From: Podarcis filfolensis | Taxonomy: Eukaryota | Direction: 5' to 3' (one strand) | Assembly (NCBI GenBank): GCA_964270895.1 | Contig: OZ185436.1 | Length of the DNA stretch: 64,000 bases | In this document: positions 1-64,000 of the stretch, piece after piece | Numbering within the stretch: position 1 is the stretch's first letter | Layout of the letters: each line of letters begins with the position of its first letter | Notes under the pieces: generated by a model | What the model was told of the DNA's origin: nothing | The model's input: only the letters and a program-made list of their open reading frames with translations | Databases searched by the model: none | Position numbers and translations under genes: made by a program

Positions 1-19
1 ACAGAACAAAGAAATTGAG

Positions 20-440
20 GAAGCTGCCATATATAGAGGCCTGCCACTGGTCTATCTAGTTCAGTATTATTGTCTATGCTGACCGGCAGCAGCTCTTGAG
101 ATTTTCCAATCAGAGGCTCCCTAGGCTCCCTTACATCCTTGGCAAGGAGCTGTATCACCGCCCCCTGCCCTTTGTGGCCTTGGCAAGCAATGTTGGCTGC
201 CCTAAGCAGCAGAGGAGCAGCTCAGGGAGCGCACAGGCAGGCGTTCCAGCTCCTAGTCACTCCAAGCCAGAATGGAGAGGTATGGTTTTTGTGTCCCTCT
301 GTGCTTGCGCCCTTGGTGGGGCCAACCTGGCTAGCTCCTAGGTACACACCTGTTTCAGGGTCTTTGCCAGCCTTCCCTGGAAATTGAATCTATAACCCTC
401 TACGTGCAAAGCAGATGCTCTACCCATGAGCTATGGGTCC
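20..440 (-). mobile_element. Old tRNA-derived SINE, probably interrupted at about 125-345 by another repeat
   Basis: Reverse A/B-box-like head near 385-437 (gaaattgaatc...gcaaagcagatgctctacccatgagctatgg). The body gaagctgccatatata...ctggtctatctagttcagtatt resembles 6850-7020. Confidence 0.5.
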
Positions 441-1687
441 TTCTCTAAGTAAGCTATTGGCAACAGAGAGGAAGGTGCTGAAGATGCTTAGGTCGATGCA
501 GGTGCTGCAGTGCATTTTGCCTCAAGCACCAAAACGAGACATGTCGTCCCTAGCAGAGGCTAGCCTATGTCGGGTCTTTACTGAGCATTCATTCTGAATT
601 CATCTTGGTTTGCTTGCACAGTGATTATGTGGCTTCCCCTTCATCATTCATTCATCCCACACTTTTCTGTGCATTTCCCTGTCACTTTCCTAACTGCAAA
701 CCCACACCTCTTTTAAAAAGTGGATTTGTTACACAATGGCAACTGAGCTCTTTAATGCAATTTAATCCACTAGGGGGCAGCTCATAAGAACCTGGCAGTG
801 ATTTATATTACAGAAGTGGAGAATTATGAAAAACAACTGGACAACAGCAGCTGCCCAAGGGAGACGATGTTGAGTTTGCAGCTGGTGAAATATATTTATG
901 CAGAGGTGGTAGATAATTAAAGGAGGCTTCTACGCTGCATGGAATTTGCATGTGAATTTAATCATTTCTAAAGCTATAGGAATGAGAGGATGCCAAATAC
1001 TTAAAGATGGGCACATATTATATCACAATTAATGCAGCATTGCTGGTGAGGTTATTCTTCAATCTTTGGCAGGAATGCCCTTGGGTTTCATTATTCTGGT
1101 CCCAAGCACACCAAAAAATAACTAAAATAATTAAATCACCTGTTCAGGCTTCCTAGTAACTGTTATTATTGAATATGTAGATGGACAACATGAGAGCTTG
1201 TTGCTCTAAAGAGCTCCTGACTTGGATGTTAGCTGCAGCTGGGATTTCAATAGCTTAGCAATGGAAAACCTTGAAAAATCTGCATTTGGCTGTGTGGTAT
1301 AAGAACCTATAGAATTTGGCTATGGGGGGGGGGGAATCACACACAAATTGTGAGTTTCCAGGAGGTTGGAGGATCCAGAACATTTCTGTGCCATCTGGTG
1401 GAATTTTATTTCTTATGCTCGATAGTCGCCATCTACGTCCGCTCGGGAATTATCTATTTCTTGATTTATATTGGTGTGTTACCATTTCCTTTTCTTACAA
1501 TTTATTGCTTATCAGCTTTTTATATGGTATGATGCAATGCCCAGCTAATAATGAGGTGCTAATAATGTCAATAAAATTTTGAAAATAATAATAATAATAA
1601 AGATGGACACCTTCCTTCTCTCCCTTCTCGGGGGATATGGGTTGAGTGCCAATCAGCATGAAAGCTCTTTCTGTCACTGGTTCTTAC

Positions 1688-1771
1688 CATCTGTCCACTC
1701 CCAGCACTCAGCTTTTTGCTTCCTTTTGGCCTTCCACGAGGTTTCTTTGGTGGCAATGGCCCAACAGGCTC
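1688..1771 (-). CDS. HMGA-family AT-hook protein, second coding exon: EPVGPLPPKKPRGRPKGSKKLSAGSGQM
   Basis: Acceptor cccttccctatccgaacAG|GAG, donor ATG|GTAAGA, 84 nt, phase 0/0, joining in frame to 5262-5354. It resembles HMGA hook 2 (EPxxxPxPKRPRGRPKGSKNK). As I recall, the equivalent exon is 84 nt in HMGA1 and 87 nt in HMGA2. Confidence 0.9.
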
Positions 1772-2148
1772 CTGTTCGGATAGGGAAGGGGCATTTACTT
1801 GTACAGTGCAGAGCAAAGATCGTGTATTTCACACACATTAAAAGGGCAGCAGCACCAGCACAAAACAAAAGCAACCAGAAATCGAACAGGAATTTTATTA
1901 ACCCAGGTGCTTTTGAGCAACAAGCTCTTTATCAGGACAAACAGTAAGGAGCAGCTCATATCCACTGCAATTTCTTAGATGGATAGCTGCAAAAGGAGGG
2001 ACAGTCCTAACCTACAGTAAGTCTCACTGACTTCAGTGGGGCTTATTCCCCAGTTAAGTGGGGTTATGGTTGCAGCCTAAGTCACACTCAGAGTAGAAAT
2101 CATTTAAGTTCGCTGAGTTAATTGATTGCAATAGGCCTACCCCAAGTA

Positions 2149-2270
2149 TAAGGGTGCCAACTTGAGTAAAATATTGGGGGGTGGGTAGGTAAGCCCTGCC
2201 CCACACAATTGATCAAATATTTTATTGGGCCCCCTGAAGGGACATTGGCCCCTAGGAGTTGGCTTCTATG
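2149..2270. mobile_element. hAT-type MITE
   Basis: Imperfect 14-bp TIRs taagggtgccaact / agttggcttctatg. 8-bp TSD cccaagta (2141-2148) / ctcaagta (2271-2278). Confidence 0.65.
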
Positions 2271-3145
2271 CTCAAGTATGACTTGGATGCAGCCCTTGCA
2301 TTGTGTTTGTCAGAATTCAAATCGGGCCATGCCTTAATCCAAGACAAAATGTTAAGAGTTTTTATCATATAAGCTTAAATAAAATAAAATAGGTATGCGA
2401 TTATGCAAGTGTTTTCATTCTGTGGGAGAATGATGAATGCCCTCCAATGAGAAGAGAGATCTTAACATTATTATTTTTCTTTAAAAAAGGAAGTAGTGGA
2501 TAAATAAAGCTAGTACAAACATCATTAAAGGAGAGGGAGAAAGAATAGCTGTAAATGAACATGGAGTAAAGGTGAAACGAATATTTACAAAGATTAGCAA
2601 TTGTTCCACTTAAATCATGTATAATTTTGAATAAAGATATTTCAAAGTAAAATATTTTGCATATGCCTTTGAATATGTGACATTTGTAACTCATCATGCA
2701 AAACCCAAATGATTAAGAACTCTCGAGTGTTTCAGTTTTGGCAATCCAAAATCTCATAAGCAACCAACTGTCAGCTATTCATTACCATTTCATGTAATCC
2801 ATACAATTCTATGAGATAAAAAGTGACATGCACAGTGACTATAAAACACAAGTACTCATTCTTCGCCAACCATCAAATACTGTCAACCAAAGCAGTGAAT
2901 TGCAAGCCAAGTTCTTGCAATGGTGAGGTGCTTTGGAAGCCTATTAAGAATTTGCTGGTGTGGACTGAGGGCAAATGATATAGCCATGATACTGATGCTA
3001 AGCATCTTTGGATCTGGTTAGTGCCTGGATGGGAGATTTCAAGGGAAACTGCTGTATACTGCCTTAAGTTTCATGGATATAAAGCATGGTATAAATGTTC
3101 TAGATAAAGATTTCCCAATGAGAAAAACAACACCTCGTCCATCAT

Positions 3146-3460
3146 CAGTGTTGGATTTACATATAAGCTAAACAAGCTATAGCTTAGGGCCCCACTATCT
3201 TGGCCCCCCCCCCAAATAATTAAAGTAAAAACAACAACACCTGGATGTACATTTCCAAAATATAAGATAAAAAACAAATAAAATAAAACCTACATACAGA
3301 AAATGGCTTTAGATACCTATTAGGTCCATAAATTGCCATATAGCATATATTCAACACAAAAAACAGTGACAATTTGTTGTTGACAAAGGACAGCTGGACA
3401 TATAAACGGCCCCATTACCTTCAGTAGCTTAGGGCCTCATCAACCCTAAATCCGGCCCTG
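3146..3460 (-). mobile_element. hAT (Tip100-like) MITE, same family as 12436-12759
   Basis: Reverse-complement copy of 12436-12759, with ends cagtgttggatt...aatccggccctg. TSD is not preserved. Confidence 0.75.
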
Positions 3461-3509
3461 TATTGATATTCTACTGTGCGGTACAGCAATAGGGGGACAC
3501 TATGTATAT

Positions 3510-3768
3510 CGGGGTCAGCAAGGTTTATTTTGCCTGGGCCGGATTGGTCCTGCGGAGGTCCCTCCATGGGCTGGATCATGCGCACGACTGCGATTTTTGG
3601 CATCTACGTACGCGATTTTTGACGCCCCAGAAGCGAGTCCCTGCACCACGCTGCGGCGACTTAGCGCAGTGCATGAGCAGGCGGCTTGGTTCGGGGGTGG
3701 CTTGTGGGCTGGTCAAACGACCTCTGCGGGCCTCTTCTGGCCCATGGGCCTTAGGTTGCTGACCCATG
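3510..3768. mobile_element. hAT-Charlie-type MITE
   Basis: TIRs (c)ggggtcagcaa / ttgctgacccatg, decayed 8-bp TSD atgtatat / gtatatat, CpG-rich interior. Confidence 0.6.
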
Positions 3769-5261
3769 GTATATATTCTAGGATGTTCTAACAGTGCATG
3801 ACAGTTAGGTGAATTGTGCTCCATTTGGAGTATGAACTCTAGAGCATGCCCCAGAATCCTTTGCAACATGGAGCAGTTCCTTGGCAGGTATAGAAAGTGT
3901 TCCCTGAAAAAAAATAATGAAAACCCCTGCTATATACTAAGTGTAGCAATGCTGTCAGATATTTAAAGACTACTATCCAAATGCTTCAGTGTATCAACTC
4001 ACAAATATCGAGAGAACATTTGAGTGACCAGGAAACTTCAAGAGAGTATTTGACATGGATATTTGCAAAAGAGAATTCTGAGGAGAATGTTGTGAGAACA
4101 ACTTCATTTTCATTCCAAGATGGGGCAAGAGCAGTGCAAATGTTGTTGAGCATCACTGGTAAATTTCAGTTCCCTTTAAAAACAGGTTTATGGTGAGAAA
4201 AGAAATTTCCCAGGGCATACAGGTCAGCAGATAAACAAACATATGTCACCCTCCACCTAGAATTGAGTCATTGATGTTGCACATCAAAATGTTTAGGGTC
4301 ATTTTGGCAGTCCAGTATTATTCAGAATTCAATCCCTAATTTTGTCTCACCGTGTTAACCCTCACAGTCTCCTCCCTCCTCAAAGTGCACCAGCATTGGC
4401 AAGCCTGAAGAAACCCAGGGAGACCAGGGAGCTGGGATATAGTCCCACTCTTGCTGGTGGCACTGGCAGGGTCTTGCAGACCTGGAGTTCCTGACTGGGA
4501 GTTGCTCTGACTGCTCAGGCCAGGGACAAACAGCACCAAAAATTGGTGGCACTACAGCTGCCATTCATATGTTAAACTGTACAAGTTTGCTCACAAAGCA
4601 ATTGCCCTGCCAACTGAGATGCATTTATGTGCATTTCAATCTGACTGCAAGCCAGGTTAAGATGCCACCCAGACTTCCCCAACCTGGTGCCCTCTAGATG
4701 CTTTCAACTACAACTTGCACCAACCCCAGTCGCACAAAGTCCAATTCCTGGTTTCAAGAAGGAATGGGGGTTGGAGACATCTCCAGACCTTTTGGCCTTC
4801 CCTTTCTAATCTTCAGCCAATCTCTCAAGGTAAGGAGACCCCCTTTTTACATAAGATGTGCCCCTTCACATGCTTGTGAAGGTGGCCCCAGCTGTCTCAA
4901 CCATACTCAGTATTAGCAGCTGATCCTGAAGAAATGAATCATGCTCCTCTTTGAAGCTGTAAGATATTCTGCTAGATATGCCTTTCCCAGTTTAGCGAAG
5001 GTGAACAATCAACCAGTCACTCACTTAACAGTAGACAGGTTAATTTCTTGCCTAGTAGAATGTCTTGCCTAGTAGAAAAAAGAGCCCTTGAACCCAAACA
5101 TTAGAGCTTTCTGGACATGCTGAACTGTTTTGAGGTGGGTCACACCTAAGTTTAGTCATTCTAATAATACCACTTTCTTTATGTCTAAAAAACTGTCACC
5201 AGCTTCCTTCTTATAAATCTTAACATGGTGAGAAGGCAAAGCGCCGAGGCTGAACACTTAC

Positions 5262-5354
5262 CTGCGGCTGCTTCCTCGGCCGTCCCCTCTTTCGTTTGGG
5301 CAGCTCGGTCGGAACAGTGGACCCTGGTCCTGCCTGCTTCCCAGTGTTGCTCAT
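5262..5354 (-). CDS. HMGA-family (HMGI-C-like) AT-hook protein, first coding exon: MSNTGKQAGPGSTVPTELPKRKRGRPRKQPQ
   Basis: ATG at 5354-5352 in the context gccgctATG. 31 open codons contain AT-hook KRKRGRPRK and end ...RKQPQ, like the first coding exon of HMGA1/HMGA2. Canonical donor CAG|GTAAGT at 5261-5256, phase 0. Absent from the supplied ORF track because it is spliced. Confidence 0.9.
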
Positions 5355-5412
5355 AGCGGCACTTCAGCAGTCTCTGGAGATGATCAGCCAATGGTTTTTC
5401 CCACGCTGCAGC
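5355..5412 (-). other. 5' UTR part of the first coding exon of the HMGA-like gene
   Basis: Pyrimidine tract and acceptor ttcactcctgttcctttaaAAG|G at 5413-5414, 58 nt upstream of the ATG. An alternative CAG acceptor lies at 5406-5407. Confidence 0.5.
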
Positions 5413-6054
5413 CTTTTAAAGGAACAGGAGTGAACAATCCCACTTCTACCCTGCTTGTTCTCAGCTGTACGCTGCAGAAGGAGGAATGCAGGCACATCTG
5501 ACAGAGCACTCCCCTCGAGGCTTTTAATACCCCACCGGAAGAATCTTAGGACAAAGTATCATCATGTTCTCCCACCTTTTCCTTCCATCCTCAGCGAGTC
5601 CCAAAGTCTTTATGGAGGCCCTCAACAGCTCCTATCTGTGGGTTGTGTTAGCTCCAAAGGGCTCAGGGATGTTCTCCTGCACGGCTCCCACGGAAGGCTC
5701 CACACAGCAACTTACCATAAATGATGGAGGAACCAACTGGAGGTAGCCAATTCAGTGGGGTTTATGCAGAAGAACTTTTCAGCTCTGTGCAACTCAGGCT
5801 AGTGGCCAAATATTCAACAAAAATAAGCTTCCTCCCCAAGGAAGATAGAGAAAAGCATCTGAAAGAGGAGGGTATACTAGGCAGGATCACCTGCAGCATT
5901 TTAACACTATTTCTTGTCCCTCCCTCTGTACCAAAGATTCATTAAGAGAATCATCTGAGCAGCAAAGGTGACTTCCCAGTTTCTTTTAACAGGCAATCCA
6001 CATGTGCATTTTAGATACAGACCCAGAAAGGTGATGAAGAAAGAGGAAGCTTAC

Positions 6055-6200
6055 CTGTCAAGAACTTAGATAGCACAACTTGCTCTGGCCGCAGTACACT
6101 CAGACACCTAAGGAAGGGAGCGGGGAGTAGAGAAAGAGTGGTTCAGTGAGTCACCCTTTTCCTGCTCGGGGTGGGGAGGGGTGGGGAGGTGGATCGCTAG
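6055..6200 (-). promoter_or_regulatory. Putative non-coding first exon and promoter of the HMGA-like gene (upstream boundary uncertain)
   Basis: Strong minus-strand donor CAG|GTAAGC at 6054-6049, AP-1 site TGAGTCA at 6147-6153, and four G runs at 6168-6186. HMGA1 also has non-coding 5' exons. Confidence 0.4.
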
Positions 6201-6815
6201 TTTTGAGAGCTACGTATGTTCATTTCAGGAGCCTCACTCTTCACAATGCCTGTCTGCAGTTCACTCCTGGTTAGTGATTTGGAAAGCAGGTTGAGTGCTG
6301 CTGCCTATGTTCTAGTGATGGCAGTCTTGAGCTGTGGCAGCAAGTGAAACTTGAAAACGTTCACTTTTTAACTCAGCTAGACTCAGACAGGGAGGGAAAC
6401 CCCACCAACCCAACCAGAAAGCACTGGTTCTCTCAGCTTCCCCATTTACTACAAATAAAACCAATTTCCTAAAGAGCGAGCAAGAGGGATCTGAACAGAG
6501 AGGACATAACGTTTTTACGCAGCAGCAGCGAAAAGAGGGTGATTCCAAGCATCGTGACCTTGTTTCTCTAAAACTTCTTTCTCATATGAAGAAATGAAAC
6601 GTACACTGGGTTTGAGATGAGGCAGAGTGGTTCTAGGTCTGCATGCAAAACTCTTTGGGGCTTTTGTCATACGTCAGCCTTCACAGTGACACACAGGACT
6701 GGAAACTTACCCAGATTAGAATTAAGTAGGCACAGCTAGGGATTTAAACTAAGGTCAGGCCTGCAACACAGATGCCTGAGTTTCTAGTCGGCCACTGATG
6801 TGAGCAAGTAGAAGC

Positions 6816-7184
6816 ACAAGAAAGAGAGCACTCGCTTCTCCCCAAAGAGCATGTGAAGCTGTCTTATACTGAGTAAGACTAGTTAAACCTGCAGTCCTGT
6901 TTTCCTATCTCTCCAGGGACTCAATCAGAGGTCATTTGCTACAGGAGGCTTTCCACTGTAGAAGCCAGGAATTGAACCTGGGAACTTCTAATACAAAGCT
7001 TGTGCTCTTCCACTGAGCCATGAAAGGTCATTCCATAAGAGAAAAGTCCTGCCTTTTAGTTTTTTGGATGGACCTGCTTACAAAGTGCAAGGACAACATC
7101 TGTTATCCTAGGTAAAGGTAGTCTTACTCAGTATAAGACAGCTTCACATGCTCTTTGGGGAGAAGCGAGTGCTCTCTTTCTTGT
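6816..7184. repeat. Perfect 66-bp inverted repeat (arms 6816-6881 and 7119-7184)
   Basis: The arms are exact reverse complements over 66 nt, with a 237-bp spacer. Confidence 0.95.
6850..7022 (-). mobile_element. Old tRNA-derived SINE fragment
   Basis: Reverse B-box ccaggaattgaacc and A-box ccactgagcc at about 6964-7020. Same family as 20-440. Confidence 0.5.
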
Positions 7185-7525
7185 AAAGGGATCCCTGACC
7201 ATTAGGTCCAGTTGTGACCGACTCTGGGGTTGCGGCGCTCATCTCGCTTTATTGGCCGAGGGAGCCGGCATACAGCTTCTGGGTCATGTGACCAGCACGA
7301 CTAAGCCACTTCTGACGAACCAGAGCAGTGCATGGAAATGCCGTTTACCTTCCCTCCGGAGCGGTACCTATTTATCTACTTGCTCTTTGACATGCTTTCG
7401 AACTGCTAGGTTGGTAGGAGCAGGGGCCGAGCAACAGCAGCTCACCCTGTCGCGGGGATTCGAACTGCCGACATTCTGATCAGCAAGCCCAAGGCTCAGT
7501 GGTTTAACCCACAGCACCACCCACC
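7111..7525 (-). mobile_element. Sauria SINE with a 66-bp templated insertion in its (ACCTTT)n tail
   Basis: Full body homologous to 13024-13377 in reverse. The tail reads ggtaaagg...gtaaaggg around the insertion. Probable TSD ttatccta (7103-7110) / ttatccca (7526-7533). Confidence 0.9.
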
Positions 7526-9291
7526 TTATCCCAGCATGTACCAAATAGCTACACATCACTGCTAATATTTCACCCCTAAGTCTATTGATGATGTTTTACT
7601 CTGTTAAAGAGTGAGGCCGTAAGTAGACTTGCTTCCCCCTAAGAGAGGAAATAGATGCCCTGCTTAGGATCCGCTGGATCCAGATGCAGACAAAAAGAAA
7701 GAGTCAGTAAGTGTGTGTGAAACATATGAATTCTTCACCCCAAAGCAGAAAGATCTGCCTTATAGATCTGGGGTTCTCGGCAACAGCTGGGGAGTGAGTC
7801 TGGTTTAAGCGTTAACAGCATATAAAAACCTACAGTGTTGTAAAAATAGTCTCACCCAGCAGGAGCTGAGGAGGGTGGGAAAGCCGCTCAAAGTCACACA
7901 GGCGGGAAGTCATCTATCTTTGTGAAATACAACAGTTAAGACACTTAGATGGGTCCTTCCAAACTCAGTGTGGTCTTTATTTCATTCCACATCCTCAGCA
8001 AAAACCAACAACCCTGTGGCCTGTGGTAGTAGGATTTCCAGTCTTTGCAGACTGTACTGGAAACAATGACGGCTTCCTGATTTCACTCACACCAAGTGAT
8101 TTATGGCTGCACACCACATTTTGCAGAAGAGAATGTTTTCAAGTTATTACTCTCTGAACCTGTGCAGATAAGGAATGCAAAGAGGACCTCTCCAGAACAC
8201 AGAAAGCCAGGTGCAGAGGCTAGATTAGCTAGGCTAGATGAATATATGTATCTGGAGATGCTGGTAGACAGGGTGAACATGGAGCCAGAGGCAGCGCTAC
8301 TCATGTACCCAGTTACCCCAGGTTCTCATGGGATTAATATTCTCTCTCTCTCTCCACTCATATCGAGACTTATTTGGTCACTCAAATGAAATTAATCTTG
8401 TGATGTGAATCAGAATCCCTGTATCAGCACTCATCATATCACAAACATCTTTTCAAAATACACTAAGATTATTCTGGGAGATCCCAGATCAAGAACGGGG
8501 AACACACACACTATAATATGAATCCTTGCCTTGCTGAGGTCCCACGGCAAAGCTCACAAAACTCTTTGCAAAGAATCATTGAGGGGCTGTAAGGGTATGG
8601 GAGCCCCCTTCTTTATTAAATAGACCTTCTGTTACATCCACATGACCAAATTAAACACCCTCTCCCTCAACATTAACAAACCAAGTAAGAAATCTAAATT
8701 AGAAGAAATCATTTGAATCACTTTCTGCAGACAGTTTTGGGGGACTGATTACGACTTGCAACAGCTCTGTTTCATGGAACACAGATTTCTTTTGAGCTTT
8801 AGACATTTTCTAGATTGCACGTTTGCCAGATTCAACTAACCGGTCCTGCGGGTGGAAGCCAACTGGCACAATGGGGAGTCTGCCCCTCTTCCCTAATTGC
8901 TCCCTCGCCAATTGGCTCAGGGGGTCAGGAGAATCCCCAGAGCAGTATGCAAAGAGAGGAGAAGGGAGATTGTTCCATCGGGCTGTTCTCAAATGGCTGA
9001 ATAGGTATAATACAGAATAGGGTTCCTGTCTCTGTTGACAGCTGTGTAGATAGAAGAAGGTTAGATATGTCAGGAGTGCTGAATTTCCCCTTTCTACATA
9101 ACTTTTAAAGGTGCAGCAATCCTGACCTCCTTTGCATCCTATTCTTTCTTCTTCTGGGATGTGATGGGACATACCCCACAACTCCCTTGTCTTAAATGAG
9201 CTGGCAAAGGCACCATTTCCCTCTTGGGAAGCACCTGGTCGGGCATGCTGCCCTTTACGTCCCCCCAAATCCCTGCCTTTCATATGCTATA

Positions 9292-9516
9292 CAGTGATAC
9301 CTCAGGTTAAGTACTTAATTCGTTCTGGAGGTTCATTCTTAACCTGAAGCACCACTTTAGCTAATGGGGCCTCCTGCTGCTGCCGTGCCGCCGGAGCATG
9401 ATTTCTGTTCTCATCCTGAAGCAAAGTTCTTAACCTGAGGTACTATTTCTGGGTTAGCGGAGTCTGTAACCTGAAGCGTATGTAACCTGAAGCGTATGTA
9501 ACCCGAGGTACCACTG
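9292..9516. mobile_element. pogo/Tigger-type (Tc1-mariner) MITE
   Basis: TIRs cagtgatacctcaggtta / taacccgaggtaccactg, TA TSD on both sides. Other copies at 34112, 38604 and 44107. Confidence 0.9.
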
Positions 9517-9849
9517 TAATGTTTTTGCTTATCTGTTCAGAATGTTTTGGGACAAACTGATCAGAGCAAAAAGTTGACAAGATATTTCTTTGCTATCTGC
9601 ATTTGCAACTATGAGAATGGGCACATCAAAAATTAAATGGTTACGTTCTAAGGTGCAGGAGTGGGGAAACTCTGGTGTTGGGACTCGAGTTCCCATCAGC
9701 CCTAGCCAGCACTGCCAATGATCATGTATGATGGGAGCCAGAGTCCAGCAACAGATGGAGGGTTAAAGGTCTCCCATCCTTCCTCTGTGGGTTTAAACTG
9801 TTTTGTGGCATCTGACTTGAGGGCCCAGATGAAGGTGAATTTTCCAATT

Positions 9850-10420
9850 AAGTACTGAATGAGGTTTGCAGGAAAAGTTAATTCCATTGTAGAAAATGGA
9901 AATAAGGAATAAATTCCTGATAGCTGAAGAGATTCCAGATAGCTTGTGGCAGCAATTATGGTAGGCATATATGAAATCATCCTTGTGTATCAATTTGTTG
10001 GGGAATTACTATACATTGTTAACATGCTGGTTTGTAAGACGAAGGAGATGAAAGTAGAGCTGTCTTGGTGCTGGCTCTTCTTGTGGGTGACATAATCAAG
10101 AAAGTGGGAATCAGGTTTTCTAGATGAGAATTATTGCAAAACATTCCAAGACAGCAAGGATCTTTGCTCCATTACACCCTCAAAATATAATTTTTGGATG
10201 TTTTAATGAGTTAGGTATGAAACAGGAAACAGTTTCACTTAGTAACAGCAGCAATATGTTTAATTGCTCATTACTGGGGAAGAAAGAGGTGCCATCTATT
10301 CATGTGTGTGGAAATAAGTGGTGGCGCATGATTAGTTGTTTCAAGTTAACTCATTATGTTTGGTATAGAGAAAAATAAAGAAGATTAGAAATTGGCATTT
10401 GCTTAACAAGTTTTTTCCGT
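9850..10420 (+). mobile_element. Highly decayed L1/Tx1-like ORF2 3' fragment
   Basis: Broken translations EIPDSLWQQLW..KSSLCIN and PLHPQNIIFG..KKEVPSI..KWW resemble the C-terminus of the L1 at 19505-20586. Confidence 0.35.
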
Positions 10421-10869
10421 ATTGGAGTAAAAATAGTGGTAATGTGGATAATGAAGATGAACTAAATGTACTGAATTGAATTATATTGAGGAAATAAGAG
10501 TTGAATATTTGCCAAACTGATATATTTATTACTGACACTGTATATTCATTATTTTGCATGCAATATACCATTTTCCCCAGTACATTTATTAAAGAAAAAT
10601 GAAGGTTTGGGGATGGAAGATCTGATCCCTATCTTTAGGGTAAGATGGAATAGTTCACCTCCAAATGATGTGATTTTCAAATGGGAATTTGTTCTGTTGA
10701 GGTATGAGGAAAGGGAAAATTGGGGTATTGTTGTTTATTTTAAGCATTTTTCAACCCTCATTTTCAGTCAACCAACTTTACAGATGAAATCCACCAAATT
10801 AGAATAAATAATGAAATTCCAAGGAACTAAAATAACATGATGCTGGATTCTGTGGACATGACTAAGTCA

Positions 10870-11170
10870 GCACAGATGTTGCTGACACAAATAGAAGCCA
10901 ACTCCTAGAGTCCAAGGCCCCTTCGGCCCTTGCAATAAAATATTTTGAAAGGGTACCCCCTCCCCAGTTAATAGGCATTGCCGTTCAAATGGTGTGCGTG
11001 TGCCACATCTTGTGTGGAAGAACACATCCATGAGTGAGACTCTATCCTGCTGTTTAATACCCAAATTCTTCCCCATGCAGCACGTTGAGGCGTCACTCCT
11101 GATGGTTGTTAAGTTGCCCACAACTCACTTCCACAAAGCAGTGTGCTCAACACACAAGCCCGGTAGACTT
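10870..11170 (-). mobile_element. Decayed RTE-clade LINE, ORF C-terminal fragment
   Basis: Minus-strand translation ACVLSTLLCGSELWAT...LGIKQQDRVS matches the RTE motif ACVLSTLLYGSE.W...ILGI.WQDRV. Confidence 0.6.
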
Positions 11171-12435
11171 TTATCATGAAACGTAGTGTAAAATTGACTT
11201 ACAAAAATCTTAAATGCAAGAGTGACTCATGGAAGAAGAAAACAAAAGTAAAAGGCAAACAAAATACTGATTTCTGATTTTTTTTAAATTCGGGATGAGG
11301 GGGTGGATGGAATAGCCAACAAACATTATAGCAGTGAATGAAATACTCCAATTGTCCATGGGGTGGTGCCCTTCCATCACATATATTAGAGGGGTTTTCT
11401 GTCTCTGCACTTTCCACTCGAATAGTGACAAATATAAACACAACCACGTCATCTTTACATTCCCCTGGTGAAAGCGGCTGCATTTTGCAATGGGGTTAAT
11501 TTATTCCTAGGGTTCCTGTCTGGCTGAGTTTTAAAATGGCATAGCTTTTATTATTATTTTAATTATGTACAATCCACATCTGGGTGATGGTGGTGATTTG
11601 GTATATATTTAGTGACCGAGCACATACAAATGGGTAATAGTCTTCTTTTTTATATGATGACCCTAGCTGAAATATTCACAGAATATCCTGAGCACAGATA
11701 ATTGGCTGCTGGGGGATGGTTAGTATTCACAGGTATTTCTCATATCTTGACCACAGCATCCATTGACAAGATACATAGAACATGTGCTCTCTATAATATT
11801 GGACGTGCACCCTGAATGTTCCCCCTATCCCAGGAGGGGGGAAGGCAGCAGGAGCAGAAGAAAGTTGATTCACAAAACCGCTCCCACACCTGTGTTCACC
11901 TGACTGTGTGTGAAGTGCAGGGGCTGCGGCGCGGAATCACACTGCAATTCAAAGGAAGGATACATACCTTTTTGTAAGGGGATGCAATGTGTGATGCAGA
12001 GCCAAACACCTCCTATGGTAACTCCTAGGACTACTGTCAGATCTAGTCCCTAGCCTTCAGAAACTGTCCAAATACTCAGTACCTTCAGACTGTTACCCAT
12101 CATGCTTGGGCACTGCCAATGGTTAGAAGCAACTGCAGCATGTTCATCAGCCTTTTGATAGCAATAGCCTAGGGGATTTCACTTCCAGCATCTTCCCTGG
12201 CTCTTCATCCTCCTGGGCAAATTGTTTGCACAGTAAAGGTTTGGCCTGAAGATGCAGTCTGACCCCACCTTCCTTGCTGGTCTACCCCCCAGTACTACCT
12301 TGATGGCCATGTGTGGGCCAATTTCACATGCACCCATTTGAAGGAGGAGATAGGAGGAGACGTTTGTGCATACCAGCCAATCAGGGACAGCGGTGCTTAT
12401 TGAAGGTAGATAATCCCTCTCCTAAAACTCAGCTA

Positions 12436-12759
12436 CAGGGCCGGATTTAGGTTTGATGAGGCCCTAAGCTACTGAAGGTAATGGGGCCCTTTCTATGTCC
12501 AGCTGTCCTTTGTCAACAACAATTTGTTGCTGTGTTGAATATATGCTACATGGTAGTTTATGGCCCTAATAGGTATCTAAAGCCATTTGCACATAACAAA
12601 ATATGTATTTTATCAAAGTAATTGTTGAACTGAAATGCAATTAAGAAGAAGTATATTAATAGTGAAATACAATTAAGAAGAAGTATATTTTTGGGGGGCC
12701 TCCAAGAGAGTGGCGCCCTAAGCTATAGCTTGTTTAGCTTGTACGTAAATCCAGCACTG
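12436..12759 (+). mobile_element. hAT (Tip100-like) MITE
   Basis: TIRs cagggccggattt / aaatccagcactg. 8-bp TSD ctcagcta / ctcagctc. Confidence 0.85.
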
Positions 12760-13023
12760 CTCAGCTCTCAGTGCAGTGACAGCCCACCTGCCCACCTGAC
12801 CTCTTTCATGTCCTCTGCTCTGTCACGTAGCATGAGTTTGCTAATGGGTTCTATTTGGCCTTGCCATTAAATAAATTACAAGTGGCAGGTTCAGTGCAGG
12901 TCGGGGGAAAATACAGAAGCATCAGAGTGGTGAAAGGATATTTACACACTGTTTACTGACTTGGGGGGGGGATTTGGGGGCAGGGAGCTAGTCCTCAAAG
13001 CTTATTGGCATGGGACTGATGAC

Positions 13024-13377
13024 TGAGAAGCAGGTGGCGCTGTGGTCTAAACCACAGAGCCTAGGGCTTGCCGATCAGAAGGTGGGTGGTTCAAATCCCC
13101 GCGACGGGGTGAGCTCCCATTGCTCGGTCCCTGCTCCTGCCAAACTAGCAGTTCGAAAGCACGTCAAAGTGCACGTAGATAAATAGATACCACCTGGGCG
13201 GGAAGGTAAACGGTGTTTCCGTGTGCTGCTCTGGTTCACCAGAAACGACTTATTCATGCTGGCCACGTGACCCGGAAGCTGTACGCCGGCTCCCTCGACC
13301 AGTAAAGCAAGATGAGCGTCACAACCCCAGAGTTGTCCGCGACTGAACCTAATGGTCAGGGATCCCTTTACCTTTAC
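13024..13377 (+). mobile_element. Sauria SINE, near full length
   Basis: Head ggtggcgctgtggtctaaacc...ggttcaaatccc, BovB-like 3' part and (ACCTTT)n tail. Flanked by a duplication of about 70 bp. Confidence 0.92.
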
Positions 13378-13449
13378 TGGCTTGGGGGGGATTTGAGGGC
13401 AGGGAGCTAGTCCTCAAAGCTTATTGGCATGGGACTGATGACAGTGGTG

Positions 13450-13830
13450 GACTTCGGGCTTCAGTAGTGCCCTGTGCAACACCAAAATTCTGTCACTCAA
13501 CTTCTGTTGTTCATCATTTTTGTGGCATCCCCTGTAATATCCTCTTGGCTTGGTGCCCAGTGCAGGTGAACCAGTCATGCTCCCCTAAATCTGCATCTGC
13601 TACTGATGCTGGTGGGACACCCTCCCACCCCTTTAGGTGCTGTGATCCAGTGCTTGAAGGCAGGGTGGATTTGAGAAACAAGGAGAGATGGCCTAGCTCT
13701 CACCTTCATGATAAGTTGTCTGCTTTGACTAGTAGTTAAGCTGCAAATCAGACAAGCAATACAACGAAGTTGTGAATCCAATTCCACCTTCATTCCAAGG
13801 ACAAGCCTTGCCTCACCTTTTGAATAGTCC
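13450..13830 (-). mobile_element. Possible ancient RTE endonuclease fragment
   Basis: Minus-strand QLRCIACLICSL... loosely resembles the RTE APE start (LRIASWNVRTL). Same strand as the RTE fragment at 10870-11170. Confidence 0.3.
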
Positions 13831-14548
13831 ACTGGTGTACAACCTGCTCCCTGTCTTCTGGATTAAGCCTTGGTCACACCTTTAGCCTCTTAGAGTTGAC
13901 ACCTTGCCCTGGAAAAGAAAATATATATACTCATTTACACAGGCTTGCGATGCCCCTGAGATGAGGCATGCTAGTATGGGATTTGCTGCAGCTGCAGGTG
14001 TTGATCTGGCTTGGCCCCAAGGTGCTTGGCCCAGCATCCTGTTCACGCAGGGTTTGTGGAGGAGGTTTTGCAGCCAATGGTGTGTGCTTAATCCCCAATG
14101 AAGGCTTCCAGCTGGGGCCCAGTGGAATGATGCTTCTAAGCAGTGCTGGGATATAATCCTTCTCCATGTCACTCCTTCTGCATACTAGTTTGCACAGAGT
14201 CCAGCAACAGAATGAAGATTTTATGCTTGCTGCATAAAAGCTGTGCGAACAAGTCTAGCACCTGCACAGATGGTGGATCTTGTATATATAGCTTATTTGA
14301 AAACAGCTGCATTGGCCATCCATGTACAATTCAAGATGCTGGCTTTCACTTATAAAACCTTGCAGAGACTGGGGCCTGAATTCTATTTTTAAAATGTTGA
14401 TCATGGGTTGTTGTTTTTTGTGGGGACGGGCAACTTTCAATAACTCCTGAACCACCATAACAAACACTTTATTTTGAGCTGTACGTTTTAAAGAATAAAA
14501 TAAAACTAGGGAAAGAGAGCCACAAACTGTCTTTGTGTATTCATAATA

Positions 14549-15203
14549 CAGTGGTACCTTGGTTCTCAAGCGCCTTGGTACTCAAATGCCTTGGTTCCCA
14601 AACGCTGAAAACCCGGAAGTTAGTCTTCCGGTTTTCAAATGTTTTTCGGAAGCTGAACATCCGATGCTGTTGTGAGCTATTGTTTCTGGGGTGCCTGCAC
14701 CAATCAGAGGTTGTGCCTTGGTTTTTGAACATTTCAGAAGTCAAACAGACTGCTGGAACAGATTAAGTTTGGCGCTTTTGTTTTTGCTATTTATTTTGCG
14801 TTTGTGTTTTTGAGGCTTAATTTGTTTTTGTGACTGTGTGGAACCCAGTTCAGCTACTGATTGATTGATTGTGTGACTGTGGAAATGGATAAAAGCCTCC
14901 CATCCAAACAATGACTACCATCAGTGCAGGTAAGAAAAAAATAATAATTTATTTTTTATCATCTACGATATTGTCTTATTTATTTTATAGTACAGTACAT
15001 TGATTTCATTTTATGGATCAATGGTCTCGTTAGATAGTAAAATTCATGTTAAATTGCTGTTTTAGGGTTTTTTTAAAAAAGTATGGAACGGATTAATCCA
15101 TTTTGCATTACTTTCTATGGGAAAACACACCTTCGTTTTAGAACGCTTTGGTTTTGGAACGGACTTCTGGAATGGATTAAGTTTGAAAACCAAGGTGCCA
15201 CTG
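14549..15203. mobile_element. Non-autonomous pogo/Tigger-type DNA transposon
   Basis: TIRs cagtggtaccttggtt / aaccaaggtgccactg, TA TSDs at 14547-14548 and 15204-15205, no ORF. Confidence 0.88.
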
Positions 15204-15628
15204 TACCTTGGCAAGTAGGATAGTTTAGGCTGAAGCTTCCTTCAGGTGGGGGTGAGGTTGACTGTGAAAAGGAGAGGAATATTTTTCCTTTTTTTAAAGT
15301 CGTGCAGTTAGCAGCAAGTTGACATGCAGACATTTACAAGGTGAAACTGCTCCTGGCACGGCAAATCAGCACTGGATTAAAGCTTTGCCTAGTAGATGTC
15401 CATCAAGTCACTGTTTAAGAAACAGGAGCAGGGCCATTAAAAATGTAAGGCGACCTTCTTCTATGCACCTTGGGATGCCAGAGATGCTGCAGAGCTGCTC
15501 TGAAGAGTATTTTGCCTCAGCATGTTCCAAGAGGACCCCTGGAGACAGAGCAGATCCCTCTGGAGATTGGCAGAACAACCCCATACTCGCTTTGCATGTG
15601 ACTGGGAGTGGGGTGGAGAAGTGCCATC

Positions 15629-16860
15629 CAGGGCCAGATTAAGACATTTAGAGGCCCCCAGCTCTGGAAATATGATGGTACCAGCCATACGTAATGCAAA
15701 ATAAAGATGACACTAAACCATAAAATAAAAAATATATTTTTTTGAACTGACACCAAGCTTACATGTATGCTGAAAATACAAAAGCTTCTTTTGAAATTTT
15801 CTGATTGCAAAATTCTGGATAAGTTCATCAAACCGACTTGATGAAGCATTTCCGCTTCCATGAACAGGAGGAAAAGTGAATCAAGTCTGTCCTGACACAT
15901 TGTTGTTCTCCGAGGATTATTATTTCTACTTCTACTTCTACTTCTACTTCTACTTCTACTTCTACTTCTACTTCTACTTCTACTTCTACTTCTACTTCTT
16001 CTTTTCAGCTCAGAAAAAAGAGGGCTGTGTGGAATATTTAGTAAGCATCAACGCTAGGAAAGTATGTAGTGTGGTCTCTGCATATGGACATACACATTGT
16101 ATTCTGTCTTTCACAATTGTGTCATATAGCTCAATGTGACTGCATTTTTCTCTATTTCATTAGATTTTGGGCACATGTAACAGCAGAACTGCTATACTGC
16201 TCTACAGAGATTCCTGTTCAAGACAAGAGCGTATGAGTCAGCTAGCTTTTGAGGACCTTGTGCATATTGTTCATCAGATAAGTCTATATTGTTTAGAAAA
16301 GAATCTACTTGATACTTCTTCGTATGCTTCACCATATTATCCATACTTTAGCTTCAGGTGTGTCAAATATGGTGTAGTCAGTATACACATAATTTATCTC
16401 TGAGATTCAGTGCTGTTTCTGGTGCGCTGCCATCATTTGCATTTTTTTCCTGATTCGCTTGTAGGACTGGGCTTCTTTGTAGTCAATATCAGGAAGATTG
16501 CTTTTTGATATGTCTTCAAATCTTTTGAGATCGTTCCTCAAAGTGTGCAAGTGCTCTGCTAATGACTGGCAGAGGTCTGCACATGTTTGCAAGTCCAATT
16601 CTTCTTCTCGGAGAGCTTGTCTTGTGCAATAAAAGCACTGCAGAATTTCAGTCCATGGGGTCAACATGAACACAAACTAGCTCTTGCATCTTGTTTGCAG
16701 TGCTTTCCGCCTCTCATACAGTTTCTCCCTCTTGTAATTGATCTTCAGCTATACTATCTAATGCACCCACAATCTTTGAGCAGGACTGCACTTGTTGCCA
16801 TGTGCCTCCCAGAGAGAGATTTCAACCCTGAAGTAGAGTGTAAGGAAATTTAACAAACTC
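15629..16860 (-). pseudogene. Decayed hAT transposase (C-terminal half with hATC dimerisation domain) and one terminus
   Basis: A frameshift-bridged minus translation gives LKSLS..IVGALDSIAED..FVFML.PWTEILQ..EELDLQTCADLCQSLAEHLHTLRNDLKRFE..YKRIRKK..GEAYEEVSSRF..CPYAETTLHTFLALM..FSELK..NPRRTTMCQDRLDSLFLL. This fits the hAT motifs FPN..LRIFLT..ERSFS.LK and TM.Q.RL. TIR-like cagggccagattaag at 15629. Confidence 0.85.
15924..15995. repeat. (TTCTAC)12 microsatellite
   Basis: 12 perfect units, lying inside the hATC-coding part of the transposase relic. Confidence 0.95.
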
Positions 16861-17534
16861 TTTATTTTCCCTGTGGTGGCTTCTTCAGTGCTTTTCAAAT
16901 GAAATCCTTTCACATCTATCACATCACATCTCTTTCTTCCATTGAAGTCAATAGGGAGGGTTTTTGGTGTGCTGGGTCTGGGGACAGCTGTGCTATCCAC
17001 ACTTCCTGTGTTGCCTATGCCCTGTGCATGACTCTGCCCCATTCCAGCCATTCTGTCATGTTGCTTGGCCAGTGGAACATCTACACTGGCATCAGCATGT
17101 TCTGACAGCATAGCTGTTTTGGTGGCAGAGTACCTGGTGTTGCACTCATGTGGCAGCGGTTTCACTGAATGCTATGGCATCTCAGCTAGGTCATCTAGAA
17201 TACAGGACTGTGCCTTATGCCTTCTAGTTGCTGAAGGACAAAATACACTAGGGACTTACACTCTATAATTCATCAGATTATGCTAATACCTTGGAGGCCA
17301 AAGTCCGTGAATTGATGTTGTTGTTCATGCCTGCTAATAGTTTAGGGAGCTGCTGCATCTCTGCCAAAGAGAAGGGATCTGTGACTCTTCTTGGTTCTTG
17401 TTTGCTAGTGAAGCCAGTGGATGCATCTGGAATTCTGAATTGCCACAGTTAGCGCATTGACCTTGCCTGACAAGGTTCTACCATAATCTCCTGTTTGATG
17501 GGCATCAGCTGTACTGGATTGAATGGCTTTAGAG

Positions 17535-18727
17535 TAGGAGTCCTAAAACTTTTTAAACAGGGGGCCAGTTCACTGTCCCTCAGACACTGTTGGGGGCTGG
17601 ACTATAGTTTGAAAAAATATATGAACAAATTCCTATGCACACTGCACATATTTTATTTGTGGTGCACAAAAAACAGGAAAAACAATACAATATTTAAAAT
17701 GAAGAACGATTTTGCCCCAAGCAAGCTTGCTTGCAAGGGGTGTGTATGTGTTGCTCTCTGTCCTCTTCTTTATAATGTAATAAATGATTTAGTTGCCCCT
17801 TTCCAGTATATATTGAGGAATCCGCTCTCAGGGAAATCTCTTCCTATACCCCAGGTATTCCCCCAGGTTGGATTTCTCCAAAAACCCCACATAATCCCAA
17901 GGATCCCTCTGCATTTCTGGACTAGTGAGCTCTCCTTAAAAATAGAACATCAGCCAGGAGCATCGTGGAAAAGGAATGAATTTCACCAGAATGAGATCTG
18001 AGGGTCTCTTTTGACAAGCATTCCCTGCAGGGAGCCGGCACTCCTCGCGTGACAGCGCGCACCACTGCCGCCCCATTTACTGAAGTGGCTGGGGGGGGGC
18101 AGGCGCGACATCTGGCTTGCGCTTTAAGGAGAAAGGGATGAGGATGCATGATCGCTTAGGGCCAACCACTCAATCAACCCCTTACCTGCTCCTGTGAGAT
18201 CAACGAGGCCTGCAAGAGGGGTGGGGAACTGTCTCTGCCCGGTTTCCCACCTTGGGATCGTAGCATGGAAGGGGCGCCATGGAGGGATGAGCCTCTGGTC
18301 CTTCGCCTCCCCTGCTGGCAAAGTAGTGAGTGGGCGGGGGGTAGGATGTCTTCTCCCACCACCCTCCCACCACACCAGGCAAGGAGGAGCTCTCCTCTCC
18401 CCTCATCCCAACGGCCTGTCTGCCCAGGAGATGGAGGCACCAGGCAGGTTTGCTTCAGCGATGAATGGCTAGGTCACTGTTGGGATCCCTCCGCTTGGAG
18501 CTGCTCATTGGCGCAGTTAATGGGTCTTGGCATAGCTCGGTTGCAGCAGGCACGATGGCTGGGGCGCTGCTGCTCCCTCTTTTCCCTATGGGTGAAGCCA
18601 TAAACGCTGTACTTCCTTTCACCATGGACCTGTTAGACAGCGGCGGGTTCTGCAATTGCCGGGCGGGCTGGGTTCAGGACCCTGGTGGGCCGGATGTGGA
18701 CTGCGGTCCATAGTTTGAGGACCCCTG
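17535..18727. mobile_element. Non-autonomous hAT-Charlie element with URR1/OposCharlie1-like termini
   Basis: TIRs taggagtcctaaaact / agtttgaggacccctg. Perfect 8-bp TSD ctttagag at 17527-17534 and 18728-18735. The left end tttttaaacagggggccagttcactgtccctcagac...atgaacaaattcctatgcacactgcacatat resembles URR1 as I recall it. Confidence 0.88.
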
Positions 18728-19504
18728 CTTTAGAGTAATGGACGAGAGAGGCACTAGGGAGATTCCCCCCTTTTCCTTGCAGTGGGCTGAGGAGGGGGAG
18801 GGAAAGAAAGGAAAAGATTATGTTATGGAAGGATGAGCAGGAATCATGTTCTAAGGTCTGTGTCCTACAATGGGCTGGAAGGAGAATAACAGCACGCCGG
18901 TAAAAGAATGCATGGGTGAACTTTAGCAGTGCTGTGAAGGCTTTGTTTGCTCTGGGCTGACAATGGCTGCCGCCGATGCTATCATAATAAGCAAGCCAAG
19001 GTTACTGTCTTAAAATAAATTGCCAAAGTTATTACTGCAACAACCGCAGTTAAATATAGAAGAGCCATAAAAAGTTGCAATTAAATAAAATTACCTTTAA
19101 ACAGCTATTTCAGAGCTAGTCACATGAAGGCAGGATGAGAGACAGGCGTGCTGTTGTCTTCAACATAGATCTTCTCAGTGGGGAATTTCCACCAGATCCG
19201 TTGACAGCACTAGGCAACAAACATATTATTGTTTTTAAAATGCCATCCAGTTCTTGAGAACAAACACTCTCAGGGTGGCTAAGAATAGTACAAAAAACAA
19301 AAAAACAAACCTGGTTCAAATGATAAGACGACCAAGGTTAAATTAAAACAGTAGAAGTTGTAAAACACAACTATGTTATCACCAAATTCAGTGAATATTT
19401 AAAAATGCCTTGCGGGTGGGAACTATTTGCCAAGCACTAGAAAGACATAAGTAGAAGCATCAGACCCTCCCTGGAGAAAGCATCCAATAAAGAGGGCACC
19501 TCTC

Positions 19505-20951
19505 TTGAGAACACGGACATTTTGGATCTGGAAGGTTTTAATAATGTTTTTGGGTGGCATGCATACTTGTGGTATGACAAGGTCAAAGCGCATAAATCGT
19601 TTAAAAACCATATTGTCAGGAAAGCACTGTTTAATGTGTGGATAAGATATAAGGATTTGCTTGAAAACAAAACCCCAAGGTGGTTGTCACCAATGGAAGT
19701 TAAGGCCCTAAAAAAACTCAATATGGAGGCAAATTGGCTGAAGTATTGGGAAATTTTGGAACAAGAAGGAGACAGATTAAAACTGCAGAGCTTTGACAAA
19801 TTAAAAAACAAAGTACGAGACTGGCTTCATTATTATCAAATAAGGGAGATATATAATTTGGAAAAAAAAATTGGTTTCCAGGTGGAAAAATCAAAATTGG
19901 AAACAGAATTGTTAGAACCTAAAACTAAGAATTTGTCAAGAATGTATAACTTGCTGTTGAAATGGAACACACAGGATGAAACGGTGAAATCTGTTATGAT
20001 TAAATGGGCACAGAATGTTGGACACAACATTATGTTTGCTGACTGGGAACAGTTATGGACCACAGGTATGAAGTTTACGGCATGTAATACCTTAAGAGAG
20101 AATATAATGAAAATGATTTACAGGTGGTACATGACTCCAGTCAAGCTTGCAAAAATTTATCACCTGCCCGATAATAAATGTTGGAAATGTAAAGAGATTG
20201 AAGGTACCTTTTTTCACCTTTGGTGGACATGCCCAAAGATTAAGACCTTTTGGGAGATGATTTATAATGAAATGAAGAAGGTATTTAAATATACCTTCCA
20301 GAAGAAACCAGAGGCCTTTCTCTTGGGCATGGTCGGCCAGTTGGTGTTAAAAGAGGATAGAACTTTCTTTATGTATGCCATAACAGCAGCAAGAATACTT
20401 ATCGCAAAGTACTGGAAAACACAAGATCTGCCCACCCGGGAAGAATGGCAGATGAAGGTGATGGATTACATGGAATTGACTGAGATGACTGGCAGAATCT
20501 GAGACCAAGGAGAAGAGTCGGTGGAAGAAGAGTGGAAGAAATTTAAAGTTTATCTACAGAAATATTGTAAAATTAAGGAATGTTAGAAAGATGTTGGAAT
20601 AAAACTATGTGGTTTTAGCAGAAAAGATATAAAGGATTAAGTAAAAATGAATTGTTAACAGGTGGAAATGTAAAGTTACAATATATTAAGATAAAATATT
20701 AAGATAAAAGCAAAAAGGGTAAGGACTTGCTGAAACAACTACTGAACTAGAATACAAAAAAGGGAGGTGTGAGGAGGTCAGGGAAACAAGCAAATGAAAG
20801 ATAAGACATGGAAAGACTGATTTGTTTTTAATTGTTTTTCATTTTTCTGTATTTTGTATTTTTTGTATTTTGTATTTTTTCTTTTCTTTTTTCTATTTTT
20901 GTAATTTCTTTGAAACTTTAATAAATATTATTCAAAAAAAAGAAGGAAAAA
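19505..20951 (+). mobile_element. 5'-truncated L1-clade LINE (ORF2 C-terminus, 3' UTR, poly-A)
   Basis: Open frame 19522-20502 contains the CWKC..H..W.C zinc motif. The in-frame TGA at 20500 is probably a CGA>TGA change, and the frame continues to TAG at 20584-20586. AATAAA and an A-rich tail follow. 16-bp TSD aaagagggcacctctc at 19489-19504 and 20952-20967. Confidence 0.95.
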
Positions 20952-21746
20952 AAAGAGGGCACCTCTCACCAGTCACTAAATTTAAGAAGAGATGAAGCTC
21001 CTTGGCAGCTTACTTGCTCTGCAGGTAGAAGGTCCTATTTTCAGCTCCTAGTATCTCCAGGTATGGCAAGGAAGACTTCCATCTGAAACCCTAGAGAGCT
21101 GCCACTACCAGTGAATATAGACAACAATGAGCTAGATAGATCAGTATAAAACAGACCCCAATGATCCTAAGGAATAAAGTTTTCCATCTTCTGAAATCCA
21201 CCAGAGTTCTAAGCTGCTCATGGAGCCTCTGCAAGGACAGCAGTCTCCCCGCTGTAGCCGTTCTTCCTCCAGTGCACCTAGAGAGGTGGGGTTGGGCACA
21301 GACATGCAACAGAGAGGGTAGAGCCAGCCAGTGTGACCCCTCTCTTACCCCGCACAATTCTGACGAGTGCCCAAACCAAACATTGCCAGCATACCCATAA
21401 GAAGACTTGTGGCAACATGTGCTGAATATAAGGTTCTATTTATTAAATGCAACAGTCTGAAAGGTCTGCAACCATTCAAACCGATTAATCAAATCCCAGC
21501 AGCCCAGGGAGGAGAGGTTAAGTGTCTCCCCTCTGCTGGGCGTCAGTCTGTGGCCATTCACCAAATGGTTGGAAGTAAATTCTCACTCCTTGCTATGTGA
21601 ACCTTGGGTATGCAAACCTGACATGCACCCTGTGGCCTTGTTGTCTGAGGTTCACCAAAGTGCTCATGCAAAGCCTAAAGGGCACCCCCAAGCACCCCCA
21701 AGCCAAAGGCTGTGGGAGGGGATGGAGAAGGGTTTTTAACTCAACA

Positions 21747-21996
21747 TTGCCTTCTCGGTAGTGGTGCCCACCCTGTGGAATGCCCTCCCATCAGATGTCA
21801 AGGAAATAAACAACCATCTGACTTTTAGAAGACATCTGAAGGCAGCCCTGTTTAGGGAAGTTTTTAATGTTTGATCTTTTACCGTGTTTTTAATATTCTG
21901 TTGGGAGCTGTACAGAGAGGCTGGGGAAACTCAGCCAGATGGGCGGGGTATGTATGTATGTATGTATGTATGTATGTATGTATAAATAAATAAATA
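21747..21996 (+). mobile_element. L2/CR1-superfamily LINE 3' end with (TATG)n/(TAAA)n tail
   Basis: gccttctcggtagtggtgcccaccctgtggaatgccctccc (AFSVVVPTLWNALP, the L2 ORF2 end) followed by a simple-repeat tail. Confidence 0.7.
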
Positions 21997-23289
21997 TAAC
22001 AGTGCCTCAGGTTTAACCAACTGGTTTGTCCAAATTACCTCACTTGCCTAGACTAAACCAATTCAACACCAGGTATGCTATTCCAAAGCCAGTTAGACAA
22101 TGTGAAGTAGGAGAGAAAGAGGAGTCCTTTAAAAACCCTGTAAAAGACAACCAGCAAAGCCCACATTAAACAGGGAAGGAGGGCGCTTCAAATGAAGAAA
22201 GAGGTAGAAGTTGAGATGGAACCAACTTACGAAGCCAATCTACTGCCCAGTCGCCGTTGGGAGCATGAGCCCCTGCACCTCCCAGTAACTCCACCCCTGG
22301 GCAAAACCACACAAGGTTTCCCAATGGGTGCTGGGTGAGGGTGCTTGTGGCAAATTTTAAAGGCAATCAAGCACTGTGAGGTAGGCTTCCCACTCGTTTT
22401 TAGGACAAGAATGCAGTCTTGTGAATGCGCCTCCTTGTGTTGCTAAAACACACAAAACAGTATGAAGGTACTTTTCACAAGACCTCTTTATCCTGCAAAC
22501 ACATAAGGGGGAAATTCACCTCTAGGTGGCTTTCTGACTAGGAACATGGTTGTGTGAATCAGTACATACTGACTTTTTTTTTAAAAGAAAAGAAAGCTCA
22601 GACATTTCTTCCCTCCTTGTGAGGGAGGCTCAGAGAGGAAAAATGTATAAAACTGCCCATTTTAGCACATTTCATAGCAGTGCTAATTACACAGTTTGAA
22701 AGCCTTTGCTCTGGCGCATTCCAAAGCCTAATTACAGCATGTGTGGAAAAGCACTTTTCATCAGAGTTGATTTTTGCCACCTTTAAATCTGGGACAAAAC
22801 TCAACCTCTTGCCCACAGATTCCCGCGACTTCAGACAATCCCCCCTCGTATGCCCTTCATTCCATAATGACAGCTGTGTTAAACTTGCTGATATCGCCAT
22901 TGTTAATGCTCCGTATATACGGATCTGACATCTCCTGCAGGGCCCAAGTCCTGCTGCTGGTTACCCCTCATTACAAAGCTGAATTCCCCTTTACCCTGTG
23001 CAGCCTGTTTTGTTATGAGACGTTCTGTGCCTGGGAAAGGGAGCTCAATCTTGAGGGGGTTTCATTTTTTTATCCCCCCCCCATTGTCTCTTTATTAGAC
23101 TGACCCCTTGTGAACTCAGCTGCTCTTGCTCTCCTGTGGTGCCAAGTGTAAAATTAATATTGACTTGAAAATCTGGGCACCACTTTCTGGATTTAGAGCT
23201 GCTGTTTGGAGTTAATAGGAATGCAACAGTGTTTCACACCCTCCGCCAGCTATTCAGTGACTTTAAATGCTTGCAGATCATTTATAACT

Positions 23290-24010
23290 GCAGTGATTAA
23301 CTCTTAATAGGCTCCAGGGTTTTAGGATGCACAGGCGCTTCCCCCAGAGAGCTCTTTCCAGAGACTCTCAGGTTCAAGGTCAGGATCCTGTTGACGTTCC
23401 TTAAAGAGGTTCTGGCAGTTACTCTTGCCATCATTCCTTGGCAAGGCTCTGTGGAGATGCCTTTTGTGAAGCCTGCCAGGGGGGAAAAGAGAGGTATCAG
23501 GCAATCTTTGGGGATACTAGGGTCTGAGAAGCCCTAGTCGCATCGAGCTACCATTTGGCTTTGCCACCTCCTTTGGGCCAGATTGTAAGAGGCCTTGCAC
23601 TACCCAGAAAAGCTCTGCTGGATGGCATAGAAAGGATGCAATGGAGGCAGCAAAGTATGCCTCCTTTGATGGCTTCACTGCCACTAGGTAGGATCGACGA
23701 TGAGCCCTCACCAGTGTTCAATTGCATTTGTCTGACATTTTCCTCCACTCATGTTTGAGCCATCTATTTCCTCACCCTAAACTCTGGAGTACACCAGGGA
23801 GCTAAGCAGGCCCCACAAAGCAGGCAAGGATGCTCAGGGAAGATCGTGTCAGTGGCCCAAGCCATTCAGATGTTCCAGAGATGAGCCAGGGCTTTGACAG
23901 GGGACCAGTCATATCAGCCAGAAAACGCCCCAGAGCCTTCTGGAAATGCATTGGATAAACCAGCCTGTGAGGGTCCAACAAAAACCCTGAATTTAAAAAA
24001 CACACAAGTT
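23290..24010 (-). mobile_element. Decayed L2-like LINE, ORF2 fragment
   Basis: Minus-strand RAHRRSYLVAVKPSKEAYFAASIAS..PAELFWVVQGLL resembles the linker between endonuclease and RT in L2/CR1-superfamily elements. Confidence 0.55.
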
Positions 24011-27000
24011 AAAAACAATTTAAACCATTTTAATCAATTGGGGCAATAATAACAAAACCCGCTAACCAATACCCCAACCCAAGCGTCTGTTCGGCAGCTT
24101 CCGCTTTTGTAGCTGAGGTTAGTCAGGGCCCCACCCTCCCAGGCCAGCTGGAAAAGGCCTGCAAGGCAGGGAGCAGGTCCCCCAGACTCACAGCCAAGAT
24201 GGACTTACGCCATAAGCTCTCATGGACTACGGTCCACCTTACCAGATGCATGAAGCGTTATCTTGACTTGCAGGTATGGATATACATAGCTGGGTGAGGG
24301 GGACTGCACAGTTTGAGGCCAGAGGGTTATCCTGACAGTTATTCTGATGCTGGTTCTTCGTAAATATTCATCAGTATTACAAGCTGCACTCTTCAGCCTT
24401 TCAATGTGACATTCAAAGAGTACAAGGCAAGGGGACTGTTTTGTGAATAGTCAGCTTTAATCCCAACATGTGACCTGTCCCACACCCTAGGTCTTATTCT
24501 CATTTAGTAACCAACTTTTAATTAAATGACTATGTATCCTATATACTCAACATTACCCATCTTAAGTTCAAAACCATTAAATATATTTTAAATACTTGTG
24601 AGACATTGCTGCTGGGATGACACGTGAGATTGGGTCAAGGGGTGTTGACTACCACATTAAGTGGTCATATCTTTTCTGGTTGGTATCTGATGAATACAAT
24701 CAGCCTTAATTCACATTTCATGTAGATTTTTTTCTTCTTCTGTTAATTTAGATACAGCACGTCTGTATTTGCTGATAGTTTTCTAATTGTGGGGCTTGGA
24801 ATCTTAATGAAGAATGGTCACTGATTGCTTCCATTTATCATGTTTTCCATCTAATCAGAAGTGTAAGGAGAGCATATTATTCAGGAGACTCTCTATGGCA
24901 GAAACCAAGGTGGAACCCAATGTGAGATACTTAAAAGAATTTTATTGTCTGTGAGAAGATGGGATTGATTCCTTAAAAGACTACTGAGGTGATTGGGGCT
25001 ATTTCTTTCTCTTCATGATGCCTCTCCAGGTAAAATGCCTGAATATCACTTAAGCAGAACCTTAGCTTTGAAATTATTCTTCAGTTCCTAATGTGATCAT
25101 TGAGAGGCATTTCACAACTCTTCTTTTGTCATTGAAACCATCATTTACAAAGCGCCTACAATCTCCTAAGTGTTGTACTAAGGGATAACAACATCGGCTC
25201 AGCTAACAGGCTTATGGCGCAAAAGGAATAGAGGAAGAGGAAAAACAAGCAAGTACTGGTACTCATTGTTAAAGTTGCATAAAGTCACAATTGTTGTTGC
25301 AAGCGGGACCCACAGCAACATGTTGCAGGGTGGTTGGATCCTGTTCAGGATGCCAGCCAGCCAACCATGCCTTCTTTCAGGCTACTCCATTCCATTCCAC
25401 AGTCAAGTTAGCATCCCCTGGCCACTAAGCGCACAGTCTTCACTGGGTGTTTTGTGGTTATTTCCCCTAAAGCTTTTTTTTTTTTTTTTGCACTCCTTGT
25501 TTCTTGGTAGCCCTATTTTGGCTACACAGCCACCAGCCATTCTATGCTACCAGCTCTCTATTGATGCATTGCCTGTGCTCTCCATCTCACTCTGGAGCAC
25601 CACGTTTGTGTTTACTGCTTGCTGATGGTGTGCAGCGTTCTAAAAAATTCAGTTTGTTTAATTGTAGCAGATTCACCAACACACTTGTAAGTGCAAGGTA
25701 TCCAAAAAGCCTTAGCTATTTCAACTGAGCAAACAGCTGTGCCACATAAAGGGAATGGCTTCAAAGAGACAAAGGTACAATTTCCTGCCCCATTAGTCAA
25801 TTTAACATTAATGATGTTGCAGAAGTGACTATTTTTGTAAAGAGCATTGTCCAAGGGAAAGGTAGGAGTCTCAGTCTAACCTGTGAGCTTTCCTCGCTTT
25901 TGCACCCATGGAAGAATTCAGGCCTTTTTCACAGCACTTTCACAAATGCAACAGGAAAATGGAGACAGCTGCATCAATAGGAGACTTCCAGGAACCAAAC
26001 CTCAAACCACAAAAGCATATTAAAGAAATGAAGGAGGGATCAGGTAACCTGCTTTGTCAGAAGTCTTGATTTGAATTTGATGGGGTTGGCAGAGCTATTG
26101 GTGAAATTAGAACAAAGAGCCATGAGGTGGTTGAACATTTTCTATTTCCTTCCCTAGCTTTTCCTTCCTTGTGCATGTTATGTTGGCAATCTATTAACAG
26201 TCCAATGGTCACAGTTATATTCTGTGCATATCGCTCCCATGATGAGCAGAAAGCCAGCAGATCCTTTATGTCTCAAAGGCACATAAATCGGAAATCATTT
26301 CACTAGGGTTTAAATCTTCTGATTTATTTATTGCTTTACCTCCTTGTCAATGAGTGATCACAAATTTAAATGTTGGAAATGAATTAATGGGTGCAAGTGT
26401 GCCATAAATATCTCACCTCCCTCAACCAGAGATGTGGCAACTTTATCTGTGGAACTGTCATACCAAGAGAGCCTAGATATATGAGTGTTTTATCTCCCAA
26501 TAAAGGCCGTGCAAATGGTAGCCTCCTGTTATCTCTAAGCAGCCTGTTGACTCACTATTATTTATTTATAAAACATTTCCGATTGCCTTGCTACCCAATA
26601 GGAAATCAAGGTCACAATTCTTAATAAGAACACAATTAAAAAATGAATGAATAAATAAATAGATAAAAAATATACTAAACTACAAAGCCAGTGGATTTTA
26701 GCAATAGCTACTGTGTTAACATATGAATCCTGGATGTGATAACAAAAAAAATCAGTCCTTTAAAAACATTAGGATACCTATCTCCCTAGCTTCTCTAGAC
26801 TCCATCTCTGGTTCCCCCATCTTTAGTCTTCATGTTTGTTCTGTTATTCAGATAACCCCTTATCTCAGGTGAGGGGAACCTTTTGCTCTCCAGATGTTGC
26901 TTAAATTCTTACCATCCCTGGTCATTGGCCATGCTTGCTAGGATTGATGGGAGTTCTACTTCAGCAACATCTAGACAACCAAAAGTTCCCTGACCCCTGC

Positions 27001-30000
27001 CTTATCTCTACTGAATTCTGTGACAAATGCGCATAAGGTTTTTACTCTCCAATGAATTCACACCAGAGGTGGACCAGTTGTCAGTAGACCACATAGCATG
27101 GCTAGCTGGCTTCAGGGGGGGGGGGGGATGTGTGGCAACTCCACCATGTGCCTCTGAATCCATAGAGAAGATCAGCAATGCGGGAGGACTGATGCAGACA
27201 AGCTCCAGTTCTGACTTTTATCTTTCATCAGCTTGGGTGGACTTTATGATGTTCAACGATATGGGAAAAGGTCATGCAAACAATGTAGTTCTTGCAAGGG
27301 GACACCAAGTGGCAAGCTGGAAGCATGACCTTCAGGCCTAATGTTGTCCAGGGAACTCATTTACACATGCAGCAAATACTAACAGTTGGTGGTTAACGTA
27401 GCCAGGTTCCCTTTTAGCCAGGGGTTGATGCAAACACATTTCAAGCCCTGGTTTCTAAACTTGATTGCGACAGCAATCCTGGATATGTTAAGCATGCTTG
27501 CAGCACTGTGTATGTCAGGGGTTGGGGACCTTTTTCAGGCCAAGGACCGCCTTCCCTTGTGGGTCATTTTCTGGAGGTTGCATGTCAGTGTTGGGTTGGT
27601 GCCAGAGGCCAAAGTGGGTGGAGCAGCAAAGGCAACTATTGCTTTGTACAGTAGAGATCGATCCAGCTACACAAAAGTCAGCTTCAATATACTCCTCCCA
27701 CTCACAGCACTTCATCGTCCATCTGCATAAGCAAGAGGCATTATATCAGTGCAAGGACACATTTAAGCCAGGCAACAGCACTTAAGGAGAGATCAGAGCA
27801 GGGCTAGGGAAGGATGTAGAGTTGGGGAAGGAGCTGGGGCCTGGGAAGAGTCTCCAGGGCTGGATAGGGAGCTTGTGGGGGACACATTTTGCCTGCAGGT
27901 CTGAGGTTCCCTGTATCTGGCATACATAATGCTTAATCCAGGCTAAGATGAACAAGGGAATTTATACTGTGATGTGAGGGGGCATGCATTCCAGGGCTAT
28001 TGCTCCTATGGTAAAAGAATATCAAACAGTACTGTTGGGTAACGGAGGATTAATATTTGGAGAAGGAGCCATCTGCATCCTAGTTCACCTGCTAGTTTGC
28101 AAACCATGGTTTGCAAGGAACAACAGCAATGCCTGCACTGGACTTTTAGTTTCTTTTCCATAACTCAAACCATGCTGGTAGCAAGTCTGAACCTCAACAG
28201 CAATGCGGGGCTAACCTTGTTTCACTTTAGTTCTTCCCTATATTCATAATCTGCTTTCCACTGATAGTTAATGAATGTTTTCCTTTATTCCAGTGTATGC
28301 CAATTTAAAACTGCCTATTTGTGAAGCTAAGCTATACACACAAACAAATACAATCTGACTGGGAGGCAGGAAGCCTGGGTTTCAAACTAACCAAGCAGCA
28401 CCCTAGATGACGCCGACTTTCAAGTAATTTGAGCTAAATTCTGAGCCTGTAGCTTTAAGACACTGTTGCACAATACTAATTTTCAATTTATGGTAAATAA
28501 ATTGAGCAACAATTTCCTCTCCAGCTCCCAGGCTGCATCGTGCTGTAACCAGGATTTGACAGGTTTCACGGAGTCACGTAGCCCTCGGAATTTGCATCTT
28601 ATTCCCTGAAAGATTCAAGCCTAACAAAAATAAATGCTAATGCAGGAGCCCGTGTTTGGATTGGTGAAGCAGATAATCTAAGATTAATTACATCTGACAA
28701 TTAGAAAAAGCAACCGTACAATTCCAGTGTCAAACTCTGGTGCAGGGCTAGTAGCTCTGAGCTAAACTGGAGATGGAACTTAATGTCTGTGCCTCTATGA
28801 ACACACATGTTCCTTGGCACCTCCAAGCATCTGCCCAGGGGAGCACCAGTTCCAGACAGAGGAGCAGGACCATGGACAGCTCAGGGTGATGAGCAGGAAT
28901 TCCATGCTACAGTGCAGAGCAGTCAAGCTAGGAAATTGCTCTGGATTTAACTGCGGTCTTAACTCAGCCTTCCCTGACCTGGTGTCCTCCAAATTAAAGC
29001 CAGATTTGGCCAATTGCGGCAATGGTGGAGATGGTGGGAAGAATCTGGGCTTCAACCAGGTCAGGTTGGGCTTCCTGGAGCCATCCCTAAGGGTGTGTGA
29101 ATAGGGGTGAATGCCTCAAGTCTCATGCTGTGCACCTGCCACCAAGAAAATATGGCCAGCAGTCCCTCAGTTTGGCTGGCCCTGCCACCTCCTGCTAACC
29201 AGAGAGGCTGTCCACCTCCACCCTCCAGTAAGGAAAACAGGGAGAGAGAAGGCAGAGGACAAGAAGCAAAAGCAAAATGAAAGGGGGGAGGAGAGAGGTC
29301 ACATCTGCTAAAGTACAGCAAAATGACAAGAGGGGAGGAGCTACCATCATAATCCTGTAGAACAGGGAGAACGGCAGAGGCAAGGAGGATTTTAGCTGCA
29401 TACACACAACATGTGTGCATTTAAAGCACACTTCCCTCCCAAAGAATCCTGGGAACTGTAGTTCACCCCTCACAGAGATTTGATTCTGAGCAACCTGAAC
29501 AAAATACAGTTCCCAGAATTCTTTTGGGCAGGGGAAGTGTGCTTTAAATGTGTGGTATGTATGGAATCACAAAGGTAATGGGATGGTGGGGGGCACACAG
29601 AGTGGTTTGCCCCAGGCCCCTTACTACTCTAGGGAAGCCCTGATTGTGGATCAGGCACAGTTGAAGATCATGGCTTGGAAATCTTGGAGGAAAGGATCTA
29701 CATTTGTTCCTTCTCCCCCCTGCAAAAAACAAACAACCCCCTCCCTCAAAAAAACCCTGCCTTTAGAAGTGACCCACAAATGAAAAATTGATGTTGGAGC
29801 CTGATAGAGATACTTGTCCTTCCCATGTTTAACTTCAGTGTCACATTAGCTCAGCTCGCTGTCAAAACAAGTTCCGTTTTGCTGCTGTCAGCACAGTGGG
29901 TTTAACGTAGCTTAAGAAAAACATCTCACAGTATTCTTTATACTTCATACATCATCTCCAACAAGCCTGATAGCAGAAAACAAGCTGCTACTGTGCAGAT

Positions 30001-30587
30001 CATTACTGGTGATCATGTACACAGGCAGGCCTGATGATGGAAGAATAATGCCTGATTTCTTAAGGTCCATTTTTACCTGCACAAATAAGCAATGAAAAAC
30101 TGTTATTGGGTTGGGTGTAAGAGGCATATGTGAAATGTACAGAACTCACGTCTGTGGGGGGGGGGGGAATGAGCCCAGAATTTCAGCGTTGAGAAGAAAA
30201 TTGTACCAGAAAAGCAGCTTTTGAACGTTGCCACTTCTCTGCTCAGCAGAATGGATTTCAGGCCACACAAGTCAGCTTCCTATTGGACAGATTAGTGATG
30301 CACACAGTATCTTTTTCTGTAAGATTTTATTTTGTAAAAAACAACAACACACACACTGTTTACATCAGTTCTGGAACTGAGATGTCACAAACAGTATGCT
30401 GAGAACTCCTGTAGAAGCAATCCCATTTTATGCTCAGATCCAGAGACTTAAGGGAGAGTGAGTGCAAGAGAGAGGGAGAGAGAATCAACATAGGTTCTGA
30501 ATCATTTTTATAATGTAGGGACATCTCTATTGAAATAACAAAGAAAAATAAAACTTACTTTCATGCAAAGAATAATAATTGCATAAG

Positions 30588-30960
30588 AGGACGTGGGTGG
30601 CGCTGTGATTTAAACCACTGTGCTGCTTGGGCTTGCTGATTGGAAGGTTGGCGGTTTGAGGCACTGCGATGTGGTGAGCTCCCATTGTTCAGTCCCAGCT
30701 CCTGCCAACCTAGCCAGTTCGAAAGCACGTCAAAGTACAAGTAGATAATTAGGTACCACTCCGGCGGGAAGGTAAATGGCATTTCCGTGTGCTGCTCTGG
30801 CTTTGCCAGAAGTGGCTTAGTCATGCTGGCCACATGACCCGGAAAAACTGTCTGTGGAGCAGACAAACGCTGGCTCCCTCTGCCTGTAAAGCGAGATGAG
30901 CCTTGCAACCCCAGAGTCGTTCACGACTGGACTTAAATGCCAGGGGTCCCTTTACCTTTA
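30588..30960 (+). mobile_element. Sauria SINE, full length, more diverged
   Basis: Homologous to 13024-13377, ending ggggtccctttaccttta. No TSD seen. Confidence 0.9.
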
Positions 30961-31155
30961 ACATACTGGCACTGCTGCAGGTGCCACGCAATACTCATTC
31001 CACATTTGTAAGAAATCAAACTTTCACTGTGGCAGCTCCCATGCTTTGGAACTCCCTTCTTATTGACACCAGCCAAATAAGTGCCTTCCCTGTAGTCCTA
31101 GGCTTTATTCCACCTGGTTCAAAGACCCAGTTTGGCACCCTCCCCATGTGCATTT

Positions 31156-31186
<31 letters not shown>

Positions 31187-32805
31187 GGCTGGGAGCCTTA
31201 ATGGCACCCCTCTGGAGGCTTCACCTAGGACATATAAAACCCCAGCTAGCCACCCTCCGCACCCTCGTAGCTGCAGCTCTGCTTTGACGCACCTAAAGCA
31301 AGCTTGAGTGCAAAATCCAAGGACAGAATTCTATTTTGACACTCAAGCGATGGGCGTCTATGAAAAAATCCAGCCCCTCTCCCTTTTAATACACAGCCAT
31401 AGATCCTTCTGTTAGGCATGAGGGTATAAACCATAGTTCTGACATTACACTTTCATGAGCCAACGATGCTAAATGAATACTAAGTATTAGCTGTATGTGC
31501 AGTTCTAGAGTGTGTAAGCCATAGATTTTGAAAGTAATATAAGGAGCAGTCCCTGGATGGAACAAAAAGAGAAAGCCGTTGGCTTAACACTGCACAGGTT
31601 ATTATAAAGTAGAGGATTGCTAATAAACATGAATGATTTATCATATCAGCTCATCTCAATCAATTTGTATTTCCCTCTGAAACTTGGTGGTTAAATAGAG
31701 GCAATAAATCATTCCATTTGACTCTATTCTTCTGCTCTGATCAAGCCCCATTTCTATAAACTTTATTTCTTTCTGCAATCATTTGTGCCAGTGGAGTGCT
31801 TTGAGGAACTAGCAGTTAAGTTCATTTCAAAGGAATGGCCTTGTCCTAAATGATTGCTTGGATGAAAGGCCCTTGATTGCCCATTCCCCAGAACACCTTT
31901 GTTGGCTTCAGCTTTGACCATTAGATATAACGGCTGCAGACAATAGCATCTCAACTCAGGAGAATTGTCCAAGGCCATGGTTCCACAATGCAGGAGAACG
32001 GTCTGGGACCATAAAGAACTGCCCAAGACTGTAGGCAGGACAGCTATTTCCAGTAACCCATGCCTCCATCTTCTTATATCCATTTTCCAATCTTAATGGC
32101 ACAGTGCAAAACAATTAGAAGATCTGGGTGGGAGAAATAACAAAACATCTTCTGGCAAGCTATCTAGGAAAGACGTTTCAGCTGGGCCTTCTCAGAATTT
32201 TACCTTTTTGTTCTCCCCTGCCATTGGTTATTTCCAAACCTATCTCATAACTTCACCCGCATGGAAAACTGTATCTAGCCATTTGTTAGTGTTGAACAAT
32301 TGATTGTACGGTTCTTGTCACTCTCAACCCCTCCTTATGCGTTATCTCCCAGAAAAAAGCTGCCACTGAAACTTAGGTGGCATTTTACACATTGTCAACC
32401 TGACAAGGGTGCGCACTAATCTATACAACCAGCCTCTAAAGAAATGCTAATTTATCCAGCGGAACAGACAAGGGCAACTCCATTCAGTTCTCACCTCTTA
32501 GCAGCACATACAACTATTTCTTAATGGATTTCCTGTACTCACCTCTTGCCAAACATGCTCCTGTTCCGTCTAAGCAAAACACACACAGCGGCTGCGGTGT
32601 TTTCCTCAGATACTCATCAGCAGGCATTTTCCCACCTTTATTTTAAACTGTTAAATCTGTGCCTTGGTCTGTTTTGATCACTTCAGGAAGCATTTAAAAA
32701 GAGTTAGAAGGATGCTGAAGATGCTGCAGAGTGCAATTTACACCCACATATGTGGCCGCTCTCTGCAACACTCAGGTTTCAGGGAGGGGTTTTAATGAAG
32801 GGCTA

Positions 32806-32851
<46 letters not shown>

Positions 32852-34111
32852 TAGAACTAAAACATGTTCTGTAGTCCCCAACTCTCTGTCTCTTCATGCA
32901 CCTTCCTTAGTACGATATGCAGTTATCCATGTTCCTTCCCACTCCATTAGTAAGTCCCGCAGCCATCCCACTCCATTAGATCTTCACAAAGCATATAGTT
33001 AATCTGCAGAATCCATAGCTGATGTGATGATGGCCTCTAGCTTAGGTGTGTTTACAATTCATGGAGGATGGGTGTGTCTATGGCTACCATTCATGATGGC
33101 TTCACTATACGCAATCTCCAGGTTCCATTCCTCTCGGTACCAGTTGCTGGGGAGGGGCACCAAACTGAGGAGGGCTGTTGCTTTCACAGCCTGGGTGGTG
33201 GAACGCCTCCCCTTTCAGCAACTCAGCAGCAGGGCAGGCATTCTGCAGAGCTTTGCCGCAGTGGAGCGGGGCAGTGGAACAGGGGTGCCACCCCTTGCAG
33301 GGTGCCAGCTGAGGCAGTCAACTCACCCCACCTCATGGGCGTGCCAGTTCTGCTCCTGCTCCTTTATGCCCACAGGCATTTCAGCTCTTCTGAAAAGCGC
33401 CTTTGCATGAAGAAGGATGAACTTCTATCAAGCTTAGGTTGCCAGCCCACGAGTGGAAGTGGAGCCTCCATTTTTCAGTGCAGGAAGGCCTCTGAACCCA
33501 TTCTGAACCTTAGTGGCCACAGTAAGTGAGGGAGGAAGACTGTGAAATGACACAGAGGTCCAGGACACGAGGTACAGAAGCAGCAGCCTTACTTGTTTTC
33601 TTGGTTTAAAGAATAGTATGATGAACTTCATCTCTGGGCAAAGACCTGACAACCCTACTTAAAGATGAAAAGGGTAGACTGAATATAATTTTTCCTGAAG
33701 CCAGCTTTTCTGCAGCTCATTTCCCAAGCACCTCAGATCAGATTTGTTTCACTGTTTGGATTTCTGAGGTTGTGTGTGTGTGAGAGAGAGACAATCTCTG
33801 GAGGCATCAGAGATGGCAAATGTTCTGCATTACTAAAACTAACAGTGTGATTAGATGTATTAACACAAGTTAAAAACCACCATACTTACCCAACCGTTTG
33901 GATGTTTCTCTAAATTTTGCTTTTCCGATACTGTAAAAGCTTGCCGTCTTCTCCCTCAAGCCTTTCCGCTATCCATTGTAGAATTGCTCCCATGCCTTCT
34001 TTGAATGAATGTCCTGATCAACACTGGCTGTGCTTCAGAATCTGTTGATCTTCTCAGAAAACAAAAGTTCTGGAGCACCATGGATTTCCTCCACTAACAA
34101 ACTTCTCAATA

Positions 34112-34350
34112 CAGTGGTACCTCGGGCTAAGAACTTAATTCGTTCTGGAGGTCCGTTCTTAACCTGAAACTGTTCTTAAAGGTACCACTTTAGCTTAATG
34201 GGGCCTCCTGCTGCCGCTGCACCGCCAGAGCACAATTTCTGTTCTCATCCTGAAGCAAAGTTCTTAACCCGAGGTACTATTTCTAGGTTAGCAGAGTCTG
34301 TAACCTGAAGCATCTGCAACCTGAAGCGTCTGTAACCCAAGGTACCACTG
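34112..34350. mobile_element. pogo/Tigger-type MITE
   Basis: TIRs cagtggtacctcggg / cccaaggtaccactg, TA TSD. Confidence 0.9.
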
Positions 34351-35244
34351 TATTAGGATCAGGATTAGTTTCATCAGCATATCAGTACGGTAGAGATTGC
34401 TTAAGTAGTTTGATGATGATGACCCTCAGCTCAGTCTATATGAGGTAAAATCAGAAACGTGTCTTGGATTTTCTAAAAAAGAAAGAAAGAAAAGAAAAGA
34501 AAACAGCAAGCTGATCTCATCCACTTGGTACTTCGATATGAGAAATAATGTCTTACAGCACAATTCTAACCATGCATACTCAGAAGTAAGTTCTACTTAC
34601 TTCAGTGGGGCTTGCTCCCAGGTAAGTAGGTTTGGGATTGCAGCCTTGCTGTGTGAGCATACAACGGCTATCGCTGTACATAAACTCCCCTGACAAAGAA
34701 GTCAGCATGGGGTCAGTTTACTGGCTATGCACTAATTTACCCACTTCTCTATTTTTCAGCTACTTGAGACAGAACCTCTTAAAAAAATAGCCCAATTACA
34801 TAGACATGTTCTGGATGCATAGGAACAAAATGTGAAAGTAGGGAGGACATGCCTCTTTTGTTTAATAATGTCCAGCTAAGGTGTGGGGAAGTGGGGAACG
34901 GGCGGCCTTTAAAAAATACCCGAGAACCCTTCGTTCTACTTCCTTATCTCCTCCTCTTGCTCAGGAACATGGACTCTGAGCAGGCAACCTGGCAGGAGCC
35001 GCAGAAGGAAAGGGAGGTCCCTTGCCTCCACTATCAGTCTCTCTCTGTGACCCTGGAGGAACCGGTTGCTGCAGTGGAGAGGCTGGAGGCAGCCGATAAG
35101 CCTCGGCAGGGCGATAGGCATCGGCTGCCTGGTTATCAAGGGAGAACAAATACCAAATAGATTTTGATTTGCTCGTTACAGCTTTTTCATTTATCCAAGG
35201 AAAAAGAAAAGATGGAAAGGGAGGTGGTGTGGGAGAGTTTTATC

Positions 35245-35286
<42 letters not shown>

Positions 35287-35289
35287 TTG

Positions 35290-35297
35290 TGACGTCA
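35290..35297. promoter_or_regulatory. Palindromic CRE site TGACGTCA in a CpG-enriched patch
   Basis: Exact motif with its CpG retained. Function is inferred only. Confidence 0.3.
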
Positions 35298-38082
35298 GAT
35301 CTCTTTGGTGATAGACTCTTAGGGCGAGTGGTTATCCCACATGAAGGCTTTCAAGGAGGCCGCTGCCGCTGCCACCACCAATGAAGGTGTTTGTGGCAGG
35401 CAGCAGCTGCCCAGAGCTTTCATTCTAAAGCCAAAGCTGCTTGTGAGGAGGCTGTCAGGCCGAGGAGTGTGGCAGTGGGAAGGCAAGAGGCACGTTTGCA
35501 ACCCAACACACACTGTATGCTGCATCCAAGTTACATAGCAGGGTTGGCTAATGTGTGCCCCTCCCCCCGATTTGCTGAACTCCAGTTTCCCTGAAAGTTG
35601 GCTATGCTGACTGGAGATGAAGGGAGCTGGAGTACAACTGGAAGGCACTAGGTCTCCCACTCCTGTTAGACATGGTGGAGTAGCGGGCAACTTGCTGCAC
35701 TTCAACTATGCCAGAAAACCAGATTCAAAGGCTGCTGAGCCATGAAGCTCATTGAGTGACTCTGAGTTAATCTCCATCTCATAGCCTGGCCTACCTCCCA
35801 AGGTTGTTGTGATTATACTGTTGTTGTTGTTGTTGTTGTTGTGGATCTATCTGCCTTGCCATAAGCTCCTTATGGGCCCTGAGCTCATTGCAGGAATGGT
35901 GGGGTAAAATTATGCATCAATGTAAGCAAATCAGAGCAAATAGATAGGATTCTAAGAATTGATTTGCTTTAGCTGAGATTTCTACATTGCAGGGGGTTGG
36001 ACTAGATGACCCTTCCAACTCCAAGATTCTATGATCATAACAGGAGGAACTTTGCCAACTTCCATTGAAAATACTGAAGCAGGCAGACAGTGGCTTCTAA
36101 CTGCTATGGAAATCAGAACAATTCAGGGGGAGAAATACTATTAAGACAAAGCTATCTGTAACTGATTGCCTTTGGATACTAAATTCCGTCCCAGAAGACT
36201 GAGCTGTCCTTATCTGACACTTTTCTTAAAAGACTTGAACTCACTTATTAATTTAGTGAAAGCGCTTTCATTTTGATGCATTGTCTGAGTTAATTGATTT
36301 GCTATCAATAACTTGCATTGATTAGGCCTCCAGATCTGGCAGCTGCTAAAGACCAAATGATGCGCATGCACACTCATGCTTGCTTTCAGAGCAGGAGTTC
36401 AAAAGACCAAAATAATTTAAAAACCAGAGGGCAACTTCAAAATGACTGCAAAAAGGTAGATGTCAATTTGTTCCCAGGTGAGGAGGATAAAAGAGCTATG
36501 CATAATTATCTCTGAATACAAATAGGTTGACCCAGCATTGTTAGATAAACTGAAAATTTATTTTGTTATACCAACGTCACTTCACTTCTTTTACAAAATG
36601 AATCCTTCTGTTCCTAGGGTTGCATACCAGAAATTTACATTCACACAATATTTGGATTAAAGCACTCTGTCACCCTAGCTCAACAAATCCACTTTAAAAA
36701 ATGACTCTTTGTAGTTAGGAAAATGATAGGCCGATGCATTGAGAAGCGTGGGATAAATGGGTGATTAATAGGAAGACAAGCATCTCATAAACAAATCAGA
36801 ATGAATAGTCAGTGCCATGAAACCGCCATACAATCAAATCAGAACAATTACTTGATAAAGTCCAGACATTAGGCTGCATACACAACTTACATTTAAAGCA
36901 CATGACTTCCTCCAAATGACAATGGGAACTGTAGTTTACCCTTCATAGAGCTGCAGTTCCCAGCAGCCTTAACAAACTACAGTTCCCAGGATTCTTTGGA
37001 GGGGCACCATGTGCTTTCAATGCACCGTGTCAGTGTGTAAGCAACATGTGCGCTTTGCAGAAGCAAATCAGGACAAACGCTGAATAAATTGGTCATCTGG
37101 AAGAGCCCTGCGTCTTTAATAGCAGTCTGACAAGCAGAGATTTAGTGGGTACAGCTCAGTAAAAACAAAAAGTGGTGGCAAAAGCTTTGCCGGCTAAAAT
37201 CCTACATCAGATTGCTGTTAAATGCACTGGAACATAGCCACCATGGTAAGTGACACACACAGCTTTATCAAGCACTGCTGATGTGAAGTGTTAACTGCGG
37301 TCGGTGGAAGGGCAGAGCTCAGGCGTAGAGCACATGCTTTGCAGGCAAAAAGACCCAGGTTTAATCCCCAGCCCCAAATCCCTGAAAGCCGCTACAAGGG
37401 CGCATCCACACTTCCGCTTGTCCCACCGCTTTGCCTCAGGCAAACCCGCTCTTTACCACCAAATTGGAGCAAACGTCAATTTGGTTTCCTGCAGCGGGGT
37501 CAAACAGAAAACCACTCAGACCCATGCCTAGAAAGCAGAAAACCTTCCAGACCCATGCCTTCTAGGCAAAGTATGGACAAGTCCCAAGTCAACGTAATGC
37601 TTAGCTAGATAAACCAATGGCCTAAGGCAGTCTTGTATGTTTAAAAGGAGAGGGCTAAGGGCAGTTTCAAACACGGCTAGTGAAAAACCCTGCTGTGCAG
37701 TTGCGCTTCACTTACCATTGTGCATCCATGTCAACCTCAAGAATCAAGATTGCCAGGTTTTCAACCAGAGATAGCACGTGTCCCTTTAAACGAGGGGTGG
37801 AGAACCCTGTAGCTCTCCATGTATTTCTGAAGTACAACATCAGCCGTTCTTCACCATTGGCCATGCTGGCTGGAACTGATGGAAGTTGCAGTCCCACAAT
37901 ATCTGGAAGGCTACAGGTTCAAAACTCTGTGGTCACAAGGAAGCAGCAGGAAGGAAATGTGGTCACAAGGAAGCACAAGGAAGCAACTTCATTTATTCTT
38001 TTGCATCTTTTTTACCTGTTGTTAGTCGCTCTGAGCCCGGCTTTGGCTGGGGAGGGCGGGATACAAATAAATAATAATAATA

Positions 38083-38120
<38 letters not shown>

Positions 38121-38603
38121 CCGTTGGTTGGATAATAACAAGGAATAATACTGTCCCCCTGTCCTCTGCTGGGCTGCAACCTTCTCAGAGCAGTTTATAG
38201 CAACAAAAGATGTGTACAATAAAATGTAGGGAGGTTACCTTTCCTAACAGGGCTCCTGACAGCTCCATGACAAGAAGTAACTAACTGAGGGGATGGAGAG
38301 CAGGGCTCCACTAGCTCAGCTGAGAGACCAGTGCTATTTGGTTTCTCCTTTCCTTGAACCATTTCCATTCAGACAGGTCATTGTAAGAACTTTGCAACAT
38401 TAGAATCTTCCCTCATCATCCATTTTTCCTTTTATTTCCTTATTTCATTTCTTTAAGATCATAAGCTTGTGGATGGGGAGTGTCTAGCTTGTTGCTGATG
38501 TTATGCAAGACCCCTTTGGGCTGAAATGTGGAGTAATAATGCATAACATAAATAATGAACTCAAATAGGTGCAACATTGAAATGCTGACTTCACACCCCC
38601 CTA

Positions 38604-38845
38604 CAGTGTTACCTCGGGTTAAGAACTTAATTCATTCTGGAGGTCTGTTCTTAACCTGAAACTGTTCTTAACCTGAGGTACCACTTTAGCTAATGGGGCC
38701 TCCAGCTGCTGCTGTGCCTCCGGAGCACGATTTCTGTTCTCATCCTGAAGCAAAGTTCTTAACCTGAGGTACCATTTCTGGGTTAGCGGAGTCTGTAACC
38801 TGAAGCGTATGTAACCTGAAGCGTATGTAACCTGAGGTACCACTG
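38604..38845. mobile_element. pogo/Tigger-type MITE
   Basis: TIRs cagtgttacctcgggtta / taacctgaggtaccactg, TA TSD. Confidence 0.9.
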
Positions 38846-39449
38846 TATTAGACACCTGGGGAAAAGGAAGGATATGCAATAGACAGGACTTATCTTAGAT
38901 CTTGAAAATTGTGGATATGAAATGGTATTTTCTGTGTTCCACACCTTGCATAAGCCCTGCTGGCACAGACATTTAGCTGACCTTTGCAGGAGCATGTTCC
39001 TAGAGAGAGGACAAGCTAAGTGCGTGTTAAGTTCTTATTTAATATAAGACAAGCTGACTCACTTTGTATGCCCAGAACAACAGGCTGTTTATTGATGAAC
39101 AGGCCGAACACACAACTATATCGGAAAATGAAAGCAGTCAGGCTGCAGCCATCACAGGCACTGTTTTATTCTTTATAAACAGTCCTCTCTTGTGAGGATG
39201 AAAGGATTCCCATACAGATACTGGTGAAACTCCTTTAGGCTGAATAGTTAGGCTTTCCCTTTCCAGCTGACAATAGGCCCATTCTGCTTTATTTAGAGCT
39301 CATCCATACTTACCTTTCCTCCACTCTTTTCAGGCACAGTCTGCTCCATTTAAAGCTCCATGTCTAAAGTGCCCCTGTATTGCTCCAGAGCTTTCCCCAT
39401 GAAAACCTGCTCTTTAAAGCTCAATCGGAGCTAAGATCAATCTATGGAA

Positions 39450-41390
39450 AACCTGAATTAATGTTTGCTCCAGTTCAGCTTTAAAAAGCAGGTTTTTGAG
39501 GGGAAAGCTTGGGCCACCCCCACAAAAGACTAAAACCCTGCTCAGACATGGAGCGTTTAAGCACAGACCTCTGTGGGGCAAAAGGTAAGTGTGGATAACC
39601 TCTTAGTGTCCTGGGGGCAGAACCAATAGACTCTTCTTTGGCTGGATATATTTTACAGGACAGAACAGGCCCCAGTCCACAGGATGAAGCGTCACAAAGG
39701 TCAAAGTGGACCAACAATTCTGTGGATCTGAGTTGCTTCTTAGATTCTTGGAAAGTCTCTCCAGGATTTCCTATAAGATGTTTTCTGTGTCCCTTTGGAA
39801 TCTGCCTGGTGCCGACAAATCTCCATGGGACAACCTGTTACACTGGCACAACCCTTTGTGTGTATCAATTGAAGTATTTCATGCAGTCCTCCTCAAGTTC
39901 CATCTTCTAGTAAGCCTGGGACATGTCCAGCTTGCAAAAATGTCTGCCTCCTCCAAGCACTGCTCAGTTTGTGGAATGGGCTAGTTGTCTTGTTCAGAAA
40001 CTTGCTTGCTTGTGACTTTGTAGTCCTCACAGATGCAGACACTCCCATCAGGCTTAGCCACAGGCACTAGGGGTGTTGCACTGCCCATTCTGAAAACAGC
40101 ACAGAGGAAATGATGCCTTCTCATTCCAATCTATCCAGTTTGATTCATTTCTCTCTCAGAACATAGGGTACCATTCTGGCTTTTCAGTATTTTGGCTGGC
40201 TGCCCTCCTAGATATAAATCCTGACCCTTATTCCTTTTGCTGTACCTAACCCTTCTTGAAATATTTTAGGTCCTTGTAGGTCTGACATTTTACGTACCTC
40301 TACTTTCCAGATTTGGTCCCAGTCTAGTTTTTAGTTCCTTCGGCCATTTTTAGCCAAACAACTTTCTCCCTTTATGACTAACACCTACAAGATTTTATGC
40401 TGTCCTTTTTGTGTGACTGAAATAATCATTGATCCTTGGACTGGGGTACTTTCCTCAGTTTAAAACCTTAATTAATCATTCTTGTCTTAGCCAATGGATT
40501 CAAGCCTCCTTTATATTGTTGGTAAGTCTCTTCATTGTCTATTTTAACAACAGCTCTTGTATCCATTTCCAGGCCTACTGGATGATTGGACTGTAGTTAT
40601 TTTAGAAGGCTCCACTTTCCCCCTTGTTAAACAGAGCTTACTGATCTACCTTCTTCCCACTCTCCTCCAGTAAATGACAAGCATTTTGTTTTCTTGACTA
40701 TCCCTTGGCCCGTCTCAGTTGTGCAGCCCTTTGCAATTTATTGCTAAGTGCCCAGTTTTCCTGCATATATAGCACTGAGGACATTCTGAGTCTTTAAGCA
40801 GACAGTGACTGCATTCTTCCACAAATGACAACACCTCTCCAGACCTCTAAGTCTCTGTTGTGGGCTGTGCACTTTATAGACTCATTTTGAATGTCTTAAT
40901 TACCAAGATGCAAATCCTGCAGATTTCTCACTGCTTCTTCCCACGGCTGTTGCAGCCTTTGCAGATTTGTTGCAGGTCAGCTCCCCATCAGCCAGTAATT
41001 GCTTTGGGATTTTAATATCACCAGCTCCACACACAAATCTAACTCTTCACATCTTCTCCAGAACATTTCCAAAAGAAAAAGGTCCAGTCAGCTTTTTGAG
41101 ATCAGCTCTACTCTGTGCTATAGATTAGCCTTCTTTCCTTCTCCTACTATGGAATTCAAAATGTTCCACAATTATGCTTGGCCTTGGAATATAGTGGTCA
41201 GACAAGATCTTTTGCAATTCTGCCAAACTTTTGTCCCTTGGCTGTTGTGGTTGCACCAAACTCCTTTAAAGGAAGTAAGTTCTACTGCTACAAGCACTGA
41301 GAAACATTGCCTTTTGCCACCCTCTGTGATTTCATTGGCAGGGAAATAGTGGTCTAGTCTTTCCGCTTATTGCTGCCATTTTTTAACAAG
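39450..41390 (-). pseudogene. Decayed Ty3/Gypsy gag-pol internal region
   Basis: Minus strand, in Gypsy order: gag ERLDHYF..KSLAELQKILSDHYIPRPSIIVEHFEF (about 41100-41370), zinc knuckle CYICRKTGHLAINCK (about 40730-40775), protease-like EMDTRA (about 40565), RT N-half PLVPVAKPDGSVCICEDYKVT..KLDMSQAY (about 39760-40130), RNase H LLVHFD..CDASSCGLGPVLS (about 39640-39720). Many stops and frameshifts. Confidence 0.85.
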
Positions 41391-42998
41391 TTGTTCTCTC
41401 CTGTTAGTACTCTGAGAATACTCTCCTGTCAGTATTTTTAGTTGCAGCACGGCAGGCAGAAATCCAATTAGTGTGGCCTCTCCCAGCAATGAAGTACAAT
41501 CCAGGGGGAAAGCTACTGTTGTTGAATTCTTCCTGTCATGCATCTGTTAAAAATGCAGGTCCATCAATCAGAAGAAGAAAAATCCTGCTAATCACCAAAT
41601 GGGGTTCCTGCTTTCTGAATTGCTCCTCTTCCTGTGCATTCTAAAGTAATGCTATAGGCAGAAATTTAGTTTGCAAACCTTTTCTTGGCAATGGAGAAAA
41701 GTCATTGAAAAACCTTTGCCTGCCAAATTTCTTCATGCCCAGCTGCTGTTAGAAGACCAGCTTCAGAGCCAATAGAGGAGGTGTCAAATCTAAGGTTTGT
41801 ATTGGGCTACTAATACACAGCAGGCAACAATTGATCAGTTGGCCTCCAGGCTGCCGTCTTGCTGCTACAGATTGAATGGCTGCTGTCCTGAAACTGTCCC
41901 ACACCAGGAAAAAGCTGAAAATGAGCAAATGGGACTTTCTGAAATAGATCAAAGGAGACTGGAATACACTTTGACAGTTGCATTTAGTATTGGCCACTGT
42001 CAGAGGAAATGATCCAGATGGTTGTGTCACATATTGGAGGGCTCTTAAGAATTTCCCCTTTCATCAGTGAATCCATCCATGAACTAAGGGGAGGTGTGTG
42101 TTGTTTCTTTGTTTTTTTAGCAAATTGTAAACTTGGGGCTGGATTCAACTAATGGGTCCTGCTAGCAGATGCCAGGGCAAGGACTTCTGCCACCTGAAGC
42201 AGGGCTTCCCCTCTCTCTTCCCACCATGTACCCCAAATTTTCTCAGGGTGTGTGTGAAGCAGGGGAACTCCCAGGACAGTATGGGGGGGGGAGGAGCTTG
42301 CACTGGCAGAACAATATCCTTAGCACTATGTTGAATTTCTCCCACAGTGTAGGAGTAGCTGGAAGAAAGCTGCATGGGAAAATGTCTGGGGCGTTCACCT
42401 CTCAACACAGTTATAGCCAGGAACAGGAGACCGGGCCAAAAAGGACTACTGATCTGACTCAGGAAGGTTGCTCCAATGTTAAGAGTCAAGCTGTCCCAGC
42501 TATTGTACATAATAACAAAAAGATACAAGTAAGATCCTGTATCTATTCAGGGGATTTACTTCCAGCTGCAATAAGAAATTCAATAATGCTTCAAGGTCTC
42601 CAATGTCATAATGCGAAGGGAACATGAAACAACTGAAGACAGTCACATATCATAAGCACTGCACAGATGCTTCATTTCCAAGCAATTATATACAGACATA
42701 TATATTATTCTGCAGAATATATTCATTAACTCTAAGTTCGATTAGCTCAGATGTTCTTCCCATTAACAAAACTGCTAACAGTGAAAGACCTGTGAGTTAA
42801 TACTAGCATAAGCCAACAACTTTTGTAGATTTAGCATCCTGCCAACATTCTAGATGCTAACTCCAATGCTTCCATTTCATTTCCACCATAGTCATTCACA
42901 TGACGGTTTTATAAAATTATGTTCAAACCCCAAACCATGCTGTTTGGCAAGATTTAAGATATAACATGACACTGGCTGTACGTGGGCACAGCCATCCA

Positions 42999-43127
42999 TT
43001 TGTTGTTGTTGCTTAGTCGTTTAGTCGTATCCAACTCCTTGTGACCCCATGGACCAGAGCACGCCAGGCACTCCTGTCTTCCATTGCCTCCCGCAGTTTG
43101 GTCAAACTCATGCTGGTAGCTTTGAGA
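42999..43127 (-). mobile_element. RTE-BovB LINE 3' end
   Basis: Reverse strand reads ggaagacaggagtgcctggcgtgctctggtccatggggtcacaaggagttggatacgactaaacgactaagcaacaacaacaa, the BovB-type 3' UTR with a (CAA)n tail. Confidence 0.8.
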
Positions 43128-43507
43128 GCTGGGCATGTTTAGCCTGGAGAAGAGGAGGTTAAGGGGTGATATGATAGCCATGTTCAAATATATAAAAGGA
43201 TGTCACATAGAGGAGGGAGAAAGGTTGTTTTCTGCTGCTCCAGAGAAGCGGACACGGAGCAATGGATCCAAACTACAAGAAAGAAGATTCCACCTAAACA
43301 TTAGGAAGAACTTCCTGACAGTAAGAGCTGTTCGACAGTGGAATTTGCTGCCAAGGAGTGTGGTGGAGTCTCCTTCTTTGGAGGTCTTTAAGCAGAGGCT
43401 TGACAACCATATGTCAGGAGTGCTCTGATGGTGTTTCCTGCTTGGCAGGGGGTTGGACTCGATGGCCCTTGTGGTCTCTTCCAACTCTATGATTCTATGA
43501 TTCTATG
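43126..43507 (+). mobile_element. Young CR1 LINE 3' fragment
   Basis: End of ORF2 (FSLEKRRLRGDMIAMFKYIKG...), CR1 3' UTR and (ATTCTATG)n tail. Differs from 61804-62190 at two positions. Confidence 0.95.
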
Positions 43508-43859
43508 CATGTCCAATTCTTGCTGCCACATTGCACACCTTATCCTTTAAGGTGGATCAAATCATAGGAATTTAGTGTACCTTCATATGCCCTGAATCTC
43601 AAATTATATCATATATCTAGGTGGCAGGCATGTGCACACTTACCTGGAAGTAGGCTTCATCAGATGCATTGAGACTTACCTCTGAGTAAACAGGCACAGG
43701 ATTGTGCTGTCAGTGGGATTCTGCATGCCCGCCCACCACCTAATCAGGCACTGACTGAGAGCAATTTTCTGCTGCAGGAGGTTTGTAGAATATAGATGTA
43801 ATAAATAAATAGAATCAGACATATATAGCCTTGTCACTGTGACTCATGCATCGGCAACT

Positions 43860-44100
43860 TCAGGACTGAACTATTGTAATGTGTTCTGTGTGAGGCTGCC
43901 CTCAAGGCTGCCCTAGAATCCAGTGCAGAATGCTATGTTGCTGAGTGGGCACATGTTACACCATTCTTAGAAGTGGTTCAGCAGCTACCTGTATGCTACT
44001 GGGCCAGGCTTATGGCTTTAGTTCTGACTTACCTGAACATCTTGGGGCGAGGATTCCTGAGAGAGCACCTTTTCCCGTCTCAACCTGCCTGGTCATGTAA
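43860..44100 (+). mobile_element. Decayed L2 ORF2 fragment
   Basis: gactgaactattgtaatgtg...aggctgccc...ccagtgcagaatgct resembles the L2 motif RLDYCN..GLP..VQNAA. Confidence 0.45.
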
Positions 44101-44106
44101 GATTGT

Positions 44107-44317
44107 CAGTGGTACCTCGGGTTAAGAACTTAATTCGTTCCGGAGGTCTGTTCTTAACCTGAAGCACCACTTTAGCTAATGGGGCCTCCTGCTGCTGCTG
44201 TGCTGCCAGAGCATGATTTCTGTTCATATCCTGAAGCAAAGTTCTATTTCTGGGTTAGCGGAGTCTGTAACCTGAAGCATATGTAACCTGAAGCGTATGT
44301 AACCTGAGGTACCACTG
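44107..44317. mobile_element. pogo/Tigger-type MITE, internally deleted
   Basis: TIRs cagtggtacctcgggtta / taacctgaggtaccactg. Flanks are TGT/TGT rather than TA. Confidence 0.88.
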
Positions 44318-44322
44318 TGTAT

Positions 44323-44359
<37 letters not shown>

Positions 44360-46257
44360 TTGATGAATTACCTCTGACCACTCTGCAACCTGTAGAAATT
44401 TATCTTGCAGCAACCAAGGGAAGAACCTTTTCAGCTGTGGCACCCTTTTTAACACTTGTTGAAAACTCATTTGTTTTTCTCAGGCCTTTCTAGGCCACGA
44501 GTACCTGTCAGTTGTATTGATTCATTTTATGTCTGCTCTGGCCTGTTAGGTGCTGTTTTATTTTATTTTGCATTGTATTTTTTTAAAAAACCGGTACGCT
44601 GCCTTGTAATTCCAAATGAAAAGTGGTAGAGAAACATTTTAAATAAATCAATAAAAACATTTGCAGTTTTATACACTTTTCCGTTGCCAGCCTTAAGCCG
44701 TTGTTATCACCCTATGCTTCCTTGGCTACAGGCGTAAAAACAAAAATGAAAAACAATAGTGACATTTCCTTCTCTGAAAAGCAATTTGCTACAAAGAAGA
44801 CCTGTAAAAAGGCCGGTGTTTCTGACAATGCAACATCTTGAGATTCTAGAATGTGTAAGGCTCCATCAACCTTATTAATAGGAGAGACATGTTTTCCTAA
44901 GACATGTTTCCCTCCCACACCAAAGGTCCAGGCAAATCATGAAGCATTGGGTTTTCTAACCCTAAAATGATGACGATGATGCTCCTGCTCTGTTCTGTAT
45001 TTTCACTTTCCATACTTCCTGCTGCAGAGACATTGTTAAGAGCCTCCTGTGGCTCTGTGTGCACCGAAGCGCTTCAATGCGCTCGGCAGGGTGCTGTTGC
45101 ATTGCTGTTGCAGCTGCGGTCCAAGAGGCTCAGAGAGCATAGGCAGACAGAGAGTGCCTTGGTGCAAATCAGTGATCAAACTCCATTTGGAGAAAAGGGA
45201 AATAAAGTGCACATTGCATGCTACCTTACATTTCAATTACTGCTTTATCTCCTGATCGTTGTGCAATTAACTTGTGTCACCAAGCACTGCGGGTGTCAGG
45301 CATGCCCGGAATGAGAATTGGAGGTTATCTTTGCATGAGTGTCGCAGGAGGTCACCTCTCTTGTGCCGTGCTCTTCATATTTAATAAATATGACTCTGCT
45401 GGGATAATTCTTTCCTGCGTTCCCTTTTATTGACTGCGAGGGAGAAGTGTCTCTTTCTCTTGAAAAAGAAGAGGACCACCTGTCCTTGTTTTCACACTTT
45501 CCCCACACAGTGGCATGGAACATGGAAAGGTTTGTCCGCATGAGGCATTTGCAGTGTAAGCCAATGTGTGCTTACTCAGAAGTAAACCTAAGTAAATGTG
45601 CATCAGATTTCACTGCGAAGTATGTAAGGGCTGTAAATGCTCTCCATTGGGACATGCAGTTGGCTGACTACGTGTCATACTTGGGACTTGACCTGATTGC
45701 CAGAAAGTGTAGACACCATTGATATATGTATTTTTAAATATTAATATTCAGTATGAAACGTCTTTCTTCCTCTTCAAGGGAAGGACTGTAACTTGCATAT
45801 AGAAAGTCCCAGCTTCAATATCTGGCAACTCCACATAGGGCTTTGAGAGAATCCTGTCTGATACCCTGGAGAGCCAATGTCAGTCATTGTGGACATCACC
45901 CAGGAAGATGGACCAGTGGTCTGACGTAGTATAATGCACTTCCAACATTGAAAGGTACTCAGCTGGGAATTGATAGTGATGCTTGCTTCTCTTTGGTGAC
46001 TCCTAGCCAACCATCTGCTTTTTCGCAAAACTGTCTCGTGACTTATAGTGGAAAGTGGCCTATCAATATCTTAATAAATTAATCCGTAAATGCCAACGAG
46101 TTGAAGCCATGTTACTTCATGGCAGCTCTATGGCATTGTATCATTTGCCCCCATGCTAGTGGAATTATGATCTAGAGCCCTGCTGGATCAGGCTGACAGT
46201 CCAGCATTCTCTTCTGACAGTGACCAACCAGATGGCACCAGAAGATTGCTAAAGAAA

Positions 46258-46908
46258 TGTCACGGCTGGTTCAGCTGCAGGTCAGCATGGAGACACAGAG
46301 ATGAGCAATGAAGTTAATTCTTTATTCAAGGAAACAGAATGCAAACAGAGAAACCTATGGGCAAGACTTGCTCCCAGTTAAGCAGTTGTCAGAACTGACA
46401 ATCTGTGCCCCCCATTTCCCTCTATATCTCCTCCTTGGCCGGATGTTTTCCAAGCAGTCTTAAACTGCATCAGGGAGTCCCCTGTGCTTTTGGTTCTGCT
46501 TCATGCAAGGCCCTCCGTGCCCTTGGAGACAAGGGACAAGAGGAGCTTAATACAGTGGGACCGGCAGGCTCCCATGAAGCTGCTACAGCCTCTGCCCCGT
46601 CCTCCTCCTCAGCTGCCTGTCCTGCATCTGCAGTGCTTTCTGCCTTTGGTTCCTCTTTCTCACTCAAGCTTGTTACTTGTTCATCTTCCAACCATTCTGC
46701 CGCCCCTTATCCTCTGACCTGTCTTCCGGGCCCCACCACCACTCCCTGGCTCAGATCCTTCTTCCTTTTATGCTTCCCATGCAGGTTCTCCAGCTGGAGC
46801 CTCCCACCAACCCTCATCATCCAGCCAGTCCCTGACAAGGAATCCTTGAAAGAATGTTGAACCCGGAGCAGTTGCAGCAGATTCCACCCACCCTTCTGTG
46901 GTGTCACA
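46258..46908 (-). mobile_element. Solo-LTR-like element
   Basis: TG...CA ends (tgtcac / gtcaca). On the minus strand a TATA-like GATATAGA at about 46421-46428 precedes AATAAA at 46326-46321, about 60 nt from the end. No TSD found. Confidence 0.55.
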
Positions 46909-47433
46909 CTCTAGAACTCGCTTTCTACGTATTATCTAAATATTGGCAGTGCTGAAAGGAGGATTAGAGTCAAATACCATTGCCTGATATGTTGAAAAGG
47001 GAACTGACAATGCGATAAACCTAAAGTGACAGGCTGAGAACGTTCGTTCTTTTCTCTCCACAAGGGATACTAATTTTCTTCACAAATGGAAAGTGTCTGA
47101 CTTTTGAAGGCTCCTGTAGTGTTGGAAATGCATTTGTTCTAAATTTTGTGCAGTTTAATTTGCTTTGCTGAGCTATCTGTGCATTAGCTCACAAGGCCAA
47201 CAAGCTGACCCTTTACCTCATAATTGTAGCGGCTCCAGATGCCGCCCAGGATAAATGCACAAACGTCTCTTGGCAACTCTGGCTTCACATGGCCCAGTCA
47301 TGTGAAGAAGATGTCTAAAGCACAGTCCCCATCTTAAGGGAGCTACCACTTGCATGTGTTAAAAGCTACCACAGAGAAAGTAAACATTCTGACAGCAGGC
47401 TTCAAAAGAAGTGCTATTACAGTATGTGCATAC

Positions 47434-47434
<1 letters not shown>

Positions 47435-47497
<63 letters not shown>
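47435..47497. repeat. (GACA)n(CA)n compound microsatellite
   Basis: Direct reading. Other simple repeats: (CA)n at about 31158-31186, 32808-32848 and 35246-35282; (GT)n 48976-49009; (ATT)n 38083-38120; (GA)n 44325-44355; (GTT)n 35819-35841. Confidence 0.95.
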
Positions 47498-47500
<3 letters not shown>

Positions 47501-48972
47501 TGAAGCTGCCTGTAGAGAAAAGCAGGCACTGTCTTTAAAACATCAATTTCAGTGACCTCCAAATGGTGGGACTCAATACTTTTCAGGTATTGCTGGGCTG
47601 CAGATGGGGAACACTGGGAAACAAGAGACTAAGAAGGGGCTGGAGTGTGTGCAACTCAAATGGAGTCCTAAACTAAGACTATGTTATCCAGTGATAACAG
47701 GATAGAGCTTGTGTTGCTTTCATAGCTGTATATATGTGAACTTTTTGGTTGGATGAGACTTGTTGATTCTTTCAGTACTATGGCATCATCAGCTTCACTT
47801 GCTGAAATTTTTAGCTTCTGTACCACATGTATAAAACTACAGGAGCATTTCCCTCTGTTAACTCTGGGTGGCCATGAGTAAAAGAAGAAACGACTCCTGC
47901 ACCTTTAATGGTTGTGTAGAAGAGAAGATTTTGCCATGCATACCTTGTCAGAAGCCCTATCCCCTTTCACATCTGGTCACCCTATTTTGACTAGACATGT
48001 ATGAACCCCGTGGGCTGCTAGTAAGTTTAGAATAGCAGTTTAACATCCATCACCTCTGCCAACAGGAATCCTGGTGTCCAGATGTGGATCTAAAGGGTTT
48101 GGATACATAAATGATCCTGTGGTATCGGAAATGCTAACGACCTTGGTTGTTATGAAGCAGAAGCTCATATTATCAGATGGAAGCAGAACTTTCCCTCTTC
48201 TTACAGGCAGAAATTGGGAGCCTAGAAGAGCCAGAAATCAGTCAGTGAAGTTTTCCCCATCATCCAGGTGCACCTTGGTACCTGGAAAAATCTTCACCTG
48301 CTGACTTCTTCCTGCTGTGTAGCTCCTAAGGGCACAGGGTATCTTCTCACAAAAAGAGGACAACCTTAGATAAAGGCTCTTGCTGATGGTAGGAGAGGGG
48401 GCTGTTTGTTAGTTTGTTTATTATTTTTCCTGGCCCGCAAATGTTCGGGAATCGAGTGCTTTGGTTGGATACCACATGCACCCACCTCACATTTAGTAAG
48501 CTAAAGTATATAATAAGAGCCGTGGAAAATAATGTTTTGCTCCGTGTTTCTGAAACAAATACGGCACCACACTCCCCCTTGAAAGAGAAATCAGCAGATC
48601 AATGAAGTTTTCATTTGGCTGTCATGTGCAGCGGGTATGAAAGGGATTGGTCCTTACCATAACAGAGACAGGATGCTGAGATTGTGCTATCAGCTGGAGA
48701 ATGGAGCATCTGACTGGCGTACTGTTTTATCCCTTCCAGAGAGATGACTGCAACAAATGAAGTGCTTTTGTTATATTTTTGTTCACAGGCAAGAAAACTG
48801 ATGAGCCACCTGAAGCCAGACAGGAGGGGTTGGAATAGTTGGCAGGCAGCACATAGAGAGCAAAAGAGAGAGATTACCTACCCAACCCCTTGCTAGCATA
48901 AATGAACAGGAAACCCAGCATGAGATTCTTCCGGCATCTTATCTGGAATGGGTATTTAGTGACTTGTAACCA

Positions 48973-49012
<40 letters not shown>

Positions 49013-49376
49013 ACGTGTGTGTGGAGGAATGTGTACACTTTTCCCCAGGTGCTGTGGCTGCTACTAGAGAAAGAAACAAAACCCTCAGTCTCAGACAATA
49101 TCCTCCCAAGACTTCTCAGTCAGGGGATTCAGAACGTGTCCCCCTGACTGATATGGCCATCTGCTCATCTTCAGAAATCACACACATCAGATTTCATTAT
49201 CAGGGAAGCTGACTGGAGGTTTTAAAGAGATGGGGCTGGACTTTTTCCAAGCAGGGAAAACATCCACATCTTTTGTGGAGGAATTTACCTAGAATATACC
49301 TGAATCCTTTCCACCAGAGGGCTGGGAGGGATTGGGTACAGTCAACCAAACATTTATGATGCTGTCTTCCTGTGTA

Positions 49377-49531
49377 CAGTCATACCTCATGTTACAGATG
49401 CTTCAGGTTGCACATTTTCGGGTTATGGACACGCCGAAACCCGGAAGTACCGGGTTGCTGCGGGTTGCAGATGCTGCAGGTTGCGAACGTGCCTCCCGCA
49501 TGGATCACATTTGCAACCCAAGCGTCCACTG
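49377..49531. mobile_element. pogo/Tigger-type MITE (second family)
   Basis: Ends TA-cagt...actg-TA. The internal cccggaagta motif is also seen in 14549-15203. Confidence 0.65.
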
Positions 49532-50807
49532 TACTTAATAAGCTGAGACAGGTGTAAACCTGACTGTCATTATCGCTCCATGAAGAGAAGACTCATCCCA
49601 TCCCAAACTCCTTTCAATTCAACCATGTGACCCAACAACCCAACCCAGTAGAAGTTACCTTGGCAAAAAGTTTGGTGTAAGTCACACCTGCTTTGGCAAG
49701 CATTGCTCTGAATTGGGGAACTGTTTTATTATTTTAACTGATTTAAATGTCGTGCTTTTACATTATTTGTTTAATTGTGTATTTTAATAAATGATGCTTT
49801 AAAGTTATTGTGTGTTTTAATTGTATCTTGACTTAATAGTTGTTAAATGCTTAGAAGCCATTTTGACATCTAACCAGTATGGAAAATTAATATGATGATG
49901 ATGATGATGAAAGCAGCCTTACTTCTGTGTCCTAGTATATGTGAGTTTGACCAATTACATTATTAACCCAAGCAGTTGTACACATTTAATATACGATATG
50001 GCTTAAACTTAATTTTGAAAGCAGCATGCGTGGATCCGATGCATTTGCATATAAGTTCAGCCAGTTGTGAACACTGAAATTTCAGGCTGAAATAATGATC
50101 GCATTTCTTTCTAAAAGGCTCATGGTCCAGCACTTGGGACTAAGAATTTGGGAGTTACAGTCAGATTTTACAGGTTATAATCTAAAAGTAATGTATATGC
50201 CGAGGTTCATACATGAATAAAAAGAGCTGAATGTGTGTCTTCAAAAAAGAAAGACCAGTTTCCTTTGTTAGCTTTGCAGGCCTCAAGGAGTCTGATTGAA
50301 TGTCATTTCAGGACAGTAGCGCCTATTTCCCTGCCTGTACTTCAAGGAGAACCATCTGACATTTTCTTCTTCTATTACTGACTTACGGCATGATGCACGC
50401 TTCCTTAGCTGCTCAGGTAGCATGGGGATTTAGTGTGTGGTGCTGTTTCTCCTTTCTAATTACATTTTTCTAAGAGCTGTGACTGTGGTGAAGAACTTAG
50501 GAAATACACTCAACTTTCCATTATTGGAAGAATCATTACCAAGACACACACCGAGAACCTCCTGGTTCGTGAAAATTTGGGGAAACAGAGTGTTGTTGTT
50601 TGAGGGAAAGCGAAAAAGAAATAGCTTTGTTGTCCTGAAATAACCTGTAATAATTCTCCTCTGAGACAAAAGAAAAATAGAATAAATTACACAAGTAGAC
50701 TTGAAGGAATTAGGGGTGCTCATGAAATTCTCCCCAACCAAATTTCTCCCTGGATTTTGGAGCTATAAATTGCCTGATCTTAGCAACATGCCATTTTTTA
50801 TTTTCAG

Positions 50808-50876
50808 ACTTCATTCAGATGGATGAACAGAGAAGCAGTGTGGAGCTCACATATTCCACCCCTCCTTACTATACAG
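50808..50876 (+). CDS. Candidate 69-nt exon of an unidentified gene: (x)FIQMDEQRSSVELTYSTPPYYT(G)
   Basis: Acceptor ttttttattttcAG, donor CAG|GTAACC, length divisible by 3, open in a symmetric phase-1 frame. No protein family recognised. Confidence 0.3.
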
Positions 50877-52219
50877 GTAACCAACATGCACAAACCTACT
50901 GTACATTGATTAAAACACTGCAAAAAAGGAAGCTTTATACATTGGACAATAGCATCAAAAGTCTTTGTTCCATTGTGATTTAATAAATGCAGAGATGTGC
51001 ATGTGTGCATCAGGACCCTGTAAGGGGGCGGGAAGAGATAAGACTTGAAAAGTGTGGCAAGATGAGTATTGTTCCAATGCTGAAGTTAATTTTAGAAAAT
51101 CTCCAAATTAAATCAGAGAACAGGTAGAGCAGAACATGGAGAGGAATCCAACCACAGAACAATAACAAAACTGAACAGTAAGCATCCGCTCATCCCTAGA
51201 AGGAATCTGTAAACAGAAGAGAGCAAGTAGAAACTGCAAGAAAATGTTGCACTGTGGAGCCTGCCTTCACCCAATCTTTCCCCACCCCCTCCTCCACAAC
51301 AGTCAGCCAGCATTCTGCAGCCACTGGATATACTCAATCCATAGTGGGCTGTCCCACTACCACACACACTTGGGGTGAATTCCTCTTAATTATTTTGTGC
51401 AAACCTCAAGAGTTTCCCCAAAACTACTGATACCTCCCACTTGGTAATGATTGGTGAGTTATGGTTACACAAGCAACAGAATTATGCTTGAACTTGGAAA
51501 TAGAAGAAATGGTGGCTAGAAACCTCTGTACACAAAAGTATTGCATACACAAGCACAAGCACAAAAAGGAGCTTGTATTCATTGAATGAATGCATGGAAT
51601 CTGTTTTTGGTGATTCCGTCACAAACTGCTCAAGAGTTTGTTAGTGAAGATCACAACTAGGTACATGGGGCTGATTGTGTGACTCTTTCTCACATGACCC
51701 ATTTCCCCCTTGGGATCACACTATTCCTTAAAAAAAAACCTATGATTAGCAAACAAGTACAGTACTGCACCCCCCCCAAACTGTAAAATAAATTAAAGGA
51801 TCTCCCCTACTAGAAGACAAATTTCCCACAAGGATTTTTGACACAGAAAACGAGCACAGAGAGGGATGGGGGGAAAAAGATTGTGTGATCAAGTTGCTTG
51901 TTTTTCCCACAGGAAGAGGGCTCCATCTAAAAATGCCCCTTAAATTGTTCAGTAATTAGTTGGCCATTGTTTTCAATGAACTGATATCTCCAGATTACCC
52001 AGACTTCCATCAATTTCAGGAAAGAAATCTTAGACAAGCATTTTGCAAAGGGAATGTATATATATAAATAGCTATGCTTTCTCTATTAGCAGAAAAAACG
52101 TAAGTACGGTCTTGGATTTGCATTTTTAATATTATTTATGCTTTATACATAATATAATATACAGCCTATATTGTGTGTTAGGGGAGGGTAGAACCTTAGG
52201 TAGTTTGTCCACTTTTGGT

Positions 52220-52800
52220 CCCCACCCTGCACTCAGGTCTCACCTGTGGCTCCTAGAAGCTATCAGCATGCAACAGTGGCCACACCCTGGGAAACAGTTG
52301 GACTGGCTAGCTAAACCAGGTGAGGGTAGCCAATGGGTCTCACACCCTCAGTGAGTTAGGGACTTCCCCAGCATGCAAAGACAGGCTCCAGTGGATTGAG
52401 TGGACAAGACCAATAGTGGACCCAATGGTCAAGAAGGTGATTACTGCACGTGCTGTAGAGGGAGATGAGGGGCAGATGGGAATTCTCAACTTGGGAAGTT
52501 GGCCATATAGGAGAAGGAAAACTCTAAACCTTCACTGCCTTGCAACTATCCTCGTTCATGAGAAAGGTTTGGGGAGTAAACCCTGGAGAAAATCTTTACC
52601 TGCTTCCTTGTGGGAGAAGAAAAGGCTAAGGAATTAACCCTACATAAATCTGGACTGGAGTCCCTAAGACAGTTGGATGGTGTCTTGTACGTCGCCTCCC
52701 AGCAACTCCTGTAGCCAAGCTGATGTCAAATGCATTGCTCTGCTTTCCGTTGGACAACACCAGCAAGGCTGAGATGAGGGTCTTGTTATCTTACACCTCA
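52220..52800 (+). mobile_element. Probable 5' region of an RTE-type LINE
   Basis: Resembles squamate RTE 5' UTR sequence from memory (ggagtccctaagacagttggatgg...cccagcaactcctgtagccaagctg). Not verified. Confidence 0.35.
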
Positions 52801-52911
52801 GAGAGGAGACACACTCTACTGTCTCTCAAGACAGATGGATAGCAACAACTGCACTATTCCTATGCAATCACTAATGATGTGAATATGCAGCTAGGGTCAG
52901 TTGCTCCACAC

Positions 52912-53047
52912 CAGGCTTCCTCAACCTCAGCCCTACAGATGTTTTTGGTCTACAACTCCCATGATTCCTAGCTAGCAGGACCAATGGCCAGGAATGATGG
53001 GAATTGTAGTCTCAAAACATCTGGAGGGCCGAGGTTGAGGAAGCCTG
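52912..53047. mobile_element. hAT-Charlie MITE
   Basis: Perfect 16-bp TIRs caggcttcctcaacct / aggttgaggaagcctg. Perfect 8-bp TSD ctccacac at 52904-52911 and 53048-53055. Related decayed copies at about 9655-9790, 26870-26995 and 37830-37920. Confidence 0.92.
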
Positions 53048-55789
53048 CTCCACACTGTTCTATGTGCATGAAGGGACTCTAGATCTGTGCTAAATTGGTG
53101 CAACTCCCCAGGTATTAGTCAACTGTGTCAGTTCAGACTTTTTATAGGGGATGAAAGATGGACTGCGCAAGTTAATTGTGGTATTTCCATGTACAAATCA
53201 TGTCAACGCTCGCTGGTGCAGATATACACAAAGAGCATTAGTCACATATGCAGCAAGGAACCGGGCATGTTTTGAAAGGCACATAGTTTCATTCTTCATC
53301 TTTGCCCGTGGCTTGTAGTCTAGTTGGAGAGTGTTATGCAGGTGTGTTAAGGCAGGTGAGCAAGTTAATCACTTCAACCCTGCAGAAATATAACTACCTA
53401 AATCAGTCTAATGGACAAGCTGCTCCCTGCAATCAATTTCCTAGGATTCTCTTTGTACTGAACTAGGCAGACTAAGAAACCTTCTCTTTGATACATCTGT
53501 AATTTGACTTAATCGGAAGTTGACCATCGTGGAAGAACATGCCTCTGTAAAAGATATATCTCCGTTGTAGGCAAGACAAATCCATCAGCGAAGGATTCAT
53601 TTAAGGTTAAATATAATCAGGAAAAGACACCTGTTTTTGAAGGCTTAACCAGAGTTTTACTTCTCCCCCTAAGGTCTGAGAGATCACACACAGACACAGA
53701 CGTGAACACACACATCAGCAAAACCAGCAATGCTGCAGGCAGTTCATTCTAAAAGTCGTAGCATGGGCTCAGCTCTACACTAACAAATCCCAGGCAGCAA
53801 GTCTGATATAATGACAGGATAGGATGACAACTTAAGAGGAACATGTGCGTGGGCAGGAATTAAACTTATTCCCAGACATACAGACTTGGCACTTAAGTCA
53901 TATGAGAAGAAGTTGGTGAAACAGTATAAAATTATCTAATTGTATTAGGAAAAGAGAACAAGTTATCTAATTCTTGTGTTGTGCTGCCAGAGATCCAGAT
54001 CAGAGCTTACGGTGTCAGAATTTGTCAGATGCTGAACAAGGTGGAAGAGAAACACAATTAGCTTGTGCCAAAAATAACAGAGTGAGGCAGATTTCTTCTT
54101 CTTCCTTTAATTCTTCTAATAAACAAGATTTCACCTTTTTCCAATCTGGGCATACATTGGTAGAAATATTCTAAAGAGAAATGGAAGCAGTCAGGGTCAT
54201 TCAACACCTGCAAAAAGAAGAAAATGCAACTGAAATGGCCCTACCTTTTCCATTTATAGGAGCAATGATGGCTGTTACAGCCTACCTGGGATCCCAGGCT
54301 TTGCCTTTGACCACATACTTTCCCTTTGACAAGTTCACTGACTGCTGGTTCATTAAGGGAACTTACCAGGTTCTGTATTGATGATATGGGAGGTTATCCC
54401 TCAGAGGATATAATAGATGACTCCACTTATTAGCCTGCAGCCACAAACCAGCCACCTACCTCTTTACAGCTGCTTTATTCCCTCTTCTGCACAATCCTAG
54501 TACCAAAGGATATGCACCCATGTACATCTATTGTCTAATTGCCTTGCCCTCTTCAGTGCCTTTGCAAGAAAGGCAGGCAGGGAGGCACTATGGGAGCTCG
54601 GATCCCCTCTTTTCCACCCAGAACCTGAGGACACACTCTTTGGCATTCTAACAGAAAGCTTTTTCCAAGGAGTGAGGAGAACTACTGTGACCAATGATTG
54701 TACATTTTCCTTGTAGGATATACACTCAACACTTAATTTCTAAAATGAGGGATGCAGAGACACACAGCGACACCTTCTGCCTTGGAAACCCTTCCTCCTA
54801 GTCCCAGGTGTGTGGGGCCATTAGTAAAGATCATACTCTAGCATCTTCCTATATGGAGAAATAGGCTGTGGGCCATTCTTCTGCCAGGGTGGATATTGAT
54901 CATATGTTCTCCAACAGCACTTGGCGAGTTGAGTGAGAAAACTTTTCATCATCAGACATGTCACTTTTGAATGTTGCTAATGTAATATAGCCAGCAAAAG
55001 GAAATCATTTCTAAATAATCCTGGCCTGTGTGTCTCCTTCGTCCAACACATAAATGTGGGGAATTTGCATACCAACTATAGTCTGCAATCCTATACCTAT
55101 GTATTTCTTTGAAGTATTTTTATCCCACCCTTCCATTGTGCTCCCAGGATTCAGTGGGACTTACTGCTATGAAAACATGTGCGTATTGCACTGTGCTGTT
55201 AGTGTCCTTTGTGAAAGCTATGCATCTCCGCTTGGATCCTACAACTGCTGAATATGGGCAGCATATTGTGCTGCAGCAACACCTGGTAAGGCAACTAGTA
55301 AGTAACCGGTTTCTGTACACTACAAAGATGAAAGCTATTTACTTCTAAGGAAATGCATAAGTAGCAAATGCTTTGCTTTACAGGCCATTCTCACTTAAAC
55401 AAAATAAAATTCCTTTCCAGAAGTGTTTCTGGCAGGAGGAAATCTTTAAGGTGACAGGGCTGCATTATTATGTGTTAAACTTTTCATGAGAGTTTTATAC
55501 CATTCAATGCTCTATGCAGTGTAATAATCTATGCCAAGATGTATTGGCTCTGGTATAAGTTATTTATGTTATCTCTATATGAAGTTGAGTGTGTATACAT
55601 TTTTATGTTATCTTTTTCTTTGAACATGATTGATTGTTTACCCCCCTTCTCCTCTCTGTTTGTAGAATTAATGTAATTTAGTTTATGTTTATACATTGAT
55701 AAAATTTGTTGCTAAGAGAGCACATTCCCTTGCTATATTGAGTGGTTTCCCTCCCAGAACCTAGACTAAAAAAAAAATAAAAATCATTA

Positions 55790-56161
55790 TGTGAAATATA
55801 CTCAGAGTCGCAAAGTGATTTCATGCTCTTTATTCAGCTCATAGTGGTGAGGAGGAATGAATGAATGTCCCCTCAAAGTATCTGCTTTATATACATTATT
55901 TACACAATGGGCTGCACATGATTGGCTAATTCCGGAATTCTACTGTAAGCCAATCAGGTTGTGGATTCACTTCTATCTGGAGCATGATTGGGTGGTTCCT
56001 GCCAACCAAGCATATTGCTGCATTGTTCTAGGACCAATCAGACTGCTGCATTCTGAATCCTATTGTTCTAGGACCAATCAGACTGCTGCCTTTTGGATCC
56101 TATTGTTCTAGGACCAATCAGACTGCTGCAGTTTGGATCCTATTCAACTCAGTACATAACA
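55790..56161 (-). mobile_element. Solo LTR with three 40-bp CCAAT-box tandem repeats
   Basis: The minus strand starts TGTTATG and ends TTTCACA. Tandem units at 56021-56140, TATATAAA at 55893-55886, AATAAA at 55834-55829. No perfect TSD. Confidence 0.7.
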
Positions 56162-56170
56162 TTATTATTT

Positions 56171-56480
56171 AGTTTAGTCTGGATACGAGGAAATGGAGAG
56201 GAGATATGATAGCCCCCTTCAAATATCTAAAGGGTTGCCACATGGGTAGGACTCAAACCAATGACTTCAAGTTACAAGAAAGGAGATTCCAACTAAACAT
56301 CAGGAAGACCTTTCTGATGGTAAGAGCTGTTTGACCGTGGAACAGACTCCCTTCTTCCTTGGAGGTTTTTAAGCAGAGGTTGGATGGCCATCTGACATGG
56401 ATACTTTAGCTGAGATTCTTGCATTGCAAGGGGTTGGACTAGATGACCCTCAGGGTTCCTTCCAACTCTATAATTCTCTA
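56171..56480 (+). mobile_element. Older CR1 3' fragment
   Basis: Diverged homologue of the CR1 3' end (gagatatgatagcc..ctaaacatcaggaag..gggttggactagatgacc..ttccaactcta). Shorter pieces at about 35965-36035 and 62920-62980. Confidence 0.8.
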
Positions 56481-59400
56481 TTATTTTTAAACTGTTGCCT
56501 CCAATGTCCCTTAGCACACAGACTGTTATTTTTATTTATTAAATTGATTAGTTGCTTTTTCTTGCAAAAGGCAACTCAAAGCGATTTACAAACAACCAAA
56601 CAGCCTCAAAAAGAACTCCACATAGATACATTAAAATCAGTGCCTTGAGGCCTTTTTCTGTGTTACAAGAGACTAACATGCTCAAATGGTGATGACGATT
56701 TAAAGCAATATGTCCTAAGCAAGCATGGTAGCAAATTATACCAAAAAAAAAAAAGGCAATGCTCTATTATTTTGGAAGTAATCACGGATAGTAATCGCAG
56801 ATATTTGGCACAAGTTGCCAAAGTGCAATCACTTTTAGGTCTCCCTGGTTTAAATGAGAAAATGAACTCTCCTGCCTACATCAGTTGGAACTTACAATTG
56901 TTCTGTTTTAGAAGAACCCTGCCCACTCTTAGTTCTGGTCCATCCAGGTTCTGATGGTAGTAAGTCTAATAAGAAAGCAATGCACACAGCCAATAAAAGA
57001 ACACTAACCCTGCTTGCCAAGGGACACGTCTATACCCAGATTAATTTACCCGGTGTGAATACAAATGATAGAAAAATGCCACTGGGAAATAAATGCAGTT
57101 TTATCATTGCTCCTGGGCCAACAAGCTCTTTTTGTGTGTAATTGCTTTATGATGGCACTTGCAATCTAAAAAAAAGCAACCCTAGAAGGCAATGGTCATT
57201 AGTGGAATACTACTGAAGGTCCAGACCAATAGGTCATGGGTAAATTGACAGTCATTCAAATTAGGAACCAAATAGCTCCACAAATGCTAGTATGTAAGGA
57301 AGGAAACACAAACCAAGAAGTAGAAAGAAGTCTAGAGAAGCCTTTTAATATATTGTTGCAAGAAGCACACAGGGCTAAGTAAAACCCCATGTTACATACT
57401 CCAGTTTCCCAGTAAATATGATTATTTTCTCTTCTGAACGTCACATAAAGAACTTTTGCCTCATTCCATGTTGATGGCCCTTGGAAAGTTTGTCTTACTA
57501 GGCTAGGCTAGCAGTAGCCTCGTGGTGATTTTAGTTTCACTCTTCCACCTGAAACATAAAGCACACACTTCTCTGAGCCATTCCTCACTGAACATGAACC
57601 TTATTCCTTTCAGTGTACAGCAGGCAAACACAGCAAAAAGAGTCTCGCTGTCTCTGGAGACCTGAACTGGTAATGGAAGGTGAGAAGCTGACAATAGCAC
57701 ACTTGTTTCAGTGGTTCTCCAGGGAACCTACAGAGAAAGCAGCTGCCAGAGGGCACCATCACTATATGTTGGCAACAGAGGGAATGTCACCAACTTACTG
57801 AAAGGTCCCCTAACTTACAAGGATTCGGGTTAGCAGCAGATCAGCTGTCCTGTTGAAGGGAGCTGTGACTGCAGAGGAGTTATGCAAGTTCCCACTTTGG
57901 ATGTCACAGAAACCCAAGTCACTTGCCATTTCTGTCTCCCCTTGTTCACTTCTGTGGCTCCCTTGGGATATGAACTTCCCTTGAACTGAGAACCACAAGC
58001 TTGTTCATTTGTTGTTGTTTGTTGCAGCAGCAGCAGGCAAACAGGGCTACCTCCCTGGAAACATGTGTCAAGTGATGCACACATTGGGGCAAAACCTCTG
58101 AGCTTCATATATACACCAGTTGTCAGGCTTGAGGAATCCTCTCCCTCCCCCTCATGGCACCAAGCGGCAGGGAGGAACAAGAAAGTTATTACGTATGATT
58201 TATTCAGCCATCATGGTATGAGACAAAGAATTCTGGTCATTCCTCCATAATGGAGTTGCTCGCACTGAACTCCTCCCCCTTCCCCCTTTAGCAGCAACAC
58301 TTGCTTCTACGGCGTCTGTCCATGGACCATTGTCTTTGTGCTCTTTCTTCTTGCACCCTTAACGAACGCCGCGTTTTGGGAGAAGGGTGTGTGTGTTGGT
58401 TATGTTGTCCAATGACGTGTCAGCTAGCTGCTCTGCCTCCCCTCCTCCTTCTCCTAACACTGCATAACTGTGCTGTTCTCCTGTCTCAGAGTTGCTATCT
58501 TCCTCAAAGCCCTGCTGTAATTCGATGCTACCTTTCTCCTCTCTGGAAGCTACAGGAGAAGGGGGGAGAGACCTCCACCATTCCTCCTCTTCTCCAGTCC
58601 AATCCTTGACACCATTGAGGACTGAGATGCTGGTGAGAGAGCTTGGGGGTCAATGGTGATTTGGTGCAGATATGGAACAAAGCCTTATCTCAGGTGCTTG
58701 ACTGGAGAGAAGTGTGTGTGCAATTGTCCTCATATCCTTGAGGTTTCAGTGGCCAACCAGTGTGGATTTCGGATAGGTGTTTCTTTTCTTCAAAATCAGG
58801 AGGCTGATATTGTTCTACAAGAATTGGACCTTCACTCAAACAACTCAGCAGCAATTGTTGTCCCCACATGTCTCTGTAAAATGGCATACCTGCTAAGTGC
58901 CCCGTTTGAAGCGGGACAGCCCTGCTTTCTTTCAAGGTGCCCTGGACTCTGCCTTCAACCCAGGGAGCCTGGATTTTGTGGGGTGGTCAAGGGCAAGAGC
59001 AAGAAGAGGTGGGATGGGTGGGTGGTTGAGGGTGTGAGGGAAGCAGCAGGGCAGGCGGGTGGGCAACGAGGGTGATGGGATGGTGGGGAGTTGGTGGTCT
59101 CCTGCTTTGCCCTCCTGAAATGTTGGTGGATATGAGATGGATATTTGACAATAATCTGTGTGGGTTTTACATGGTGACTTGCTTCTTGATGCCTAAGGGC
59201 CTAGGGCAGTTTTCAACCATTAAAACACAATATTAAGAAGCTTTAAACAATTTATAATCACAAAAATAAGGTGGTACCCTAAAAAAATATACATCTCAGC
59301 ACTGCATATGGGTATGTCTATTCAAGCTGTCTGAACACTGATATGCCTTCATCAACCCTGAACATGATCTCTAACACATCCAGTTCAAAAGGTGGATAGC

Positions 59401-61006
59401 CAGTTCACCTCTGGGCTCAGCCTAATCCTGAGCTACTGGAGAAACTGTATGTCTGGTTCAATTACAAGCAGGCCATTTGCTGGGGTGGAGAGCAAATAGC
59501 TCTGCTATTTGCCTATGAAGCACCCATTATAGTTGGTGCCAAAAGCTGACTAAAGTCAGTGTACAGAAGGCTCTCTTGATGGAACAAGATGAGAACTTAT
59601 TAAACTCCCTGTTTGCGGCTGTCAAATGTATTGTAATTAGGTGCAGGGAATCAGATAAATACATCATCCCAGACAAGCAGTTAAGATAGCACAATGAGGC
59701 AGAATGCTTTTAATCTGCAACAGGAAAGGGTTACAGAGTGTTCCCTCAATAGGCTACAAGGTGTTAAATATGTGAGAGAAGAGGATTTCTGACACATGGC
59801 AGCATGATGGCCTAAGCTGGTTCAGGAAGGCTTGTTTAAACCTGTGATACAAATGATACAATTGGTTTAAACAAACCCAATATACATTTCATGAGATGAT
59901 AGTGCTTAACATGTATTATATGCCTTCTACAAAACTGTCTCAAGGTGACAGTGCTAAAACATGCAAAGAATTAAAAACACAACCAATAGACAATAGTTCC
60001 AGAAACCTAGCAGTGTTAAAACCACACCATCATCCCCCATTATCTGCCCCTCAAAACTGTTACTGGAAAAATCTGAGGGCTCCCTTGGACAAAAACAAAG
60101 ACACCAACCAGGATAACTTGGAGCAAAACAGCAGCCTGTAGGCTTGGCCTTTATTGAACTGTTGCAACAGGGTATTCCCCTCACTTGCAGGAGAGAGGAA
60201 AGACACAGAAAAATGGTGTGCAAGACCTTATAAAAACTTTTGAAATTCCCATCCTGTAGGTCAAGCCCACCCCCAGAAACATCATGCATACATTACAGAA
60301 AGGAGGGGTTGAGGGAGGAGTTGTGGTGATAACCTGAGAGTCCTGTCACCTGGCTGATTCCCTTCTCCCCCTCCCCATGAGTCATTTTCAAAAGACAAAA
60401 GGTATTCGCAGTTTCCTGCCCCCTGAGGGAAGATCTGATCATTGTCCTTTGTTCCAGTCCATGCTGAATCCACTCCCATATGGAAGTTCTTTGTGATCTT
60501 GATTGTCTTCTGTCTAGGACCATCAGGGTTGGCATAGCAACTGGGCAGGGCTCCTGTGGATGTGCTGGGATGTTCAAGGGATTATGGCTGGCCTGTATCA
60601 AACCTTTCCCATTTTGTAGTCCTTCCTTCATGGAGTAAAATAAAAGTGGAACAGTGCAAATCCAATGTATGGTTGATTTTCTATGAATTTATAACAGAAG
60701 CATAGTGTATGTAGTGTGTGAGTGTGAGTGTGTGTGAAGTTTGTACAAACTGAATGATGGGGGGGGGGTTTCCTGCTACAAAACGTTTCCTGGGCCACAC
60801 TCTTCCCTGCAGTCCCACCCACCACTGCCATGCAACTTTCTAAACTTTGTCCATAAGTGAATGTGACCCTCAGTCTGAAAAAGATTCTCCCACCCCTGCA
60901 TTCGAATGTTGGACTAGAACCATGGAAACTGGTGTCAAAATCCCCACCCAGCTAAGAGGTTCACTGGGAGACACTGGACCAGCCACTGTCTCTCAACCTA
61001 AATCTA

Positions 61007-62191
61007 CTGGTAGATGAAGGGAACGCAGTGGATGTAGCCTACCTTGATTTCAGCAAGCCATTTGACAAGGTGCCCCATGATATTCTTGTAAAGAAGCTGG
61101 TAAAATGCGGTCTTGACTATGCTACCACTCAGTGGATTTGTAACTGGCTGACTGACCGAACCCAAAGGGTGCTCATCAATGGTTCCTCTTCATCCTGGAG
61201 AAGAGTGACTAGTGGGGTGCCACAGGGTTCTGTCTTGGGCCCGGTCTTATTCAACATCTTTATCAACGACTTGGATGATGGACTCAAGGGCATCCTGATC
61301 AAATTTGCAGATGACACCAAGCTGGGAGGGGTGGCTAACACCCCAGAGGACAGGATCACACTTCAAAACGACCTTGACAGATTAGAGAACTGGGCCAAAA
61401 CAAACAAGATGAATTTTAACAGGGAGAAATGTAAAGTATTGCACTTGGGCAAAAAAAATGAGAGGCACAAATACAAGATGGGTGACACCTGGCTTGAGAG
61501 CAGTACATGTGAAAAGGATCTAGGAGTCTTGGTTGACCACAAACTTGACATGAGCCAACAGTGTGACGCAGCAGCTAAAAAAGCCAATGCAATTCTGGGC
61601 TGCATCAATAGGAGTATAGCATCTAGATCAAGGGAAGTAATAGTGCCACTGTATTCTGCTCGGGTCAGACCGCACCTGGAGTACTGTGTCCAGTTCTGGG
61701 CACCACAGTTCAAGAAGGACACTGACAAACTGGAACGTGTCCAGAGGAGGGAACCAAAATGGTCAAAGGCCTGGAAACGATGCCTTACGAGGAACGGCTA
61801 AGGGAGCTGGGCATGTTTAGCCTGGAGAAGAGCAGGTTAAGGGGTGATATGATAGCCATGTTCAAATATATAAAAGGATGTCACATAGAGGAGGGAGAAA
61901 GGTTGTTTTCTGCTGCTCCAGAGAAGCGGACACGGAGCAATGGATCCAAACTACAAGAAAGAAGATTCCACCTAAACATTAGGAAGAACTTCCTGACAGT
62001 AAGAGCTTTTCGACAGTGGAATTTGCTGCCAAGGAGTGTGGTGGAGTCTCCTTCTTTGGAGGTCTTTAAGCAGAGGCTTGACAACCATATGTCAGGAGTG
62101 CTCTGATGGTGTTTCCTGCTTGGCAGGGGGTTGGACTCGATGGCCCTTGTGGTCTCTTCCAACTCTATGATTCTATGATTCTATGATTCTA
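61007..62191 (+). mobile_element. 5'-truncated young CR1 LINE with reverse-transcriptase fragment
   Basis: ORF 61028-61801 contains [29 protein letters not shown] and KFADDTKL. A 1-bp frameshift near 61751 moves the frame into 61759-62106. 3' UTR and (ATTCTATG)n tail are present. Confidence 0.96.
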
Positions 62192-62427
62192 CTTCAAAGG
62201 GTTGTTGTGTGGATAAAATAGGGAGGGGAAAACCATATAAGCCAGCTTGCTCTCCTTGGAAGAATGGTGTGGTATAAATGTAAATAACAAATAAATACAT
62301 TGCCCAGTGGTTCAAATCATATTCATATACCCCTTAACTGCCTCAATTAAATCAGGACATCCTGTTTTGGGGCTCCATACTCTCTTATGGGTCACATAAG
62401 TGTGGTCCAAAAGACACGCATCCCAGT

Positions 62428-62648
62428 TTAGTAGTTCGAAAGCACATCAAAGTGCAAGTAGATAAATAGGTACCGCTCCGGCAGGAAGGTAAACGGCGTT
62501 TCCGTGTGCTGCTCTGGTTCGCCAGAAGCGGCTTAGTCATGCTGGCCACATGACCTGGAAGCTGTCTGCGGACAAACGCTGGCTCCCTTGGCCTATAGAG
62601 CGAGATGAGTGAGCAACCACAGAGTCAGGGGTCCCTTTACCTTTACCT
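62428..62648 (+). mobile_element. 5'-truncated Sauria SINE
   Basis: Runs from agttcgaaagcac to ggggtccctttacctttacc, homologous to the 3' two-thirds of 13024-13377. Confidence 0.88.
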
Positions 62649-63708
62649 TCTTATGGGTCATGTGACTCACCTGGAAGTGTGGTCCAAAAGTCACGCATCC
62701 TGGACATGTTGGAGAGTTTGTATTAATGGCTTGGTCCTCAATGTTCAAGGCTAAGTTGGAAGCTGCATGTCAGCAGCTGTATACATTTTACATAAATGAA
62801 CCCTGCTTGTTTGTTTTTAAATCATGTGTCTAAGAGGAATATGCATCCTTCATAAAAGCTAGCCTTAAATACCCAATGATGATAACGACAGGGTGGTAGA
62901 AGAATGCAGGGTATTTGCATAGCAGGGTGTTGGACTAGATGACACTTTGGATCCCTCCCAACTGTACAATACTTTGATTCTAAGAAGAGTCAAGGCGTCC
63001 AAATATATAATAAGGAAAGAAGCAAAGGAATTAGAGACAACATGAGAAGAGGAGGAGGAGGAGGAGAGCGAGAGACATAGCTTACTGGGTGAGTTATTTC
63101 TCCCTTCATCAGAGAAATATCTGAAAAATTAAGAAGTATTTTTAGTGTGCTGTAAAATTACTCTGGCTTTGCTGGAAATAATGGAAACAAAATCCAGTGA
63201 AAAGATTTGTGTATCTGAATAAGCAGATCAATTTTATTTTATTTTTTAAAAAACAATGTTGATACACTCTAGAATTAGCCACAAACCAAACCCGCAGAGC
63301 TCCTTTTCATGATCTATGGCATATACTCAAAAGCCAATGGAGCAAGAAATCCAGCAATGGGGGAAAGGCACTTTCTCTCCCCCCTCTGCCCACCCTCTCT
63401 CTCACTCTCACACATGCATCAGGAATGCCTAAATCCATATTCATTTAGCATGGTAGCAAATCCCATCAGCAGGACACTGCAGTGGAGAAATGAGATGGTT
63501 GCATAGAAGCAATCAGGGCACAACTGAGCAGCTCCCATGTGGCCCAAAGCAGGCAGGAAAACCTTCCCTGTGCTTGCCTTGAGGTCCCAGGAATCAGCAC
63601 GGCTGTGACTGTACGACGGAATGAGGTGGCATCTATAATGTGGCTACTTGAGCAAGATCTTGAAGAAACCCAATGTTCCTTGTTCTTCCTTGCTCCTTTT
63701 AAATCTAG

Positions 63709-63801
63709 GTCGCACAGTTGCAAATGTAAACCAATCCTCAGGGAAGAAACGGCTATTGGTTGGCTGCAAGCCATGATGGACTGTGTACGACCCACAATAT
63801 T
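63709..63801 (+). CDS. Candidate 93-nt exon of an unidentified gene, either (R)SHSCKCKPILREETAIGWLQAMMDCVRPTI(x) or UTR plus start MMDCVRPTI
   Basis: Long pyrimidine tract ttccttgttcttccttgctccttttaaatctAG, donor TT|GTAAGT, open symmetric phase-2 frame, Kozak-like gccATGATGG. No family recognised. Confidence 0.4.
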
Positions 63802-64000
63802 GTAAGTGGCATGCCTCTGAATATCATTTGCTGTGGAATATGAGTTTTGTATCTAAAAGAGGGGAGTTTGTAGCAGAAACAACTGCTGAACTGGTCAAGC
63901 CAGTTTCTTCACTGAGCTAATGGCGTAGCTGGGATTGTAAGCATACTCATCTGCATGACAGTGAAGCTTTGCCATAGAGACAATTGGGTGATGATACTTT

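Follow-up and report, generated by a model that had tools for sequence, protein, structure and literature searches.

The DNA analysed here, called the window below, is a 64,000-nt stretch of contig OZ185436.1 of Podarcis filfolensis (GCA_964270895.1). At its left end it contains two coding exons (A and B), each encoding one AT-hook with an R-G-R-P core, together with introns and putative 5′-untranslated sequence that are arranged on one strand as follows.

6055..6381, minus strand: putative non-coding first exon (5′UTR); conserved core 6350-6264, ends approximate
5262..5471, minus strand: ATG exon, comprising the coding sequence 5354-5262 and a putative 5′UTR part
5354-5262, minus strand: coding exon A, 93 nt, 31 codons from the ATG, donor GTAAGT
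5297-5271, minus strand: AT-hook 1, in exon A
1772..5261, minus strand: intron between the coding exons, 3490 nt, GT..AG ends, high-copy repeats
1771-1688, minus strand: exon B, the second coding exon, 84 nt, 28 codons, donor GTAAGA
1750-1712, minus strand: AT-hook 2, in exon B
1..1687, minus strand: start of the next intron; the remaining exons lie past the left window edge

An in-frame stop is located three codons upstream of the ATG of exon A, the acceptor of exon B is pyrimidine-rich and ends in CAG, and both exon A/B junctions are in phase 0, as is exon B at each of its ends. In a six-frame translation of the 64 kb, two of the six matches to [RKP]GRP are RGRP cores, namely those of exons A and B, and only these two stand in a basic hook context. 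The two exons were searched separately, and full-length comparisons were made with database orthologues; the Pfam AT_hook model scored 15.9 bits on exon A alone, slightly below the cut-off of 17.4 bits, gave no match on exon B alone, and passed the same cut-off on a full-length orthologue (27.1 bits). In protein searches the reading frame of exon B is 67-94% identical to “HMGI-C-like” proteins of squamates and birds, and its DNA is 76-77% identical to the corresponding exon of pigeon and alligator. The decisive evidence that these exons have not arisen by chance is that the same two exons open the annotated proteins of Lacerta agilis and Zootoca vivipara, to each of which the window exons are identical at 57 of 59 residues. 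Both exons are therefore genuine; they form the start of an HMGA gene that is separate from HMGA1 and HMGA2, referred to below as the third gene.

The window is colinear with the locus of this gene in L. agilis (L003) at 87-93% identity over 16.7 kb, its position 1 corresponding to position 14633 of L003. Within the intron between the coding exons the aligned columns are 94% identical to L. agilis, with many indels, and every genomic run shows very high contig depth at 2001-2400, 3001-3800 and 4601-4800. The L. agilis protein, annotated as “HMGI-C-like,” is 137 aa long and has three AT-hooks, the third of which (“RGRPRKW”) is directly followed by Trp, and a non-acidic tail; hook 3 and the tail of the present lizard are read from this orthologue. 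Three AT-hooks within ~100-140 aa, as in an HMGA protein, are thus accounted for by two in the window and the third in the 137-aa orthologue, and the HMGA arrangement of one hook per exon with phase-0 junctions is seen in the window, in the pigeon exons and in several other species. Positions 1-1687 are free of RGRP in all frames, which is the sole basis for placing the exon of hook 3, not mapped in L003, beyond the window edge; the final two coding exons in L. agilis lie at 17442-17531 and 19030-19128 of L003.

Upstream of the coding sequence, a block of ~90-110 nt shares 77-79% identity with pigeon and alligator sequences located ~6 kb ahead of the ATG in those species, and window positions 6350-6264 match positions 32-118 of a bird transcript contig (L009), inside its 5′UTR exon. 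A CAG/GTAAGC donor is present at 6055/6054; the boundaries of the putative first exon (6055 and 6381) are predicted. The 5′ end of the ATG exon (5471) was placed by a pyrimidine tract and CAG at 5474-5472, by analogy with pigeon, in which 125 nt of the ATG exon precede the ATG itself. Three bird runs yielded three Logan contigs, in which the ORF is uninterrupted and which align with the pigeon locus in six exons; they also show the non-coding first exon, and they join the homologues of exons A and B exactly as a preliminary description of the lizard DNA had proposed. The two phase-0 exons of that description, each with an AT-hook, are borne out by the ORFs, the splice signals, the lacertid proteins and these transcript contigs, and its argument that an intron-containing gene is no retrocopy holds, the introns being present. 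No RNA was found for this lizard: the sole run guessed to be RNA (X1) yielded a 225-nt contig that covers exon B and both intron flanks and leaves exon A uncovered, and is therefore DNA or unspliced.

The third gene is not special to squamates; it occurs in all sauropsid groups, probably in caecilians and, under the name hmga2b considered below, in teleosts. Annotated orthologues were found in squamates, turtles, crocodilians (Alligator), palaeognath, galliform and neoavian birds and the echidna, and an exhaustive profile search returned seven matches below 1e-30, the six with named sources being sauropsid or echidna. As had been surmised in the preliminary description, the NCBI name in tetrapods is “HMGI-C-like”; the teleost gene is called “hmga2b,” and the member in Anolis carolinensis is named “HMGI-C” without “-like.” Where “hmga2b” turned up in the literature searched, it denoted a human splice variant, a footnote mark or Xenopus hmga2-beta. 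Separate HMGA2 and HMGA1 genes are located on other chromosomes in Zootoca, Podarcis muralis, Erythrolamprus, Paroedura and Columba; the HMGA2 of Zootoca and Podarcis is canonical (MSARGEG type), and Podarcis HMGA1 is 90% identical to that of alligator. The earlier proposal of a separate HMGA paralogue is thus upheld, since lacertids and other sauropsids hold canonical HMGA1 and HMGA2 elsewhere. The accompanying suggestion that the copy was lost in mammals agrees with the lack of a therian copy among annotated proteins, but the gene has not been lost in all mammals, because the echidna keeps a syntenic copy.

The window exons carry three signatures of this group, namely hook 1 KRKRGRP, a G-P-L-P linker and “SGQM” closing the hook-2 exon, all of which are conserved across the orthologue alignment. 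The third gene resembles HMGA2 in having three AT-hooks, one per exon, with phase-0 junctions and five coding exons, “RKQPQ/EP” at the first junction, and Trp right after hook 3; in archosaurs and turtles the exon after hook 3 also starts with PQ, as in HMGA2. By contrast, it is located on another chromosome, adjoining C3orf18, and differs from HMGA2 in its N-terminus, in hook 1 (KRGRGRP in HMGA2), in the linker between hooks 1 and 2 (Gly-Pro instead of Gly-Glu), in the spacing of hooks 2 and 3 (26-27 residues instead of 28), in the length of exon 4 (~90 nt instead of 33 nt) and, in amniote copies, in the absence of an acidic tail. HMGA2 is a classic let-7 target, whereas no let-7 seed matches were found in bird 3′UTRs of the third gene; one 7-mer site occurs in the 3 kb downstream of the Lacerta stop. 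HMGA1 shares AT-hooks 1 and 2 and a similar size with the third gene, whose 84-nt second coding exon is of HMGA1 length, as the preliminary description had pointed out. However, HMGA1 differs in its hook 3 (“RGRPKK,” without Trp), its strongly acidic tail and its position in a clade of its own.

The gene neighborhood bears on the age of the third gene, which lies tail-to-tail (convergent) with a C3orf18 homologue (PF27898) located 5-9 kb downstream. C3orf18 adjoins the gene in pigeon, echidna and sand lizard (L. agilis) and adjoins hmga2b in Pimephales and Eleginops. The window stops before this point, and the neighbor is read from the colinear Lacerta locus. In the alligator and caecilian loci, a search of the 10 kb downstream gave no C3orf18. 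Matches within 10 kb in paddlefish were rejected as low-complexity noise. In both fishes a PAN/Kringle/Trypsin (MST1-like) gene is located upstream of hmga2b; tblastx with the two fish flanks found no MST1-like coding sequence in the window, and no protein-coding neighbor was recognized in its 5.4-64 kb portion. Judging from the gene names and the human map, we take the C3orf18/MST1 neighborhood to be neither the HMGA1 nor the HMGA2 region. Because this neighborhood is unlike those of HMGA1 and HMGA2, and C3orf18 has been kept as a neighbor from teleosts to a monotreme, the split from HMGA2 most likely occurred before the divergence of ray-finned and lobe-finned fishes, and would be older than the separation of fishes and tetrapods.

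In keeping with such a split, teleost hmga2b (Pimephales, Eleginops, Brienomyrus and others) shares with the third gene the convergent C3orf18, the hook spacing and the Gly-Pro linker, and is most likely its fish orthologue. It is unlike the amniote gene in having an acidic tail and a 33-nt fourth exon, and in sequence it stands much nearer to HMGA2. The trees, built on ~80 columns, are compatible with an old split but weak. HMGA1 forms a clade with support of 100/100, and the amniote third-gene sequences, including echidna, form another (99/91), which is joined by the caecilians (94/91); teleost hmga2b falls outside this tetrapod clade. A tree constrained to keep all the C3orf18-type sequences in one group is only 1.35 lnL worse (p-AU 0.39). 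The deep orthology of the fish and tetrapod genes rests on two or three neighboring genes, and we do not claim phylogenetic proof of it because fish hmga2b stays apart from the tetrapod clade in the trees. The third gene would fit the description of an ohnologue dating from the genome duplications early in vertebrate history; such an origin is plausible, and no more, because the trees are not resolved at that depth.

The strongest competing explanation is that the third gene is a younger duplicate of HMGA2, formed in the tetrapod or amniote stem, and that teleost hmga2b is an unrelated, independent duplicate. Such a history could account for the very HMGA2-like hook 3 with its Trp and for the “PQ..VVQ” with which the following exon opens in archosaurs and turtles, and would agree with the separation of fish hmga2b from the tetrapod clade; in addition, the AU test against a duplication restricted to teleosts is not significant (p-AU 0.077). 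However, it needs two independent landings, both convergent with C3orf18 and within ~4-9 kb of it, and the forced teleost clade is 23.4 lnL worse. Moreover, teleost HMGI-C joins tetrapod HMGA2 to the exclusion of hmga2b (83/73), the 26-27-residue spacing of hooks 2 and 3 is common to the third gene and fish hmga2b, and an extra “HMGI-C-like” protein is present in each of whale shark and coelacanth. We therefore regard a younger duplication as improbable.

It is less probable still that the locus is silent or decaying in this species and that its two exons are intact by chance, although no transcripts turned up for this genome and only two of the ~five coding exons are visible. The ORFs and splice sites of both exons are intact, and the changes relative to L. 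agilis speak for constraint: three of the four differences in the 93 nt of exon A and two of the three in the 84 nt of exon B fall at third codon positions, giving five third-position and two replacement differences in 177 nt. Furthermore, the locus is kept in closely related genomes, and the gene, which birds transcribe, has stayed intact among sauropsids for > 300 My of evolution. Finally, the idea that the gene is the lizard's own HMGA2 or HMGA1 with a diverged N-terminus, which its HMGA2-type order of hook 1, junction motif and hook 2 and the plain Anolis name might suggest, is refuted, barring artefactual lacertid HMGA2/HMGA1 models, by the canonical HMGA2 elsewhere in Zootoca and Podarcis, the HMGA1 of Podarcis, the C3orf18 neighbor, and trees in which HMGA1 stands apart and HMGA2 proper excludes the gene.

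We consider it highly probable that exons A and B are the first two coding exons of the lacertid copy of an old third vertebrate HMGA gene, the acidic tail of which has been replaced in amniotes. The tails of HMGA1 and HMGA2 have net charges of −6 to −12 and those of teleost hmga2b −6 to −11, whereas sauropsid third-gene tails range from −5 to +4, with +1 to +4 in the last 25 residues; the echidna tail is mildly acidic (net −4, with −3 in the last 25 residues). Where HMGA1 and HMGA2 have their acidic tail, the amniote copies end in a conserved one that is rich in Ser and Thr and neutral to slightly basic. An acidic C-terminal tail, another mark of an HMGA protein, is thus missing from the sauropsid orthologues (for this lizard, as read from L. 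agilis), which is why we class the gene as a divergent member of the family, without that tail, and not as a canonical one.

By analogy with the HMGA family, the product would be a small, disordered architectural chromatin protein, the hooks of which would insert into the minor groove of AT-rich DNA, as those of HMGA1 and HMGA2 do (PMC7013770). Without an acidic tail it would also be free of the tail-mediated self-inhibition and CK2 regulation of HMGA1 and HMGA2, and, because that tail is missing, it is predicted to behave as a naturally truncated HMGA2 (PMC7013770; PMC13638997). Truncated HMGA2 keeps its DNA binding and has an enhanced transforming output (PMC13638997). The truncated HMGA2 of human mesenchymal tumors likewise has three hooks and no acidic tail, which suggests a functional parallel; however, it is the product of a somatic rearrangement, whereas the third gene is a normal germ-line gene with a conserved, different tail.

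A review from 2020 counts only two vertebrate HMGA genes (PMC7013770), and our literature searches found no paper on a third. What is new is the recognition of a distinct, ancient family member, the gene models being already present in public automatic annotation. We lean, with some reserve, toward a broader proposal: that jawed vertebrates ancestrally had three HMGA genes, and that the third, “HMGA3” (linked to C3orf18/MST1; human 3p21.31 by those gene names), is an HMGA2 ohnologue that extends from sharks to monotremes, was lost in therians, exchanged its acidic tail, in the tetrapod-to-amniote stem, for one that is conserved and neutral or basic, and has gone unrecognized in the literature.

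HMGA1 and HMGA2 are heavily studied in connection with growth, body size, finch beak size, stem cells and cancer. A third conserved paralogue would bring in possible redundancy and so alter the reading of knock-out and association results in non-therian models such as chicken, lizard and zebrafish, and it would represent a clean case of therian gene loss. In tumors, HMGA2 is activated by the loss of its acidic tail; the amniote form of the third gene, which has no such tail, would thus provide a natural experiment on the role of that tail, and if the proposal is true, “HMGA3” is the natural counterpart of the oncogenic, tail-less HMGA2.

Two coding exons with one AT-hook each, designated exons A and B, lie at the left end of the window:

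5354-5262, minus strand: coding sequence of exon A, 31 codons from the ATG, with a GTAAGT donor as 3′ boundary
5297-5271, minus strand: AT-hook 1 (R-G-R-P), the one hook of exon A
1771-1688, minus strand: coding sequence of exon B, 28 codons, preceded by a pyrimidine-rich CAG acceptor and followed by the donor GTAAGA
1750-1712, minus strand: AT-hook 2 (R-G-R-P), the one hook of exon B

Three codons before the exon A ATG the reading frame is closed by a stop, phase is 0 at both junctions, and in a six-frame translation of the whole 64 kb only these two hooks are set in a basic context. Searched separately against the 13-residue Pfam AT_hook model, exon A scored 15.9 bits, slightly below the 17.4 cut-off, and exon B gave no match; full-length comparisons used database orthologue proteins only. 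Taken alone, the two exons would be suggestive of the start of an HMGA gene, and the proof comes from relatives that carry the same exons. The stop-to-stop frame around exon B (window:1571-1828:-, scored on residues 14-53) matched 30 proteins of squamates and birds, almost all of them carrying the name “high mobility group protein HMGI-C-like,” the listing that the preliminary description had anticipated. Exons A and B correspond to the N-terminal start of the Lacerta agilis (P0001, 137 aa) and Zootoca vivipara (P0002) orthologues, with 57/59 residues identical in each; thus, the description of two canonical phase-0 AT-hook exons holds. Window 1-16688 is colinear with the Lacerta locus L003 (nucleotide identity 87-93%; L003 14633 equals window position 1), which marks the window as lacertid DNA. 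No third hook occurs in window 1-1687, the minus-strand continuation left of exon B, and the last two coding exons in Lacerta (L003 17442-17531 and 19030-19128) fall left of the window. Over 177 coding bases, a small sample, the window and Lacerta differ at five third positions and by two replacements, a pattern that fits purifying selection. In a related-species run (X4), a single A>T on the plus strand at 1710 in exon B reads as Leu to Gln, a residue also found in Sceloporus; among the rows listed, no other exon A/B difference occurs in this run.

The proposal of a paralogue separate from HMGA1 and HMGA2 is supported, since all three genes occur on separate records in the same species. Canonical HMGA2 and HMGA1 lie on other chromosomes in species holding the third gene: Erythrolamprus, Paroedura, and Columba each have all three on different records, in Zootoca the HMGA2 record is 72 Mb long and that of the third gene 123.6 Mb, and in Podarcis muralis HMGA2 is P0086 and HMGA1 is P0281. 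Third-group annotations exist for squamates, turtles, Alligator, kiwi, galliforms, Neoaves, passerines, and echidna, and two “HMGI-C-like” proteins of caecilians cluster with this group. Seven matches below 1e-30 came out of an exhaustive profile search covering 1.84 billion representatives; the six with a named source are all sauropsid or echidna. The suggested loss in mammals stands in part: no therian protein was among these strong matches, but echidna retains a syntenic copy. This diverged copy (P0081, 142 aa; locus L002, CM027599.1, 21.33 Mb) adjoins C3orf18, carries a long extension at its N-terminus, and ends in a tail that is mildly acidic. A further “HMGI-C-like” protein, sharing the Gly-Pro linker and a hook spacing of 26-27 residues, is present in each of whale shark, elephant shark, coelacanth, and paddlefish.

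A C3orf18 homolog (Pfam PF27898) lies 5-9 kb downstream of the gene, in convergent orientation, in pigeon (L001), echidna, and sand lizard (L003). The teleosts Pimephales (L006) and Eleginops (L008) show this arrangement at “hmga2b,” and both have an upstream PAN/Kringle/Trypsin gene of the MST1/HGF type. Going by gene name, C3orf18 and MST1 belong to human chromosome 3p21.31; human HMGA1 and HMGA2 are located at 6p21 and 12q14. That teleost hmga2b and tetrapod “HMGI-C-like” are one old gene is supported chiefly by this common neighbourhood. If so, its split from HMGA2 predates the divergence of ray-finned and lobe-finned fishes. Trees resting on ~80 alignable columns recovered HMGA1 (support 100/100) and an amniote third-gene clade including echidna (99/91; 94/91 with caecilians added); the fish hmga2b-type sequences fell in an unresolved polytomy, outside the group of tetrapod HMGA2 and teleost “HMGI-C” (83/73). 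Constraining all C3orf18-type sequences to one clade cost 1.35 lnL (p-AU 0.39), and forcing a teleost-specific hmga2a/2b duplication cost 23.4 lnL (p-AU 0.077). The trees thus agree with the synteny reading without proving it.

Expression of the third gene is evident in birds. Logan contigs, one from each of the runs SRR31060320, SRR27537750, and SRR27537642, carry an uninterrupted ORF and resolve on the pigeon locus into six exons, a non-coding first exon and five coding exons joined exactly at homologous junctions. Within the bird 5′UTR exon is a block that is conserved from archosaurs to lizards (window 6350-6264); a donor at 6055/6054 and an acceptor at 5474-5472 suggest the following model for the window gene:

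~6381-6055, minus strand: putative exon 1 (5′UTR), from the conserved block and a CAG|GTAAGC donor at 6055/6054; outer boundaries inferred
5471-5262, minus strand: exon 2, with a strong acceptor at 5474-5472 as its proposed 5′ boundary
1771-1688, minus strand: exon 3, identical to exon B

Among the runs holding the locus, no transcript of this lizard was found; one run, guessed to be RNA, covers exon B plus the adjoining intron sequence, and the remaining runs are genomic data of the source species and close relatives. The galliform protein P0066 is a shorter isoform using an earlier donor within the hook-2 exon. In contigs L010 (SRR27537750) and L011 (SRR27537642) this donor drops nine residues after “GSKK,” and the galliform alternative isoform has 124 aa, compared with 133 aa in guineafowl P0050.

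The HMGA intron and the stretch directly downstream of exon B contain interspersed repeats in high copy number, probably SINEs: contig depth is very high in all genomic runs at 3001-3800, 2001-2400, 4601-4800, and 401-800, with summed depth up to ~5x10^5 at 3201-3400 against ~35-60 for unique sequence. Window 61028-62106 holds a reverse-transcriptase fragment (Pfam RVT_1, E 3.8e-23) and, after it, an ORF of 115 aa that recurs almost unchanged as a 97-aa copy at 43135-43428; the two sites have the appearance of 3′ ends from one LINE family, and the alligator locus L004 matches 61272-62182 at 65%. A 326-aa ORF at 19522-20502, without a match in the Pfam search, resembles by eye a C-terminal LINE ORF2 segment. 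AT-rich trinucleotide microsatellites occur at 37680-38135 and ~1590-1610, one translating to N and Y runs.

In an alignment of 20 third-group members, the three hooks are invariant, the Ser/Thr-rich tail is conserved, and Trp directly follows hook 3, as in HMGA2, of which it is a hallmark (2020 review, PMC7013770). Net tail charge is -5 to +4 in sauropsids (+1 to +4 over the last 25 residues) and -4 in echidna, whereas HMGA1 and HMGA2 tails range from -6 to -12. Judged by these charges, the amniote third protein is an HMGA that lacks the acidic tail of the family, a property read for the window gene from its colinear Lacerta counterpart.

The family review assigns Hmga1 and Hmga2 to vertebrates (PMC7013770). 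Models of the third gene already exist in NCBI under automatic names, and no paper on it was found in the openly searchable literature. Control by let-7 is typical of HMGA2; no let-7 seed match was found in bird 3′UTRs of the third gene, which may therefore escape such control. By homology, the product would be small, disordered, and nuclear; its three hooks would engage AT-rich DNA in the minor groove and remodel chromatin or enhanceosomes, as is established for HMGA proteins (PMC7013770). In HMGA1 and HMGA2, the acidic tail serves as a regulatory module; on truncation, HMGA2 still binds DNA, its partner interactions are altered, and its transforming output is stronger (PMC13638997). Like truncated HMGA2, the amniote third protein is without an acidic tail, but it has a Ser/Thr-rich tail of its own; we infer that it may act as a constitutively “open” HMGA, regulated through that tail.
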